This document shows, piece after piece, positions 1 through 64,000 of a stretch of DNA of 64,000 nt (the stretch's first letter is position 1; each line of letters begins with the position of its first letter). This DNA comes from Candidatus Latescibacterota bacterium (GTDB lineage: Bacteria > Latescibacterota > UBA2968 > UBA8231), in the NCBI GenBank assembly GCA_965243025.1, contig CBDETY010000003.1:2848001-2912000 (forward strand), read 5' to 3'. A program made the position numbers and the translations under genes. The notes under the pieces were generated by a model that did not search any database, was not told the DNA's origin, and worked only from the letters and a program-made list of their open reading frames with translations.

Positions 1-715
1 GTGCGATCTCGACATCATCTTCCGGCGCCGCGAAGGCACCCTCTGCCTGCCGGTGGAGGCGGTGCTCGAGCTGTTCGACGAAGAGGAGGAGGGCGGGGAG
101 TCGGAGGTGAAGGGGCGCCGCGGCCGCTTCGTGACCTACCTCCATTCCCCCCCTGCCGACCCGGCCGCTGCCGATCCGGCTGCGGAGGCGAGCCGCGGTT
201 CCCCAGGCGACACCCTCGGAACAGCTTCAGGTACCGGCACTTCGGGCAGCCCCATGGCCGGGGATACTCTTCGGGCCGCCTCGGATATCCCTGCCGGCAG
301 CGCTTCGTCCCGGGATTCGACCACGGGGCCGGGCGCTTCCCGGGCCCAATCCTCCGATACCGCTTCTACCGGAATCCACCCCGCGGAAGCATCGACGGAA
401 GATTCAGTATCCGGCGCCCCACGGTCCGCGATTGGCGACACCGCTTCCGCCAGCGCACCCGCAGCTGAGGATCAGGCGGACACCTCGGCGGCGAAAGCGG
501 ACTCCGCCTCGGGCAAGCCCACCCCTCCCATGGTCCCCCTCGACGGATTCACCGAGGTCGAGCTCGTCATCGGCCTCGAGACCTCCACGCGCATCGAGAT
601 CCTCTCCGGCCTCCGGGAAGGGGATCGGGTCGCCGCCGATCCCGAGACGATCCGGAGGAAGCTGAAGGCGAAGGAGGGACCGCCGGAAGCCGAGGGGGCG
701 GACGGACGCCGCTGA
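1..715 (+). CDS. Efflux membrane-fusion (MacA/HlyD-like) subunit, 5'-truncated by window edge, with a long low-complexity insert
   Basis: Frame 2 is open from the window start (CDLDIIFRRREGTLCLPVEAV). The C-terminus EVELVIGLETSTRIEILSGLREGDRV is a typical MFP tail. It lies directly upstream of two MacB-like permeases and an ATPase. Confidence 0.8.
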   Translation, partial: CDLDIIFRRREGTLCLPVEAVLELFDEEEEGGESEVKGRRGRFVTYLHSPPADPAAADPAAEASRGSPGDTLGTASGTGTSGSPMAGDTLRAASDIPAGSASSRDSTTGPGASRAQSSDTASTGIHPAEASTEDSVSGAPRSAIGDTASASAPAAEDQADTSAAKADSASGKPTPPMVPLDGFTEVELVIGLETSTRIEILSGLREGDRVAADPETIRRKLKAKEGPPEAEGADGRR

Positions 716-743
716 CCCGGGACCGCCCGAGCACCTGCACCGA

Positions 744-1973
744 ATGGTCATCCACGAGCCCATCGCCGTGGGCCTGGCCCAGCTCAGGGCCAACAAGCTC
801 CGCTCCCTGCTCACCCTGCTCGGAATCGTGATCGGCGTCGCTTCCGTTATCGGCATCGTCTCGCTCGGCGGCGGCCTGCGGCGCACCGTCATGGGGGAGT
901 TCGAGCGCGAGGGCGGGGCCACGGCGATCACCGTGGGACCCCCGAACCCCTGGGAGCGGGTCGACGGCCGCTGGGTGCACCGCCACTGGGCCGAGTACCT
1001 GACCTCCGGCGACCTGCGCGCGATCCGCGCCGAGACCGGCCTCATCCGCACCGCCGTGCCCACCGTTGGCGCCAGCGCCGAGCTGCGCTACCTCAAGACG
1101 ACGGCGAACGCCGGGGTGACCGGAACCTCCGAGGAGTACGGCCAGGCCTTCCACTGGGGGGTCTCCGAGGGCCGCCACCTCAGCGCCGACGACGTCCGCT
1201 TGAACCGCAAGGTCTGCGTCCTCGGGGCGAAGGTGCGCGAGGATCTGTTCGGCAGCGCCGACCCGGTCGGCGAGGAGGTCAAGCTGAACGGCGACCGCTA
1301 CACCGTGATCGGCGTGCTCGAGCCGCGGCTGCGCTTCGGGCGCGAGCAGGGCCGCGACGTCCTCATTCCCTTCACCACCGCGCAGAGGCGCTTCACCGGG
1401 GAACGCCGGCTCGCTGAGATCTCCCTGTTCGCCGCCGGGATCGAGGAGGTGCCGGCCGTGGAGGCGGCGGTGCGCCGGGTGCTGAAACGGCGCCACGAGC
1501 ACGGCGACGAGTTCCGGGTCGAGGCCAACAGGGAACAGATCGAGGACGCCAACAGCGTCATCGGCATCATGCAGAAAATCGCCGGTGGCATCGCCGGCAT
1601 CTCCCTGCTGGTCGGCGGGATCGGCATCATGAACATCATGCTCGTATCGGTGACGGAGCGGACCCGGGAGATCGGCATCCGCAAGGCGATCGGGGCGCGC
1701 TCCGGGCAGATCCTGTTCCAGTTCCTCGCCGAGGCGGTGGTGCTCGCCGCCGCGGGGGCCGTTCTCGGAACCGCCTTCGGCATCGGCTTCGGGGCCGCCA
1801 TCGAGGCGGTCATACACTTGTTGGCCCCGGGCTCCCCCTTTTCCAGCGTCGTAACCCTCCAATCCGTTCTCTGGGCCGTGGGAGCCGCCTGCGGCATCGG
1901 CGTGTTCTTCGGGGTCTACCCCGCCTTCCGCGCCGCGCGCATGGACCCGGTAGAGGCCCTGCGCTACGAATGA
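744..1973 (+). CDS. ABC transporter permease, MacB/FtsX family
   Basis: N-terminal NKLRSLLTLLGIVIGVASV, periplasmic core, and [29 protein letters not shown] signature; ends DPVEALRYE. Confidence 0.95.
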   Translation: MVIHEPIAVGLAQLRANKLRSLLTLLGIVIGVASVIGIVSLGGGLRRTVMGEFEREGGATAITVGPPNPWERVDGRWVHRHWAEYLTSGDLRAIRAETGLIRTAVPTVGASAELRYLKTTANAGVTGTSEEYGQAFHWGVSEGRHLSADDVRLNRKVCVLGAKVREDLFGSADPVGEEVKLNGDRYTVIGVLEPRLRFGREQGRDVLIPFTTAQRRFTGERRLAEISLFAAGIEEVPAVEAAVRRVLKRRHEHGDEFRVEANREQIEDANSVIGIMQKIAGGIAGISLLVGGIGIMNIMLVSVTERTREIGIRKAIGARSGQILFQFLAEAVVLAAAGAVLGTAFGIGFGAAIEAVIHLLAPGSPFSSVVTLQSVLWAVGAACGIGVFFGVYPAFRAARMDPVEALRYE

Positions 1974-3193
1974 TCCTGCTCGAGTCGCTGCGCATCGCCT
2001 TCGGCCAGGTCTGGGCCCACAAGCTGCGCTCCATGCTCACCCTGCTCGGCATCCTGATAGGGGTCGGCTCCGTGGTCGGCATCGTCTCGATCAGCGAGGG
2101 GATGCGGCGCATGGTGGTCGGCGAGTTCGGCAAGATCTTCGGCGACCGGATTCTGGAAGTCCGGCCCCGTGAGTGGATGCTCAGGGACGGGCGCTGGGTG
2201 CAGAACCACCGGTTCCGGCCGATGGCGATGGAGGACGTCGCCCTGGTCAAGGGGGTCTCCGACCGCATCGAGGCGGTCCTGCCGATGCTGACCGCCGGCG
2301 CCCGGATGCGCTACGCCAAGGCGACCTGGGAAGGCCAGCTCGAGGCCACGGTGCCGGCCTACGCCGAGGCCTACGACTGGAGGGCGGGCGAGGGCCGCTT
2401 CCTCCTGCCCCGGGACGTCAGCGCCGCCCGCAGCGTCTGCGTTCTCGGCATGCAGGCCAAGGAGGCGCTGTTCGGCCGCGCCCCGGCCGTCGGCCGGGAA
2501 GTGAAGCTCAACGGCGATCGCTACGCGGTCGCCGGGGTCATGGAGGAGCGAACCCTGTTCGGACAGGAGTGGAGCAGCATCGTCTTCGTGCCGGCGACCA
2601 CGGCGATGCAGCGGCTGTTGGGCACCCGCCAGATCTCCGGGGTCGTCGCCGTCGCCGCCTCCGCCGAGGAGGTTCCGCGTCTCGGCGCCGCCATCGTCGC
2701 CGCCCTGCAGGAGAAGTACGGGGGGCGGATGGAGTACGAGATCGACAGTCCCGCGAACCTCATCAGCCAGATCGAGCAGACGATCCTGGTCATGAAGCTG
2801 GTCAGCGGGGGCATCGCCGGCATCTCCCTGCTGGTCGGCGGCATCGGCATCATGAACATGATGCTGGTGTCGGTTACCGAGCGCACCCGCGAGATCGGCA
2901 TCCGCAAGGCGATCGGCGCCAAACCTTCGGCGGTGCTCCTGCAGTTCGTCATCGAGGCGGTCGTGCTCAGCCTCTTCGGAGGGCTGCTGGGGATCGCCGC
3001 CGGGTTCGGGATCGGCGAGGGGATCTCGGCGGTGATCGGGCGCTACTCCGACATCCCCTACCCCAGCGCGGTCTCCCCGGCCTCGATCGCCATCGCCCTG
3101 GGCATCTCCTCGGCGGTCGGCCTCTTCTTCGGCATCTACCCGGCGGCCCGGGCCTCGAAGCTCGACCCGGTGGCCGCCCTCGGCTTCGAGTGA
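1970..3193 (+). CDS. ABC transporter permease, MacB/FtsX family (second paralogue)
   Basis: Same signatures ([19 protein letters not shown]; [25 protein letters not shown]); ATGA overlap with the previous gene. Confidence 0.95.
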
Positions 3194-3198
3194 CGGCG

Positions 3199-3900
3199 AT
3201 GCTGATCGACCTGAAGGGAATCGAGAAGGTCTACGAGATGGAGGCCGAGGACGTGCGCGCCCTGCGCGGCGTCGACCTCGAGATCGAAGGGGGAGAGTAC
3301 GCCGCAATCATGGGCCCCTCCGGCTCGGGCAAGTCGACGCTGATGAACATCGTCGGCTGCCTCGACACCCCGAGCGCCGGCACCTACCGCCTCAACGGCG
3401 CCGACGTTTCGGAGATGAACCCCAACGAGCTGGCCGACGTGCGCAACCAGCAGATCGGCTTCGTCTTCCAGACCTTCAACCTGCTGCCCCGCTCCAGCGC
3501 CTTCCACAACGTCGAGCTGCCCCTGGTCTACGCCGGGACGCGGCGGCGCCAGAGACGGGAAAGGGCCGAGGCCGCCCTCGAGCGCGTCGGCCTCGCCGAC
3601 CGCATGGACCACCGGCCCGCCGAGCTGTCCGGGGGACAGCGCCAGCGGGTGGCCATCGCCCGGGCGCTGGTCAACGAGCCGTCGCTGCTGCTCGCCGACG
3701 AGCCGACAGGCAACCTCGACAGCCGCACCGGGGAGGAGATCATGGGCCTCTTCGACCACCTGCACGCCGAGGGAAACACCGTCATCCTCGTCACCCACGA
3801 GCAGCATGTCGCCGGCCACGCGCGGCGCTCGATAGCCATCCTCGACGGCCTCGTGGCTTCCGACGAAAGGAGGGGCGGTCAGCCCTCGGACCGTTCCTGA
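3199..3900 (+). CDS. ABC transporter ATP-binding protein (LolD/MacB type)
   Basis: ATG at 3199 ([10 protein letters not shown]). Walker [10 protein letters not shown], signature LSGGQRQR, Walker [12 protein letters not shown], switch VTHE. Confidence 0.96.
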
Positions 3901-4163
3901 GCCGCGGCCCCGAGCTTTGCCATTACGAAGTCGACGATAGCGTCGCAGGTCTCGAACAGCTCGATGCGCAGCTCCTCGTCGTCGATCTCGAAGCCGAACT
4001 CCTCCTCCAGGCCGGCGATCAGCTCGAGCGAGGCGACCGACGAGGCGCCGCCGTCCCCGAACAGGGGCTCGCCGTCCGGGATTTCCTCCGGATCGATGTC
4101 GAGCCCGAGGGTGGCGGCGATCGTCCGCTTAACCCGCTTTCTCGTCTCTTCCCGTTCCGGCAT
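3879..4163 (-). CDS. Acyl carrier protein (phosphopantetheine-binding domain)
   Basis: 94 aa, acidic. [32 protein letters not shown] aligns with the ACP pattern GxDSLxxxELxxxLEEEFG, with Ser kept and Asp replaced by Ser. Confidence 0.85.
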
Positions 4164-6156
4164 TCTCCTGCTCCGGATCCTGTGAAAAATGGGCCACGAC
4201 GGTCTCGACCAGGCGGCCTTCCCCCGCCCGCGACAGGATCGCCGCGGCGGGGATGCCGAAGCGGTCTTCGAGACGGCGCAGGTTGCTGTCGATCTCCCCG
4301 GCCGACATCTGGCGCGGGGTGATCCAGCTGCGCCCGTAGGCGGCGCGGATGTGCTTCTCCTTGTCGCTCATCGCCAGGGCGATGGTCGGCGCCTTCGCCA
4401 GTCCGCGCAGGCAGGCGATGGTGTCCGCGACGTACTCCTCGGGGTCGATGCTGTTGACCACCAGGACGACGGCGTCCGGCCTGGTGCCGAGCAGGAAGGC
4501 GAGAGAGGTAATGGTATGGGTCGACGGGTGCTCGATGGCGTAGGGGATCGTCCCCGACTGGCACCCCACCAGCATGATGTCCGGCTTCCTGTGGTGGGCG
4601 ATCTCCCGCATCCTGGCGTCGAGAAAGGGGGCGTACCACTGCAGCGGCAGCTCGAGCGGCGACGCGTACCCCATCGGGAAAGAGAAGTCCATGCCGAAAA
4701 GGGCGGAGTGGTGCTCGGTGCCGACCTGGCCGACCGCGTACCCCGCCTTCTGCAGGCGCCGCCGCAGGGCGAGCTGCAGGGTGAACTTCCCCTGCTGCGA
4801 GCTGGTGCCGAACACCCCCAGCACCGGGATGTCGACGGCACCGTACCGGCTCGACCGGCGCAGCAGCGCCTCGACCTCGGCGTTGTCGACCCCCGGGTAG
4901 GCGATCTTCAGGTTGCGGCGCCGGGCCTCGGCGTGCAGGTCCCCGTACTTCGCCGGCAGGACCGGCAGGAAGCTGAAGACGTGCAGCCCCGCGGCAAGTG
5001 CGGCCCCGACCGACTCCCGCAGGACGTCCCGCCTGCCGATGCGGCCCAGCTCGTCGACGTACCCCAGGATCAGGGTATCGGCGCCGCCCAGGGCATCCCC
5101 GAGCTTCGGGCAGATGCGGATCCCGACCGGGGGCAGCCCGAGGGCCTCGCCGGCGTCCTTGCCCGCCAGCCCCTTGCCGGCGGGATCGGCGATGCCCACG
5201 ACCTCGAAGTCGAGGTGTTTCAGGTGCCGGACCAGGCTGTGCATCTCCTTGTTGAAGGGGTACAGGGCCGCCTTGTGGATCCAGTCCGGGCAGCCGCCGC
5301 CCTCGACATGCGAGGTGCTCTCCCGGGGAGCCGGTCCCGCCACCGGGTTGGCAACCCCGGCCCGGTCGCGGACGGCTCCCGCCGAAGGGCGCCGGCCCGG
5401 TTTGTCCCGGGGAGGGCGAACCTCCTCGTCCAGGGCGTTCGCCTTCAGGATCTCCCGCACCTCCTCGAGGCCGGCTTCTGGCGAAGCCTCCCTGATCAGG
5501 GCGACGATGCCGCTGACATGGGGGGCGGCGAAGCTGGTGCCCGCGGTCATCACCTCGCGCGGCTGCAGCCAGCACAGCCGCTGCTCGTCGCCGCGGGCGA
5601 CGCACTCGATCGGCTTGCCCTCCCGGTAGTGGAACCCGTAGCGGCCGGGGACCTTGCCGCCGGCCACCCCGATGACGTCGGGCAGCACCGCCGGGTAGCT
5701 CTCGAGCCCCTCGTTGTGCTCGGCGGCCACCAGGATGACTCCGGCGCGGGCAGCCTCCCGGGCCGCCTCGGTGAGAGGACGGCGAAAGCTCGCGTCCGTG
5801 GTCCCGAGACTGAGGTTGACGACGTCCATTTCCTCGTCGAGGCACCAGCGCAGGGCGGCGACCAGGACGCTGCCGTCGGCGCTGAGGGATTCGTCGAAGA
5901 TGCGCACGCTGTAGATAGAGGCGGCCGGCGCCTTCTTGAGGATGATCCCGGCGCAGGCGGTGCCGTGCCCCGCCTTGTCGGCGATCTCCCCGATCTGCTC
6001 GATCCGCCCGTCCCCGCCGACTGACATGGCCACCCCGCCGGCCACCCGGATGCGCGGATGCGCCGGGTCGACACCGCTGTCGACGACAGCGACCCTGATC
6101 CCCGCCCCGGTGAGGGCCTGGAAGGGCAACTGGAGGGAGCCAGGTGCTGGTGTCAT
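4129..6156 (-). CDS. S8 subtilase fused to C-terminal Rossmann-like/P-loop region (DUF1611-like)
   Basis: Catalytic triad motifs VAVVDSGV, GHGTACAG and GTSFAAPHV. The C-half has VLGVFGTSSQQGKFTLQ (P-loop-like), VGCQSG and LLGTRPDAVVLVV. No signal peptide. Start taken at ATG 6156 (the ORF is open to 6201). Confidence 0.85.
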   Translation of the reverse strand: MTPAPGSLQLPFQALTGAGIRVAVVDSGVDPAHPRIRVAGGVAMSVGGDGRIEQIGEIADKAGHGTACAGIILKKAPAASIYSVRIFDESLSADGSVLVAALRWCLDEEMDVVNLSLGTTDASFRRPLTEAAREAARAGVILVAAEHNEGLESYPAVLPDVIGVAGGKVPGRYGFHYREGKPIECVARGDEQRLCWLQPREVMTAGTSFAAPHVSGIVALIREASPEAGLEEVREILKANALDEEVRPPRDKPGRRPSAGAVRDRAGVANPVAGPAPRESTSHVEGGGCPDWIHKAALYPFNKEMHSLVRHLKHLDFEVVGIADPAGKGLAGKDAGEALGLPPVGIRICPKLGDALGGADTLILGYVDELGRIGRRDVLRESVGAALAAGLHVFSFLPVLPAKYGDLHAEARRRNLKIAYPGVDNAEVEALLRRSSRYGAVDIPVLGVFGTSSQQGKFTLQLALRRRLQKAGYAVGQVGTEHHSALFGMDFSFPMGYASPLELPLQWYAPFLDARMREIAHHRKPDIMLVGCQSGTIPYAIEHPSTHTITSLAFLLGTRPDAVVLVVNSIDPEEYVADTIACLRGLAKAPTIALAMSDKEKHIRAAYGRSWITPRQMSAGEIDSNLRRLEDRFGIPAAAILSRAGEGRLVETVVAHFSQDPEQENAGTGRDEKAG

Positions 6157-6252
6157 GGATCGGACGCTCCTTCGGGCGGGTGGAACGAGGCCGGCCGACA
6201 TGCGGATGCGGCCGCTTCGCCTTCCCTGTAGACGTGCCAGCGGCTGGAAGTG

Positions 6253-6421
6253 CTAGTGCCCCGTCGCAGAAATATCTCGACATTGGGACGCCGATCCATC
6301 CCGGCTCACGGCGTTGCCTTCGCTCCCCGTACGCCCTCGGTACGACTCGCTCAGGCGCCTTGTGAGCCGGGCGCCTCGGCATCCCAATTTTGTCAATCTA
6401 TCTCTGCGACGGGACACCTAG
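6253..6421. mobile_element. MITE-like miniature inverted-repeat element, complete copy
   Basis: Terminal inverted repeats tagtgccccgtcgcagaaata (6254-) and tatctctgcgacgggacaccta (-6420), with CTAG at both ends (6253-6256, 6418-6421). Nested internal palindromes ccggctcac..gtgagccgg and cgtac..gtacg. Two more partial copies nearby. Confidence 0.8.
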
Positions 6422-6662
6422 CCCTTCCGCGCGCAATTCCGTGAATTCGTTCCCCGCGGCATCCCGGCACAGTTACCCCCGTCCTTGCTCCGACATACCC
6501 CGGCAGGCACTTGCGGAGGCCCCTCATTCTTTCCGGGAAACCAGGCAGCAGGCGCCCGGCCGTCCTGGCGACCGCTGAAACGGCGCTAGTACACACACCC
6601 CCGGATGCGTCTGATGGATAGCGCTCTCACCCGAAATCCATCCGCAGCGCAGGAGGCTCCCC

Positions 6663-7853
6663 ATGGCGGAAACGGCCGTACTTCCGCTCAACGAAGATCC
6701 GCCGGTGAGAGGGTATCTCCGGCACGCATTCCTCTTCTCCATCCTCGCGACCGACGACATCTACCTGCCCTGGCTGTTCGGCGGCAACTACACCCAACTG
6801 GTCTTCGACCGCGACCCCGGGTGGATGCCGCTCGACTTCTACAGCCCCCTCGGCTACAGCGGCAGCGGCTTCGCCTGTCCCTTTCTCGACGCCCAGTGGA
6901 TCGGCCGCACCCTGATCGAGGGGGGATACGGCAGCGCCGTCCCGTTCCTGATCGAGAGCATCGACGAAGGCTACTACGCGAGACTGACGGTTGACGAGTT
7001 CTATCTGCCCGGGAGGACCTCCTACCGCCGCCGCCACTTCATGCACAGCCTGCTCGTCCACGGGTACGACCGCGGCCGCGGCCTTTTCCGGGCGGCGGGG
7101 TACCTTGCGAACGGGGAGTACCGATCCTCCCGGGTGACCTTTACCGAACTGGAGGAGGCGTTCGCCGTCGGCCTCGAGCCCCTGGAGACGGGGGATCGGG
7201 ACCGGGGAAGTGACGGCGAGAGCGATACCGGACCGCGCAGATTCGACGGGGTCGGATCGCGCGCCGACCTGCGGCGCTGCATGTACAGCAAACGGTTGAG
7301 CAACGTCGAGTCCAACAGGGTCTGGCTGGTTCGATACAACCGCGAGGCCCGCTTCGAGCTCGACTTCGGAGCGGCCCTGGAAATGCTGGAGGATTACGCG
7401 AATTCCGCGAGGACGCCGTCGCGGTTTGCGAGCATCCTCACTTTCCCGAACAAGGTCTACACCCTCGGACAGCCGGTCCCCGAACGGGAAGACCTGACCT
7501 TCGGAGTCGAAACCTACGGCTGCCTTCAGTGGTGGATGGAGGAGGTTCTGCGGGGGCGCCGGGAATTCGACATCATCCCCTTCCACGTGCTCTGGGAGCA
7601 CAAGAAGGTCATGGTGTCGCGGCTGGAGTACTTCGAGAGGAAGGGCTTTCTCGACCCTTCGCTGGCCCTGTCGGCCCGCTACCGGGAAATCGAAGCCAGG
7701 GCCTCCCACCTGCGGCTGCTGATGATTCGCTGCCGCATGAAGCAGGACCTGAAGCTGCTGGACCGCTCGCTCGCCCGCGTGGCCAACCTCCGGAAGGAGG
7801 AGACGCGGGCGCTTGACGGTGTGCTGCGCGCCGCGGGGTCCGCCCGGGCCTGA
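6663..7853 (+). CDS. BtrH N-terminal-like (papain/NlpC-P60-fold) protein
   Basis: AGGAGG RBS upstream. The motif IDEGYYARLTVDEFYLPGRTSYRRRHFMHSLLVHGYD matches the VDxFYLP..Y...HxxHxxxVxGYD pattern of BtrH_N-type proteins. Helical C-terminus. Confidence 0.65.
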   Translation: MAETAVLPLNEDPPVRGYLRHAFLFSILATDDIYLPWLFGGNYTQLVFDRDPGWMPLDFYSPLGYSGSGFACPFLDAQWIGRTLIEGGYGSAVPFLIESIDEGYYARLTVDEFYLPGRTSYRRRHFMHSLLVHGYDRGRGLFRAAGYLANGEYRSSRVTFTELEEAFAVGLEPLETGDRDRGSDGESDTGPRRFDGVGSRADLRRCMYSKRLSNVESNRVWLVRYNREARFELDFGAALEMLEDYANSARTPSRFASILTFPNKVYTLGQPVPEREDLTFGVETYGCLQWWMEEVLRGRREFDIIPFHVLWEHKKVMVSRLEYFERKGFLDPSLALSARYREIEARASHLRLLMIRCRMKQDLKLLDRSLARVANLRKEETRALDGVLRAAGSARA

Positions 7854-7876
7854 ACTGGTCCGGGCACCCGCCCCGC

Positions 7877-8518
7877 CTACTCCTGCGGCTCGCCGTTTTC
7901 CCTGTTGGCACCCCTCTGCCGCTCACGGCGCAGCAACCACCCCGGGATCTTCCGCAATGAGTCCACTATCTGCTGCAGAAGCCGCTGGTGGCGCGCCCTG
8001 CTCACGGTCAGCTCCGCCAGCTTGATCCAGGGGGCGCGTTCCCGCACGTGGCCTTCCGCCCTCGACAGATGCGCTTTCACCGACTCCTCCGCCAGCCCGA
8101 GAAAGCGCGCGATCTCCTCGCATGAGCTCCCCTCGATATGGAAGAGCACGAAGATCCGGCGGCTTTCCCGGGGAATCTCGTCCAGCAGGCTCCAGAGTTT
8201 CGCCGGCACCTCGACCCTTTTCTCGGGCTCCTGGTCCTCCGGGGGGCGCGGCGATCCTTTCATGTAGGCGTGAACGCGCCCATCCGGCTCCACACTCCCT
8301 CCGGAACGCTTTGCCGCGAAGCGGCTGACGGACCCGTGCGCAGGCCTGATCAGCGCCACAACGAACTCGCGCAGGAAACGGCGGGCTTCCTCCTCCACTG
8401 TCCGGATCACCTCCGCAACAGGCAAAGCAACGGCCCCGCAACAGACGGTTTCCGCCTGAATCGGACCGAAGGGGGAGTTTTTGTAATCGGGCGTTTTCGA
8501 ATCACTTATCCTCGACAT
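7877..8518 (-). CDS. Sigma-70 region-4 (ECF-like) protein; region 2 not recognisable
   Basis: LWSLLDEIPRESRRIFVLFHIEGSSCEEIARFLGLAEESVKAHLSRA is a typical sigma region-4 HTH. The N-terminus is divergent and the start is uncertain. Confidence 0.65.
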   Translation of the reverse strand: MSRISDSKTPDYKNSPFGPIQAETVCCGAVALPVAEVIRTVEEEARRFLREFVVALIRPAHGSVSRFAAKRSGGSVEPDGRVHAYMKGSPRPPEDQEPEKRVEVPAKLWSLLDEIPRESRRIFVLFHIEGSSCEEIARFLGLAEESVKAHLSRAEGHVRERAPWIKLAELTVSRARHQRLLQQIVDSLRKIPGWLLRRERQRGANRENGEPQE

Positions 8519-8630
8519 TCGTTTTTCGTTCTCCCGTGGCGGTTCTCAAGGCCTTCACATGTCTGACGGCAATGAACACCGAAGTACTATAAGCACTATG
8601 TGACAGAATGGGTTGTCCCGACAACGGGCG

Positions 8631-8753
8631 CAGGCGCCCGGACTCACAAGCCGCCTCAGCGAGCCGTACCGAGGGTGTACGGCGAGCGCAGGCAACGCCG
8701 GGAGTCGGGATTGAGGCGGAAAATCGCACCGGATGAGGATTTCATTTAACCGC
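8631..8753. repeat. Partial copy 2 of the MITE-like element (inverted relative to 6253-6421)
   Basis: aggcgcccggactcacaagccgcctcagcgagccgtaccgagggtgtacggcgagcgcaggcaacgccg matches the reverse complement of copy 1. It shares the tail caccggatgaggatttcatt-aaccgc with copy 3. Confidence 0.8.
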
Positions 8754-9013
8754 GATTTTTCCCCTCAAATGGATCGGCGGAAGAATTGCAAGGTGAATTG
8801 CAAGGAATTGATGGGACAGGACACTGGTATGTATTGACCCTCTGCAAGCTATAGCAGAGAACTCCAATCCGGGTTCACGCTTTGATTTTTGCCGGTCTGC
8901 CTTCTCCCGTGGCTTTAACCGGGAGGAACGGATAATACGACGGTCATCACTCTGGTATTCGCGGGTTGGCTGCTGCCTGACCTTTCTTCGTCGCCGAGCT
9001 GCCTCTGTCCGGA

Positions 9014-9167
9014 GTCCCGCAGAGATAGATTGACAGAATCGGGATGCGGAGGCGCCCGGCTCACAGGGCGCCCCAGCGAGTCGTACCGAGGGTGTACGGC
9101 GAGCGTAGACAATGTCGTGAACCGGGATCGAGGGGAAATGCACCGGATGAGGATTTCATTGAACCGC
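9014..9167. repeat. Partial copy 3 of the MITE-like element
   Basis: gtcccgcagagatagattgacagaatcgggatgcggaggcgcccggctcacagggcgccccagcgagtcgtaccgagggtgtacgg closely matches the reverse complement of 6330-6415. It is a direct repeat of copy 2. Confidence 0.85.
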
Positions 9168-9276
9168 AAACCGCCTCGCGGCGTGCTTCGTCTCCGGGGA
9201 GATCGCTCTCCCCAAAGGCAATCCGCGAACATCGAGATCGGGGAGGTCCTTTTTGTCCCCGGTCAATACATAAGGT

Positions 9277-10329
9277 CTAAATCCAGCCGTGCTCGATGGT
9301 GGTGGGGGAGCCCGAGGTCTGGTGGCTCCACCCCGGGCCGCTGTCGAGCAGGACGTCCCGGCCGGTGATCGCCGACTTCTCCGCGGCGAACAGGATCTCC
9401 ATGATGTGGCGGCCGTACTCGCCGTGCGCCGGGGGCTCGATGTCTCTCTCTATCGCCTCGGCGAAGCTCTTCCACTCGTGGTGCATTTCGTGCGGGGCGT
9501 CCTCGAACGGCACCTCCTCCCACCGGTCGCCGCGGCCGACCCGGACGTACTTGCCGTCCCCGCCGTGCTGGTTGAAGCGCAGGGTTCCGTTGGCGCAGAT
9601 CACCTGGCACTCGAAGTTCGGCGCCCCGTCGGCGAAGCCCACGGCGACGGCGACCCCGCCGAGGCCGTTCTTGTAGCGGATGAAGGCGGTGGCCGCATCG
9701 TCGGCCGCCTGGTAGTGGGCGCGCGTGCCGATCGCCGCCGACACCGAGACCGCCTGCGAGGCCATTACCCAGGTGAGGCGGTCGACGACGTGGACGCCGT
9801 TGGTCAGCCACATGCCGCCGCCGTGGAAGCGGCTGCGGTACTGGGGCCGGCGGGTGCGGCCGCTCCAGTTCTTCGACATGTAGCTCACCGCGGTGACGAC
9901 CGGCCCCAGTTCCCCGGAGTCGAGGATCTCCTTCGCCTTGACGCTGGTGGGGTAGAAGTGCTGCGACAGGCCCACCATCAGCTTGACCCCGTTGGCCCGC
10001 GCCGCTTCGACCATGTCGTCGCACTGCTGCAGGGAGATGGCCATCGGTTTCTCGACCAGCACGTGCTTGCCGGCGTTGCAGGCGTCGACGGTCAGCCGGT
10101 GGTGGAGCTGGTGGCCGAGGACCACCGCCACGGCGTCAACCTCGCCGTGCTCGAGCAGCTCGGTATGCGAGGAGTAGCCTCGCGGGATTCCGTACTTCTC
10201 CATGTACTCGACCCGCTTCTCCTCGAAGAGGTCGGCGACGGCGACGACCTCGACGCCGTCGAGGCCGGAGATGGCGTCGCAGTGCGAGGTGGCGATGCCG
10301 CCCAGTCCGATGATCCCTACCCGTACCAT
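9277..10329 (-). CDS. Gfo/Idh/MocA family oxidoreductase
   Basis: VGIIGLGGIA Rossmann motif, GKHVLVEKPMA, GGMWLTNGVH. Confidence 0.93.
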   Translation of the reverse strand: MVRVGIIGLGGIATSHCDAISGLDGVEVVAVADLFEEKRVEYMEKYGIPRGYSSHTELLEHGEVDAVAVVLGHQLHHRLTVDACNAGKHVLVEKPMAISLQQCDDMVEAARANGVKLMVGLSQHFYPTSVKAKEILDSGELGPVVTAVSYMSKNWSGRTRRPQYRSRFHGGGMWLTNGVHVVDRLTWVMASQAVSVSAAIGTRAHYQAADDAATAFIRYKNGLGGVAVAVGFADGAPNFECQVICANGTLRFNQHGGDGKYVRVGRGDRWEEVPFEDAPHEMHHEWKSFAEAIERDIEPPAHGEYGRHIMEILFAAEKSAITGRDVLLDSGPGWSHQTSGSPTTIEHGWI

Positions 10330-10366
10330 GGCTCCGATTGCTCCCTGTGTGTTGGCGCCGGGACCC

Positions 10367-11692
10367 TTACCCGACTTCGGCCAGCGCCCTGCCGAAGGCC
10401 TCGATGAAACCGTCGATGTCGGCGGCCTGCGCCGGCAGCGAGACGGCGTTCATGCCGATGTTGTGGCTGAGGAAGTACCCCTGGTTCAACAGCGACAGGA
10501 ACACCGGGGCGTTCAGCTCCTTGTCGATGCGGGCCAGGCTGCGGTAGCAGCGCGGCTGCTCCGCGGTGAAGTATATGCTGAACACCGATCCGTCGCGCAG
10601 GGCCACGCCGGGGATGCCGGCGCGCTCCAGTTCCTTCCCGACCCCGGCGCAAAGCCTTTCGGTCAATCCGTTCACGTGGGCGAAAGCCTCCGGGGTCAGC
10701 TGCTCGAGGGTCGCCCTGCCGGCGGCCATCACCAGGGCGTGGCCGCTGTGGGTGCCGCTCTGGAAGACCCGCGCCGGCCCTTCGGAGTTGTCGGTCAGGT
10801 CCATGATGTCGCGCCGGCCCCCGAACGCCCCGACCGGGAAGCCGCCGCCGACGATCTTGCCGTACGTGCTTAGGTCGGGCCGGATCCCGAACTGCTCCTG
10901 GATGCCGCCGGTGCCGACGCGGAAACCGACGATCTCGTCGCACAGGAGGATGAGACCGTGTTTTCTCGCGGTCGCCTCGACGGCGCGGATGAACTCCGGC
11001 CGCTGCGGCATGACCCCCGCCTTCGGGTCGAGCATGATGCAGGCCAGCTCGCCGGCGTGGGCGGCGACGATCCGCTCCACGGCTTCCTCGTCGTCGTAGG
11101 GGAGGATCACCACTGCCTCGGCGGCGGCAGGGGCCATGCCCCCGGCCCCGGGCACTGCCACCGGGGCATCGGCGGGCCCGGCTTCGTCAAGGGGAGGGGC
11201 TACGCTGATCTCGACGCCGTCGTGGTTGCCGTGGTACCCGCCTTCGAACTTGGCGATCTTCGGCCTGCCGCTGAACTCCCGGGCGAGGCGCACCGCGTGC
11301 AGGGTCGCCTCGGTTCCGGAGTTGCAGAAGCGGACGCGGTCCAGGGAGGCGACGCGGCGGCACATCTCCTCGGCCATCTCGACCTCGTTCCCCATGCTCG
11401 CCCCGAGAGCTATCCCCCGATTCATCTGGCTTGCGATCGCCGCCACGACCGCGGGGTGGTTGTGCCCGAGCACCTGCGCGGTGTGGTGATTGGCGAGATC
11501 GAGGTAGCGGTGGCCGTCGACGTCCCACAGGTACTGGCCCTCGCCACGCTCCAGGGACAGGGGAAACGGCGGGTAGAAATAGGCCCCCTTCACACCGCCG
11601 GGCATTACCTTGCGGCCGCGCTCGAACAACTCTCGCGAACGCGGGTGGGCGGCCTTGTAGCGTTCGGAAACGGATTCGAATTTGGGGTTCAA
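10367..11692 (-). CDS. Class III PLP aminotransferase, glutamate-1-semialdehyde aminomutase-like
   Basis: WDVDGHRYLD, RFCNSGTEAT, KFEGGYHG, CDEIVGFR, STYGKIVGGGFPVGAFGG (PLP Lys), SGTHSG. Probably a catabolic paralogue rather than true HemL. Confidence 0.9.
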   Translation of the reverse strand: MNPKFESVSERYKAAHPRSRELFERGRKVMPGGVKGAYFYPPFPLSLERGEGQYLWDVDGHRYLDLANHHTAQVLGHNHPAVVAAIASQMNRGIALGASMGNEVEMAEEMCRRVASLDRVRFCNSGTEATLHAVRLAREFSGRPKIAKFEGGYHGNHDGVEISVAPPLDEAGPADAPVAVPGAGGMAPAAAEAVVILPYDDEEAVERIVAAHAGELACIMLDPKAGVMPQRPEFIRAVEATARKHGLILLCDEIVGFRVGTGGIQEQFGIRPDLSTYGKIVGGGFPVGAFGGRRDIMDLTDNSEGPARVFQSGTHSGHALVMAAGRATLEQLTPEAFAHVNGLTERLCAGVGKELERAGIPGVALRDGSVFSIYFTAEQPRCYRSLARIDKELNAPVFLSLLNQGYFLSHNIGMNAVSLPAQAADIDGFIEAFGRALAEVG

Positions 11693-12342
11693 GGGTCCTC
11701 TTTCTTCTTCTGTTTGGAAGCTGGCCGCGGGCGGATGTCCGGGGCCCCGGCTGCGATTCCCGGCAAGTCTATGGGATTCGCGCCGAGACTGTCAATTTGG
11801 ATTGCTGCCCGCCTCGATTCACCATTCGGTGAGCGCCTGGGCGATCCGCGAAGTCGAGGTGATCTTCTCACTTACTTCGCGGAACTTACTTCGCGGACTG
11901 GAGGTGAAGCTGATCGGACGCGGCGTAGGGTTCGCGCGAAATTTCCAGGGAAGTAAGAGGCAAGCCGTCCCGGGTGTCCCATGCTTTCCAATCACAAACC
12001 TCATCCAAATGAAAGGATGAAAAAATGAAAGATCTTCTCATGCTCTCTGGCCCCCTGGGCTACCACCGGGGAGCGTATCTTGAGCGCAATCGAGCAGGCG
12101 GGTGAGCTTCTCACGAGCCGGACCGGTTTCGTGGGGAGTTCATCATGAACGAGAGCGGCTCGTATTGCCAATGCTACTGACTTCGGGGAGTCCCGATTAG
12201 CGTCAAAGTCGACAGCATGGTCGTAACTGACCTCGGCCATTCTCCGATCATGCAGTACTTCTGGAGTGTGGCCGAGGTTCTTTTTCATTCCTTCTTGTCC
12301 CGCTGCTTCAACACAGGGTTACAGATCAAAGGTGGAGTTCAA

Positions 12343-13251
12343 ATGCAATTCCTTTCGTTCCGAAACGCTTTTTTTATCCTGCTCCCGACGATTGCTCTCG
12401 ATGCCCAGTGGTCGGACCGCGTCTATCCGATCAGGGAGCTGACCGACGAGATGCGGGCGCACATCGACATCAGGGACGGTTCGGTTGACGACTGGTCGGA
12501 GGTACTCGGCGAACCTGCCTTGACGGCACTGGATTTCGCCACTCACCCATCCTATCCGGAGTACGACCCGTCGTCCTTCGACTTTCGCGTCTGGCTTGCC
12601 TGGCACGATGCAGGCAACCACCTGTTCGTGGCCGCCGAGATCGTGGACGATATCTACGTAGGAATGTGGCCGGATAATCCTCCTGATTGGGCTCCCGCCG
12701 ATCGTCCTCCATTTTGGCAGCCTGCCGAAGGAACCGTTCAATTGTTGGTCGACGGCGACAGGAGTGGTGGGACGGTAGTCGAAACCGGAATGGAACAGGC
12801 GCAAGCGTATTGGGCGGTTGCCGAAAACCATGAAAACGGCAGCAACGTCTTTCTGAGTTTGGTGGGTCTCGATTATCCCTGGGTGCAACAGGTACCGTAC
12901 GCCGATGGCAGCGGGAGCGTACTGGACAGTCAGCCCGTCTTCTACGCGGTCGAGTTTTACGTCACCCCGTTTGACAGGTTGATTCCGGACTCCCCGGAGA
13001 ACAGCCTGGTATCCGACCTTTACGCCGGCAAAACGATAGGTTTTTCCATGGGGATTTCGGACTCTGACACGGACCCGTTAGAGGATGACCGTTATCACGC
13101 CTTGTCCGGACCTGACGACTCATGGGGAGAGGGAATTTTAGTGTCTGACCTGTGGGCGCACGGGATCCTTCTGGGTGCCGACGGCGGTACGGAGGGCACC
13201 GCGGCCGAATGGGTCACCTGGGGCCGCATCAAGGCCAGCCTGTCGGAGTAG
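12343..13251 (+). CDS. Secreted acidic protein, CBM9/DOMON-like sugar-binding fold, with C-terminal TWGRIKA motif
   Basis: ATG 12343 after GGAG. Hydrophobic N-terminus; DGSVDDW, VWLAWHDAGNHLFVAAEIVDD, VEFYVTPF and GKTIGF resemble CBM9-type domains; ends VTWGRIKASLSE. Confidence 0.7.
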   Translation: MQFLSFRNAFFILLPTIALDAQWSDRVYPIRELTDEMRAHIDIRDGSVDDWSEVLGEPALTALDFATHPSYPEYDPSSFDFRVWLAWHDAGNHLFVAAEIVDDIYVGMWPDNPPDWAPADRPPFWQPAEGTVQLLVDGDRSGGTVVETGMEQAQAYWAVAENHENGSNVFLSLVGLDYPWVQQVPYADGSGSVLDSQPVFYAVEFYVTPFDRLIPDSPENSLVSDLYAGKTIGFSMGISDSDTDPLEDDRYHALSGPDDSWGEGILVSDLWAHGILLGADGGTEGTAAEWVTWGRIKASLSE

Positions 13252-13744
13252 AGTTCCGGCCTCAACTCACCGCGGGATCTCTGAATCCACACCTCGCCGG
13301 TCAGCCTCAACGGACCCGGAACCTTCGTCCGCCACCTCGACCGCGAAGGCTCTTTCTGCACCCGCAAAAGCTCGTAGCAGGCGATCGGCCGTCGCGGCCA
13401 CCCGGCCACCGGGGTGCCCTGCCTGGTTGCGCGCGCACCGGCCCCTGAGCGACGGTCCGCTTCGGCGGTAACCAACCCAGCGTCGATAAACTATCTTTGG
13501 TTCTCCCCCAAGCTTGCGGTGGACTCACAGTCCGAGACGGTCCCTGGGGCGGTCGGACCCCGGAATGCCGGGGAAATCGACGCCCCTTCCATTCCCGCCG
13601 GAGTTCGAGGCGGTGTGCCACAGGGAGGATTCCTGTCATGCGAGCCCCGGAAATCCGAATTGGCATTGACTTCCCGCTGACAGCGGTTGGCTGGAGGCCA
13701 GGCTGTTGATGAGCCGCTGCATCCCTTCACCGAGCTGATTGGAA

Positions 13745-15310
13745 ATGCGGGTCCTTATCAGACCTGGAGGAAGGCTTTATCCGGCATTCATTGCCTTTCT
13801 CGTCTCCGCCTGCTCTCTCGCACCGGGCCGGAACCCTCCGGTTCTCGATTCAATTGAAAAACTCCCCGGCGAGTTTGCGGGAAGTGAAATCGACGGTTCC
13901 CACCAACCTGGTTCCCACCAACCTCTTGAGTGGTGGAAGGCTTTCGCCGACCCGGTCCTCGACCGGATAATCGAGGAGGTGCTCGCCTCGAACTTCGACC
14001 TCGCCGGAGCGGTCGCCCGGGTCGACCAGGCCAGGGCGCGGGAACGGATAGCGAGGGCGCCGGTGTTTCCGCTGCTCCAGCCTTCGGTCGGCGTCACCGA
14101 CTTCGACACACCGGCCAATGCGGGTATCGGCGCGCAACTGGACGAGGTTGGCCTGGGCCCGGACGCCCTGAGCGCATCCGGAATCGACATCCCCGACAGG
14201 CTCGGCCTGACCACCTGGCACATCGGCACCGAATTCGCCTACGAGCTCGATTTCTGGGGCCGCAACCGCAACGACGGGCGCGCCGCCGGAGCCGAGCGGC
14301 TGGCCTCCGAGTCCGACTACCTCGCTGCCCGCATGGGTGTGCTCGCCGAAACCGTGCGCACCTACCTGGAGATCGTCAACCTGCGCAGCCAGCGGAGGCT
14401 GGCAGGCGAAATCGTGGAAATCCTGCAGCACCGCGAGTCGCTGGCCGGGTCCCGTTACGGCCGCGGGCTGACCGATCTGACCCCCCTCCGCACGGCGCGG
14501 CGGAACCTGCGCAACGCGCAGGCCGAGCTGCCGCAGATCGAAGCTGTGCTGGCGGATGCGGAGGGGCGGCTCCGGGTGCTCCTGGGAGGTTTCCGCGCGG
14601 AACTTGCAGACCTGATGCCGGAATCCATGAAGCCTTCCCCAACCCTCGAACCGGTTCCCGCGGGGATTCCGGCCGATCTCCTTGTGCAGCGGCCCGACGT
14701 CAGCGCCGCCAGGCAGCGGGTCGAAGCGGCGCGCTACTCGGTCGGCGCCCGCCGCGCCGAGCTGCTGCCGAGGCTGTCCCTGTCCGGCTCCATCGGGCTG
14801 CAGAGCACGGAGTCGGGTGAGTTGTTCAACCCCGACCAATGGTTCCGCAATCTCAGCCTGAACCTGCTCGGCCCCGTGTTTCAGGGGGCGCGGCTGCGCG
14901 GCAATGTCGCCCTCGCGGAGGCCCGGCTGAACGAAGCCGCCGCGGCTTACGGGCGTTCGGTGGTGACCGCGGTAAGCGAGGTCGAAGCCGCCCTTGCGGG
15001 TCTGGAAGCGAGCCGCCGGCGCCACTCGCTGCTCGCATCCCTGGCGGAAGAGGCCCGGGCCGAATCGGCCTTGCAGGAGCAGCGGTACCTCTCCGGCGTG
15101 GGGGGCTACGAGGCTTTCCTGACCGCGGCCCACACCCTCCTAGGCGCACAGTCCGCACTGACGGCCGCGGAGCGCGACCTGGGTTATGCCCGTCTTGCCC
15201 TGCACCGCGCGCTCGGAGGTTCGTGGACCGCTGACGAAGGGGAAACCGTCCGCCAGAGCGAAGCAGCCCCGGCCGCCCCGCCCCGTTCTCTTCCGACCTC
15301 CACGGAGTAA
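13745..15310 (+). CDS. Outer-membrane efflux lipoprotein, NodT/OprM/TolC family
   Basis: Lipobox LVSAC, WWKAFADPVLDRII, YELDFWGR, PADLLVQRPDV, LHRALGGSW. Confidence 0.95.
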   Translation: MRVLIRPGGRLYPAFIAFLVSACSLAPGRNPPVLDSIEKLPGEFAGSEIDGSHQPGSHQPLEWWKAFADPVLDRIIEEVLASNFDLAGAVARVDQARARERIARAPVFPLLQPSVGVTDFDTPANAGIGAQLDEVGLGPDALSASGIDIPDRLGLTTWHIGTEFAYELDFWGRNRNDGRAAGAERLASESDYLAARMGVLAETVRTYLEIVNLRSQRRLAGEIVEILQHRESLAGSRYGRGLTDLTPLRTARRNLRNAQAELPQIEAVLADAEGRLRVLLGGFRAELADLMPESMKPSPTLEPVPAGIPADLLVQRPDVSAARQRVEAARYSVGARRAELLPRLSLSGSIGLQSTESGELFNPDQWFRNLSLNLLGPVFQGARLRGNVALAEARLNEAAAAYGRSVVTAVSEVEAALAGLEASRRRHSLLASLAEEARAESALQEQRYLSGVGGYEAFLTAAHTLLGAQSALTAAERDLGYARLALHRALGGSWTADEGETVRQSEAAPAAPPRSLPTSTE

Positions 15311-15316
15311 ACCCCC

Positions 15317-16528
15317 ATGTCCCGCATACGCAGCTTGATCGTTGCCGCCGCCATAATCGCGGTCTCCGTCGGCCTGGCGGCCTTTCTCGTTTCGCTGGCG
15401 CCGGAGCCGGCCCGCACCGAGCCGCCGCCGCCGGTCCCGTTCGCGCAGACCGGGCTGGTCAAGGCCGGGACCGGTCCCATACCGGTATTCGGAGCCGGTA
15501 CGGTGAGGCCGAGCGCGGAGATCGCAATCACTCCGCAAGTCGGCGGCAAGGTCGTCTGGGTGCATCCGGGATTCCGCAGCGGGGGACGGGTCGGGAAGGG
15601 CCAGGCGATCTTCCGCATCGAGGAAGCGGAATACCAGTACCGGGTGCGGGAGGCAAAGGCCAATCTCGCCGCCCGGCGGGTGGCCCTGCTTCAGGAAGAG
15701 GAACAGGCCGCCATCGCCCGCGGCCAGTACGAGCTTTACTCCGGCAGCCGGGGAGATACGGCATCGGCCGCGGCAAATCCCCTGACTCTGAGAGAACCCC
15801 AGCTCGAAGCCGCCCGCGCCGCCATGGACCGCGACGAAGCCCGCCTTGCCGAGGCGAACCTCGCCCTGTCGCGAACCCGGGTGACGGCCCCCTTCGACGG
15901 CTTCGTGCGCGAGGAGTCCGTTGACGCGGGGCAGGTCGTGAGCCCCGGCCAGCCGGTCGGGCGGCTTTTCTCCGCCGATGCCGTGGAAGTGGTCGTGTCC
16001 CTGTCCGACGCCGACGCCGCCCTGATCCCGGGGCTGTGGCAACTCGAGGCAGGCGACGGGAACCGAAAGGTGGCCGCCCGGGTGGTCGCCCGCTACGGCG
16101 GGGAGAGCTTTTCCTGGGAAGGTTTCGTCGATCGGGGCGAGGCGTCCCTCGACGAACAGACGCGCACCATCGACGTGATCGTGCGTGTGCCGGACCCGTT
16201 TTCCGCGAGCGTTCCGGCTGGCGGGGCAGGCGTCCCCGGGGGCAACCCGCCGTTGCTGGTGGGTGAGTTCGTCGAGGTGGAAATCCAGGGCCTCGAGCTC
16301 GATGGCTACTTCGAGGTGCCGCGGGCTGCCCTGCGCGCCGGCGACGAGGTCTGGATGGTCGACGAGGGCGGAGTCGTGAGCATCGTTCCGGTACGGGTGC
16401 TGCAGCGGGCGGACGACCGGGTATTCGCGACCGGCAGCCTCGGAAGCGGCGGGGCGGTGATCACCGGCGGGATCCAGTTCGCCACCCAAGGCATGCTCGT
16501 CAGGACCGGGGCGGACCCCTCGCCATGA
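15317..16528 (+). CDS. RND efflux periplasmic adaptor (MFP) subunit
   Basis: N-terminal TM anchor; lipoyl-like halves ITPQVGGKV and RTRVTAPFDG around a coiled coil; between the OMF and RND genes. Confidence 0.93.
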   Translation: MSRIRSLIVAAAIIAVSVGLAAFLVSLAPEPARTEPPPPVPFAQTGLVKAGTGPIPVFGAGTVRPSAEIAITPQVGGKVVWVHPGFRSGGRVGKGQAIFRIEEAEYQYRVREAKANLAARRVALLQEEEQAAIARGQYELYSGSRGDTASAAANPLTLREPQLEAARAAMDRDEARLAEANLALSRTRVTAPFDGFVREESVDAGQVVSPGQPVGRLFSADAVEVVVSLSDADAALIPGLWQLEAGDGNRKVAARVVARYGGESFSWEGFVDRGEASLDEQTRTIDVIVRVPDPFSASVPAGGAGVPGGNPPLLVGEFVEVEIQGLELDGYFEVPRAALRAGDEVWMVDEGGVVSIVPVRVLQRADDRVFATGSLGSGGAVITGGIQFATQGMLVRTGADPSP

Positions 16529-19500
16529 GTCCCAACGACGATTTCCACGGGGAACGGCCCGGACCGCTCGCCTACATGGCGGGCAACGGCGTCGCCGCCA
16601 ACCTGCTGATGTGGGCAATCATCGCCGCGGGACTGGTGTCGCTCACCGCCATCGAGCGCGAAGCCTGGCCGACCCAGTCCTTCTACCATATCGAAGTCTC
16701 CATGGCCTATCCCGGCGCCACGCCGGAGGAGATCGAGGAGTCGATCGTCGTAAAGATCGAGGACCAGGTCAGCGGGCTGGATGACGTGAAGGCGGTCAAG
16801 TCCGTAGCGGCCCCGGGCATGGCCTCGGTGCGGGTCCAGATGGATTACGACACCGACATGGCCCGGGCCCTGGACGATATCGAGTCTGCGGTCAGTCGCA
16901 TACCGTCCTTCCCGGCCGGCGCCGAACGTCCGCGGTTCCGGGAGATGGACAACCGCATGAGCATTATGCGGCTCATCGTCCACGGCGACGTCTCCGAGCG
17001 CTCGCTGAAGGAACTGGCGTACCAGATCGAGGACGACCTCACCACGCTCCCCTCCGTCTCCCAGGTGGAAGTCAGCGGGGTCCGGAGCTACGAGATCTCC
17101 ATCGAGGTTCCCCTTCACCGCCTGCGGGCCCTCGGACTCACGCTCACCGACATCGCCGGCACCATTCGCCGCAGTTCCCTGGACCTGTCGGCCGGCAGCA
17201 TCGATACCCGGGAATCCCAGGTCCGGGTGCGCACCCTCGGCCAGAACTACGACCAGCAGGACTTCGAGGAGATCGTCCTTCTCAGCGGCCGTGACGGCAC
17301 GGTCGTGCGCCTCGGCGATATCGCCGAGGTCCGCGACGGTTTCCAGGAAGCCGACCTGATCGTGCGGCACCAGAACCATCCCGCGGTCTTCGTCGAGGTC
17401 TACCGGGCCGGCGGCGAGCACGTGATGGACGTGGCCACCACCGTCCGCGAGCACCTGGCGAACGAGGTGATCCCGGCCCTGCCGGACGGCGTCGGCATCA
17501 CCATGTGGAACGACGAATCCCAGGTCTATGAGGAACGCGCCGATCTTCTCCTCAAGAACGGGATCCTGGGCATGTTGCTGGTGCTGATCGCGCTCAGCCT
17601 GTTTCTCGAAATCCGGCTCGCGCTCTGGGTCGCCGTGGGCCTCGCCGTTTCGGGTATCGGCGCCCTCGCCGTCATGATGGCATTCGACGTGGCGATCAAT
17701 ACCATCAGCCTGTTCTCCTTCGTCCTCGCCATAGGGATCGTCGTCGACGACGCCATCGTCGTGGCCGAGCACATTCGATACGAACGCCAGCGGGGAACAC
17801 CCGGGGTCACGGCCGCGATCCGCGGGGTACGGCGGATAAAGGTGCCGTTGACGTTCGCAGTCCTCACGTCGGTGGTGGCCTTCGTCCCGCTGCTGTTCAT
17901 CCCCGGCGGCATCGGCGACGTGTGGCGGGCCCTGCCGATCATCATGATCGCCATGCTGCTGGTTTCCCTGGTCGAATCGCTGCTGGTGCTGCCCAACCAC
18001 CTGTCCCACCTGCACGGCCCGGAGTGGGTGCCGGCCAATGCCTTCGACCGGTTCTTCGCGGGGCTGCAGGGGCGCGTGGACGCGCTGCTGAACAGGTTCG
18101 TGCAAGGGCCCCTGGACCGGGCCCTGAGGTTCGCCACGGCCCAGCCCGGAGTGACGATGGCGGGGGCCGTGGGAATGCTCGTGCTGAGCATCTCCCTTTT
18201 GCCCGCCGGGATCGTTCCTACCACGCTGGCCGCTGACGTGGAGGGGGATATCGCGACGGTCGTCCTGGAGATGCCCGACGGGGCGACCGCTCCGAGGACG
18301 TACGAGGTGGCGCAGGAACTGGAGGCCGCGGGCAACCGGGTCATCGAACGACTCTCGCGCGGCCGGCCCGGGGACGCGTCGCCGCTGCTGACCGGCGTGA
18401 CGGTGACCGTCGGGCTGGGCTCGAGACTCGAGGGCGGGCTCAATCCGGAGCCCACCCTCAACCCGCAAGCCAATATCGCCACCATCGAGTTCAAGCTCCT
18501 GGGCGCCCAACAGAGAGAGATCTCCACCGGAGAGGTCGTGCAGGCATGGCGGGAGGAGGTGGGTGTGCTGCCGTACGTGCGCGGCATCACCTTCAGCAGC
18601 GAGGTCTTCGACCTGGGCAACCCTGTCGAGGCGGTGCTTTCGCATCCGCATCCGGAACTTCTCGCCGAGATCGCGGACTCGGTGGTCGAAGGCCTCCGAA
18701 GTGTGGATGGCGTCTACGACATACGTTCGGACCACACCCCGGGAATCCCGGAAGTTCAGCTCGAGCTGCTTCCGGAAGCGCGCACACTCGGTCTCACGCT
18801 CGAAGAGCTGGCCGGGCAAACGCGCGCCGCCTTCTTCGGCGCCGAGGCGGTCCGGGTGCAGCGGGGCCGCGAAGAGGTCCGGGTCTACGTGCGCCTGCCC
18901 GAAGACGAGCGGAATTCGATCACCGACGTCGAAAGCTACCTGGTCCGCACGCCGGGCGGGGCCGAGGTCCCGGTCATGAGTGTGGCCTCCCTGAACCCGG
19001 GGGTGTCGCCGCCGGCCGTTCGACGGAAGGACGGCCAGCGCGTCGTCACGGTCACTGCGGACGTCGATGCTTCCGTGATTTCAGGCGACGAAGCCAACGA
19101 CATCCTGGCCAATTCCATCCTCGCGGACCTGACCGCCCTGCACCCGGACCTGACATTCAGTTTCGGCGGGGAACAGCAACAGCAGCTCGAATCCCTGGAC
19201 GCGCTGTACCGCGGGTTCGCGGTCGCCCTGATCATGATCTTCGCCCTCCTCGCCATCCCCCTCCGATCCTATACCAAGCCGTTCATAATCATGGCCGTGA
19301 TCCCCTTCGGATTCATCGGAGTGATCCTGGGTCACTGGATCCTCGGAGTAGCCCTGAGCGCCGTATCCTTCATGGGGATCTTCGGCCTGAGCGGGGTGGT
19401 GGTGAACGATTCCCTGGTCATGCTCGATTTCATCGATCAGAAACTCGGGGAAGGCGTCCCGGCAAGGACTGCGGTCGTGGAGGGAGCCAAGGGGCGCTTT

Positions 19501-19719
19501 CGTCCGATCATGCTCACTTCCCTGACTACGTTCCTCGGCTTCACGCCCCTCATCCTGGAACGCGCCATCCAGGCCCAGTTCCTGATCCCCTTTGCCGCCT
19601 CGCTCGGTTGCGGCATCCTCTTCACCACGGCCATACTCATGATGGTCGTTCCCGCGCTCTACACCATCCATCTGCGTCTGATTGCTTCGGGGCGCCGTTC
19701 CGGCACCGGCAGCGCGTAG
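16525..19719 (+). CDS. RND efflux permease (AcrB/AcrD/AcrF family)
   Basis: 1064 aa with two TM bundles; YPGATPEEIEESI, GIVVDDAIVV, GVVVNDSLV, RFRPIMLTSLTT. Confidence 0.96.
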   Translation: MSPNDDFHGERPGPLAYMAGNGVAANLLMWAIIAAGLVSLTAIEREAWPTQSFYHIEVSMAYPGATPEEIEESIVVKIEDQVSGLDDVKAVKSVAAPGMASVRVQMDYDTDMARALDDIESAVSRIPSFPAGAERPRFREMDNRMSIMRLIVHGDVSERSLKELAYQIEDDLTTLPSVSQVEVSGVRSYEISIEVPLHRLRALGLTLTDIAGTIRRSSLDLSAGSIDTRESQVRVRTLGQNYDQQDFEEIVLLSGRDGTVVRLGDIAEVRDGFQEADLIVRHQNHPAVFVEVYRAGGEHVMDVATTVREHLANEVIPALPDGVGITMWNDESQVYEERADLLLKNGILGMLLVLIALSLFLEIRLALWVAVGLAVSGIGALAVMMAFDVAINTISLFSFVLAIGIVVDDAIVVAEHIRYERQRGTPGVTAAIRGVRRIKVPLTFAVLTSVVAFVPLLFIPGGIGDVWRALPIIMIAMLLVSLVESLLVLPNHLSHLHGPEWVPANAFDRFFAGLQGRVDALLNRFVQGPLDRALRFATAQPGVTMAGAVGMLVLSISLLPAGIVPTTLAADVEGDIATVVLEMPDGATAPRTYEVAQELEAAGNRVIERLSRGRPGDASPLLTGVTVTVGLGSRLEGGLNPEPTLNPQANIATIEFKLLGAQQREISTGEVVQAWREEVGVLPYVRGITFSSEVFDLGNPVEAVLSHPHPELLAEIADSVVEGLRSVDGVYDIRSDHTPGIPEVQLELLPEARTLGLTLEELAGQTRAAFFGAEAVRVQRGREEVRVYVRLPEDERNSITDVESYLVRTPGGAEVPVMSVASLNPGVSPPAVRRKDGQRVVTVTADVDASVISGDEANDILANSILADLTALHPDLTFSFGGEQQQQLESLDALYRGFAVALIMIFALLAIPLRSYTKPFIIMAVIPFGFIGVILGHWILGVALSAVSFMGIFGLSGVVVNDSLVMLDFIDQKLGEGVPARTAVVEGAKGRFRPIMLTSLTTFLGFTPLILERAIQAQFLIPFAASLGCGILFTTAILMMVVPALYTIHLRLIASGRRSGTGSA

Positions 19720-19750
19720 TGCAATTCACGATGCAGGGAGGCTGAGGCTG

Positions 19751-21784
19751 ATGGCTGATACTACCGAGGGCTTGACGACCCCACCCCTGACTCTGACCCA
19801 GGAACTCATCCTGATGCTCCTCAACGAGGAGACCGGCTACTTTCACCAGGTACCCGGCTGGCACCTGAACTGCGCCGTGGTCGGTGCCGTGCTCGCGGAG
19901 CTTTCACTCCAATCTCGCATCGACACGGACATGGAATCCCTCTTCCTCGTGGACGCGTCGGAAACGGGCAACCCGGCCCTGGACCCCATCCTCGAGGAAA
20001 TCGCGAACGCACCGAGGCAACACAACGCCCAGTACTGGATCGAACGGCTCGCTCCCCGTGCCGAGTCGATCATCGATTCGGTCCTGGACCGCCTGGTTGA
20101 CCTGAAGATCCTGGAATACCACGACGGCGAATTCTGGACACTGGCTCCTGCCGTCCGGCATGGGGAACTGTCCGGCACGTCGGAGGAGGGCACTGAGGGC
20201 CAGTTCATAAGGACCCGTATCAGCAGGGTCATCTTCACCGACGAGATACCCGATCCGAGAGATGTCATCATTATCTGCCTCGTCAATACCTGCGACGTAT
20301 TCCGTTTCATATTCCAGCTCGACGACGAGGCGGAGGAGCGCATCGAGTTCATCTGCAGGATGGACCTGATCGGCCGCTCCCTGGCGGCTGCGGTCTCTCA
20401 GAACCTCGCCGGCCCGGCCCTTCAACGCCCTGCCCTTGCCAGGAAGATCCCGACGGTTTCGCTCACCAAGCTGCTGCGGAACCCCCATGTTCGAGACGGC
20501 AACCTGAACGCGCTCTTCGGGAGCCTTGCGGAGGAGTACGGTCCGGTGTTCCAGATCCGCCCTCCCTTCTCGAAGCCCATGATCTTCCTGGCCGGACTCG
20601 AGGCAAACCGCTGGGTGCACAAGCGGGGGCGCATGTACCTGAGAGCCAGGGACTACTTCAGCGACTTCGAGAAGGTCTACGGCGCCTCCGGCGTCCTGCC
20701 CGCCCTGGACGGCGCCGATCACTTCCGGCTTCGCAAGTCCCTGTCGCCGGCCTATTCCGCCGGGAGGCTGGGAGGGCAGCTGGACCAGCTCTACAACCAG
20801 GGGCGCAAGTACATGGCGAGCTTGACGGTAGGGGACTCCTACCGCGCCACGTCCATGTGCCGGGAGATGGTGAACGCGCAGCTCTCGCCGCTGTTCATCG
20901 GCGTCGAAACCCAGGACCTCATGGACGACCTGATGGCCTACAAAATGCGGGCCCTCAGCGTGCACATCGCCAAGCTCCTGCCAAGGTTCACGCTGAACAC
21001 CCCGGGCATGAGACGCCGGGCGAAAGCCCTGGACATACTGATGCAGCGGGTCGAGAGCGTCCATACCCCCGCCCAACGGGCGGACAGCCCGCGGGACCTG
21101 GTGGACGATTACCTCAGCTTGCACGCGAGCGACCCCCAGTTTCTCCCGGAGTCCAACCTGCGGTTCGCCTTTTCCGCGGCCCTGATCGCCAGCGTGTACC
21201 TCGGGGATACGTTCAGCCTCGTAGTCTACGCCATGGCGTCGCAGCCCGACCTCTACGCCCGGATCCAGGCCGAAGCAGATGCCCTGTTCGCCAAGGGCGA
21301 CCCCGAAAGAGAGGACTTCACCCCCGCCAACATCGACGTGACGCACCGCTTCCTGATGGAGTGCCTGCGCATGTACCCCATCGTCTCCATGTCCATTCGG
21401 AACGTGATGAATACCTGCGTGGTCGAGAATCACGAGCTGCCCATGGGGGAACGGATCCACATCGCCATGACCGCCACGCATTACATGAGCGACGTCTTTC
21501 CCGACCCCTGCAAGTTCGACATCGACCGCTACCTGCCGCCGCGCCATGAGCATCGCAACCCCGGGTACGCCCCGTACGGGCTGGGCACGCACAAGTGTCT
21601 CGGCACCCGCTGGATGGAGCTGCACCTGGCGGCCAACCTGCTGATGCTGGCGCACTACTTCACTATTGAGGTGTCCCCGGAGAAGTACAAGACCAAGCTC
21701 CGTTTCAGTCCCTTTCCGTCGCTGAAACCGAGCAAGAAGCTGAAGTTCCGCATCTCCGGGCAGAGGCGCGAGCTGCCCGCCTGA
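19751..21784 (+). CDS. GPP34/GOLPH3-like domain fused to cytochrome P450
   Basis: The N-terminal ~220 aa (LTLTQELILMLLNEETG..VGAVLAELSLQSRI..GNPALDPILEEI..VLDRLVDLKIL) resemble GPP34. The C-part has the ExxR motif MECLRMYP, the meander DIDRY and the heme motif PYGLGTHKCLG. ATG 19751 follows GAGG. Confidence 0.88.
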   Translation: MADTTEGLTTPPLTLTQELILMLLNEETGYFHQVPGWHLNCAVVGAVLAELSLQSRIDTDMESLFLVDASETGNPALDPILEEIANAPRQHNAQYWIERLAPRAESIIDSVLDRLVDLKILEYHDGEFWTLAPAVRHGELSGTSEEGTEGQFIRTRISRVIFTDEIPDPRDVIIICLVNTCDVFRFIFQLDDEAEERIEFICRMDLIGRSLAAAVSQNLAGPALQRPALARKIPTVSLTKLLRNPHVRDGNLNALFGSLAEEYGPVFQIRPPFSKPMIFLAGLEANRWVHKRGRMYLRARDYFSDFEKVYGASGVLPALDGADHFRLRKSLSPAYSAGRLGGQLDQLYNQGRKYMASLTVGDSYRATSMCREMVNAQLSPLFIGVETQDLMDDLMAYKMRALSVHIAKLLPRFTLNTPGMRRRAKALDILMQRVESVHTPAQRADSPRDLVDDYLSLHASDPQFLPESNLRFAFSAALIASVYLGDTFSLVVYAMASQPDLYARIQAEADALFAKGDPEREDFTPANIDVTHRFLMECLRMYPIVSMSIRNVMNTCVVENHELPMGERIHIAMTATHYMSDVFPDPCKFDIDRYLPPRHEHRNPGYAPYGLGTHKCLGTRWMELHLAANLLMLAHYFTIEVSPEKYKTKLRFSPFPSLKPSKKLKFRISGQRRELPA

Positions 21785-21795
21785 GGCGCTGCGAA

Positions 21796-22827
21796 GTGGG
21801 GCTGGGAAAGCTTTCGAGAGAGCTGAGAGACGCGTACCGGGGATCGCCCGTGGCGCGGCGGGTCCGGCACTTCGAGGGCTGGCTCGACCGGGCGGCGGCG
21901 GAGCCAGGTGGCGCGGGGTACGACCACACTGAAACAGCGAAAGACTATTACGACCTCTGCAGCGGGTTCATGGTGTGGGGCTGGGGCGAATCCCTGCACT
22001 TCGCCCCCCTCACGCCTCATGAGAGTCTGGAGGAGTCCAAGGTCCGGCACCAGCGGGCGATGATCTCCGAGTTGGAGCTGCAACAGGGTATGACGGTGGT
22101 CGACGTCGGTTGTGGGGTCGGCGGCCCCATGCGCCGCGTCGTCCGTGAGGCCGGGGTCAGGGTCGTGGGCATCAACATCAATGAGATCCAGTTGGAAATG
22201 GCGAAGAGGTTGAACGCCGAGGCGGGGCTCGATCACATGGTCGATTTCGAGACCTGCAGCTTCATGGACATGAGCGCCATCGAGGACGACACCTTCGACC
22301 GGGGGTATGCCATAGAGTCAACCTGCCATGCGCCGGACAAGCAACGCGCCTTCGAGGAGGTTTTCCGCGTGCTGAAACCCGGTGCCCTGTTCTGGGGGCA
22401 GGAAATGTGTCTGACGGACAAGTTCGATCCGCAGGACGACCGGCACCGGGCCATCGAGCAGGATCTCATGCGCGGCATTGCGCTGAAGGACATCGCCACC
22501 TTCGGGGAAGTGGATCACGCGCTCCAAGCCGCGGGATTCCAAGTCATGGAAGGGATGGACCGGGACGTCCAGGAGGGACCCTCCACACCTTGGTACAAGC
22601 CCATGGAGAGTCGCCACGGGGCGTTGGGCAACGCCTTGCGCAGGCTTCCGTGGGGCCGCAAGGCCTTCCTCGCAGGATCGAAGCTGGCGGAAGTGCTGCG
22701 GCTCTTTCCGAAAGGCTCCGCCGAAGTGGTCCGATTCCTCGATCGAACCGCGCAGGCTTATGTCGCGGGGGGCAAGGCGGGAATCTTCACGCCGCTGTAC
22801 TGTTTTCTGGCTCGCAAGCCTCTTTAA
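21796..22827 (+). CDS. SAM-dependent sterol C24-methyltransferase-like (ERG6/SMT family)
   Basis: YYDLCSGFMVWGWGESLHFAP (SMT region I-like), VDVGCGVGGPMR, YAIESTCHAP, VFRVLKPG, and a Sterol_MT_C-like end VAGGKAGIFTPLYCFLARKP. Confidence 0.88.
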   Translation: MGLGKLSRELRDAYRGSPVARRVRHFEGWLDRAAAEPGGAGYDHTETAKDYYDLCSGFMVWGWGESLHFAPLTPHESLEESKVRHQRAMISELELQQGMTVVDVGCGVGGPMRRVVREAGVRVVGININEIQLEMAKRLNAEAGLDHMVDFETCSFMDMSAIEDDTFDRGYAIESTCHAPDKQRAFEEVFRVLKPGALFWGQEMCLTDKFDPQDDRHRAIEQDLMRGIALKDIATFGEVDHALQAAGFQVMEGMDRDVQEGPSTPWYKPMESRHGALGNALRRLPWGRKAFLAGSKLAEVLRLFPKGSAEVVRFLDRTAQAYVAGGKAGIFTPLYCFLARKPL

Positions 22828-22938
22828 GCCTGGATGACAGGCCGGTCCTCGCCTTGGAATGGAGGGGCATCGGCGATCGTTCAGCGGGGCCGCCCACCAG
22901 GACGGAAACGGCCAGGTACGGCAGGTGTCGGGCGAGAG

Positions 22939-24024
22939 TTACCCGACCTCGCCGGACTCTGCCGTTTCACCCCCGGCGCCGTCCGGCTCAAGTTGCGGAT
23001 AGAACTGCCGGCAGTACCGGCGGTACTGCCCTATGGGGCCGTCGGCCGCACACAGCCTGGGGACAGGCCGGTACTGCTTCCGCTCCCAGATCACCACGTC
23101 CTGCAGGACATCCTGTTGCTGTTGTGACAGCAGAATGCGGTTCATCAGCCTGCTGCGAAGCTTCATCGGAAGAAACCCCAGGCCCGAGATGAACCGCCGC
23201 GGCCTGCGGATGTCCCGCATCTGGCTGACCAGTGCGAGATCGATGAGAGTGCCGTCAACGGGCGTTGCCAGCACCCACAATCGAGTATTCATACCGATGG
23301 TTTTCTCGTGGATTTCGACGAAGGAGTACCCCAGTCCATGGACGTGGGTGACGGCCGAGGTTTCGTGCACGAGGTCCTTTACCCCCAGGATCCTGCGGAC
23401 CCGTTTGAAATCGAAGCAGCTCTTCAGGTAGGGGCCGTCGACCGTGACCGTACCGACCGGATTCACGTTGTCGTAGCCGTGCACGTAGCGCAGGTGTCCC
23501 AGGTCCACGGAGTTCTCGGCCGTCTCCTGGGGATGGCCGCGGAACCGGAGGGTCCTGAATCCCGGCTTCCCCCACTCCGGGCCGCCGGGGGGGTCGTCCG
23601 GAAGGTGCCAGTGCGGAGGACGGCCGCCGCTGCCGAACCAGGCGAAGACCATGCCGAGGATCTCCCTGGTCTCGTAAACCTTCAGTTTCGCGGCTTTGGG
23701 AGCCGGGGCGTTCGGAGTGGCGACGCACTGGCCGGTCGTGTCGAACTCAAACCCGTGAAACGGACAGACGAGGCGGCCGTCGCACACCTGGCCGCCGACC
23801 TCCGGCCCCAGGTACGAACCCAGGTGGGGACATACCGCGTCGGCCACGCAGACTCGGCCTGCCTCGTCGCACCAGGCGACGATTTCCTCCCCCAGCCAGG
23901 TTTTCTCGATCAGTTTCTCACGCAGAATGGACTCGCGGGTTTCTACGAAATACCACCCCTCGGGGAACGCCGGCAACTCGTCGATTCGATTCAAGGCAGG
24001 TCGTTGGGAGTTGCTGACTGGCAT
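22939..24024 (-). CDS. Rieske non-heme iron oxygenase (KshA/Neverland cholesterol 7-desaturase-like)
   Basis: FPEGWY N-terminus; Rieske motif CPHLG..CPFHG; mononuclear Fe motif ENSVDLGHLRYVH; C-terminal QDVVIWERKQY..LCAADGPIGQYRRYCRQFY, as in KshA/Neverland-type enzymes. Confidence 0.88.
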   Translation of the reverse strand: MPVSNSQRPALNRIDELPAFPEGWYFVETRESILREKLIEKTWLGEEIVAWCDEAGRVCVADAVCPHLGSYLGPEVGGQVCDGRLVCPFHGFEFDTTGQCVATPNAPAPKAAKLKVYETREILGMVFAWFGSGGRPPHWHLPDDPPGGPEWGKPGFRTLRFRGHPQETAENSVDLGHLRYVHGYDNVNPVGTVTVDGPYLKSCFDFKRVRRILGVKDLVHETSAVTHVHGLGYSFVEIHEKTIGMNTRLWVLATPVDGTLIDLALVSQMRDIRRPRRFISGLGFLPMKLRSRLMNRILLSQQQQDVLQDVVIWERKQYRPVPRLCAADGPIGQYRRYCRQFYPQLEPDGAGGETAESGEVG

Positions 24025-24118
24025 GTCCGGAGATCCTGTCATCAGCACCGAGATAATATCAGAGTTATGCAAGTTCCCTGGTATGAAATGCCCAGGGGGG
24101 AACCCGAGGGTGATTCAG

Positions 24119-25270
24119 TCACCTGACTGAACCACCGCCGCCGTGAACTTCGACCGTCATGTGATCGAAACGATCCCGGTCCCACTGCGCTCCCCAGCCC
24201 GGTTCCGTCGATGGGGTGATTTGTCCGTCCTCGATGACCGGGGTGTTGAGCATGCCCCAGACCGCCCCCTTGTCGGTGAAGTCGTCGAGCCCCGCCTCGT
24301 AGAAGCTGGTGTTTTCAATGCAGCAGCCCAGGTGGGCATGGACCTGTCCGAACAGTCCCCCTTCGGCGTTCAACTCGACGGTTGTGCCGTGCATCTCGGC
24401 GAAGTGGGCCATCTTCAGCACCTGGGTGGCTCCGAAACGGGCGTTTGCCCGCAGCAGGTCGGTGGCTCCCGATATCAGTCTTTGCGTCGACAGGCCGATA
24501 TCCCCCATCAGCGTCTCGTTTCCCATGACCGGCATGTCCAGTTCCCGGCAGAGCACCCGATACTGATTCTCTTTCTGCTCGTGCATCGGCTCTTCCAGCC
24601 AGACGAAGTCGAGCTCTTCCATCACGTGACCGACCTCTATGGCTTCCCGCAGCGTGTAGGAACAGACCGGGTCGTTGAGTAAAAGGTAATCAGGGCCTAC
24701 TGCGTCGCGGACCTCCCGGAAAATCGGAATGTCCGCTTTGCCCCCTTTGTAACTGTGGAATTTGTAGGCGTCGATTCCGCGCTTCCTGCCCTCCTCGATC
24801 ACCTCCAGGTACACCTCGAGCGGGCTGTCGCTGCTGGTGAGGTACACCGGGAAACGATCGCGCACCCGGCCGATGAGGTCGCAAACAGGCATGCCCGCCG
24901 CTTTGCCGAGGATATCCCACAGGCAGTTGTCGAAGCTGCCCGCCCAGCCGGCGGTCCCCTGATACATCCAGCGGTTGCCCTTCCACAGCAGCTGATAGAG
25001 CCGTTCCCGATTCAGCGGATTTTCCCCCAGAACCTGGGTTCGCAACACCTCGGCCTGGCCGGGTGTCATAGTCGTCGTGGAGATCCCGTCGATGCCTTCG
25101 TCGGTCTGCACTTTCAGGAAGTTCATCCGCAAAGGTTTGTCGCTTGCAAAGCTCTTTCCACCGTGGGTGTACTGGATCCGCGACAGTCCCGGCACTTCCC
25201 GGAGTTTGAAGCAAGGCTGTTTCTGTTCCGGATTTTCGAGAACGATCAGTTTCACTTCCGTTATTCTCAT
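24119..25270 (-). CDS. Mandelate racemase/muconate lactonizing (enolase superfamily) enzyme
   Basis: MRITEVK start; DNCLWDILGKAAGMPV, YKFH, LLNDP, WLEEP, GNET, PGWG. Confidence 0.9.
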   Translation of the reverse strand: MRITEVKLIVLENPEQKQPCFKLREVPGLSRIQYTHGGKSFASDKPLRMNFLKVQTDEGIDGISTTTMTPGQAEVLRTQVLGENPLNRERLYQLLWKGNRWMYQGTAGWAGSFDNCLWDILGKAAGMPVCDLIGRVRDRFPVYLTSSDSPLEVYLEVIEEGRKRGIDAYKFHSYKGGKADIPIFREVRDAVGPDYLLLNDPVCSYTLREAIEVGHVMEELDFVWLEEPMHEQKENQYRVLCRELDMPVMGNETLMGDIGLSTQRLISGATDLLRANARFGATQVLKMAHFAEMHGTTVELNAEGGLFGQVHAHLGCCIENTSFYEAGLDDFTDKGAVWGMLNTPVIEDGQITPSTEPGWGAQWDRDRFDHMTVEVHGGGGSVR

Positions 25271-25423
25271 GTCTCTGGCGAGCCTGTTGAGAGGATTTGT
25301 CTGTTCGGTCGATCCTGCAGACAGCGAGCGAGGCATCTGTCCAGTCTGCCTCGATGCTCGATGTCAGGGGTGTGACCCGGGCCTTTCTGGTACAAGCCGC
25401 CTGGAAACCACGCTTGTTGCCGG

Positions 25424-28087
25424 CTAGTAAACCACCGCGACGGTGCGGATGACATCGCTCTGGTCGAGGCCGGCGCCCTTGTCGTCGGCCTCGACGTGGA
25501 AGCGGAGAACATACATCCCGGGAGGGACACATCTGCCGGCCTCGTCCTCACCGTCCCATTTCAGCTCGTATTCACCTGCGCCCACCTCCCCGCGTTTTCG
25601 CAGGGTGCGCACGGGCCGACCGCTCAGGTCGTGGACGGACACCTCCACCGCACGGCTTGCCCCCACGAGAACGACCGCGAAACGGAGGACAAGCTCGTCG
25701 TTGACGCCGTCGCTGTTCGGGGTGAAGACCGGAGGTAGAATATCGAAGGCCGTCATGAGCTGTCGGCGTTGCTGAACCCCTACCACTACCAGGCTGTTGC
25801 TGTCGACGCCGCGGGCGGCATCGCCCCCGTCCACCTGCTGCCAGACCGTCTCTCCGTCGCCGGCGAAGCGGGCAAACGCCTGCACCTGCCCGCCGACGGA
25901 AAACAGACGGCCCGTGAAGTCGAGGCGAAGCACCTCGATGCCCTCTTCCGGTTCGATGAGGGGAAAGGCGACCAGCAGACTGTCCTCGGAGGTGTCGAGC
26001 TGTATGGCGCCCTCAATGGCGAAGGGGGAGGACAGACCTCCTTCCGCCAGCAGGTCCTGCTCCGCTCCGGCGAGTATGCGGCTGAAGACATCCAGGCTCA
26101 TGCCGTCAGGCGCGGTGAGCAGCAGTCCGTCGAAGCCCGGGTTCCCGCGGCCGAAGTCCGGCCGCACGTACAGGGAAAAGGGCCATTCCACCGCCAGCGA
26201 CTCGACCCTCCCCGGGGTCACCTCCCCCAGAAAACGCTGCGCCAGCGGGTCGGAGTACTTCAGTCGCACGCTGCGCAGGGCGGCGGCGGCCTCGGGGCTG
26301 TCCGAGATCAGGGTGGCGCGCATCTGCACGAAGTTGCGCGGCGACGGCGAGGTGATGCGGCTGCCGGACACCCGGTACGGCTCGCTCCAGGCACTGGCGT
26401 CGCTGCCCATGACCTCCTCGATGACGATGTCCCCTCTGAGAGTATTGGGGGGGAGTTTGACCTTCGGGTTGGGCTCCTTGAGCTTGTCGTACCTCTCCGC
26501 GGTCACCTCCTCGCCGAGGCCGTTGTAATAATGGCTTACCTCCGACTTCGTGCTGCTGGTGCGGGTCTGCAGGAAGACGCCGGTCCCCGGAGGGGTGTCG
26601 GCGTCCCACTCGATGGAGGTCAGCGTGCGCGTCCCCCCCGGGTCGATGAGGGGTGACTCGAGGCTCACCCGCGGCTGAAACCCATCGCCGTACATCTGCA
26701 GCTCGGTGATCGGAAAATTGACAATGTTCACTCCTCTTTCATACACGATCCTGAAGTATCGAGCCTGCAGGGGCGCCCCGAAGCTGTGGCGCTCGGCTTC
26801 CATCTGGGTTCTGTGCACCTCGTAAAACCGGCCCCCTTCCCCCCGGCGGCCTCGAAGCTTGGCCACCGGGACCTGCTCGATGCGCTTGCCCGTGACCCAG
26901 TTGGGGCTGCCGTCGACCTGCCGGGAACCGTCGGAGAAATCGAGCTGGAAATTCCCGAACGTGTAGTTGTGACCGGCACCCCGCAGGTTCATGAGGATCC
27001 TCAGGCTGCTGATCCAGAAGGACGACCCGAGATCCACGACCATTTCAGGCACGAGCGCCTTCTGGACCTGGAGGGGAAAAGCGGTCAGCACGTTGCCGTC
27101 GAACATGTCGCCAGGAGCAGCTTCGCTCGGGGGCTGGGTCGCAACGCCGCCCCCCCGTTCGAGGAGTCGGCGCGCCAGGTCTTCCCCCTCCTCCCAGACC
27201 TCGAGCTCTGCCAGACGAGGCCGTTCGCGGCGATAGTGGCGGATCGGTCCCCGCCGCTCCTCGGGCACGAGGAGGTAGTTTTCTTCCGGCACGGCAAGCA
27301 GCCGTCCATCGCTCAGGCGTTTGGTGAATTCCACCGCACCCCTGACTTCCTCAGGAAGCTCCCGGTACGTTTCGGCGTCGACCTCCACACCGCGGCCAAG
27401 GCGCGATCCGCGCACGATCACCTGGACGTAGCGGGCGACCATGGTGCGGGCATTGTCCGGCACCTCGGAAAAGTCGATCTCGAACAGGCGCCGGGTCGTG
27501 TTCGGCGTGAACAAGCGCAGGACGGGCAGGTATTCGAGGGATTCCCCGGCGAGGGTGGAGACCGGTTTCTGCCCGTCCGAGGTCAGCACGTCGAAAAGCA
27601 GAAAGGGATCGCCCAGATCCTCGTCGACAAAGCGCAGCACGATCCGGTTGAGGACGACGACGCGGCCCAGATCGAGGGTGAACCACCACCGGGACGGGAT
27701 GTCGGCTCCCTCGGGAAGGGGGCCAGGCTCCCAGAAAGTTGCCGCATCCCCGTCCAGGACTCCGGGTACCCCTTCACGATTCGAGCCCGCGGCGACGGCG
27801 TCGAGAAGGTCGATCTCCTCCGGCGCCTTGCCGGCCAGGTGTTCCGGGGGCCGCTCGCGGAGGAAATCGACAATGCGGTCCCTGGCGTTGGTATCCATGG
27901 TCCAGCGCCTCGGTTGCACGCCGGAAGGAAGAAGCTCCACCGTGCCCACGGGAAACAGCCAGTGCTCCCAGTGCTCCGGAGTGTCGGCCACGATCTGACG
28001 CCCGGTGCGGTCCAGCCGGTACGCGCCGGCCTGGCCCCAAAGGGAGGTGCTCGTGAACACGAGCACGGCAAGGGCGACGGCGAACAC
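25424..28087 (-). CDS. Large secreted protein with discoidin-like domains and C-terminal FTPNxDGxND/FlgD-Ig domain
   Basis: GTG 28087 after AAAGGGG; signal peptide VFAVALAVLVFTSTSLWG; F5/8-like motifs LDGDAATFW..FTLDLG and FDGNVLT..VVDLG; C-terminal VFTPNSDGVND..WDGEDEAGRCVPPGMY..VAVVY. Confidence 0.8.
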   Translation of the reverse strand: MFAVALAVLVFTSTSLWGQAGAYRLDRTGRQIVADTPEHWEHWLFPVGTVELLPSGVQPRRWTMDTNARDRIVDFLRERPPEHLAGKAPEEIDLLDAVAAGSNREGVPGVLDGDAATFWEPGPLPEGADIPSRWWFTLDLGRVVVLNRIVLRFVDEDLGDPFLLFDVLTSDGQKPVSTLAGESLEYLPVLRLFTPNTTRRLFEIDFSEVPDNARTMVARYVQVIVRGSRLGRGVEVDAETYRELPEEVRGAVEFTKRLSDGRLLAVPEENYLLVPEERRGPIRHYRRERPRLAELEVWEEGEDLARRLLERGGGVATQPPSEAAPGDMFDGNVLTAFPLQVQKALVPEMVVDLGSSFWISSLRILMNLRGAGHNYTFGNFQLDFSDGSRQVDGSPNWVTGKRIEQVPVAKLRGRRGEGGRFYEVHRTQMEAERHSFGAPLQARYFRIVYERGVNIVNFPITELQMYGDGFQPRVSLESPLIDPGGTRTLTSIEWDADTPPGTGVFLQTRTSSTKSEVSHYYNGLGEEVTAERYDKLKEPNPKVKLPPNTLRGDIVIEEVMGSDASAWSEPYRVSGSRITSPSPRNFVQMRATLISDSPEAAAALRSVRLKYSDPLAQRFLGEVTPGRVESLAVEWPFSLYVRPDFGRGNPGFDGLLLTAPDGMSLDVFSRILAGAEQDLLAEGGLSSPFAIEGAIQLDTSEDSLLVAFPLIEPEEGIEVLRLDFTGRLFSVGGQVQAFARFAGDGETVWQQVDGGDAARGVDSNSLVVVGVQQRRQLMTAFDILPPVFTPNSDGVNDELVLRFAVVLVGASRAVEVSVHDLSGRPVRTLRKRGEVGAGEYELKWDGEDEAGRCVPPGMYVLRFHVEADDKGAGLDQSDVIRTVAVVY

Positions 28088-28103
28088 GGGAACCGCACCC
28101 CTT

Positions 28104-30104
28104 TCAATAGGCCAGGGAGACGACGCGGCTTGCCGCGAAGGTGGCGTCGTCGGTTTCGACCTCGAGTCGCAGCACGTAGATGCCGGGGGGCAGGAGCTTG
28201 CTGTTGCCGTCCATGCCGTCCCAGGAGACGGTATGGGGTCCGCTTGCACGTTGCGCCAACGGCAATTCGGCCCGGCGCCTCCCGGTCAGATCGAACACCT
28301 TCAGGCTTACGGGCACAGCCGCCGACAGGTTCACGAGATCGAAGCGGATGTGGAGAAGGTCGTTGACGCGGTCGCCGTTGGGGGTGAACAGCCCGGTGGA
28401 AACCTCGATCTCCTCGAGCACCCGCCCCCCCACCTCGGCCAGTTCGACGGTGAGGGAGTTGCTCTCGGCCAGAAAGTCGGCATCCCCCGGCTCCAGCAAC
28501 TGAGGAACCTCCCACGGTCGGGTACTGTTGGAGACCCTGCCCTCGAACACCGTGCCGTAGTCGTAGATGCGGGCCTTGAAGACCACGGTCACGACCTCCC
28601 CGGTCCGGCGGGCGTCAATTCGCGGCAGGTCGACCTCGAACCCGGTCGAGTCGACCGTTGCCCGCCATTGCGAGAACTCCAGAGAAACTCCGTCGATGGC
28701 GACCGATTCGACGCTGTCGACAGGCGTCGGTGTGGTGATCCGGATGCGGTCGAAGCCCAGGTCCCCCGTCCTGATCTCCGGCCGCAGGAAGAGGGTGAAA
28801 GGGGTCGACTCTCTGGCCTCGGCCTGTCGCGGTTCAATTTCGGCCACGGCGCGGGTCGCAGCCTGTGGTCGGGTCACCGGAAACTCGAGGTAGTCGAGGC
28901 GGCCGCCCGCATGGAAGTCCCCTCTGAACTGCACGTACCGGCGGGGGCGGCTGGTGCGGAATTCCGCCGCCTGGTCGACGAATCCCAGGGGCGCGCTCCA
29001 GTTCGACCAGTTGTCGAGATCCGGGGCGGTGCCCCCCTGCGCACCCGGCTCCAATCCGAGATAGGCGGTCCGGTCCAGGGGATCACCCTCGGGGTTGTAG
29101 CGGCTCCGTTCGGCCCCCCGAAAGGTTTTGCGGAAGTAAATGTTGGGATCGGCGGTATCGCCGCTGCGCAACCGCAGATCCACCCTCGCTCCCGGGTGGA
29201 GCACTCCCGACCAGGCGATAGGGCCCAGAATCGCGAACTCCTCCAGATCGATCACGTTGGAGGTATAGTTCGAGCTCACGACGAACCCATCGGCGTAGAC
29301 CTCGAACTCCGCGATCCACCAGTTCCCGATCTCTGCGATGAAGATGATGTTCTGCACCGGTTCGCCCGAAAAATCGAACTCGAGCACCCCGCTCGTGTTG
29401 TCCAGGACCTCCCTGACGACATCGAAGTCCATGCTGAGGAACCCAACCCCATCCGCCTGCTTGTACCAGATTTCTCTCTCGCGAAATCCGATCCTCAACG
29501 GATCGCCGTCGTTGATTCCGAGGGTGTAGGTGGGAATGTACCTGTCCTCTTCGGTTCCCGGCGGGGGGTACAGGCGAACTGTGCGCAGGGGAAACACCCC
29601 CGGCAGGGTCAGCCAGATGTATTTACACCTTCCCTGGTAGGTATCATAGCCTTGAACGCGATCGGCATCGCCGCAATAGGGTGCGGCCTGGCCGCCGATA
29701 TAGGTGCCGCCACTCTGGTAGAAGGTCTGAAAATCCCCATCCCACATGACCTCCATGCCGGGTTCGAACTGGAACCCGTTGTACGTCTCCCACGATTTGA
29801 TGGTGCCGCCCCCGTCCATGACGGTGGGCACGAGGTTCATATCGCCGGCCACGAATTGGGGACGGATGGAATCGGGACGGATTTCGACGAGACGGGAGCT
29901 GCCGAAAGGCCGCGCGTTGAGCTGTTCCCACGAGAGCTGGACGAACCGCAAGGAGTCGGCCGGGGCGCCCAGGGCGTCGGGGTCCGGAGGGGGAATGCTC
30001 TCGCCGCCGATCCGGTAGATCGTCAGGCCCGAACTCTGGGACAGCCCCATCAGGCCCGCGGCCCAACAGCACAGAATCACCAGCCGAGTCGACAGAGATC
30101 TCAT
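28104..30104 (-). CDS. Secreted protein with C-terminal FTPNGDxxND/FlgD-Ig domain (paralogue of the neighbour)
   Basis: Signal peptide; WDGDFQTFY discoidin-like start; C-terminal LFTPNGDRVND..WDGMDGNSKLLPPGIY..VSLAY. Confidence 0.85.
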   Translation of the reverse strand: MRSLSTRLVILCCWAAGLMGLSQSSGLTIYRIGGESIPPPDPDALGAPADSLRFVQLSWEQLNARPFGSSRLVEIRPDSIRPQFVAGDMNLVPTVMDGGGTIKSWETYNGFQFEPGMEVMWDGDFQTFYQSGGTYIGGQAAPYCGDADRVQGYDTYQGRCKYIWLTLPGVFPLRTVRLYPPPGTEEDRYIPTYTLGINDGDPLRIGFREREIWYKQADGVGFLSMDFDVVREVLDNTSGVLEFDFSGEPVQNIIFIAEIGNWWIAEFEVYADGFVVSSNYTSNVIDLEEFAILGPIAWSGVLHPGARVDLRLRSGDTADPNIYFRKTFRGAERSRYNPEGDPLDRTAYLGLEPGAQGGTAPDLDNWSNWSAPLGFVDQAAEFRTSRPRRYVQFRGDFHAGGRLDYLEFPVTRPQAATRAVAEIEPRQAEARESTPFTLFLRPEIRTGDLGFDRIRITTPTPVDSVESVAIDGVSLEFSQWRATVDSTGFEVDLPRIDARRTGEVVTVVFKARIYDYGTVFEGRVSNSTRPWEVPQLLEPGDADFLAESNSLTVELAEVGGRVLEEIEVSTGLFTPNGDRVNDLLHIRFDLVNLSAAVPVSLKVFDLTGRRRAELPLAQRASGPHTVSWDGMDGNSKLLPPGIYVLRLEVETDDATFAASRVVSLAY

Positions 30105-30201
30105 GGTTGCGAGCTCGAGAAAGCGCCGGATCGCCTTATTGCGATTCTCCAGTTTGGAATGAACCTATGAAAAACAAAGGTTCCTTCGAAAGACCCCCAG
30201 G

Positions 30202-32292
30202 TCACCTGCTGACCACGAGGTTCCCGAACCCGTCGACCTCGGCCCGGAACTCCGGGTGAATCACGGTCGTGGAATCCTTCTCCTCCACCACGCACGGCCC
30301 CGCGACCGCGCACCCGGCCCCGAGACCGTAGCGGTCGTACACCGGGCAGTCGGCGAACCCCCCGCATTCGGCGAAGTAGACCGGCCTGTTCTCCTTCCGG
30401 GCACCGGCCGGGTCGCTGCCGCCCCCCTGCCATTCCCGCAGCCTCGGCTTGGAGATCCTGCCGGTCGCCGTCAGACGGTGGGCGACGAACTCGACCGGCT
30501 CCTCCGGGGCGCTGAAGCCGTAGGCCCGGTCGTGCTCCCCGTGGAACTCCCCGAGCACGCCGGCGATCCCGGCTTCGTCGAGCTTCCCGTCCGGCAGCGG
30601 CAGGGTCAGCTCGTAGCTCTGGCCGACGTAGCGGATGTCGGCCTGGCGCAGGCAGCCGGAGTCCCCTGCGGGAATCCCCTCGCGCTCGAGCGCTTCCCGT
30701 CCCTGAGCCTCCAGGCCGGCGTACACTGCCTCGACGGCGTCCAGGTCGAGCCGGTCGGCGCGCTCGATCCGCGTCGTCGAGTAGTCCCGCTTGAGATCGG
30801 TGACCAGGAGCCCGGTGGCGGAAAAGGTGCCCGGGCTCGCCGGGATGACGGTTGCCGGTATCTCCATCTCGGCGGCCAGGCGGCAGGCGTGCACCGGGCC
30901 TGCCCCCCCGAAAGCGACGAGGGCGAACTCACGGGGGTCGTAGCCGCGCTGGATGGAGACCAGGCGCAGGGCGTTGACCATGGCGGCGTTGGCGATCTCG
31001 ACGATGCCGTGGGCGGCCTCGACCGGGTCCATTCCCAGGGGTTCGGCGCAGCCTCCGGCTATCGCCCGACTCGCCGCCTCGACGTCGAGGGGGATCTCCC
31101 CGCCGAGAAAGAACCCTGGGTTGAGGCGCCCCAGGAGCAGGTTGGCGTCGGTCAGGGTCGGCTCGCGGCCCCCCTGTCCGTAGCAGGCGGGACCGGGGTC
31201 GGCCCCGGCGCTGCGCGGCCCTACCCTGAGCCCTCCGCCGGCGTCCACCCAGGCGATGGAGCCCCCTCCCGCCCCGATCTCCACCAGGTCGATCACCGGT
31301 GTCCGTATCGGGTATCCCGACCCCCGCGAGGAGCCGGCGCCGCTGCGGGCGGCCGCCCCGACCTCGTAATCCTTGGTCACCGACGGGGCCCCGTTCTCGA
31401 TCAGCCCGACCTTGGCGGTGGTCCCCCCCATATCGAAGGAGATGACGTTCCCCCGGCCGAGGGAGTTGCCGAGCCAGGCCGCCGCGGTCACTCCCGCCGC
31501 CGGCCCCGACTCCACCATGAACACCGGTCTCTCGCTGGCCGCCTCGAAGCTGAAAACCCCGCCGCTGCTCTGCATGACCAGCAGCTCCGCGGCCACCCCT
31601 GCGGCGCGCAGACGCCCCTCGATGCGCCCGAGGTACTCGGCGACGACCGGCCGGATGCAGGCGTTGATGACGGTGGTGCTGGCCCGGAAGTACTCGCGGA
31701 ACTCCGGGGCGACCTCCGAGGACAGCGACACCATGGCCCCGGGGAAGCGCTCCCGCAGGATCTCCCCGGCGCGGCGCTCGTGGCCGGGGTTGGCGTAGGC
31801 GTGGAGGAAGCAGACGGCGATCGCCTCCACCCCTTCCCGGCGCAGCCGGTCGGCCGCCTCCCCGACCGCCTCTTCGTCCAGGGCCTCGAGGACCTCGCCC
31901 CCGGGACCGAGGCGCTCCGGAACGCCGACGCAGAGGTAGCGCGGCACCAGGGGCCGGGGTTTCTCGAACCGCAGGTCGTAGAGGGAGGGCCGTATCTGGC
32001 GGGCGATCTCCAGCATGTCGCGGAAGCCGGCGGTGGTGACGAACCCGGTGCGCGCCACCTTCCCCTCGATGATGGCGTTCGTCGCCACCGTGGTCGCGTG
32101 CATGACGTAGGTGACGTCCCCGGGGTCGACCTCCTGTTCGGCCAGGATTCGGCGCGCGGCCTCGCTGAATCCCTCGGCCGGGTCTCCCGGGGTCGTGGGG
32201 ACCTTGGCGGTGGACACCTCGCCGGTCGCCTCGTCGACGAGGTTGGCGTCGGTGAAGGTGCCGCCGATGTCTATTCCCAGTCTATGCGCCAC
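30202..32292 (-). CDS. Hydantoinase A / 5-oxoprolinase ATP-binding subunit
   Basis: GIDIGGTFTD, HATTVATNAIIE, ESGPAAG, DMGGTTAKV, IGAGGGSIA, GPRSAGADPGPACY. Confidence 0.95.
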   Translation of the reverse strand: MAHRLGIDIGGTFTDANLVDEATGEVSTAKVPTTPGDPAEGFSEAARRILAEQEVDPGDVTYVMHATTVATNAIIEGKVARTGFVTTAGFRDMLEIARQIRPSLYDLRFEKPRPLVPRYLCVGVPERLGPGGEVLEALDEEAVGEAADRLRREGVEAIAVCFLHAYANPGHERRAGEILRERFPGAMVSLSSEVAPEFREYFRASTTVINACIRPVVAEYLGRIEGRLRAAGVAAELLVMQSSGGVFSFEAASERPVFMVESGPAAGVTAAAWLGNSLGRGNVISFDMGGTTAKVGLIENGAPSVTKDYEVGAAARSGAGSSRGSGYPIRTPVIDLVEIGAGGGSIAWVDAGGGLRVGPRSAGADPGPACYGQGGREPTLTDANLLLGRLNPGFFLGGEIPLDVEAASRAIAGGCAEPLGMDPVEAAHGIVEIANAAMVNALRLVSIQRGYDPREFALVAFGGAGPVHACRLAAEMEIPATVIPASPGTFSATGLLVTDLKRDYSTTRIERADRLDLDAVEAVYAGLEAQGREALEREGIPAGDSGCLRQADIRYVGQSYELTLPLPDGKLDEAGIAGVLGEFHGEHDRAYGFSAPEEPVEFVAHRLTATGRISKPRLREWQGGGSDPAGARKENRPVYFAECGGFADCPVYDRYGLGAGCAVAGPCVVEEKDSTTVIHPEFRAEVDGFGNLVVSR

Positions 32293-34060
32293 GGCCCCCC
32301 CCTGCCGCGGCAGCGGCGCGCAGCCTGGCTGTCTCCTCCTCGTCCACCCGCCAGGCCTCGGTGTCGACGGCCACCCGGTAGACCTCCCGGGCGCGCTCGA
32401 GACCGACCTTGCCCTCGCGCACGTCGGCGAGCACCGCCAGCGGGTCGCGCTCGTGCGGCGGCCCGTACCCGCCGCCGCCGCAGGTGCGGTAGCTCATCAC
32501 CTCCCCCGGGGAGAGGTCGAAGGTCACCTTCGAGCTCAGCTCCTCCGCCTCGCCGTCCGGGTCGAGCACGTAGCTCGCCCTGCGCCCCGGCTCGCCGCCG
32601 AACAGGCCGTGGGGCCCCCAGCGGTCGCGGTCGGCGAGGATGGTGAAGCGGACCTCGTGGCCGTAGAAGCGGTAGTCCCGCCGCAGACCCAGCCCTCCGC
32701 GCCAGGTGCCGGCCCCGTCGGAGTCCTCGACCAGCTCGTAGCGCACGACGTGCAGCGGGTAGTTCATCTCCGTCTCCTCGACCGGCGCGTTCTCCGTGTT
32801 CTGCCCGTGCGTCTGCACGGCGTCCGGGCCGTCGCGGCCAGCGCGGCCCCCGAAGCCGCCGGCCAGGGTCTCGAGGTAGCAGTAGTACTCGCCGCTGCGC
32901 GGGTCGGCGCCGCCGAAGCCGGCGTGGCACTGCATCGCCTTGGTTCCCGCCGGCATGCGCTCCGGAAGGGCCGGGGCCAGGGCCTTGAACATCACGTCGG
33001 TCAGCCGCGTCTGGGTCTCCCAGCCGCCGACCACGGCCGCGGGCGCCCTGCAGTTCACCACCGTGCCCTCCGGGGCGTTAATGCGCACCTGGCCGTAGAA
33101 GCCGGCGTTGACCGGCACGTCCTCGTCGATCAGGCACTTGAGGGCGAAGGCGCAGGCCGAGAAGGTCTGGGCCCAGGTCGAGTTCACCGGCGCCCGGCGC
33201 TGCGGATCGCACCCCTCCAGGTCGAACAGCACCCCGTCCCCGTCGATGACGATGCGGGCGGCCAGGGCCACCGGCTCGCCCCCGAAGCCGTCGTTGTCGA
33301 TGCAGCCTTCGGCGCGGAACTCACCCTTGGGCAGCCTGGCGAGGTCGGCGCGGGTGCGCCTTTCGGTGTAGGCGATCAGCTCGCCGGTGTAGAAGGACGC
33401 GGCCTCGGCCCCGACCCGGGCGACCAGGTCGTTGACGCGGCGGATCCCGGTGTTGTTGGCGGCGATCTGGGCGCGCAGGTCGCCGGCGGTCTCCCGCTTC
33501 GAGCGGATCTGCGCCAGCACCAGCCGGAACAGGTCGTCCTCGATCTCCCCGGCCCGCACCAGCCTGACCGCGGGGATGATCACCCCCTCCTGGAACACCT
33601 CCTGGAAGGCGCCGACGCTGGCCGGGGCGCCGCCGCCGACGTCGACGTGGTGGGCGATGTTGGCGGCGTACCCGAACAGCTCGCCGCCGCAGAAGACCGG
33701 GGAGATCAGGGCGATGTCGTTGAGGTGGACGCCGCCGGCGTGGGCGTCGTTGGTCAGGATGGCGTCCCCGGGGCCGAGTTTCTCCGCCCCGTACCGCCGG
33801 ACCGCCCTGGGCACCAGCTCGACCATCGACCCGAGGTGGGTGGGCTGGGCGAAGCACTGGGCAACCGCCCGCAGGTCCCGGTCGAACAGCACGCAGGAGA
33901 AGTCGGCGCGCGTCTTGATGTTGGTCGAGTACGCCGACCGCCTCAGGGCGACGGCCATCTCCTCGGTCGCCTCCACGAGGGCGTTGCGGATCACCTCGAA
34001 GGCGATGGGGTCGACGCGGCGGTCGGGGGGACTGGGACCGGGGCGTTCTGCTGCCGACAT
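32282..34060 (-). CDS. Hydantoinase B / oxoprolinase subunit
   Basis: DPIAFEVIRNAL, AYSTNIK..DFSC, NDAHAGGVHLND, AHHVDVGG, GAGTWRGGLG, TCGGGGYG; ATG at 34060. Confidence 0.95.
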   Translation of the reverse strand: MSAAERPGPSPPDRRVDPIAFEVIRNALVEATEEMAVALRRSAYSTNIKTRADFSCVLFDRDLRAVAQCFAQPTHLGSMVELVPRAVRRYGAEKLGPGDAILTNDAHAGGVHLNDIALISPVFCGGELFGYAANIAHHVDVGGGAPASVGAFQEVFQEGVIIPAVRLVRAGEIEDDLFRLVLAQIRSKRETAGDLRAQIAANNTGIRRVNDLVARVGAEAASFYTGELIAYTERRTRADLARLPKGEFRAEGCIDNDGFGGEPVALAARIVIDGDGVLFDLEGCDPQRRAPVNSTWAQTFSACAFALKCLIDEDVPVNAGFYGQVRINAPEGTVVNCRAPAAVVGGWETQTRLTDVMFKALAPALPERMPAGTKAMQCHAGFGGADPRSGEYYCYLETLAGGFGGRAGRDGPDAVQTHGQNTENAPVEETEMNYPLHVVRYELVEDSDGAGTWRGGLGLRRDYRFYGHEVRFTILADRDRWGPHGLFGGEPGRRASYVLDPDGEAEELSSKVTFDLSPGEVMSYRTCGGGGYGPPHERDPLAVLADVREGKVGLERAREVYRVAVDTEAWRVDEEETARLRAAAAAGGGRGA

Positions 34061-34377
34061 TATGGACCTTCCTGCTCGCGGTCTCCGCGAGAATGGGTGC
34101 GCTGCCTCAGGCTCCCGGCAACGTACTTTCTTCAGCCTCAAACGCCAACCGGCAATGGAGGAACCCTGCCCCTGGATTTCCCGCGCGGGAGACAGCACAG
34201 GATCCGCAATCGCTCGCCGGCGGCCGGCGGGTACGACGGAAGGCTCATGAACGACAAGACTGTTCTGAAGAAAGGAAGCGTGACCTTTCCCGAGGACCGC
34301 ATCCGGATCAGCTGCCGGGCCCCCCGGCCGCTGTGTTTCCGGTTGGCAACGCCGGGTTTCCGGCAGGAGATGAAACC

Positions 34378-35595
34378 ATGACGGTTCCGAGGGTCGCCGT
34401 CGTCGGCATGGGGGGGTTCGCCGCCGACCACCGCTCCTGGGCGCGCGAGCTCGACGCGAAGGGAGCCATCCGTCAGGTGGCGCAGGTCGCCCCGGCCTTC
34501 GACCACCGGCCCTTCGCCGCCGACATCGCCGCCCTGCGCGAGCGCGGCGTCGCCGTGTACGACAGCCTCAGGCAGATGATGGCCGAGCAGCGCCGGGAGA
34601 TCGACCTCGTCACCATCCCGACCGGCATCCACCTGCACCGGCCGATGACCGTGGCCTGCCTCGAGGCCGGCTGCCACGTCCTGGTCGAGAAGCCGGCCTC
34701 CGGCTCGATCCAGGATACCGACGCCATGATCCGCGCCGAGGAGCAGTCGGGGCCGCAGGTCACCGTCGGCTACCAGCACCTTTACCGGGAGGACGTCGCC
34801 CTGCTCAAGGAGTGGGTCTGCGCCGGCCGCTTCGGGGCGGTACGGCGGATCAAGGCGTTCGGGAGCTGGCCGCGCAGCCTCGAGTACTACGGCCGCAACG
34901 AGTGGGCCGGCCTCTACGGCCTCGGCGACCGCTGGGTCCTCGACGCCCCGCACCAGAACGCCATGGCCCACGCCGTCAACCTCATGTGCTACCTCGGCTG
35001 CCAGCGCCCCCGGCAGTCGCTGACCCCGGAGTCGATCCGGGCGGAGCTCTACCGCTGCAACGCCATCCTCAGCGCCGACTCCGTCTCCCTGCGCATGCGG
35101 TCCGCCGAAGGAACGGAGGTCTTCTTCGCCGCCAGCCACTGCACCGACGAGCAGCTCGACACCGTCTTCGTGCTGGAAGCGGAGAAAGCGACCCTCACCC
35201 TCGAGTACGAGGGGGGCGGCGGGATCGAGTGGTCCGGCGGCGGGCGGGAACCGCTGCCCGTCTCCGAAGCCGGGGTCACCGACGTGCTGGAGAAGGCGGC
35301 CGCCCTGGCCACCGGCGGGCTCGACCTGCCCCCCTGCCCGCTCGCCGTCGCCAGGGCCCAGACCCTGTGCACCTGCGGCAGCTACGAGTCCTCAGCCGTC
35401 CACGAGCTGCCCGGCCGGCAGATAGTCGGCGGCACCGTCGTCTTACCCGGGATGAAGGAGGCGGTGCTGCAGGCGTTCGAGGAAGCGGCGCTGTTCTCCG
35501 AGCTCTCCCTGCCCTGGGCGCGGGCGGGCGAAGAGGTCGACCTGCGGGGGTACGGGTACTACCCTGCCTTTCGCCCGCCTGCTGAAAGGAAGTAG
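34378..35595 (+). CDS. Gfo/Idh/MocA family oxidoreductase
   Basis: ATG 34378 after AGGAG; VAVVGMGGFA, HVLVEKP, NAMAH. Confidence 0.9.
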   Translation: MTVPRVAVVGMGGFAADHRSWARELDAKGAIRQVAQVAPAFDHRPFAADIAALRERGVAVYDSLRQMMAEQRREIDLVTIPTGIHLHRPMTVACLEAGCHVLVEKPASGSIQDTDAMIRAEEQSGPQVTVGYQHLYREDVALLKEWVCAGRFGAVRRIKAFGSWPRSLEYYGRNEWAGLYGLGDRWVLDAPHQNAMAHAVNLMCYLGCQRPRQSLTPESIRAELYRCNAILSADSVSLRMRSAEGTEVFFAASHCTDEQLDTVFVLEAEKATLTLEYEGGGGIEWSGGGREPLPVSEAGVTDVLEKAAALATGGLDLPPCPLAVARAQTLCTCGSYESSAVHELPGRQIVGGTVVLPGMKEAVLQAFEEAALFSELSLPWARAGEEVDLRGYGYYPAFRPPAERK

Positions 35596-35718
35596 ACTGC
35601 ATTCATAGTCGAGCATGAAGACAAACGCTCCTTGCTGGAGATCCTGGCCGCTCTCGAACCATTGAGGGAGGAGTTCCCGCCAGTCGACGATCCGCAACCC
35701 GACGAGGTCGAGCTCTGA
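35596..35718 (+). pseudogene. vapB: C-terminal remnant of a VapB-type antitoxin
   Basis: The frame after the upstream stop reads IVEHEDKRSLLEILAALEPLREEFPPVDDPQPDEVEL*, a typical VapB tail. TGATG coupling to vapC. No start codon or AbrB domain. Confidence 0.7.
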
Positions 35719-35935
35719 TGCCATACCTGCTCGACACCAACATCCTGTCCGACCTCGTCCGCAACCCTCAGGGCCGGCTGCGCAGCCGGCTGGGAAGGAA
35801 GGGGCAGCCGATCGGGGGCAACGATCTGCTGATCGCCGCGCAGGCCCTTTCTTCCGGACACATTCTCGTTACCGACAACGAGCGCGAGTTCTCCCGCATC
35901 GACGGCCTGCTGCGGGAGCACTGGGCTGAGGTAGG
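35718..35935 (+). pseudogene. vapC: VapC PIN toxin with internal deletion and lost stop codon
   Basis: MPYLLDTNILSDLVRNPQGR is joined directly to LRSRLGRKGQPIGGNDLLIAAQALSSGHILVTDNEREFSRIDGL..W. The central part, including the conserved Glu helix, is missing. Confidence 0.8.
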
Positions 35936-35970
35936 CCGGCGCCCTGGAAACTGCGCCGGCCCCCGCCCTT

Positions 35971-38487
35971 TCAGTGGGGCACGCCGAGCTTGTGCATGCG
36001 CCGGTGAATGGCCTCGCGCGCCTCGACGAACGGCCGCTCGAGGTAGGCGCCGTGATCCTCCTCCCCGTGGTGATGGGTCGCGGTCCCGACCTCGTGCTGG
36101 CGGCTGGTGTTGCGGATGTACTCGATGCAGCCGTCGACGAGGGTCAGCATGTAGGTCGCCGTATCCTGGTCGAACATCCACCACTCCCCGCCGCAGGCGA
36201 CGTAGACCGGCGAGGTGTGCGCGAAGATGCCGCGGCCCCAGCCGTCGTAGTGCGGTAGCGACCGGTACCCCGGGCCCGCGACCCGCGCCGCCAGCCAGGA
36301 GTGGCCGCTGATCTCCGCCTTCCCTCTCAGGGTGAGCCGCCGCGCCCCCCTGGGCTCCGACGCCTCGGCCACAACCCGCCCCTCCTGCACCACCTGCAGG
36401 CAGTGGACGGGGAAGATGCACTCCGCCTCGGCCTCGAACTCCAGGGTGCCGCCGTTGCCGGGCAGCTCCACGGTGTCGCCGATCTCGCGGCCGTCGACGC
36501 GGAACTTCAGCATCGGCCCGCCGCTGTGGACGGTGCGGCCGGCGGCGACCGCCCGGCACCAGTTGTCGTAGGTGAACTCCTCCCCTTCGCCGAGCTTCGC
36601 GTAGGTGCGGTAGATGCCGACCGGCACGTCGCTCGACATCTTGTCGGTGCCGCCGACCAGCGGAAGCTTGTACCCGCAGTTGAGGTAGCGGTAGTACTCG
36701 TGGTGGTTGAACTCGGCGTGGCGCAGCATCTCGACGGCGTCCGCCCTGCCGGTGGCGATCAGGGCGGCGGGCTCGCCGTTGGGGCTCGGCAGGTGGGGAA
36801 TAACCACCGTCCCTCCCTGGGAGTGGGTGCGGTCGGCCCAGTCCGACATCGTCACCTCGAGGGTGCCGCCCATCTCCGCCTCCCCGGGGCCGTCCGAGCA
36901 CCAGGGCATGACCGGCTCCTTCAGGCCCCACAGGATCAGGTGGCCGAGGAAGTGCTGCCGGTTCTCCTGCGACACGTAGACGATGCTGTTGCCGTCGTCG
37001 GAGACGCTGGGGGCCCCGGTGAACTCCTGCTTGTCGGTGAACAGGGTCCCCCACTGCGACTGCAGCATGTTGACGACGTTGAGGTCCTCGGCGTTGGCCT
37101 CGGTGTGGCTCCCCTGCGCCGACAGGAAGTGGACGTGGGAGTCGCCGCTGTACCAGCCCTCGGCGTTCATGTGGCACCAGCGCTTCAGGCGCAGCTCAAG
37201 CTCCCGCTGCCCCGGCTTTATCTCGATCCTGCGGCGGACCGGCTCGTACTCGAACCCCCGCGCCACGTCGACGATCACCTCGCCGCGCGGCAGCCAGCCC
37301 TGGCAGGTGCCGTCGATGTAGGCGTAGGAAGCCTGGCCGAGGCGCAGGTCGCCGCCGACGTCGAAGTGCCAGGTGCCGTTGTTGGAGTTGACGTGGGCGT
37401 GGTGCCCGTGGGGGGCGTAGGCCACCCCCCGCGGCGAGCGGAAGTGGATGCGGCAGGGGACCGGCCGCCCGGTGTCGTCGTCGATCACCCGGGTGTGCAC
37501 CCAGTTGCGGCCGCCGTCGGCGACCTCGACGCGGACCCTCGAGCCCGACCCGGCTGCGCCATCGGCGAGCACCTCTCCCCAGCTGACCTCACCCAGGGTC
37601 TCCTCCCCCTGCCTGACGGTCACCGTCGCCGACGGCGAGGCGGCGATCTCGACCTGGGCGGGGCTGCTCTTCTCGTTCTGCGGCTCCCCCCATCCCTTGC
37701 GGTCGTCGGCGACGAACTCGTCGGCCGGCTTCTCCGGCAGCGGGTACGGGTAGGTCGCCACCCCGCGGTCGACATCGACCTCGAGACCGAACGGCTTTTC
37801 CGCGTCCTCCGGCCGCGGCAGGGTGATGACGGCGTCGCGCAGACCCCCGCGGCAGACCGGCTCCTCGTCGGCGCTGCCGAGGGTTATGCCGCCGACGGCG
37901 AGGACCCGCGGGCCCGGAACCACCTCGATGGCAACCAGCTCCTTCTCCGGGGAGGGGTTCTTCCACGACCAGAGCACGAACCAGCGCGGCGTCGCCCGCT
38001 CCACCTCGGTCTGGCGCCGTCCCGCGTCGCTCCAGCGGCCCTCCCAGCGCGGCAGCAGCCTGTCGCCACAATCGGGGAAGGCGAGAAACGGGGAGCCTCC
38101 GTTCGGGGGCACCGTGCAGATCTCGAAGCGCTCCCGCAGGGAGACGGCGTGGGACTCGCCGCCGGCGAGGTGGAAGACGTAGGAGCCGACCTCCTCGCCG
38201 ACCGGACCGCCCTGTGAGATCCGCGATTCCACCAGGCGGTGGGCGAAGACGGCGTAGCGCGCCGAGCTGCCCACGGGAATCGACACCGGTTCGGCCGCGT
38301 GTCCCGGCCCGGCGGCCAGCAGGCAGCGCCCCGGCCCTGCGCCGGCGCCGCCGATCGAGAACGGCAGCCCCTGGAAGGTCTGGTCCCCGGCGGGGAAATC
38401 GCTGGGGGGGGCGCCTCCGCTGTCGAAAAGGTCCGCCCCGGCGTTGCACACTCCAGCCAGATCGATCGGTTCGTAGTCCTTCGTCAT
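35971..38487 (-). CDS. CehA/McbA-family (PHP-like) metallohydrolase with N-terminal beta domains
   Basis: GWYSGDSHVHF, SQENR..LGH, VIPH, YYRYLNCG..GGTD, GRTVHSGGP, FAHTSPVYV; ATG 38487 after GAGGTGAAAGG. Confidence 0.85.
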   Translation of the reverse strand: MTKDYEPIDLAGVCNAGADLFDSGGAPPSDFPAGDQTFQGLPFSIGGAGAGPGRCLLAAGPGHAAEPVSIPVGSSARYAVFAHRLVESRISQGGPVGEEVGSYVFHLAGGESHAVSLRERFEICTVPPNGGSPFLAFPDCGDRLLPRWEGRWSDAGRRQTEVERATPRWFVLWSWKNPSPEKELVAIEVVPGPRVLAVGGITLGSADEEPVCRGGLRDAVITLPRPEDAEKPFGLEVDVDRGVATYPYPLPEKPADEFVADDRKGWGEPQNEKSSPAQVEIAASPSATVTVRQGEETLGEVSWGEVLADGAAGSGSRVRVEVADGGRNWVHTRVIDDDTGRPVPCRIHFRSPRGVAYAPHGHHAHVNSNNGTWHFDVGGDLRLGQASYAYIDGTCQGWLPRGEVIVDVARGFEYEPVRRRIEIKPGQRELELRLKRWCHMNAEGWYSGDSHVHFLSAQGSHTEANAEDLNVVNMLQSQWGTLFTDKQEFTGAPSVSDDGNSIVYVSQENRQHFLGHLILWGLKEPVMPWCSDGPGEAEMGGTLEVTMSDWADRTHSQGGTVVIPHLPSPNGEPAALIATGRADAVEMLRHAEFNHHEYYRYLNCGYKLPLVGGTDKMSSDVPVGIYRTYAKLGEGEEFTYDNWCRAVAAGRTVHSGGPMLKFRVDGREIGDTVELPGNGGTLEFEAEAECIFPVHCLQVVQEGRVVAEASEPRGARRLTLRGKAEISGHSWLAARVAGPGYRSLPHYDGWGRGIFAHTSPVYVACGGEWWMFDQDTATYMLTLVDGCIEYIRNTSRQHEVGTATHHHGEEDHGAYLERPFVEAREAIHRRMHKLGVPH

Positions 38488-38630
38488 GATCCTTTCACCT
38501 CCTGTGGTATCTCCGTTTCTGCTGCATTGAATGCTTTCCGTGCCAATGTTTCCGGCGGGATGTCCCCTGCTGCCGGCGGCCCCCGTTCCTCTCCCGCTGG
38601 CCGGCTCTCTTTTTTCCCCGCCCCCGGCCG

Positions 38631-39359
38631 CTACAGGCCCGCCTTTTCCAGCATGCGCCCGACCAGCCCGACCGAATGCTCGATGCAGTCGCGCCCGTGA
38701 CCGGCCGTGGCGTCGCGCGGGTCTTCGCCGCCGACCCCCTGGGGCCAGACCCCGCGGTCGGGATCGAGGGCTCCGAGGTCGACCAGCTCGGCCCTCAAGG
38801 CCATCACCAGCGACGTCTCGTTGCGGGCGGCGTGGTCGATCTGGCTCTTCCACTCCCCCGCCACCTCTGCGGTGACCCCGAGCAGCTCGAGCCCGAAGCG
38901 CGCCTTGCGCTCCTCCAGGTGGGTCACCCAGGAGCGCCGCGACGGGCCGTGGCCGTCGGCGAAGACCGCCTTGAAACCGGCCCGCTTCACCTGCTCGAGG
39001 ACGGCGTCGACGAGGGCGAGGAACAGCCCCTGCGAGACCCAGTAGCAGCTGCCGTCGAGCTGCCGGTTCGGCGCCGTCACATCGGCCGTGTCCATCCCCT
39101 GCAGGAAGCTGCCGTCCGGCTGCAGCGATGCCCGGTCAGGTCCGAGGTGAATCGGCGGCAGCACGATCCCCCCGAAACGGCGGGCGCACTCGCACATCAC
39201 GCCCTCGCTGATGATGGCGTCGCTGCCGAGGGGCAGCTGCTCGCCGTGCCACTCCAGGGTTCCCAGGGGCAGGTAGGCCAGGGGCCGCCGCGCCAAGCGC
39301 TCGCGGAACTCCTGCGGCCTCATCTCGGCGTATCGCACCTTGTCGGACACTTTCGTCAT
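38631..39359 (-). CDS. Creatininase/creatinine amidohydrolase family protein
   Basis: LPLGTLEWHGEQLPLGSD, DGHGPS, DHAARNETS; ATGA overlap with the upstream gene. Confidence 0.9.
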   Translation of the reverse strand: MTKVSDKVRYAEMRPQEFRERLARRPLAYLPLGTLEWHGEQLPLGSDAIISEGVMCECARRFGGIVLPPIHLGPDRASLQPDGSFLQGMDTADVTAPNRQLDGSCYWVSQGLFLALVDAVLEQVKRAGFKAVFADGHGPSRRSWVTHLEERKARFGLELLGVTAEVAGEWKSQIDHAARNETSLVMALRAELVDLGALDPDRGVWPQGVGGEDPRDATAGHGRDCIEHSVGLVGRMLEKAGL

Positions 39360-41377
39360 CCCTCTCCGCTGACGCGGGCGAACCCGTCGGGCGCCCTCAT
39401 GTTCTCTGCCGCGGCGCGGATCCAGGCGCCGGAGCGGACGCGTTCCTCGACCCGCAGGTGGGCGACCTCGCCGTCGAGGCGGCTGCAGCCCTCGAGCTCG
39501 CCGACCTGCACCCCGGCGCTGCAGGCCCCCAGTTCTCCCTTCCCCTTCGCGGTCCCCGCCAGCGTCCCGTCGATGTAGAGCCGCGCCTCCGCCCCGTCGT
39601 AGACCCCGGCGACGTGATGCCACCCCGGACCCGGGTTGCAGTTTGCCCGGGCGCTCACCGGACCGGTCCTGGTGTTGACGGTGAACACCGGCCCGGGCAC
39701 CGACGCCCCGAGGCCGCCGTTGTGGCCGCAGTCCATGTACTTCAGCAGGAACCGCGCCCCCTCCCCGGCGGTGTCGTAGCGCAGCACCTGCCCGTGCGGG
39801 AAGATCGAGCCGTCCCCGGTCGGGTCGCCCGGCTCCCCGTCCTTGCGCCACGGCGCGAAGTAGAGGAAACGGCCGTCGAAGGCGCCGCCGTTGAAGCCGC
39901 CGGGATTGGGGGGCGCCAGCAGCGAGCCGTCCGCGGCGCTCCAGGCCTCCCCGTCGGCGAACTCCATGCTGGTGTCGTAGCGCAGCAGCTCGCAGTGGAA
40001 GCCGCTCTCGCCGCCGCCGCTGTAGAAGGGGATGAAGTACACGTAGCGCCCGTCGAACAGGGCGCCGTCGAAGCCGCGGCACTCCAGCCCGGAGGTCCCG
40101 GCGACGTCGCGCGCCTCCCAGCCCGCGCCCGCCTCGAACCGGGCCCCGGTGTCGAAGCGCACCACCGCAGCGTTGTCGCCGTAGGGCGCGTAGTAGACGT
40201 AGCGGCCGTCGAACACCGCCCCGACGCACATGGCGATCGGCGGATCGGTGGCGCCGCGGATGTCGCAGGCCTCCCAGCTCCCCGGATCCGCGAACGGCCG
40301 GCGGGTGTCGTAGCGCAGCATGTTGCCGCGGCGGCTCAGGGGGGCGAAGTACACATGGCGGCCGTCGAAAACCGCCCCGTCGTAGCAGGAGCAGGCCACC
40401 CCGCCGGTGTTTCCCGCGTCCCAGGTCTCGTAGCTGCCCGCCTCGTCGAACGGCGCCGCGGTGTCGTAGCGGATCACCAGACCGCTCCCGCCGCCGCTGC
40501 CGTCGTATCCGGGGACGTAGTAGATGTAGCGCCCGTCGAAGGCGCACCCCTGGGAGGAGCGCGCCAGCCCGAGGTCGAACGCCTCCCAGGCGGCCGGGTC
40601 GCGGAAGTCGCCGTTGCCGGCGTCGTAACGCAGCATGGCGGAGTGGAGCTTCCCGCCGCTGTTGTGGCGCGGCACGTAGTAGACGTAACGGCCGGCGCAA
40701 ACGACCCCGTAGTACCCGGTGGTGTCGAGCCCCGCGGTCCTGCCGGCGTCGCGGGCCGCCCAGCTTCCCGGGTCGTCGAAGCCGCCGTGGGTGTCGTAGC
40801 GCAGGGCCGTGCCGTGGCGCCCGGTGGTGTTGCACTGCGGCGAGAAATAGACGTAGCGGCCGTCGCACATCGCCCCGAAGAACCCCCGCGTCTCCAGGCC
40901 GTCGGTGGCGCCGGCGTCGTAGGTGGCGAAGCGCTCGAGAGCGGGCGCCAGGGGCCACTGCGAGGCGATCACTTGCATCTGTTCGGCACGGGATTCCCCG
41001 GCGCGGATCCAGGACTCGACGGTCAGGGCGCTGCCCCCGCCGTTCCCGCCGCTCGATTTGTCCGTCGCCCGCGCGGAAACTCCTGAAGCGGGGAACCGGC
41101 AGCTCCGGGTGAACGGGTCTTCGGGATTTCCGGAACCGCTGCCGCCGGGCACGGCGAAGAAGACGGTGTCGGCCGCCGCGGCTACCCCGGGCAGCAGCAC
41201 CCGGACCAGGGATTCCCCGGGGGTTCCGAACCGGACCCACGGAAGCTCCCTGCCGCTGGAGTCAGCGAACGCGAGGCCGGCTGCCGCCGCGCCCTCCGGG
41301 AGCCTCACCACCACCGGAAAATCCGCGAGATCGGCGGCCGCTGTCCCGGCGGGAATGGTGATGCGCAGCCGCTTCAT
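39356..41377 (-). CDS. LamG/concanavalin-like protein interrupted by a 7-repeat beta-propeller; DUF2341-like N-terminus
   Basis: N-terminus LADFPVVVRL..FADSSGRELPW; LamG halves LTVESWI and WHHVAGVYDG..LYIDG; seven GxxxDGRYxYxxP..RYDT repeats between them. Confidence 0.8.
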   Translation of the reverse strand: MKRLRITIPAGTAAADLADFPVVVRLPEGAAAAGLAFADSSGRELPWVRFGTPGESLVRVLLPGVAAAADTVFFAVPGGSGSGNPEDPFTRSCRFPASGVSARATDKSSGGNGGGSALTVESWIRAGESRAEQMQVIASQWPLAPALERFATYDAGATDGLETRGFFGAMCDGRYVYFSPQCNTTGRHGTALRYDTHGGFDDPGSWAARDAGRTAGLDTTGYYGVVCAGRYVYYVPRHNSGGKLHSAMLRYDAGNGDFRDPAAWEAFDLGLARSSQGCAFDGRYIYYVPGYDGSGGGSGLVIRYDTAAPFDEAGSYETWDAGNTGGVACSCYDGAVFDGRHVYFAPLSRRGNMLRYDTRRPFADPGSWEACDIRGATDPPIAMCVGAVFDGRYVYYAPYGDNAAVVRFDTGARFEAGAGWEARDVAGTSGLECRGFDGALFDGRYVYFIPFYSGGGESGFHCELLRYDTSMEFADGEAWSAADGSLLAPPNPGGFNGGAFDGRFLYFAPWRKDGEPGDPTGDGSIFPHGQVLRYDTAGEGARFLLKYMDCGHNGGLGASVPGPVFTVNTRTGPVSARANCNPGPGWHHVAGVYDGAEARLYIDGTLAGTAKGKGELGACSAGVQVGELEGCSRLDGEVAHLRVEERVRSGAWIRAAAENMRAPDGFARVSGEG

Positions 41378-41405
41378 CGCACCGCGCCGCCGCCGGATGG
41401 CTCCC

Positions 41406-42398
41406 TCAGCCCCCGACCGCCCGCATCAGGGTCTCCTGGACCAGCAGTTCGTGCTCGTACGGCCGGTCCGGCTCGCGCTCGCCGGTGACCGCCGCCAGGA
41501 ACGCGGCCAGCTCCTCGTCGTAGCAGCCCTGGCGCTCGCGGCCCTCCATTTCGACGGTCTGGACTCCCTTGCGGTAGCCGCCGCGGTCCTCGTCGAGGCA
41601 GAGTCGCACCCGGTCGCCCGGCTCGAACGGCTCGAGGATGATGGCGCTGCCCCGGGTGCCGTAGACCTCGAAGCGGCGCGCCATCGGCGACGTCTCCATG
41701 GCGGCGATGTCGACGACGGCGACGGCATTCTCGAACTCGTACACGCCGATGGTGTTGTCGCTGAACTCCGGGACCTCGCCGGTGTCGTTGCGCAGGAAGG
41801 CGGTGACCTTTTGCGGGCGCCCCAGCATCCAGACGACCTGGTCGAGCATGTGGCCGGCGAGGTCGTAATGGACGCCGCCGCGGTGGGCATCGGCGATGCG
41901 CTGGCGCGCCTCGGGCGGGACGCTCGTCGACATGTGGGCCCGCACCGAGAAGACGTCGCCGAGGAAGCCCGACCGCGCCCACTCCGTCACCTGCCGGAAA
42001 AGCGGGTTGTAGCGCAGCATGTACCCCATCTGCACGACGAGGTTGCCGGCGCGCGCCGCGGCGATCACCCGCTCCCACTGCCGGTAGTCGTCGCCGGCCG
42101 GCTTGTCGTACCAGGCGTGCTTGCCGGCGGCGACGATCTGCTCCGTCTGGTCGAGGCTGTTGGAGTTGCGCCCCTCCGAGGCGACGGCGACGATGCTGTC
42201 GTCGGCGAGCATCTCCCCGGCGCTGTCGTACCAGTGCAGGCCTTCGTACTCCGGGTTGTCGGCGAACCTCCGGCGGTCCTCCTCTTCCGGCTCGAAGACC
42301 CCGGCGACCTCGACGCCGGGGTTCGTCCTCATGGAACGCATCTTTCCGGCCGCGTGCCCGTGCCCGATGCCGAGCTGGGCCATGCGCACTTTTCCCAT
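41406..42398 (-). CDS. Gfo/Idh/MocA family oxidoreductase
   Basis: AQLGIGHGHA, GKHAWYDKP, GYMLRY, DLAGHMLD. Confidence 0.9.
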   Translation of the reverse strand: MGKVRMAQLGIGHGHAAGKMRSMRTNPGVEVAGVFEPEEEDRRRFADNPEYEGLHWYDSAGEMLADDSIVAVASEGRNSNSLDQTEQIVAAGKHAWYDKPAGDDYRQWERVIAAARAGNLVVQMGYMLRYNPLFRQVTEWARSGFLGDVFSVRAHMSTSVPPEARQRIADAHRGGVHYDLAGHMLDQVVWMLGRPQKVTAFLRNDTGEVPEFSDNTIGVYEFENAVAVVDIAAMETSPMARRFEVYGTRGSAIILEPFEPGDRVRLCLDEDRGGYRKGVQTVEMEGRERQGCYDEELAAFLAAVTGEREPDRPYEHELLVQETLMRAVGG

Positions 42399-42404
42399 GT
42401 CCTC

Positions 42405-43424
42405 CTACTCTCCTTGTGTGTCGATCAGAACCTTCATCAGCTCGCCGCCCGCCTCGATCTCCTCGAAGACCCCCTGCAGGTCGCCGAGCCCCCGGCGCGC
42501 CGAGATCAGACGCTCCAGCGGCAGCTCCCCCGAGGCGACCAGCGCTATCGCCGCGTCGTAGTCCTCCGGCTCGTACACGCGCACCCCGCACAGCCTCAGC
42601 TCGCGCCAGAAGAAGCGGAACAGGTCGATCCGCGGCGGATCGGCGAAGATGGCGACGACGACGATGCGGCCCCGCGTGCGCACTAGCTCCGTCATCACCC
42701 GCGCCCCCTCCTGGGTGCCGGAGACTTCGAAGAGCACGTCGGCGCCCCCGGGGCTGTGCTCCTCCACCGCCCCGGCGAGGTCGCGGGCGCGCGGGTCCAC
42801 CGTCTCGAAACCGAGGCCGCGGGCGAACTCCACCCGGAACGGGTTGACCTCGGCCAGCAGCACCTCGGCCCCGGCGTGGCGGCAGACCAGGGCGACCAGG
42901 GTGCCGATCGGGCCGCCGCCGATGACTACCGCCCGTTCCCCCGGTTTCACCTCGCCGAGACGCACGTCGTGGCAGGCCACGGCGAGCGGCTCGATCAGGG
43001 CGGCAAGCTCCATCGAGATGCCGTCCGGCAGCCGGTGCAGGGTGTGGGCGGGAACCGTCCAGGAAGCCTGGAAGGCCCCGGGGCTGTCGATGCCGATGAA
43101 GTTGAGGTTCTGGCAGATGTGCCCGTGTCCGCGGCGGCAGGCCGGGCAGCTGTGGCACGGCTCCAGCGGCCGCACCACGACGCCGTCCCCCGGGCCCCAG
43201 CCGTCGACCCCGGGACCGGTCTCGGCGACCGTCCCGGACATCTCGTGGCCGATCACCACCGGCGTGCGCACGCGCTGGTCCATGTGGCCCTGGAAGATGT
43301 GCAGGTCGGTTCCGCACACGCCGCACCAGGCGACCTCGACCCTGACCTGTCCGGGCCCCGGCGCCACCGGTTCGCACGGCCCCACCCCGATCTTCTTTCC
43401 GCCCTCGTAGAACGCCGCTTGCAC
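42405..43424 (-). CDS. Zinc-dependent alcohol dehydrogenase (MDR family, sugar/polyol type)
   Basis: GTG 43424; CGVCGTD, GHEMSG, CHSCPACRRGHGHIC structural Zn cluster, IEPLAV, GGGPIG. Confidence 0.93.
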   Translation of the reverse strand: MQAAFYEGGKKIGVGPCEPVAPGPGQVRVEVAWCGVCGTDLHIFQGHMDQRVRTPVVIGHEMSGTVAETGPGVDGWGPGDGVVVRPLEPCHSCPACRRGHGHICQNLNFIGIDSPGAFQASWTVPAHTLHRLPDGISMELAALIEPLAVACHDVRLGEVKPGERAVVIGGGPIGTLVALVCRHAGAEVLLAEVNPFRVEFARGLGFETVDPRARDLAGAVEEHSPGGADVLFEVSGTQEGARVMTELVRTRGRIVVVAIFADPPRIDLFRFFWRELRLCGVRVYEPEDYDAAIALVASGELPLERLISARRGLGDLQGVFEEIEAGGELMKVLIDTQGE

Positions 43425-43803
43425 GGTTGCTGTCTCCCTGGGAAGCACTTGCGGCAGCCTACGTCCCGCCGCGAAGGGGCAGATAATAGCGAGGACGCCT
43501 GCTGTTCTCAATCGCGGCGGCGGGGGCAAGCGGATGCCGGAGGCCTGGGAAAGCCGGCCGCCTGCTCCTGCAACAGGTTGCAGTGGAATGAAATACAGCC
43601 GCTCCGGCGTTGCGGTTGCAAGGTGTAGCGGATTGAACGGACGGGCGGAAGCAGCGGCCGATCCCGGGCGGCGCGGAGGCCGGGGATCAGGCAGCCGGGC
43701 CAGCCGCGGCCGACGCGGGTGCAATGCGGGCGGGATGGAGCGCAGGACGGGGTAGAGCTTCCGGGGGGCGCGGCGGGCAGGAAGGGCAGCCAGAGACCGC
43801 CGT

Positions 43804-43839
43804 ACAAAACAACAGGAGGCAACCAAGGTTGCCTCCTGT
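43804..43839 (-). terminator. Putative intrinsic terminator hairpin
   Basis: Perfect 13-bp inverted repeat acaggaggcaacc-aa-ggttgcctcctgt (43812-43839), followed on the minus strand by TGTTTTGT. Confidence 0.5.
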
Positions 43840-44203
43840 CGGGGAAAAGGGCCGGACGGGGGAGTAAATGTCCGTCCGGCGAACTGGCATCCGGCACGAG
43901 GCGGCCCTGCCGGACGCCCCCACCCGTTTCCGGGTGAAATCGGCGCCGGAATCGCTCCCGGCGTCGATCGTGGGGATTGGCCAAATCCTACGAATCGGCC
44001 CGGGGAAAGTCAAGGAAAAGAAAAGGCCGACAGGATCGCCTCTGTCCTGCCGGCCCGCAAAAAGCTCGCCACCGTCGAAGGGTGACCGGCTTTTTGTTTT
44101 GAACAGCCCAATACTACTTTCATACCGTCTGCTTGTCAAGCGAAAATCTAGGCCTAGGTCTTGTTTTTTATGCGGTTGTACTCAGTCAGCCCGGAGGTTT
44201 GAG

Positions 44204-44836
44204 ATGCCCGGTACAGTCTTTTATATCGCCGATCCGATGTGCTCCTGGTGCTGGGGGTTCGCCCCTGCCCTCGCCGCGGTCGAGGCGGAGCTGCCTGCCG
44301 AGGTCCCCCTGCGCTACGTAATGGGGGGCCTTGCCCCCGACTCCGACGAACCGATGGCACCGGAGGTGCGCGCCTACGTGCAGGAGAACTGGCGCGCCGT
44401 CGAGGCGGAGACCGGTGCCTCCTTCAACTGGGATTTCTGGGAGCGCTGCCTCCCCCGGCGTTCCACCTACCCCGCCTGCAGGGCGGTCCTGGCGGCGCGG
44501 CAGCAGGACTCGGGGCCGGCGATGTTCCGGGCCGTCCAGCGCGCCTACTACGCCGAGGCCCGCAATCCCTCCGACCTCGAGACCCTCACCGCCCTCGCGG
44601 AGGAACTCGGGCTCGACGCCGCCGGCTTCGAGCGGGATATCGCCTCCCCCGAGGTCGAAGCGCAGCTGCAGGGGGACTTCGAGACCCGCCGGCGGCTCGG
44701 GGTGCGCGAGTTTCCCACCCTGCTGCTCGAATCGCCGGCAGGTTCGGGGAAGAAGGCCCTTCTCGCCCGCGGCTGGGCGTCCTCCCGCGCCGTCCTCGCC
44801 GCCCTTCGCCGGGCTCTGGGCGCCGCGGCTGACTGA
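44204..44836 (+). CDS. DsbA-family thioredoxin-fold protein
   Basis: GGAGG RBS; ADPMCSWCWGF (CxxC), TYPACRAV, GVREFPTL (cis-Pro). Confidence 0.9.
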   Translation: MPGTVFYIADPMCSWCWGFAPALAAVEAELPAEVPLRYVMGGLAPDSDEPMAPEVRAYVQENWRAVEAETGASFNWDFWERCLPRRSTYPACRAVLAARQQDSGPAMFRAVQRAYYAEARNPSDLETLTALAEELGLDAAGFERDIASPEVEAQLQGDFETRRRLGVREFPTLLLESPAGSGKKALLARGWASSRAVLAALRRALGAAAD

Positions 44837-45001
44837 GCGCCCGCGGTCGCTTATGTTCCTCCCCGGCGCCGGCGGCCGGGGCGCATTTCCTCAGTCTTCG
44901 GGGCGGTCCTCGCGCCGAACCCGCACTCGTGCCCGGGGCCGGCCGCACCTGACCTTCAAGAAGTGGTTCCCCACCCTGCCGGGTTTCCCTGGAGTAGATG
45001 A

Positions 45002-45991
45002 ATGAGCTCTGAACGATTCCTGATCACCGGCGCCTACGGCTGCGTCGGAGCCTGGGCCGCCCGCCTCCTGGTCGCCGAGGGGGTTCCGGTCTGGACCTAC
45101 GACCTGGGCGGCGACCCCCACCGCCTGCGGCTGGCGATGGACGACGGGGAGATGGCCGCCGTCCACATGGAGACCGGCGACATTACCGACGCGGCGGCCT
45201 TCGACCGCGTCGTCGCCGAAAACGGCATCACCCACATCGTTCACCTCGCCGCCCTGCAGGTCCCCCTGGTGCGCGCCGATCCGGTGGCCGGGGCCGCGGT
45301 GAACGTCGTCGGCACGACCGTCGTCCTCGAGACCGCCCGGCGCCGCGCCGACCAGGTTCGCGGAGTCGCCTTCGCCAGCTCCTTCGGAGTGTACGGCGAT
45401 CCGGAAAACTACCCCCCCGGACCGATAGCCCACGACGCGCCGCTGACGCCGCCGACCCTCTACGGGGTCTTCAAGCAGGCGAACGAGGGAACCGCGGCCG
45501 TGTATTGGCGCGAGAACCGGCTGCCGTCGATCGGCCTGAGGCCCTGCGTCGTGTACGGCCCCGGCAGGGACCAGGGCTGGACCTCGACGCCGACCAAGGC
45601 GATGCTCGCCGCCGCGCTCGGCCGCGAGTACCGCATCACCTACGGGGGCACCCTCGTCTACCACCACGCCGAGGACGTCGCCGCGGCGATGATCCTGGCG
45701 GCCCGCACCCGGATCGAAGGGGCCCCGGTCTACAACCTCGGGGGCAGCACCGCCCACATGCGGGATATCGTCGCCGCCATCGAGGAGGCGGTTCCAGGCG
45801 CCAGGGGCAGCATCAGCTTCGATCCGGCGGCCCTGCCCCATCCCTCCGAGGTCGACGACTCCCAGCTGAGCGCCGACATCCCCGGCATCCGCTGGCGGTC
45901 CCTCGCCGACGGGGTGCGCGACTCGGTCGAGCTCTTCCGCAGGGCGGCTGCGGCCGGCCGCATCGACGTCGAGCGCGCCCTCGCCCAGTAG
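45002..45991 (+). CDS. NAD-dependent epimerase/dehydratase
   Basis: LITGAYGCVG, HLAALQ, ASS, YGVFK (YxxxK), VYGPGRD. Confidence 0.92.
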   Translation: MSSERFLITGAYGCVGAWAARLLVAEGVPVWTYDLGGDPHRLRLAMDDGEMAAVHMETGDITDAAAFDRVVAENGITHIVHLAALQVPLVRADPVAGAAVNVVGTTVVLETARRRADQVRGVAFASSFGVYGDPENYPPGPIAHDAPLTPPTLYGVFKQANEGTAAVYWRENRLPSIGLRPCVVYGPGRDQGWTSTPTKAMLAAALGREYRITYGGTLVYHHAEDVAAAMILAARTRIEGAPVYNLGGSTAHMRDIVAAIEEAVPGARGSISFDPAALPHPSEVDDSQLSADIPGIRWRSLADGVRDSVELFRRAAAAGRIDVERALAQ

Positions 45992-46008
45992 GTGGCTCCG
46001 CCCCGGTT

Positions 46009-46887
46009 TCAGTCCGTCGAGATCCTGTAGGAGGTCTGCCCGATCACCTCGTGATCAGATGCCCGCGCCAGCTCCATGGCGCGTTCGGTGACCGGGAAGC
46101 AGTAGCGGGTTTCCGCCGACATCCTGATGAACCCCTCGGCGTAGGCGCAGCCCCCGGCCTGCCCGAAGGCGCCGTCGCTGGTCTCGATCCGCTTGCGCGC
46201 GTAGGCGCCGCCGTACCCCTGGCTGACCAGGGCGTCGAGGGCGGCGAGCTTCCTGTCGACGACGTCGGTGATGTCGATGAACAGGTCGTTGTAGTACCCG
46301 CCTTCGGAGCCCCAGACGTCGCGCGGCAGGGGCGCCCCCCCGCAGCCGAAGAAGAAGACCTGGGCCACCTTGTGGGGCGGACGCCGGTCCCCCGGGTCGA
46401 CCCCGGCGGCGTGGGACAGCGCGTGCATGACGATCTGCCCGGCGGTGGCGTGGGCGTTCGTCTTGCCGTCTCCCTCCCTGGGGAAGTGGGTCAGCACGAT
46501 GTCGGGCTTGAGCTCCCGGAGCAGGCGGGCGACGGTCCGCACCGCCTCCTCGGTCACCATCAGCACGGCGTCGTCGATCCCGAGAAAGCGGACCTCCTCG
46601 ACCCCGAGGGAGCTGCAGGCCCTGCGCACCTCTTCCGCCTTGACGTCGGAGCGCTCCGCCATCAGTTGCTTCAGCTCCCCGGCTTCGGGAACCTCTTCGC
46701 GGTGGAACATCCCGTCGCTGATCACGGCGTCGTGCACCCGGGCGCCGTGGGTCAGCACCACGCATCCCACCCAGTCGCCGCGCGCCGCGTGATGGGCCAT
46801 GGCGCCGCCGGACTGGTCGAAGATGTCGGCGGGATGGGCGCCGATCGACAGGATTCGCAGGGGTTCCGCACTCCCGCCGGCGCTCAT
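46009..46887 (-). CDS. PIG-L/LmbE-family deacetylase with variant metal motif
   Basis: ILSIGAHPADIFD..GG, VLTHG, KPDIVLTH, DITDV..K..AL, YAEGF. Confidence 0.85.
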   Translation of the reverse strand: MSAGGSAEPLRILSIGAHPADIFDQSGGAMAHHAARGDWVGCVVLTHGARVHDAVISDGMFHREEVPEAGELKQLMAERSDVKAEEVRRACSSLGVEEVRFLGIDDAVLMVTEEAVRTVARLLRELKPDIVLTHFPREGDGKTNAHATAGQIVMHALSHAAGVDPGDRRPPHKVAQVFFFGCGGAPLPRDVWGSEGGYYNDLFIDITDVVDRKLAALDALVSQGYGGAYARKRIETSDGAFGQAGGCAYAEGFIRMSAETRYCFPVTERAMELARASDHEVIGQTSYRISTD

Positions 46888-47870
46888 GACCGCTCCAGGG
46901 GAATGGGAACGCGGACGTTGCCGCGGACCTGCGACTGCAGGCAGGCGAGCATCATCTCGACGACCGCCAGGCCGTCGCGGCCGGTGCAGGAGAGCTCCCC
47001 TTCACCGTCGAGGACGCTGACCAGCTCGCGGACCCCGGCTTCGATCCCCTCGAACTCCCACTGCGGCGCCGCAACCGGTTCGCGCTGCTCGCCGCGGTCG
47101 AGGAAGGCGTTCTCCCCCTCGATCAGGAGGCGCCCCTCCGTGCCGCTGACGATGAACTCGGTCCGCCGCTGGGCCCGCTTGTCCCCGTGGTACACCCCGC
47201 GCACCCCGTTGTCGAAGCGGATCAGGGCGTTGGCGCTCGGCTCGGTGGCCGGATCGTGGCCGCCGTCCCCGCGGTACTCCCCGTACTCTTCATACCCGTC
47301 TTCGAGCTCGGCGACGACCCACTGCGGGCGGCCCCCGGCGAACCACATGATGGCGTCGAGCATGTGGGTGCCGTTGCGGAACAGCATCGAGCGGGAGCTG
47401 TGGAACAGCAGCACGACGCTGCGCACCTCGCCGATGGCCCCTTCGGCCGCCAACTCCTGGCAATGGTGCCAGAGGGGGTACCAGTGGCGGGTGTGGTCGA
47501 CGGACAGCAGGGTGCCGCTGGCCTCGGCGGCCGCGACCATGCGGTCGGCCTCGGCGAGGGTGGTCGCCAGCGGCTTCTCGCAGAAGATCCCCTTCACCCC
47601 GGCTTCGGCCGCGTCCACCGCCATGGTCGCGTGGGCGTTGTCCCCGGTGGCTATGGTGACGATGTCGGGCCTGGCCTCATCGAGCATCTCGCGGTAGTCG
47701 CTGTACATCTTCAGGCCGGGGTTCGTCGGCCGGAACTCCTCCTCGAAGCTCTGCCGCTGCTCTTCGACGAGGTCGCATCCGGCCACCACCTCGGCGTTGT
47801 CGAGCCCGTCCGCGCCCCGGGCATGGCGGTTTCCGATCCCCCTGCAGCCGATTACTCCTACTCTGTACAT
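46884..47870 (-). CDS. Gfo/Idh/MocA family oxidoreductase
   Basis: VGVIGCRGIG, IFCEKPLA, NGTHMLD. Confidence 0.92.
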   Translation of the reverse strand: MYRVGVIGCRGIGNRHARGADGLDNAEVVAGCDLVEEQRQSFEEEFRPTNPGLKMYSDYREMLDEARPDIVTIATGDNAHATMAVDAAEAGVKGIFCEKPLATTLAEADRMVAAAEASGTLLSVDHTRHWYPLWHHCQELAAEGAIGEVRSVVLLFHSSRSMLFRNGTHMLDAIMWFAGGRPQWVVAELEDGYEEYGEYRGDGGHDPATEPSANALIRFDNGVRGVYHGDKRAQRRTEFIVSGTEGRLLIEGENAFLDRGEQREPVAAPQWEFEGIEAGVRELVSVLDGEGELSCTGRDGLAVVEMMLACLQSQVRGNVRVPIPLERS

Positions 47871-48127
47871 CTCCTGTCTCTCCTGTTTGTGTGGAAATGT
47901 GTGCGAAACCGCCGCGGGCCGCGGCGGCTCGTCTGGTTACGGTCCAATACCTCGAGCTGTTCCCCTGGTCATCCTGAAGGTCCGGCTCCATCCTCCGGGT
48001 CCGGCACGCCAGCGTCTCCCGGTGCGGCGAACATCCCGGCTGGCCGGGAACTTCAGACTGTATCCCATCTGGTGCGGGTCCGACACACCCAAGCTCCCTC
48101 GGCCGCCAGCATCCCGGCTGCCCGGGC

Positions 48128-50563
48128 TTACTCTTCAAAACCACTTTCACCTCCGGCTGCGAGGCGGTCGAGCTCTTCCAGCAGCTGCCGCCGCGTGGAC
48201 ATGAACTCCTCCGGATCCCCGGTGAAGTCGGTAAGGGAGCGCATCAGCCGGCTGCACAGCCGCCGGCCCGCGGCGCCGGCGTCCCCTTTCCGCAGGCTCA
48301 GCATCTGCAGCAGCTCGTAATCCTCGATGCCGTCGCGGACGTTCTCGAACCGGAGCGACGACACCGGGCCCTCCTCCCCCGGAAAGATCAGACAGCCGTC
48401 GCCGTTGGCGGTCCCGAACGAGGCGGGGTCCCAGCTGGTCCTGTTCGATCCCGCGGCGGTGCCCAGCGGCCCCTCCCCGCCGGGCCAGCGGTTGAGGGTG
48501 TAGTAGAGAAACCCGGTCACTCCCCGGCGCCAGGTCATCCACCAGAGCAGCCGCGCCTCGAGCAGCGGGTACTCGACGAACCAGTTGGCGAACGGAGCGG
48601 TGGGATCGATGCAGATGTACCACCAGACCTCCTTGCCCCGGGCGCGGGCGGCCGCGGCTGCGTCCTCGTCGTAGAGCGCGGTCAGCGGCACCCAGATATC
48701 GACGGCCTCGTCGAGGCCGCTCTCCAGGCCGTAGCTCGGATCCTTCGCCGTCGTCGCCGTCTTCACGTCCGGGAAACGCCGTTTCATGTACCCGAAGGCG
48801 GCCCTGAGATTGTCGAAGTCCGCCGCGGTCGCCTCGTCGAAGCCGTAGATGAAAGCCAGGTGCAGCAAACTCCGGGAGCGCAGGAACCGCACCGTCGGCT
48901 CCAGGCTGTCGGCGATGGCGGCCAGCTCCCGCTCCGTGTAATCGCGGGCCCGCAGGTTTACGAGGTTGGCGGCGTTCAACCGGCGGCGCGCGGCGAGCTC
49001 GGCCAGCTCCTGCCCGCCCGGCGGCGAGCGCCGGTACAGGTGGGTGACGTTGAGCCGGTGCGCGGCGATGAAGTCGCGGTATTGTAGGTAAATGGCTTCG
49101 CCGCGGCGACTTCGTGACCCCGCCCGGGTCTCGGTCCCGTAGACCTTCTCCAGCATGTCGTCGTAGAGCGAGAAGGCGGTGCGGACCGTGGTGGAGTCGG
49201 GCAGCACCGGATGGTGAACGGTCACCTGGAGCGGCACGGAACCGGCCGGTTGCCCGTCCGCGGAGATCTCGACGGAACCCCGGTACACCCCCGGAGCGGT
49301 CGTATCGGCAGTCGCAAACGTCAGCCACAGCGGCGTCGCCTCCCCTGCCCTCGCCGCGACCCTGGACCGCGGCAGCAGGGGGTCCGGCCACCAGCCGGCG
49401 AAATCGACGGCGTACTCCCCGGGGGCCTCGGTCTTCACGTACCCCACCACGTCGATGCGGCAGCCGCCGGGAGAAAAGGGGGTCCTGCCGTCGGCGTGGC
49501 GCAGCGGGCCGACCGCGGCTTCAAGCCCGGCATGTACGCGGCTCAGCAGCACCAGCTGCACCGACTCCTGCTCGTTTCTCGCCAGGTCCACGGACAGTGG
49601 TCCGGCCTCTTCCGCCGGCGGGAACTCGTACACCTCCCGGCCGATGCCGGGCCAGCTGTGCGGAAACAGCTTCTCCACCGGGGTCGCCCCCCAGGCGGCC
49701 AGCTGCGGGCGCGTGGAAACGGGACGGGCGGACACCTCTCCGACGGGCATTTCCATCGACTCGCCCCAGATGCTGTCCTCTGCGGCCAGGGTTACCTCCC
49801 AGGTCTGCGGCGAAACCCCGGGAGCCGGCTTCCACTCGTACTCGATCCCCGTATCGATGGCGCGGGCGTACCCCGCCGGCAGCCCCTGCCCGTCGCGCAC
49901 GACGACCTCGACCGCGGCCCGGCGGTTGAATTGCGCGGCGACCCGCAGCCCCCCGGAAGCCAGGGGATCGCGCACCGCTTCCAGCTCGAGAAGCTCGAGC
50001 CGCCCGGCTTCCAGGCGGATGTCGTCGATCAGGAGGGAGCGGTCCCGGGAGGGCTGCCGCATGTACAGGTCGAGCAGGCGCACGCGGCGGGTGTCGATCT
50101 CGCCGCCGAGACCGGCGATGGATACGGCGCAGGTGGTGGTGGTATCGGCGGAAACCGCGAGGATGCGGACGGCGCGGCGCCCCGCCGCGTCGTCGATGCG
50201 CAGCTTGAGATGGGCGGTTCCGCCGAGCAGCGACCGCGCCCCGAACTTCAGGGAGGTGAAGCCGCTCCAGTCGCCGGCATCGAACCCCCCGTCGCCGAAA
50301 TGCAGGCGCGCCGAGGGCCACTTGCCGGCCCCCCGGGTCCAGCGGGGGTACTGGAGGCGGGCTGCGGACCCCGGGCCGGGGTCCGCTGCCGCGAGTTCCA
50401 GGCTCGTCTGGCGCAGCCGCCAGTGGCCGGCGCCGCCTTCGAAATCCTCGAGGACGCGGACGCGGTCAGCCGGGGCGGCGGCCGCGGCGACTGCCAGGGC
50501 GAGCAGCAGCCCGGCCGCCTTCGTAGACCTCCTATGTTTCGTATTTGCTCTGCGGGATACCAT
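48128..50563 (-). CDS. Secreted glycoside hydrolase-like protein (DUF4091/GH123-like) with N-terminal carbohydrate-binding module
   Basis: Signal peptide; DWSGFTSLKF CBM-like region; LARNEQESVQL, WPDPLLP, YGFDE, WWYIC, GFLYY, GDGCLIFPG, SLRFENVRDGIEDYE. Confidence 0.82.
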   Translation of the reverse strand: MVSRRANTKHRRSTKAAGLLLALAVAAAAAPADRVRVLEDFEGGAGHWRLRQTSLELAAADPGPGSAARLQYPRWTRGAGKWPSARLHFGDGGFDAGDWSGFTSLKFGARSLLGGTAHLKLRIDDAAGRRAVRILAVSADTTTTCAVSIAGLGGEIDTRRVRLLDLYMRQPSRDRSLLIDDIRLEAGRLELLELEAVRDPLASGGLRVAAQFNRRAAVEVVVRDGQGLPAGYARAIDTGIEYEWKPAPGVSPQTWEVTLAAEDSIWGESMEMPVGEVSARPVSTRPQLAAWGATPVEKLFPHSWPGIGREVYEFPPAEEAGPLSVDLARNEQESVQLVLLSRVHAGLEAAVGPLRHADGRTPFSPGGCRIDVVGYVKTEAPGEYAVDFAGWWPDPLLPRSRVAARAGEATPLWLTFATADTTAPGVYRGSVEISADGQPAGSVPLQVTVHHPVLPDSTTVRTAFSLYDDMLEKVYGTETRAGSRSRRGEAIYLQYRDFIAAHRLNVTHLYRRSPPGGQELAELAARRRLNAANLVNLRARDYTERELAAIADSLEPTVRFLRSRSLLHLAFIYGFDEATAADFDNLRAAFGYMKRRFPDVKTATTAKDPSYGLESGLDEAVDIWVPLTALYDEDAAAAARARGKEVWWYICIDPTAPFANWFVEYPLLEARLLWWMTWRRGVTGFLYYTLNRWPGGEGPLGTAAGSNRTSWDPASFGTANGDGCLIFPGEEGPVSSLRFENVRDGIEDYELLQMLSLRKGDAGAAGRRLCSRLMRSLTDFTGDPEEFMSTRRQLLEELDRLAAGGESGFEE

Positions 50564-50697
50564 TCAGGCAGCTGCCTTGCCGTTCACCATGTTGTTGCCC
50601 GCAAAACTCCTCATCTTGAAATTCCAATCAAGACAACCCGTCGATACGGATGGAAGCTGGACTTGATGAGGACGGGAATCCGGCAGGAGCAATGGAT

Positions 50698-52056
50698 ATG
50701 CTGAACCACCTCAAAATCGAAAATTTCAAAGCCTGGAAGGAAGCGGATCTGACGCTTGGCAAAGTGACCGGATTCTTCGGGCCCAACAGCGCCGGAAAGA
50801 GCAGCCTTCTCCAGTTTCTCCTTCTACTCAAGCAGACTCGAAACGCCACGGACCGAGGCTTGGTCCTGGATTTCGGAGGGCCGGGGGACATGGTGAATCT
50901 TGGGACCTTCAAAGACGTGGTTCACCAGCAAGATGAACAGACCCGGATAAGCTGGGCCCTTGACTGGACACTGTCGGAGCGTCTCCGGATAAATGACCCG
51001 ATGAAACTCCGAAGCAGAACGCTGTTCGTTGGCGATTGCCTTCGGACGCGTTGTGAGGTGGGCTTGAGGCAGACAACCCTGTGGCCCTACGAGCTGGCCT
51101 ATCGGTTCGCTGAAGTGGATTTCAGGCTGCGGCCCGAAGATGGCTCCCAAACGGAATTCGATCTGGAGGACACGGCCGAATTCCAATTCATACGCAACCG
51201 GGGCCGTCCCTGGCGGCTTCCGCGTCCGGTCAAGACCTACCGATTTCCCGACGAAACGAGGGTCTACTATCAGAACGCGGATTTCCTTGGTGATTTCGAG
51301 TTGGCCTACGAGAAGCTGATGGACTCGGTCTACTATCTGGGCCCCTTGCGCGAGTACCCGCGGCGGGAGTATCACTGGGGCGGTTCGAGTCCTGAGGACG
51401 TCGGACAGCGAGGCGAGCGCACCGTAGACGCCATACTGGCCGCAACTCGCGACGGAATAACGAGAAGTCTCGGTCGACGGAAACGAAAAAAGCCGTTCCA
51501 GGAGATGATCGCCTTTTGGCTGAACGAGCTTGGGCTGATTCGCGATTTCCGTATCGAGGAAATCGCAGAGGGAACCAATCTGTACCGGGCGATGGTCAGG
51601 ACCTCCGCATCGAGCGTGCCCACAGGACTGACCGACGTTGGGTTCGGTGTATCCCAGGTTCTGCCAGCCCTGGTCTTGCTATACTACGTCCCCGAAGGTT
51701 CGACGGTGCTGTTGGAGCAGCCGGAAATTCATCTCCATCCGGGGGTGCAGAGTGGACTGGCGGATGTCATGTTGAAGGTCGCCGAGACTCGAAACGTGCA
51801 GATCATCCTGGAGAGCCACAGCGAGCACCTGATGCGGCGCCTGCAACGCCGGGTGGCGGAAGAGACCACTTCCTCCGGGGACGTGAAGTTGTATTTCGTA
51901 TCAACGAATCGAGGCGCTGCCCAAGCCACCGATCTTGCCCTGAACGAGTGGGGCGAGATCGAAAATTGGCCTGATCAGTTCTTCGGCGACGAAATGGGGG
52001 AGATCGCGGCGATCACCAAGGCTTCCTTGAGTAGAAAAATGAAGGTGTCCGCATGA
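50698..52056 (+). CDS. AAA_21/ABC-type ATPase with C-terminal DUF3696-like domain
   Basis: LKIENFKAW, Walker A GPNSAGKS, YLGPLR, signature DVGFGVSQ, Walker B LLEQPEIHLHP, ESHSEH, C-terminal NWPDQFF. Confidence 0.9.
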   Translation: MLNHLKIENFKAWKEADLTLGKVTGFFGPNSAGKSSLLQFLLLLKQTRNATDRGLVLDFGGPGDMVNLGTFKDVVHQQDEQTRISWALDWTLSERLRINDPMKLRSRTLFVGDCLRTRCEVGLRQTTLWPYELAYRFAEVDFRLRPEDGSQTEFDLEDTAEFQFIRNRGRPWRLPRPVKTYRFPDETRVYYQNADFLGDFELAYEKLMDSVYYLGPLREYPRREYHWGGSSPEDVGQRGERTVDAILAATRDGITRSLGRRKRKKPFQEMIAFWLNELGLIRDFRIEEIAEGTNLYRAMVRTSASSVPTGLTDVGFGVSQVLPALVLLYYVPEGSTVLLEQPEIHLHPGVQSGLADVMLKVAETRNVQIILESHSEHLMRRLQRRVAEETTSSGDVKLYFVSTNRGAAQATDLALNEWGEIENWPDQFFGDEMGEIAAITKASLSRKMKVSA

Positions 52057-52526
52057 CGGCATTCGTCGTGGATACCAATGTCGCGATAGCCGCGAACGGG
52101 AGAGAGACCCACGCAGATGACCTGTGCCGACTGGCTTGTATGGAGAAACTGGAACACCTGGTCGAGAGGGGAACCGTGACCGTCGATAAATCAGGTCTCG
52201 TTCTGGAGGAGTATGCAAACCACTTGTGCTTGTCTGGAAATCCAGGCGTTGGGGATGCCTTCTTCAGGCATGTTTTCAACAACCAGTACCAAAACCACCG
52301 GGTTCGAAGGGTCGCGGTTACGCCATCCGACGATGACCGGAGAGGGTTTGAAGAACTTCCCGAGAACAGGTTTGACCGGTCGGACCGGAAATTCCTCGCG
52401 GTCGCGGTGGCCGCAAAGGCAGTCGTTCTGAACGCGACCGACAGCGACTGGGGCGAGCACGAATCGTTGATGGACGAACTGGGCGTGGAAGTCAAACAGC
52501 TCTGCCCTCAACACGCAACAAAATGA
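52053..52526 (+). CDS. PIN-domain protein (putative nuclease)
   Basis: FVVDTNV, LEEY, DRSDRKFLAVA, NATDSDW supply the acidic PIN-type residues; ATGA overlap with the ATPase. Confidence 0.75.
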   Translation: MTAFVVDTNVAIAANGRETHADDLCRLACMEKLEHLVERGTVTVDKSGLVLEEYANHLCLSGNPGVGDAFFRHVFNNQYQNHRVRRVAVTPSDDDRRGFEELPENRFDRSDRKFLAVAVAAKAVVLNATDSDWGEHESLMDELGVEVKQLCPQHATK

Positions 52527-52558
52527 CGTCTCCGGGGAGCAGGTGAGGACCGAAGCCT

Positions 52559-53215
52559 TTGAACCCCAAGTATCCCAAGACCCCGTACTGGCCCTGGTCG
52601 CCGTTCATCGGTCGCGACGACACGGTACATAAAAACCCGGACAGATTCGTCGGCGAACCCGTGGTTGTGACGGAAAAGCTGGACGGCGGCAACACGCTGC
52701 TTCACTCAGGCGAGGTTTATGGACGCAGCGTGTCGACCCCATGCGAAGGCAAGTGGATGGCGATGGTGAAGAAACACCACGCCTGGAAAGTGAGGGAGCC
52801 GGATCTGTATCTCTACGGCGAGGATATCTACGGGGTCCACAGCATCGCGTACGACCCCGTGCCGGAGAACCGGACCTTCCATGCATTTGCGCTGAGGGAC
52901 GGAGGCGGTGCATTCGCCTCCTTTTCGGAAGTCGAAGCCTATGCGAAGCGGCAGGGAATCCCGGTTGTCCCGGTCCTTTTCAAGGGCCGCTTCAAGTCGC
53001 TTGCCGAGATACGCGCGTTTCTGGAGCGCGCGCATGGGGAAGCCTCCCTGCTTGGAGGAGAGCGGGAGGGCGTCGTACTACGGCTGGCCGGCGGCTTTCC
53101 CGAGGCGGAATTTCCGCAAAGTGTCTGCAAGAGCGTCCGCCCTGACCACGTGCAGAGCGAAGAACACTGGTCCAGGAACTGGGTCCCGTGCAAAATCGCA
53201 CGGGACCCTGGATGA
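52559..53215 (+). CDS. ATP-dependent RNA ligase family protein (Rnl2-like nucleotidyltransferase)
   Basis: KYPKTP..PWS, motif I TEKLDGGN, LYGE, FHAF, motif IV EGVVLR, KSVR; TTG start. Confidence 0.85.
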   Translation: MNPKYPKTPYWPWSPFIGRDDTVHKNPDRFVGEPVVVTEKLDGGNTLLHSGEVYGRSVSTPCEGKWMAMVKKHHAWKVREPDLYLYGEDIYGVHSIAYDPVPENRTFHAFALRDGGGAFASFSEVEAYAKRQGIPVVPVLFKGRFKSLAEIRAFLERAHGEASLLGGEREGVVLRLAGGFPEAEFPQSVCKSVRPDHVQSEEHWSRNWVPCKIARDPG

Positions 53216-53264
53216 GGACGCTTCTCCTTCCTGGATTCGGAGGGTTACCCCTTGGTGGCCGCCT

Positions 53265-54260
53265 TCAGCGAATCGCCAGGGGCCGGCCGGGGGAGCCGGT
53301 CCCGCCCTTGAAGCGGATCGGGGCGAACACGAACAGGAACTCGTAGACCTCGTCCTCGACGAGCCCGTCGAACACCATGTTTTCGAGGTTCCAGATGCCG
53401 TGCTTGCAGATCAGCTCGGTGTGCACGGGGAATGCAAGACCCTCCTGGGGGTTCGGGATCACTTCGCCGTTCCACTGGTCGGATCCCCACATCGAGGCAT
53501 TGCGCTCGGCGACCCAGGCCGCTACCTCGAGACCGATTCCGGGCGGGTTGGTGTTGTACTTGTCGCCGTCGGTCCAGTACTTCGACCAACCGTAGCGGAA
53601 GAAGAGGGCGTCCCCGTCCTTCAAATCCTGCTCAGACATCCCCTGGCGCTCGAGAGCGGCTCTCACGTCGGCGACGGTCACCTCGTAGCTGTGGTCGAGC
53701 GCCTCCATCCCCTTCTGGCCGGCAATGTCGATCAGTACGCCGCGGGTCAGGTACGGTTTGACCTGCTCGATGCCGAGCTTCCGCAGGCCGTAGGAGCCCT
53801 CTATCTCGTCGATGGGGAAGCCGTTGTAGAACACATCCTGCACGGACCCGTCCCCCATGGTGGTGCGGACGCCGATGTGGCCGGGGCCGTCGAACTGGGT
53901 TCCGACCTGACCGATCTCGGCCGTGAGGATCTCGTCGAAGTAGACGAGGGCGTTGTCGCCGAAGGGTCCGCCCGTGGGAGAACCCGGAATGAACATCGAG
54001 TAGGTGCGGCCCTCGAACAGGGGAATGCCGCGCTCGTACACCTGCCCGAGCTCGTACACCTTGCCCGTCTTCACGAGCTGGACCGCCTCGAGGATCTTCT
54101 CCGGGGTTATCCAGTTCGAGCCTCCCGCCTGGTCCTCGGGCCCCCACAGCGGGTGGGGCCACCACGGCCCTTTTTCGCGGGTCTGCGCAAGGCTTTCGCC
54201 GGCGACGGCGACTGCGATCGCCGCGCATGCCAGGGTCAGGGTCAGTTGACGCAGTTTCAT
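53265..54260 (-). CDS. Secreted cyclase-family (kynurenine formamidase-like) protein
   Basis: Signal peptide; WGPEDQAG..N, QVGTQFDGPGH, TRGVLID, PGIG, FPVH, LENM, GGTGSPGRPLA. Confidence 0.88.
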   Translation of the reverse strand: MKLRQLTLTLACAAIAVAVAGESLAQTREKGPWWPHPLWGPEDQAGGSNWITPEKILEAVQLVKTGKVYELGQVYERGIPLFEGRTYSMFIPGSPTGGPFGDNALVYFDEILTAEIGQVGTQFDGPGHIGVRTTMGDGSVQDVFYNGFPIDEIEGSYGLRKLGIEQVKPYLTRGVLIDIAGQKGMEALDHSYEVTVADVRAALERQGMSEQDLKDGDALFFRYGWSKYWTDGDKYNTNPPGIGLEVAAWVAERNASMWGSDQWNGEVIPNPQEGLAFPVHTELICKHGIWNLENMVFDGLVEDEVYEFLFVFAPIRFKGGTGSPGRPLAIR

Positions 54261-54528
54261 GGTTGCTCCTCCTGTCTGAAGTGGACGCCAAGTACCGCCA
54301 AACCGGTGGAGTCCGTCAATATCCGCTTCCTTGGACCCCGTTGCCGACAGCCGGGGGCCCCACACTCTTCCTGTCCACCCTTATATTTCCCGGCTCGAAA
54401 ACCGCTGGAAATCCTGATTACCTGAATTTCAGAACGTCAGCAAAGCCACCGATCCGTCCACCGGGATTCGTTACCTGAAATCCGGAATCGTCGGGCACCT
54501 GAGGGACCGGCTGCTGAATGAGACACGA

Positions 54529-55392
54529 ATGCCTGAAATAGAAACCCGCGTCCTGGGAAGGACCGGCATGACGCCGAAAGCCCTCGGTTTCGGCTGGGCC
54601 CACCTCAGGACCGAGTCCGACGCGGTCGAGGCGGTGCGCCGCGCCATCGAGCTCGGCGTCGACTACATGGACACCTCGGCCGGGTACGGCGACAGCGAGC
54701 GCCTTCTCGGGCTGGCGCTCGCAGGGGGCTGGCGCGAACGCGTCTACCTGCAGACGAAGACCGGCACCCACCGGGACAGGCCCGGGGATTACTCCGCTGA
54801 GGGCACGCGCTGGTCGGTCGAGAACAGCCTCAGGCGGCTCGGGACCGATTACCTCGACGCCGTTCTGATCCACGATCCGGCCGACATCGAACCGGCGCTG
54901 GTTCCCGGGGGCGCCCTCGACGAGCTCTGGCGCATGAAGGAGGAGGGGATCGTCGGACACGTCGGCCTCGGCTGCCGGCCGCAGCCCTTCCACCGGCGCG
55001 CCATCGAGACCGGCCGGCTGGAAATCGTCCTCACCTTTCTCGACTACAACCTCATGAACCAGTCGGCCGCGGCGACGACCCTGCCGCTGGCACGGGAACG
55101 CGGAGTCGGTGTGATCCTGGCGAGCGCCCTCGGCCTCGGCCGCCTCACCGGGGTCGAGCCCGACCGCGGGGCCGAGCCGCTCGCCCACCGCATGTGGCAG
55201 TGGTGCCGGGAACACGGGGTCAACATCCGCCACCTCTCGATGCAGTTCTGTCTCGCCGCCGACATCGAGGGGATCGTGCTGGCCGGGCCGAAGAACCGCC
55301 AGCAGGTCGACGACGCGATCGAAGCTGCCACCGTCGAGGTCCCGCCCGAGGTCTGGGCGGCCTTCAAGGCGGAGTTCGGAGTCGGGCTTTAG
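54529..55392 (+). CDS. Aldo/keto reductase
   Basis: RVLGRTG, DTSAGYGDSE, QTK, ENSLRRLGTDYLD..IHDP. Confidence 0.93.
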   Translation: MPEIETRVLGRTGMTPKALGFGWAHLRTESDAVEAVRRAIELGVDYMDTSAGYGDSERLLGLALAGGWRERVYLQTKTGTHRDRPGDYSAEGTRWSVENSLRRLGTDYLDAVLIHDPADIEPALVPGGALDELWRMKEEGIVGHVGLGCRPQPFHRRAIETGRLEIVLTFLDYNLMNQSAAATTLPLARERGVGVILASALGLGRLTGVEPDRGAEPLAHRMWQWCREHGVNIRHLSMQFCLAADIEGIVLAGPKNRQQVDDAIEAATVEVPPEVWAAFKAEFGVGL

Positions 55393-55412
55393 GCGAGACC
55401 CGGGTATCGGCC

Positions 55413-56366
55413 TCACCCCTGCGATGCGCGGATGTACTGCTCCACCTCGAGGTCGAAGGTCTCCTGGAAGGTGCGGCCTTCGAACAGCTCGATCAGGGGC
55501 ATGCGTTCGTCGGGATCGGCCTGCGAACCGGCGCTCGGCTCTAGAGTGGCCCCGATGAGCTGCTTCTGCACCGGGCTACACATCTCCGCGGCCTCGGGGG
55601 ACACCTCGTTGCGGTCGCTGAGCCGCGCCCACCAGGGGCCGTACACGTAGTAGAGATTGCGGCGGTACACCTCCGAGGTGTTGCGGGAAACCGCGTGGAA
55701 CAGGGCGTTGTGGAAGACGACGGCGTCCCCCCGCTTCAGGGTGATCTGCACCGCCCCGGGACAGCCTTCGCAGATGTCGTCGAGCTCCTGGTACCCGGCG
55801 AACGAGGTCAGCCTGAGGGCGTGGTCCATTCCCCCGGGAATCCTGGGAAACCCGAGGCGGTGGCTTCCCGGGATGACGCAGAAGTTCCCCATGTCCGGCT
55901 CGGGCATGTCGGTGAGGAACCAGCCGATCCGGAACTGCAGCAGGGGCAGCATGCCTCCGGCGGCCGGGAATCCGTAGGGCGCCATGGTATCGCGGTGCCA
56001 GCGGCTCGGTCTGGGATCGGGAGGGCGGATCATGATCTGCGTGGCGAGGGCGTGGACGGCGGCCCCCATCAGCCCGCAGACCAGGCCGAGGTGATTGCGG
56101 TGGTCGAGGAGGTCGATGAAGACCTGGTTGGGCCCGGTGGGAAGCCGGGTGTTGCCGTTCGACCGGTCGACGGTGCGGTCGACGACGTTCATCAGGTCGA
56201 GGTAGGTGCCGGCCTCGCGCCCGTGCTTTCGGGAGAACTCGTCGCAGCGGTCGATCTCGGCGTCGATGGCGGCCATCTCCTCCTCGGTGAGGGCGTCCTC
56301 GACGAGGAAGTAGCCGTCGCGGTCCCACTGCTCGCGTTCGCTGTCGGTCAGGCGGCGGAAGTCCAT
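55413..56366 (-). CDS. Phytanoyl-CoA dioxygenase (PhyH) family Fe/2OG enzyme
   Basis: WDRDGYFLVEDAL, WHRD, GWFLTD..GNFCVIPGSH, GDAVVFHNALFH, RRNL; ATG at 56366. Confidence 0.9.
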   Translation of the reverse strand: MDFRRLTDSEREQWDRDGYFLVEDALTEEEMAAIDAEIDRCDEFSRKHGREAGTYLDLMNVVDRTVDRSNGNTRLPTGPNQVFIDLLDHRNHLGLVCGLMGAAVHALATQIMIRPPDPRPSRWHRDTMAPYGFPAAGGMLPLLQFRIGWFLTDMPEPDMGNFCVIPGSHRLGFPRIPGGMDHALRLTSFAGYQELDDICEGCPGAVQITLKRGDAVVFHNALFHAVSRNTSEVYRRNLYYVYGPWWARLSDRNEVSPEAAEMCSPVQKQLIGATLEPSAGSQADPDERMPLIELFEGRTFQETFDLEVEQYIRASQG

Positions 56367-56434
56367 GCGGGGTCCCCTTTTTGGAACTGAAGGTGTTTTC
56401 GTCGATTCGCGGTCCGGCGGCGCCCAACGGCAGG

Positions 56435-57490
56435 TCAACCGCTTGCCGGCGACGGTTCCGGGGCCTGCGGCTCTCTTTCCGCGGTCTTTATCAGCGCCCT
56501 CATGTACCCCAGGTCGTAGGCGTTGGCCTGGCGGAAGTCCTCGTCCCCGTCGACGCGGGGCCAGTGCGCCGGCGCCAGATGGGCACCGGAGCCGGCGCGG
56601 TTGAGGGAGCGGATGACGGCGAGCAGGTCGCAGTCGCCCAGGTCGAGGAAGGTCTCCCCGAAACTCGGGACGGTGCCGTTGACGGCCTGCACGTGTCCCA
56701 TGAAGATCTTCTCTCCCCCCAGCGAGCGGATCGCGTGGTGGAGGTCGATCCCCATCGCCTGCCAGTTCCCCAGACACATGTTGATCCCCCACATCTCGCT
56801 GTCGCCGATCTCCAGCGCCCGCATGTGGCCCTCGAGGTCGTGGAACAGCCTCGGCACCCCTCCCATGCTCTCGACCGGCGGGTCGTCGGGGTGCACGGCC
56901 ATCCTCACTCCCGCCTCTTCGCACACCGGCACGATCCGACGCGCGAAGTACTCGTAGTTGTCCCACATCTCCTCGCGGCTGTACTCGCGGCCCCGGAACA
57001 GGGGGAGGGGCTCGAGCCTGTCCATGTCGATCCGGGACAGCAGCGCGCCGGCGCGGCCCCGGACTTCGTACGAATGGCGCCAGGAGGCGCTGATCATCGT
57101 CGGGGGATTGACCATCCAGTGGTAGGCCATCAGCGTGACCCCCGCCTTTCCCGCGAGCCGGATGTTGTGGGCGAGATTGTCGATCTGCCGGTCGCGCAGC
57201 TCCCCGCCGAGCCAGATGTGCTCCATGGCCGATGCTTCCCCCTGCCCTGCCAGCTCGAGGGTGCCCAGCTCCATGCCGAGGTCGCGGATCTCGTTGACGA
57301 GGTTCACCAGCCTCAGGTAGTCCCAGTGCATCCCCGGCTTGCTGCCCCCGGTCTTGCCGCCGGGATTGAGGCTCGGGTCGATGCAGCCGACGATGACCTT
57401 GTCGACGCCGAACTGGGCGAGGGACCGCAGCAGGGTCTTGTCCTTCATCACCGGCTCGAACCGGGCGTACGCACCGAGACAGACAGGCAT
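56435..57490 (-). CDS. Mannonate dehydratase (UxuA)-like protein
   Basis: AYHWM, MWDNYEYF..PVCEEAGVRMAVHPDDPP, MCLG, ETFLDLGD, PAHWP. Confidence 0.85.
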   Translation of the reverse strand: MPVCLGAYARFEPVMKDKTLLRSLAQFGVDKVIVGCIDPSLNPGGKTGGSKPGMHWDYLRLVNLVNEIRDLGMELGTLELAGQGEASAMEHIWLGGELRDRQIDNLAHNIRLAGKAGVTLMAYHWMVNPPTMISASWRHSYEVRGRAGALLSRIDMDRLEPLPLFRGREYSREEMWDNYEYFARRIVPVCEEAGVRMAVHPDDPPVESMGGVPRLFHDLEGHMRALEIGDSEMWGINMCLGNWQAMGIDLHHAIRSLGGEKIFMGHVQAVNGTVPSFGETFLDLGDCDLLAVIRSLNRAGSGAHLAPAHWPRVDGDEDFRQANAYDLGYMRALIKTAEREPQAPEPSPASG

Positions 57491-57527
57491 GGAGTTTCTC
57501 CTCAGTTTTCTCCTCAGTTTATCCGGA

Positions 57528-58040
57528 TCAGGCGGAGCGGCCCCCGGCGACGAGCACCGACATCTCCGCCAGGCGGCGGCCGAGCCGGGCGGCCCAGGCC
57601 GCGGCCTCCCCGTCGAGCTCCTCGACGATGACGCCGCCGACGAAGTCGGAACCGCCGGCTTCCGGGGCGCCCTGTCCGATCACCGCCATGTTGTAGAGCA
57701 GGAACGAGCGCAGGATCACGCCGATGACGGACTCCTGGCCCCCGAAGGAGCCGTGCGAGCCGGAAAAAGCGGCGCCGACCTTGTAGTTCAGGTGCTCGCG
57801 GATCTCCGACATCCTGCCGATGAGGGCGCCTATCTCGGGGGAGACCGTGTGCCCCGGCATCTTCGGCGAGCCGATGGCGATGCCTTCGGCCCTGACGAGA
57901 TCCCCGTCGCTCACCTCGGAGACCGGCTTGAGGGTGACCGCCGCCCCCTCGACCTGCCCGGCCCCGGCACGGATCCCCTCGGCGAGGCGCCGGAAGGGAC
58001 CGTCTCCGTAGGTGTGGTAGATGATCAGCACCTCGACCAT
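57528..58040 (-). CDS. Flavodoxin/WrbA-like protein
   Basis: VLIIYHTYG, LAEGIRAGA, GIAIGSP, KVGAAF..GGQE, LGRRLAE. Confidence 0.8.
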   Translation of the reverse strand: MVEVLIIYHTYGDGPFRRLAEGIRAGAGQVEGAAVTLKPVSEVSDGDLVRAEGIAIGSPKMPGHTVSPEIGALIGRMSEIREHLNYKVGAAFSGSHGSFGGQESVIGVILRSFLLYNMAVIGQGAPEAGGSDFVGGVIVEELDGEAAAWAARLGRRLAEMSVLVAGGRSA

Positions 58041-58133
58041 GGCTACATTCCATCCCCTTCCCGCCGGACGCCGGAGACCCCGCTTCAGGGGCCGGCATTG
58101 ACCGCCGCGCAATTATAGAGGAACCCCTTCGCG

Positions 58134-60062
58134 ATGCAAACCGGATCGCCGTTCAGCCTCAAGGGCCTGCTGGTCGGCACATCGCTGTCGGTCTTCATCG
58201 GCCTCGTCGGCACCTACGGCATGATGCACGCGTACGCCGAGATCGGGTTCAACCCCTCTTCTCCGGCGGCCGTATTCCTGTTTCTCGTCGTCACCCTGTT
58301 CGTCAACAGCGTTCTCCGCCTCGCGGCGCGGCCGCTCGCCCTTTCGAGGGCGGATCTCGTCCTCGTGTACGCGATGATGCTGATGTCGCTGACGGTGCCG
58401 ACCTGGGGGTTCCTCTTCTTCCTGTTCGGCACCATGGTCTGGCCCTTCTACCACGCCACCCCGGAGAACCGCTTCGGCGAGATGTACCTCGACTGGATCC
58501 CCGAGTGGATCGCCCCCCACGACCTCACCGCCATCAAGCATTACTACGAGGGGCTCCCCGAGGGGATGCCCCTGCAGTGGGGCGCCTGGCTGGAGCCGCT
58601 GGCGAACTGGTTCCTCTTCTTCCTCGTCATCGGCTTCATGCTGATCTGCCTGAGCGCCATCTTCCACCGCCAGTGGTCCTCCCACGAGCGCCTGACCTAC
58701 CCGATGATGCAGCTGCCGGAGCGGATGATCGAGGAGGGCGGCCCCGGACTGATCGCCCCGTTCTTCCGGGACAGGACCATGTGGATGGGGTTCTTCATTC
58801 CGTTCTTCCTGTTCAGTCTCTCCGGGCTGAACCATTTCCACCCGGTGATTCCGGCCTTTCCCTTCCACCACGCCCACATACCGCTGGCCGGCCCCGGCGT
58901 GAACCTGCCGATCGTCTTCAGCTTCGCCTGGGTCGGCTTCTTCTTTCTCGTCAACCTCGACATCACCTTCAGCATCTGGTTCTTCTTCGTCCTCTTCAAG
59001 ATCCAGAGGGCGGTCTTCACCACTCTCGGAATCGCCGGCAGCGAAGTGCTGAGCGCGTACGAGGGGGGAGGGGCGGAAACCGACATCACCCACCAGGCGA
59101 CGGGAGCGGCGATCGTCTTCGTCCTCTTCGTCGTCTGGAGCGCGCGCCGCCACCTCAAGGAGGCGGCGCTCAAGGCCTGGTCCGGGACCCGCGACCCGGC
59201 CGATGCGGAGGAGCTGCTCAGCTACCGCACCGCGGTGGTCGGCTTCGCCGCCGGGATGGTCTTCTTCGCCCTGTGGCTCTGGCGCACCGGGGTCCCGGCG
59301 GTGGTGATCCCGATCGTGCTGTTCGTCGGGCTGTGCTGGTACATCTTCATCACCCGGGTCGTGACCGGGGCGGGGGTCGCCTCGGCGCGGGGGCCCCTGG
59401 TGCCGGAGTTCTTCGTCATCTCCGGGTTCGGCACCGGCATTCTCGGAGCCAGGGGAATCGTCGCGCTCAACTTCACGCTGGTCTGGCAGGGAGAGATGCG
59501 CCAGTCGCCGATGATCGCCTGTTCCAACGCCCTGAGGCTGGCCGAGCGCGTCCGCGGACCCAAGGGCCGGCTGTTCTGGGGGCTGATGATCGCCCTGGCT
59601 GCGACGTTCCTCTCCGGCACCTGGATGATCATGACGATGACGCACGAGCACGGCGCCCTGAACCTCTTCAACATCAACTGGGTCGGGGTCCACGGCTGGC
59701 AGCTGCTGCCGCCGGTCATGACCGAGATGCCGGGGGCGTACATGCGCGGCTGGTTCTTCACCGCGGTCGGGGGCGCGGCGCAGTTCTTCCTCGTGTGGGC
59801 GCAGCATCGATGGTTCTGGTGGCCGCTACACCCGATCGGCTTCGCCATCGGCACCGGCTTCCTGACCGGGATGCTGTGGTTCTCCGCCTTCGTCGCCTGG
59901 CTGCTGAAGGCGGTCGTTCTCAAGGTCTGGGGAGGAAGGACCTTTCAGAACCTCAAGACCTTCTTCCTCGGACTGATCGTCGGCGAGGCGAGCGTTGCCG
60001 GTTTCTGGTGGATCGTCTTCTGGATTTCGGGGGAACGGGGAACCCTGATCACGCAGATGTAG
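58134..60062 (+). CDS. Polytopic membrane protein (DUF6785/OPT-like putative transporter)
   Basis: Many TM segments; RQWSSHERLTYP and WWPLHPIGF motifs typical of this family. Confidence 0.75.
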   Translation: MQTGSPFSLKGLLVGTSLSVFIGLVGTYGMMHAYAEIGFNPSSPAAVFLFLVVTLFVNSVLRLAARPLALSRADLVLVYAMMLMSLTVPTWGFLFFLFGTMVWPFYHATPENRFGEMYLDWIPEWIAPHDLTAIKHYYEGLPEGMPLQWGAWLEPLANWFLFFLVIGFMLICLSAIFHRQWSSHERLTYPMMQLPERMIEEGGPGLIAPFFRDRTMWMGFFIPFFLFSLSGLNHFHPVIPAFPFHHAHIPLAGPGVNLPIVFSFAWVGFFFLVNLDITFSIWFFFVLFKIQRAVFTTLGIAGSEVLSAYEGGGAETDITHQATGAAIVFVLFVVWSARRHLKEAALKAWSGTRDPADAEELLSYRTAVVGFAAGMVFFALWLWRTGVPAVVIPIVLFVGLCWYIFITRVVTGAGVASARGPLVPEFFVISGFGTGILGARGIVALNFTLVWQGEMRQSPMIACSNALRLAERVRGPKGRLFWGLMIALAATFLSGTWMIMTMTHEHGALNLFNINWVGVHGWQLLPPVMTEMPGAYMRGWFFTAVGGAAQFFLVWAQHRWFWWPLHPIGFAIGTGFLTGMLWFSAFVAWLLKAVVLKVWGGRTFQNLKTFFLGLIVGEASVAGFWWIVFWISGERGTLITQM

Positions 60063-60159
60063 GGTGACAACCGCTGGAGGGAGGTTCTCCGCGGGAGCCG
60101 GAAAGATTGCATGCCAGAAAGCCCGCGGCCCCGGTGGGACCTCGACGGGAAATGGTTTC

Positions 60160-61731
60160 TCAGTGGTCCTCCGGCGAGCGGGCCGGCTGCGATTTTCTCA
60201 GCCGTTCGAACTCCGCCATGGCCGCGGCGGCTTCTTCCGCCCGCCCCAGCTGTCCGTACACCCGGGCAAGGCCCATGTGCGCCGGCCCGTACCCGGGCTC
60301 GAGGGCAAGGGCGCGCTCGAATGCTGCCACGGCGCGCTGGGGCTCCCCGGAGAGGGCGAGTGCCCCTCCGAGGCCGGCGTGGGCCGATACCCGGGTCGAG
60401 TCGATCGCCAGCAGGCGTTCGTACGTCTCGACGGCGCGCGGAAGCTGCCCCATGCCGAGGAACACGAAGGCGAGGTTGCCGAGAGCCTCGACGTCTCCTG
60501 GAAGGATCTGCAGTCCGACTTCGAGCGCCTGCGAGGCGGCCAGCGGCCGCACCAGGTGGGAGTAGAGACTGCCGAGTTCGAGAAAGGCGGCGCCGTCTGT
60601 CTGATCGAGGGCTATGGCGACCTTCAGCCGCCGGATCTCCTCCCGGTGATCGCTGAGGTGCTCGAGGTATTCCGCCATCAGCCGCGCCTTGTCCTCCGCG
60701 CCGATGCGCCGGTACGCCCTCCCCAGAGCGGCACAGGCTTCGAGCAGGTCGGGATCCCCGAAGACCGCCCTTTCCAGCCAGGGAACGGCCTCGGCCTCGC
60801 GCCCTTCCTCGACCAGCAGGATGCCCCGCTCCGCGGCGAGGTCGATCTTCAGCGAGTCGATCTCCGTGCCGGCTTCGACTGCCGCGCCTGCGGATGCCAG
60901 GTCGCCGCCCCGGCGGTGAATCCTGGCCATGGCGGCGTGCGCCGGGAAGAAGGCGGGATTCTCCCGGGCTAGCCGGGCGGCCTGCTCCAGTGCCCCCTCG
61001 TAGTCGCCGGCCTCGCTCAGCAACTCGGCGAGCCGCAGCCGGAGCCCAATGCTCTCCGGGATATGATCGAGCCCACGACGCAGGGCGGCGACCGCCAGGG
61101 AATCCAAGCCCTGGCGCAGGTGAGTTTCGGCGAGCTCGAAGTGCACCCGGTCAGGTGACGGATCGATTGCCGCTGCCCGGTCGAACCCGGCGGCGGCCTG
61201 CTCCCAGCGCTCCAGGCGGGCGGCGACGAGGCCCTGGAGGAAATGCAGCCCGGCGGTGGGGGGCGCCGCCTCCCGGGCGTTTTCCAGTATGGCTGCGGCG
61301 TCATCGTTACGCCCCACGGCCGCGAGCGTCCGCCCCAGACCCATCCAGGAATCGGTGTGCCCCGGATCGAGGCGGATCGCCGCCCTGAACTGCTCCTCGG
61401 CGCCGCCATAGTCGCGGTCTCGGCGCAGGGCTTCCGCCAGCCAGTAGCGGGAGTCCCGGTCGCTCGAGTCCGCCCTGACGAGGGCCCGCAACCGCAGGAC
61501 GCCCCCCGGAGGCAGGTCCGGCTCGGAATCCCCCTCGCCGACGTGAATCCGCGGCACCGAGAGCGGGGCCGACATCAGGCTGCTGCGCAGGCCGGCGGCG
61601 TCGACGGAGGAGGAGGAGGCAGGGGCGGCGGGAGGCGAGTCGGGACCGTTTTCGACGCCGTCGGGCTCGGGCTGGGTCCCGCACGCGGACAGAAGTGCGA
61701 GTGCGAGAATCCTTGCTGCGATCGCGTTCAT
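60160..61731 (-). CDS. Tetratricopeptide-repeat lipoprotein
   Basis: ATG 61731; lipobox LLSAC; many TPR units (e.g. AEEQFRAAIRLDPGH, AFERALALEPGY). Confidence 0.88.
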   Translation of the reverse strand: MNAIAARILALALLSACGTQPEPDGVENGPDSPPAAPASSSSVDAAGLRSSLMSAPLSVPRIHVGEGDSEPDLPPGGVLRLRALVRADSSDRDSRYWLAEALRRDRDYGGAEEQFRAAIRLDPGHTDSWMGLGRTLAAVGRNDDAAAILENAREAAPPTAGLHFLQGLVAARLERWEQAAAGFDRAAAIDPSPDRVHFELAETHLRQGLDSLAVAALRRGLDHIPESIGLRLRLAELLSEAGDYEGALEQAARLARENPAFFPAHAAMARIHRRGGDLASAGAAVEAGTEIDSLKIDLAAERGILLVEEGREAEAVPWLERAVFGDPDLLEACAALGRAYRRIGAEDKARLMAEYLEHLSDHREEIRRLKVAIALDQTDGAAFLELGSLYSHLVRPLAASQALEVGLQILPGDVEALGNLAFVFLGMGQLPRAVETYERLLAIDSTRVSAHAGLGGALALSGEPQRAVAAFERALALEPGYGPAHMGLARVYGQLGRAEEAAAAMAEFERLRKSQPARSPEDH

Positions 61732-62335
61732 CTGGGAATCAGTCGTCGGAGGGGACTGAAAAATAAGGGAATCCACGTTGCCCGGGTAAAACCCGATGGG
61801 GGCTGCACCGGCCGCTCGTGGGGCTGCCTGGAGCCGGCGGTCACCTGATGCGATGGAGAACGACGCCAGCGATGCCTCCCTGTTCCTGCAACCTGGTCCC
61901 CGGCGTGGAATGACCGGAAGCAGTCCGCTCCCTGTGGAGAAGAGCTGCGACTGCCCACTCGGGAAACCTGCCGATTGCGTGGCAGGGTCCACGCCGACAT
62001 ACTTAGCAAGCTGTATGCGAGCGGCGGCAAGGAGGATTGCTCCACGGAGCAGTCGATTCCTGCCACATGACAACCCGGGAATTCCCTGGATCTGATCTCG
62101 TCAAACCTTCGCTGCGGTACGTCCCCATCCTGGTTTTCGAACTCACCGGGAAGCTGCCGCGGGTCTCCCCTGGGCAACCGCTCCCCGGCGGGCACCGTCG
62201 GAATAACTCCGGTGGGCTCCTGCCCCCAACCGTCCACCTCCCCGCGGGAAGGCCTGCACCGATGAAGGCGAATTCAGTGTTCAGCGACCCCGTCCCGGGG
62301 GTCGGCCTGCCCCCGGAAAGGGCTCAGGTCATTCG

Positions 62336-63097
62336 ATGAAAATCGCGGTTTTCGGCGCCGCCGGCTGGGTCGGGCGGGCAATCCTCGACAATCTTTCCCA
62401 CGGCCACCATGTGCGCGCCTGTGACCGTTCCGCCGAGGCCTGGAAGGCCGTCGCCCGGATCGACGGCGAATGGCGCGGCGAGCTCGTCCACGGGGACGTC
62501 GCCGACTACGGCAGCGTCGACCGCGCCCTGGAAGGGATGGACGCCGTCGTGCACGCCGCGGTGTACTTCTCGGGGGCGCCCGGCGCCTACGGGGTGGACG
62601 ACGACCTGCCTTTCCTGGTCAATCTCAAGGGGCTCTGGAACGTGCTCGAAGCGGCGCGCACGCGGGGGATCCGGCGGGTCGTCCACATCGGTTCCTGCCA
62701 GGTGGTGCACCCTGAAGGGGTCTTCTTCAGCTCCGAGGTGCGCCGGCCGGACGCCGGCCTCTACCCGGTGACCAAGAGGCTGCAGGAGGAGATGTGCCGC
62801 CAGTACCACGACGCCTTCGGGATGTCGATCGTCGTGCTGCGCCCCTGCTCGATCGTCGACCTGAGGAAGGGTATCAACAAGCTGGGGGAACCGCTGAAGC
62901 CGGGCTCGTGGAACGTGAGCTGGGTCTGCCGCCACGACCTGGCGCAGGCGTGCCGGCTGGCGCTCGAGAAGGAGGGGATCGGGCTCGAGGTGCTCAACAT
63001 CGCCGGGGATCCGGAAGCGGAACGGCACTGCAACGTCGACAGGGCCCGGGAGATCCTCGGCCTGGAGTTCGCAGGAAATGCCGAACCCTACCGGTGA
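62336..63097 (+). CDS. NAD-dependent epimerase/dehydratase (uronate dehydrogenase-like)
   Basis: AVFGAAGWVG, HAAV, VNLKG, YPVTK (YxxxK), VLRP. Confidence 0.9.
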   Translation: MKIAVFGAAGWVGRAILDNLSHGHHVRACDRSAEAWKAVARIDGEWRGELVHGDVADYGSVDRALEGMDAVVHAAVYFSGAPGAYGVDDDLPFLVNLKGLWNVLEAARTRGIRRVVHIGSCQVVHPEGVFFSSEVRRPDAGLYPVTKRLQEEMCRQYHDAFGMSIVVLRPCSIVDLRKGINKLGEPLKPGSWNVSWVCRHDLAQACRLALEKEGIGLEVLNIAGDPEAERHCNVDRAREILGLEFAGNAEPYR

Positions 63098-64000
63098 CCC
63101 CGGCAAGGAGCGAGCCCGCCTTCGCGGGCCAATGCTGCTGGCCGGGGCGGCCATTGCCCTCGCTTTACCGGGGCCGGCAGCCGCAGCCCCTGCTGGCGCC
63201 GGCGAAACCGCGGACTTCGCCGAAATCCTCGCCACCGAGGAGGCGATTCTCTCCCTGACCCCCCGCCTGAAAAAGCTCGGAAGGGACGTGCTGAATCTGC
63301 AGCTTCCCCACCGCGCCGGGGCGGGGTTGTTCGCCGACGAGGTATCGTTCACCGACCTGGCGGTCCCGGGGCCGCCTTCCGGCGAGGAACTTGCGGGCCT
63401 GGCGGTGCGTTCGTCGGAGTGGCCGCTGGACGGCGCGGCACGCACGGCCCCCTCGTCCTCGCTGCGCTTCTGGGCTCCCCTGTTCGACCAGGTCGAGTAC
63501 TTCGAGCACGCCAGATTCCATTTCGAGCGGGGGAACTTCCTCGACGCGGGACGGCGGCGATGGGAGGCCGTCATCGCCTTCACCGGCGCCGCCCGCACCC
63601 GGAGCGGAACCCTGCTGGCGGTTGCGGCCAAGCTCGCCACCCGGTGGAAAGCCGGGCCGGACCCGGGGTCCCCGGGTGGGGCGAAGCCGGCCTGGGAGGA
63701 CTGGCGGATCGAGCGCTGGCACCTGATGAGCCTGACCACCCACGAGGCCGCCGATCCCCTCTTTTCCGATGTCCTCGACAGGGCCCTGCCGCAGGAAGTC
63801 GACCGCATGCGGGCGCGCGAGTCGATCCAGGAGCAGCTCGTCGTCGCCTGGGGCAGGGACCTGATCGCCGGCACCAACCGGTTCGAGAAACCGCACGTCC
63901 TGTTCGACATCTCCTCCCTCTACCAGAAACCGGGCGTATCGGTCGTCGACATCGACAGGGACGGGTACGACGACATCTACGTCATGCCGTCGTGGGGGAA
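63078..64000 (+). CDS. Secreted FG-GAP/VCBS-repeat (CRTAC1/ASPIC-UnbV-like) protein, 3'-truncated by window edge
   Basis: The frame is open to the window end (not in the ORF track). Signal peptide MLLAGAAIALALPGPAAA (alternative start 63132); ends PGVSVVDIDRDGYDDIYV, an FG-GAP Ca-binding motif. Confidence 0.78.
   Translation, partial: MPNPTGDPGKERARLRGPMLLAGAAIALALPGPAAAAPAGAGETADFAEILATEEAILSLTPRLKKLGRDVLNLQLPHRAGAGLFADEVSFTDLAVPGPPSGEELAGLAVRSSEWPLDGAARTAPSSSLRFWAPLFDQVEYFEHARFHFERGNFLDAGRRRWEAVIAFTGAARTRSGTLLAVAAKLATRWKAGPDPGSPGGAKPAWEDWRIERWHLMSLTTHEAADPLFSDVLDRALPQEVDRMRARESIQEQLVVAWGRDLIAGTNRFEKPHVLFDISSLYQKPGVSVVDIDRDGYDDIYVMPSWG

Follow-up and report, generated by a model that had tools for sequence, protein, structure and literature searches.

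The sterol operon of Methylococcus capsulatus combines sdmA and sdmB (C-4 demethylation) with the sterol-transport genes bstA, bstB and bstC, and the RND-type transporter encoded by bstA is thought to move sterols outward (PMC10942540, available sections). Bacterial sterol C-24 methyltransferases (SMTs) have been described from sponge and environmental metagenomes (Brown et al., 2023, PMC10070321; Brown & Welander, 2025 preprint, 10.64898/2025.12.19.695621). Some of them are clustered with other sterol genes; these clusters are presented as pathways of de novo sterol synthesis containing homologues of erg and sdmAB, and the main text names neither a P450 fusion nor a Rieske gene nor a transporter. 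Fusions of GPP34 to a cytochrome P450 have been reported only in sponge symbionts, where 656 of 663 long-form GPP34 proteins, from many phyla, have this architecture; GPP34–Rieske and GPP34–ABC-ATPase fusions were also described (Ferreira et al., 2025, PMC11706023, available sections). The words sterol and methyltransferase have 0 occurrences each in the available main text of that paper. The parts have been published separately, and no paper linking all of them was found.

Here, a 64,000-nucleotide stretch of a Candidatus Latescibacterota contig (the window) was analysed. Whereas the available text of Ferreira et al. (2025) proposes phosphatidylinositol-4-phosphate (PI4P) binding and interference with phagocytosis, the fusion is now placed as one member of a conserved enzyme-plus-transporter cassette, which suggests that its carriers chemically edit host sterols. 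Like the Methylococcus operon, the cassette sets enzymes of sterol-tailoring type, including a Rieske-type oxygenase, beside an RND-superfamily transporter; as with BstA and HpnN, its variants in Chloroflexota, Nitrospinota and other groups use an MMPL transporter of the same Pfam family. Compared with the available description of that operon, it differs in that its Rieske protein is not an SdmA equivalog, sdmB and a BstB-type periplasmic binding protein are absent, the pump in the window is an AcrB-type tripartite system and not an MMPL transporter, the host genome is without sterol synthesis and the module is mobile across phyla.

Layout of the locus

The proteins of the window were searched with Pfam profiles, and all six genes of the cassette were confirmed at their reported positions, with scores far above the curated cut-offs (Table 1); these included the matches to Sterol_MT_C, GPP34, p450 and Rieske/KshA_C that an earlier note on this DNA had proposed to check. 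The genes for the outer-membrane factor (OMF), the membrane-fusion protein (MFP), the AcrB-type RND permease, the GPP34–P450 fusion and the SMT homologue form a head-to-tail run with junctions of −4 to 31 bp, and the gene for the Rieske/KshA_C oxygenase is convergent with this run, in agreement with the five co-directional genes with gaps of at most about 30 bp described in the earlier note. The OMF and MFP genes are separated by 6 bp and the MFP and RND genes overlap by 4 bp. The RND stop codon lies 31 bp from the fusion ATG at 19751, which is preceded by GGGAGG about 10 nt upstream; the fusion stop is 11 bp from the GTG of the SMT gene, and 111 bp separate the SMT and Rieske stops. A promoter and terminator scan remained at chance level, and the RNA-library contigs are short; a single transcription unit is a candidate at most. 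The linkage is found again in most of 80 related loci, drawn from many phyla, so the arrangement is not due to chance.

Table 1. Features of the cassette and of the surrounding island (window coordinates; scores in bits).
Feature	Coordinates	Strand	Evidence
Outer-membrane factor, NodT-type lipoprotein, 523 aa	13739..15310	+	Pfam OEP 147 bits; NCBIfam TIGR01845 outer_NodT 280 bits vs cut-off 210
Periplasmic adaptor (membrane-fusion protein), 403 aa	15317..16528	+	Pfam HlyD_3/HlyD_D23; NCBIfam RND_mfp 156 bits vs 95
AcrB/MexB-type (HAE1-like) RND permease, 1064 aa	16525..19719	+	Pfam ACR_tran 527 bits, profile positions 10-1019 of 1021
GPP34–cytochrome P450 fusion, 677 aa from ATG 19751 (alternative start 19682)	19682/19751..21784	+	Pfam GPP34 108 bits + p450 118 bits, one frame
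SMT-family SAM-dependent methyltransferase, 343 aa	21796..22827	+	Methyltransf_11 (PF08241) 64 bits; Sterol_MT_C (PF08498) 59 bits vs cut-off 21.7
Rieske non-haem-iron oxygenase, KshA-type C-terminal domain, 361 aa from ATG 24024 (alternative start 24072)	22939..24024/24072	-	Pfam Rieske 56 bits; KshA_C 79 bits, profile positions 2-207 of 207
Variable island of ~18.4 kb enclosing the cassette	11804..30194	.	Collinear flanks in same-genus genome G051

The enzymes and the pump

The methyltransferase groups with the sterol methyltransferases and not with tocopherol or other methyltransferases. Its C-terminal domain is the sole Sterol_MT_C match in the genome (profile search). Along almost all of its length the protein shares 41% identity with 'cycloartenol-C-24-methyltransferase 1-like [Oryza sativa]' and 42% with 'sterol methyltransferase [Candidatus Poriferisocius sp.]' (names as given by their sources), and in a tree of 110 rows (quick search, midpoint root) it nests inside the SMT family as a separate monophyletic clade of 22 rows (SH-aLRT 100). 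Functional residues were mapped by spacing and through an alignment (A3) whose references are named SMTs other than yeast ERG6; they are given in yeast numbering. Of the 25 residues that functional SMTs share (list from Brown & Welander, 2025 preprint, 10.64898/2025.12.19.695621), the mapping by spacing finds 23 retained; the two exceptions are F89, which is L here, and T78, which is S. Outside these 25, Y81, a side-chain-contacting position, is replaced by M. Neither M81 nor L89 varies among the 81 clade members. Region I reads GWGESLHF, preceded by M81 and W83, in place of the canonical GWGxxFHF with aromatic residues at 81 and 83; the canonical relatives in the alignment have YEYGWGxSFHF. 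Region II (DxGxGxxGP), E195 of Region III, G217 of Region IV and the C-terminal residues G333, L341, G352, F357 and P359 are retained at the expected spacing, and nearly all of them are invariant or nearly so in the 81 clade members.

Judged from its sequence, the protein is an SMT-family member from a diverged subfamily, which forms its own clade and has an altered sterol-binding Region I. It shares with the SMTs of Brown and coworkers the methyltransferase domain followed by Sterol_MT_C, Regions II–IV, the C-terminal residues and the source habitat; it differs in the invariant M81 and L89, whereas F89 is kept in every SMT found active so far. Since the clade has L where all SMTs shown active in the 2025 preprint have F89, and M at the side-chain-contacting position 81, its members may belong to those homologues that did not act on desmosterol and 24-methylenecholesterol. 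No published activity or assay attributable to the clade was found in the literature. The earlier designation as an ERG6/SMT-type enzyme holds for family membership, by domain and tree; what must be qualified is the type, the subfamily being diverged and without documented activity.

In the fusion, GPP34 (about 19793–20398) is N-terminal to the P450 domain (about 20501–21781) within one polypeptide of 677–700 residues according to Pfam, which is the identical two-domain 'GPP34_L' architecture found in the available sections of Ferreira et al. (2025, PMC11706023). Forty-six homologues align over their whole length with 39–94% identity, and an AlphaFold2 model (pLDDT 83, pTM 0.77) has a low-confidence linker near residues 225–235. 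By profile, the nearest solved structure to the P450 domain is Methylococcus CYP51 (116 bits, about 20% identity); Foldseek ranked CYP51 together with P450 BM3 and CYP184A1, with CYP51 no closer than BM3. Given this score and identity and a genome without an oxidosqualene cyclase (OSC), the assignment as a CYP51 orthologue (sterol 14-alpha-demethylase) was rejected, and the domain is only distantly CYP51-like. The genome holds two P450 genes in all.

The translation of the Rieske gene, the only KshA_C gene of the genome, contains the cluster ligands CPH...CPFH (CxH...CxxH) and the iron site D-x2-H-x4-H; together with the KshA_C domain these make it a KshA-type protein. The best solved relatives are KshA, the oxygenase of 3-ketosteroid 9-alpha-hydroxylase (116 bits by profile; PDB entries 4qdc and 2zyl), with which it has in common the Rieske [2Fe-2S] domain, the mononuclear-iron motif and the KshA_C-type C-terminus. 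The resemblance lies mainly in the N-terminal ∼180 residues (7–180), and, in contrast to KshA, neither a KshB-type reductase nor a steroid-catabolic context was found among the conserved cassette neighbours; nor was a conserved ferredoxin or reductase partner (clustering of ORFs of at least 90 aa). Identity as an SdmA equivalog was rejected (NF052579, 31 bits against a cut-off of 600, Rieske domain only). The Rieske protein, like the P450, is only a distant relative of steroid enzymes. No membrane-spanning segments were predicted in the SMT, fusion or Rieske proteins.

The OMF has a lipobox-like LVSAC at its N-terminus and the MFP has a single N-terminal hydrophobic segment; with the ACR_tran permease, encoded by a gene in the same abutting or overlapping series, they constitute a tripartite HAE1-type RND pump. 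The permease is of the ACR_tran type, and an HpnN/BstA-type MMPL transporter with a sterol-sensing-like domain was rejected. Its best solved relatives are multidrug RND pumps (∼230 bits). It scored below the NCBIfam curated cut-offs for every named subfamily and no specific substrate was therefore assigned.

Linkage, mobility and source of the substrate

Genes within 10 kb of the SMT gene were surveyed in 80 related loci, 53 of which had at least 9 kb on both sides (full-flank loci). The fusion was present in 73, the Rieske gene in 68 and an RND-superfamily transporter in 62 of the 80 loci. In the full-flank loci these became 51 and 49 of 53 for the fusion and the Rieske gene, and SMT, fusion and Rieske occurred together in 47. 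The genes are thus strongly co-conserved across genomes, as the earlier note had required for its reading. Gene order and strand differ between lineages while the linkage persists, which has therefore been kept through rearrangement. An ERG4_ERG24 sterol reductase (250 bits) is encoded in seven of the cassette loci.

An RND-superfamily transporter was likewise found in 47 of the 53 full-flank loci, of AcrB type in 21 and of MMPL/sterol-sensing-domain type in 26 (MMPL, 16; Sterol-sensing/Patched SSD, 10); six had no transporter nearby. Over all 80 loci, the AcrB-type permease was linked to the SMT gene in 30, with 63–91% identity across phyla (Gemmatimonadota, Latescibacterota, Acidobacteria, Opitutales, Gammaproteobacteria and Rhodothermaceae), an OMF in ten (67–75% identity) and an MFP in 16, and the transporters of 32 other loci have the MMPL fold with a sterol-sensing-like domain. 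The enzymes remain when one transporter type is exchanged for the other, which argues for transport as a component of the function. The RND exporter to which the enzymes had been said to be coupled is indeed linked to them, with the qualification that the AcrB type is one of two types and is replaced by the MMPL/sterol-sensing-domain type in other lineages. The broader proposal of steroid-tailoring enzymes coupled to a trans-envelope exporter is supported by the co-conservation, the SMT family assignment and the genome-wide absence of OSC and squalene epoxidase.

The SMT is 70–90% identical across about 14 phylum-level groups (by record titles) and is present in four of 40 relatives and in neither of two same-genus genomes. 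In one of the latter (G051) the flanks of the island are collinear with the window (9277–11803 with C10:916073–918595 and 30195–34214 with C10:923164–927182) and enclose only about 4.6 kb; the island is missing from that genome, which has no SMT gene. In another genome (G054) the block from OMF to Rieske is 84–87% identical at the DNA level and lies in a different genomic context. The cassette is horizontally acquired and mobile, and occurs in many bacterial phyla of sponge metagenomes; three runs labelled 'sponge metagenome' (X7, X9 and X20, the last an RNA library) together span all 30 bins at an identity of at least 85%.

A profile search of the genome, which is 96% complete, gave no match to SQHop_cyclase_C, SQHop_cyclase_N, SE or osq_cycl; the absence of an OSC noted earlier for the window extends to the whole genome and to squalene epoxidase. 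As the genome has neither a triterpene cyclase nor a squalene epoxidase, the substrate is probably exogenous. An ERG4_ERG24 sterol reductase is present outside the cassette. Among the carrier genomes, a fusion of squalene epoxidase and OSC was found in 11 of 51 and a hopene cyclase in 21 of 50 (six of six examined exceeded the TIGR01507 cut-off), so that a hopanoid substrate is conceivable in the latter. Neither cyclase is present in this genome or in 26 of 50 other carriers, and hence the carriers have no self-made triterpenoid in common.

Candidate function and alternatives

We consider the cassette to be a horizontally mobile module for editing a sterol and transporting the product outward in bacteria of sponge metagenomes, with a probability of about 0.6. 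From family knowledge we infer the substrate and its turnover by the enzymes, each reaction, the role of GPP34 and the direction and purpose of transport, as follows. The sterol would reside in the cytoplasmic membrane, taken here from the host or surroundings and possibly self-made in about one fifth of carrier genomes, those with an OSC. The P450 would oxidise it, kept at the membrane by its N-terminal GPP34, which would bind lipid or membrane. In the step of the SMT-family enzyme, a double bond of the side chain would receive a methyl group from SAM; the altered Region I of this enzyme may shift the substrate or the site that is methylated. Hydroxylation or desaturation of the sterol would fall to the KshA-like Rieske oxygenase. 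An RND-superfamily transporter would remove the product from the inner membrane, in this genome as an AcrB-type tripartite pump across both membranes and elsewhere as an MMPL/sterol-sensing-domain protein.

It is possible, but unlikely, that the substrate is not a sterol but another isoprenoid lipid with a terminal double bond (a hopanoid such as diploptene, squalene or a sponge terpenoid) that is tailored and exported. This would accord with the departure of the clade from the Region I consensus of all sterol-active SMTs, with the distant relationship of the P450 and Rieske proteins to steroid enzymes and with the squalene–hopene cyclases of the 21 carriers, but the lack of either cyclase in this genome and the 26 others, the co-occurrence of ERG4_ERG24 reductases and squalene-epoxidase–OSC fusions with the cassette, and the retention of Regions II–IV and of the sterol-methyltransferase C-terminal domain argue for a sterol.

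We regard as more doubtful still the hypothesis of Ferreira et al. (2025) that the fusion is a host-directed effector, its GPP34 domain binding host PI4P and blocking phagosome maturation, with the neighbouring genes unrelated to it. It draws on the binding of PI4P by eukaryotic GPP34/GOLPH3, the restriction of the fusion to sponge symbionts and the expression of GPP34 genes by 45 of 107 MAGs in a sponge metatranscriptome (PMC11706023, available sections). Against it, the fusion accompanies SMT in the 73 loci, and usually a Rieske oxygenase and a lipid-type transporter are linked as well. The fusion lacks a hydrophobic, signal-like segment at its N-terminus, and its GPP34 domain resembles Vps74 very remotely (19 bits, confined to the N-terminal part), so that a conserved PI4P pocket is at most a candidate feature. 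As a P450, the protein would depend on haem and on electron donors in the cytoplasm, which also speaks against an effector. The GPP34–Rieske and GPP34–ABC-ATPase fusions in the available sections of PMC11706023 fit a shared lipid-handling module.

That the pump is an ordinary multidrug efflux system which adjoins the enzyme genes by happenstance in this genome is highly improbable: the permease does share its broad family with multidrug pumps and reaches no named-subfamily cut-off, but its AcrB-type relatives lie beside SMT genes in six named groups, a different RND-superfamily lipid transporter substitutes for it in the 32 further loci, and the G054 block carries pump and enzymes as one piece of DNA.

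Layout of the cassette and its three enzymes

Genes in the window were called from an ORF listing combined with codon-position GC, and protein families were assigned with Pfam and NCBIfam. The earlier note had described five co-directional genes with gaps of at most about 30 bp and a convergent Rieske oxygenase gene; the ORFs and family matches bear out this six-gene set, and given the gene assignments, spacing and convergence that observation stands as written. The five plus-strand genes are spaced, in order, by 6, −4, 31 and 11 bp, and 111 bp separate the convergent genes for the sterol-methyltransferase homologue (SMT) and the Rieske oxygenase. Membrane-spanning segments are predicted in the adaptor and the permease and in none of the three enzymes. 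A promoter and terminator scan of 12000-25500 returned one promoter-like and six terminator-like sites, which does not exceed the level in shuffled sequence, and is uninformative on operon structure. The upstream ORF and the MR_MLE gene were left out of the cassette because neither is kept beside the SMT gene elsewhere. The variable island that holds the cassette also encodes two large proteins, of 941 and 666 aa, whose FlgD_ig and CHU_C C-termini resemble type IX secretion signals; an F5/8 type C domain is present in one of them, and neither gene is conserved beside the SMT gene elsewhere.

Location of the cassette genes and of other features. Plain numbers are window positions; L011, L032, L039 and L062 are loci around SMT homologues, L085 and L086 other loci of the window genome, and L101 and L103 genes resembling oxidosqualene cyclase (OSC).
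Feature	Location	Strand	Family assignment
NodT-type outer-membrane factor (OMF)	13739-15310	+	Pfam/NCBIfam
Membrane-fusion protein	15317-16528	+	Pfam/NCBIfam
AcrB-type RND permease	16525-19719	+	Pfam/NCBIfam
GPP34 (N-terminal) and cytochrome P450 (C-terminal), one frame	ATG 19751, end 21784	+	Pfam/NCBIfam
Class I methyltransferase with terminal Sterol_MT_C (SMT)	21796-22827	+	Pfam/NCBIfam
Rieske and KshA_C protein	22939-24024	-	Pfam/NCBIfam
ORF upstream of cassette	12217-13251		no Pfam or NCBIfam match
MR_MLE gene	24119-25336		MR_MLE
941-aa protein	25424-28249	-	
666-aa protein	28104-30104	-	
Stretch of ~114 bp	~9018-9140		
Second, short GPP34 gene of window genome	C3:3872561-3873154 (L086:9550-10206)	+	GPP34, 147 bits
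Sole ERG4_ERG24 gene of window genome	C3:3148259-3149320 (L085:9257-10396)	-	ERG4_ERG24, 125 bits
TPR protein genes 3' of SMT (examples)	L032:11059-11808; L039:11049-11798; L062:16980-17771		weak TPR matches
Outer-membrane beta-barrel gene (example)	L011:7827-8723		OMP_b-brl
OSC-like open frames (examples)	L101:1-3399; L103:1-3444	+	

A search with the SMT over 1.84 billion cluster representatives gave 254 with E ≤ 1e-30. The nearest named relatives are a Candidatus Poriferisocius 'sterol methyltransferase' (42% identity) and the rice 'cycloartenol-C-24-methyltransferase 1-like' protein (41%), and in a tree of 110 rows (quick search, no bootstrap) the protein nests in the SMT family, as the earlier note had supposed. 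Judged from these comparisons it is an SMT-family member and a predicted methyltransferase. According to the accessible part of a preprint (Brown & Welander 2025, 10.64898/2025.12.19.695621), 25 residues are shared by every SMT, bacterial or eukaryotic, that was active in assays, Y81 (yeast numbering) is placed beside the docked sterol side chain and 11 SMT homologues were inactive. By spacing and alignment to named SMTs, the window protein keeps 23 of these 25 residues, with T78 replaced by S and F89 by L, and has M in place of Y81. All 81 of 81 clade members have M81 and L89, and in the tree the proteins with this pair of residues group as a single clade (22 rows, SH-aLRT 100) whose long stem lies within the SMT family. 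Since all active SMTs in the accessible part of the preprint keep F89, none of them belongs to this clade. Other bacterial SMTs have been shown to be active, as far as the part of the source at hand extends (Brown et al. 2023, PMC10070321).

The solved structure closest to the P450 domain by profile is Methylococcus CYP51 (116 bits, covering almost the entire domain, ~20% identity). An AlphaFold2 model of the fusion was confident (pLDDT 83, pTM 0.77) with a weak inter-domain linker; Foldseek returned generic P450s (BM3, CYP184A1, CYP51 and CYP120) at TM ~0.77-0.81 of target, which does not discriminate function. That the domain is a CYP51 orthologue is ruled out by the ~20% identity and by the Foldseek rank shared with BM3 and CYP184A1.

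In the part of Ferreira et al. (2025; PMC11706023) available, the GPP34-P450 architecture is described as exclusive to sponge symbionts and a role in PI4P binding and interference with phagocytosis is proposed; neither sterols nor methyltransferases are mentioned in the main text. In a check for the PI4P pocket by pairwise comparison with solved structures, the GPP34 domain matched Vps74 alone (19 bits, N-terminal part). GPP34-Rieske and GPP34-ABC-ATPase fusions, reported in the same portion of that paper, fit a lipid-module reading, and it is proposed here that GPP34 serves the P450 as a module that binds membranes or lipids. The second GPP34 gene of the window genome, which is short, is set among luciferase-like monooxygenase, aldolase and SDR genes. 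A Mutator-family transposase lies 3 kb from it, and no P450 is among the neighbours examined.

In the Rieske protein the ligands of both the cluster and the iron are present and the KshA_C domain is complete; the top solved relative of the protein is KshA, mainly over the N-terminal half. By NCBIfam comparison it is not an SdmA equivalog. A steroid-degradation pathway is unlikely in the window genome, which holds a single KshA_C gene and only two P450 genes.

Conservation across phyla and exchange of the transporter

SMT homologues were sought in one genome per prokaryote species, which gave at least 306 encoding stretches, and the best 80 were taken together with flanks of up to 10 kb. Linkage was assessed by tblastn with the window proteins and by all-against-all clustering of locus ORFs (≥90 aa, 30% identity, 60% coverage, single linkage), which misses small ferredoxins and undercounts fragmented genes. 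By record title, and in our own grouping, these best 80 of at least 306 fall into about 14 phylum-level groups: Gemmatimonadota (including Longimicrobiales and Candidatus Palauibacter), Latescibacterota, Chloroflexota/Dehalococcoidia, Nitrospirota, Nitrospinota, Acidobacteria, Actinomycetes/Acidimicrobiaceae, Opitutales, Bacteroidota/Rhodothermaceae, Alpha-, Gamma- and 'Delta'-proteobacteria, Thermodesulfobacteriota, Spirochaetia and Candidatus Dadabacteria. SMT identity across them is still 70-90%.

The GPP34-P450 fusion lies near the SMT in 73 of these best 80 loci (51 of the 53 whose flanks both reach at least 9 kb), the Rieske oxygenase in 68 (49 of 53) and an RND-superfamily transporter of any kind in 62 (47 of 53). 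The earlier note had taken the window genes for one system; SMT, fusion and Rieske are indeed found together in 47 of the 53 full-flank loci. Gene order and strand vary by lineage (RND-fusion-SMT, RND-SMT-fusion, or Rieske-SMT-fusion with the pump on the opposite strand), so the linkage has outlived rearrangement.

Six of the 53 full-flank loci lack a transporter: the Nitrospira/Nitrospirales loci L011, L017, L027 and L028, and the loci L030 and L078. An AcrB-type permease 63-91% identical to that of the window occurs in 30 of the best 80 loci (Gemmatimonadota, Latescibacterota, Acidobacteria, Opitutales, Gammaproteobacteria and Rhodothermaceae). Its place is taken in 22 loci, all Chloroflexota, by a ~826-aa protein that matches MMPL and Sterol-sensing/Patched-SSD and is a distant relative of MmpL4/5, HpnN, MmpL3, Patched and Dispatched; a second MMPL/SSD protein (~775 aa) is found in 10 loci from other phyla. 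This non-orthologous exchange beside constant enzymes is the strongest computational argument that transport is part of the function of the cassette. To our knowledge few bacterial sterol transporters are known; should the cassette act on sterols, the swap between AcrB and MMPL types beside the same enzymes would be a natural experiment for finding them.

Three further genes recur among the best 80 loci. An ERG4_ERG24 sterol reductase (250 bits) is present in seven. A TPR protein of ~250 aa is encoded 3' of the SMT in 12; in several phyla the distance is 23-160 bp, in others it is greater. By analogy with BstC, a TPR-like sterol binder, this protein may be an accessory component of the cassette; the window has no gene for it. 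An OMP_b-brl gene adjoins the Rieske gene ~1.2-1.5 kb upstream of the SMT in seven loci, Nitrospirota and Nitrospinota included.

Source of the substrate

In the window genome (96% complete, 6% contamination), SQHop_cyclase_C, SQHop_cyclase_N, squalene epoxidase and the NCBIfam model for OSC all gave no match, and de novo sterol synthesis in it is rejected on these four family searches; the absence of OSC, which the earlier note had recorded for the window, thus holds genome-wide. Its sole ERG4_ERG24 gene lies ~236 kb past the window end, next to a gene for a 969-aa PQQ dehydrogenase with ankyrin repeats, a eukaryote-like feature.

A strong cyclase match was obtained in 21 of 50 other carrier genomes (completeness not reported), and all six examined of these 21 are squalene-hopene cyclases above the TIGR01507 cut-off. 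Near-full-length OSC-like matches of 714-752 bits occur in 11 of the 50; the curated cut-off of 851 is passed in none of the 51 genomes including that of the window. Neither a hopene cyclase nor an OSC-like gene is present in 26 of the 50, whose completeness is not reported. The OSC-like cyclases are contained in open frames of 980-1255 aa. A catalytic motif of the DCTAE type is present in all four genes inspected (L101-L104), and both genes scanned with Pfam read SE and FAD_binding_3, then SQHop_cyclase_N and _C; from this domain order the frames look like squalene-epoxidase-oxidosqualene-cyclase fusions. Some carriers could make their own sterols and most, including the window genome, apparently cannot, which leaves an exogenous substrate as the only candidate common to all carriers. 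Sponge tissue is rich in sterols.

That the cassette edits and exports a sterol is given a probability of about 0.6. The SMT, P450 and Rieske oxygenase would each modify the sterol, and its outward transport would serve envelope building, detoxification or supply to a host. The closest known system, from the part of the source available, is the sdmAB-bstABC operon of Methylococcus (PMC10942540); a paper describing the whole cassette (GPP34-P450, SMT, Rieske and exporter) was not found in the open-access literature. SMT and ERG24-CYP51-LSS clusters are enriched in Ircinia symbionts according to the accessible part of Kelly et al. (2022; PMC9531527). If the sterol reading holds, two puzzles of the sponge microbiome, the symbiont-only GPP34-P450 and the enriched bacterial SMTs, are joined into one testable unit, and the fusion gains a concrete biochemical hypothesis that rivals the phagosome-effector idea. 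The reading would also bear on the debate over sponge sterane biomarkers. The widespread SMT clade has an altered sterol-binding region and is without documented activity. Because most carriers are without a sterol cyclase (an OSC-like gene is absent in 40 of 51), counts of OSC-bearing genomes would understate bacterial capacity for sterol side-chain modification.

Mobility and occurrence in sponge metagenomes

The SMT was found in four of 40 relatives of the window genome (0/2 of the same genus, 1/22 others of the same family and 3/16 of the same class). In the same-genus genome G051 the flanks are collinear (window 9277-11803 at 91%, 30195-34214 at 92%) and enclose ~4.6 kb, against 18.4 kb in the window. 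In G054, of the same family and a different genus, OMF to SMT match as a single 9-kb block (87% DNA identity) and the identity of the Rieske gene is 84%, between flanking sequences unrelated to those of the window. With the SMT sparse among relatives, the island absent from G051 and the whole block set in unrelated flanks in G054, the cassette is an accessory island whose genes travel together.

Public runs labelled 'sponge metagenome' contain parts of the window. The four runs compared with it are all stored as contigs, and variation in depth from gene to gene reflects a mixture of many organisms. Three of the sponge-labelled runs (X7, X9 and X20) span 30 of 30 bins at ≥85% identity; as the contigs come from many organisms, this indicates presence and not expression. 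The listed pieces of X20, an RNA library, are only 285-464 nt long, with none seen bridging a gene junction, and show neither transcription nor co-transcription.

A much broader proposal is improbable: that the cassette is a pan-phylum mobile module for editing host sterols and a core adaptation to sponge life, in which symbionts with no sterol synthesis of their own would take in host sterols, alkylate and oxidise them with three enzymes (the divergent SMT, the P450 tethered to the membrane and the Rieske oxygenase) and return the products, GPP34 being a lipid-handling module and not a PI4P-directed effector. Were it true, part of the unconventional sterols of sponges would be products of bacterial editing and not made by the animal, and such editing could cover side-chain methylations without a known enzyme, for example at C-26.

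At 81-89% identity, dozens of matches to the ~114-bp stretch upstream of the cassette lie in the related genome G054, and several lie in G051 and a further related genome, G052. A high-depth contig of X9 (record 29) joins the RND end (window 19658) to the SMT (21919) across 231 other letters and leaves out the fusion gene, an arrangement that agrees with the RND-SMT-fusion order of the Acidobacteria loci.
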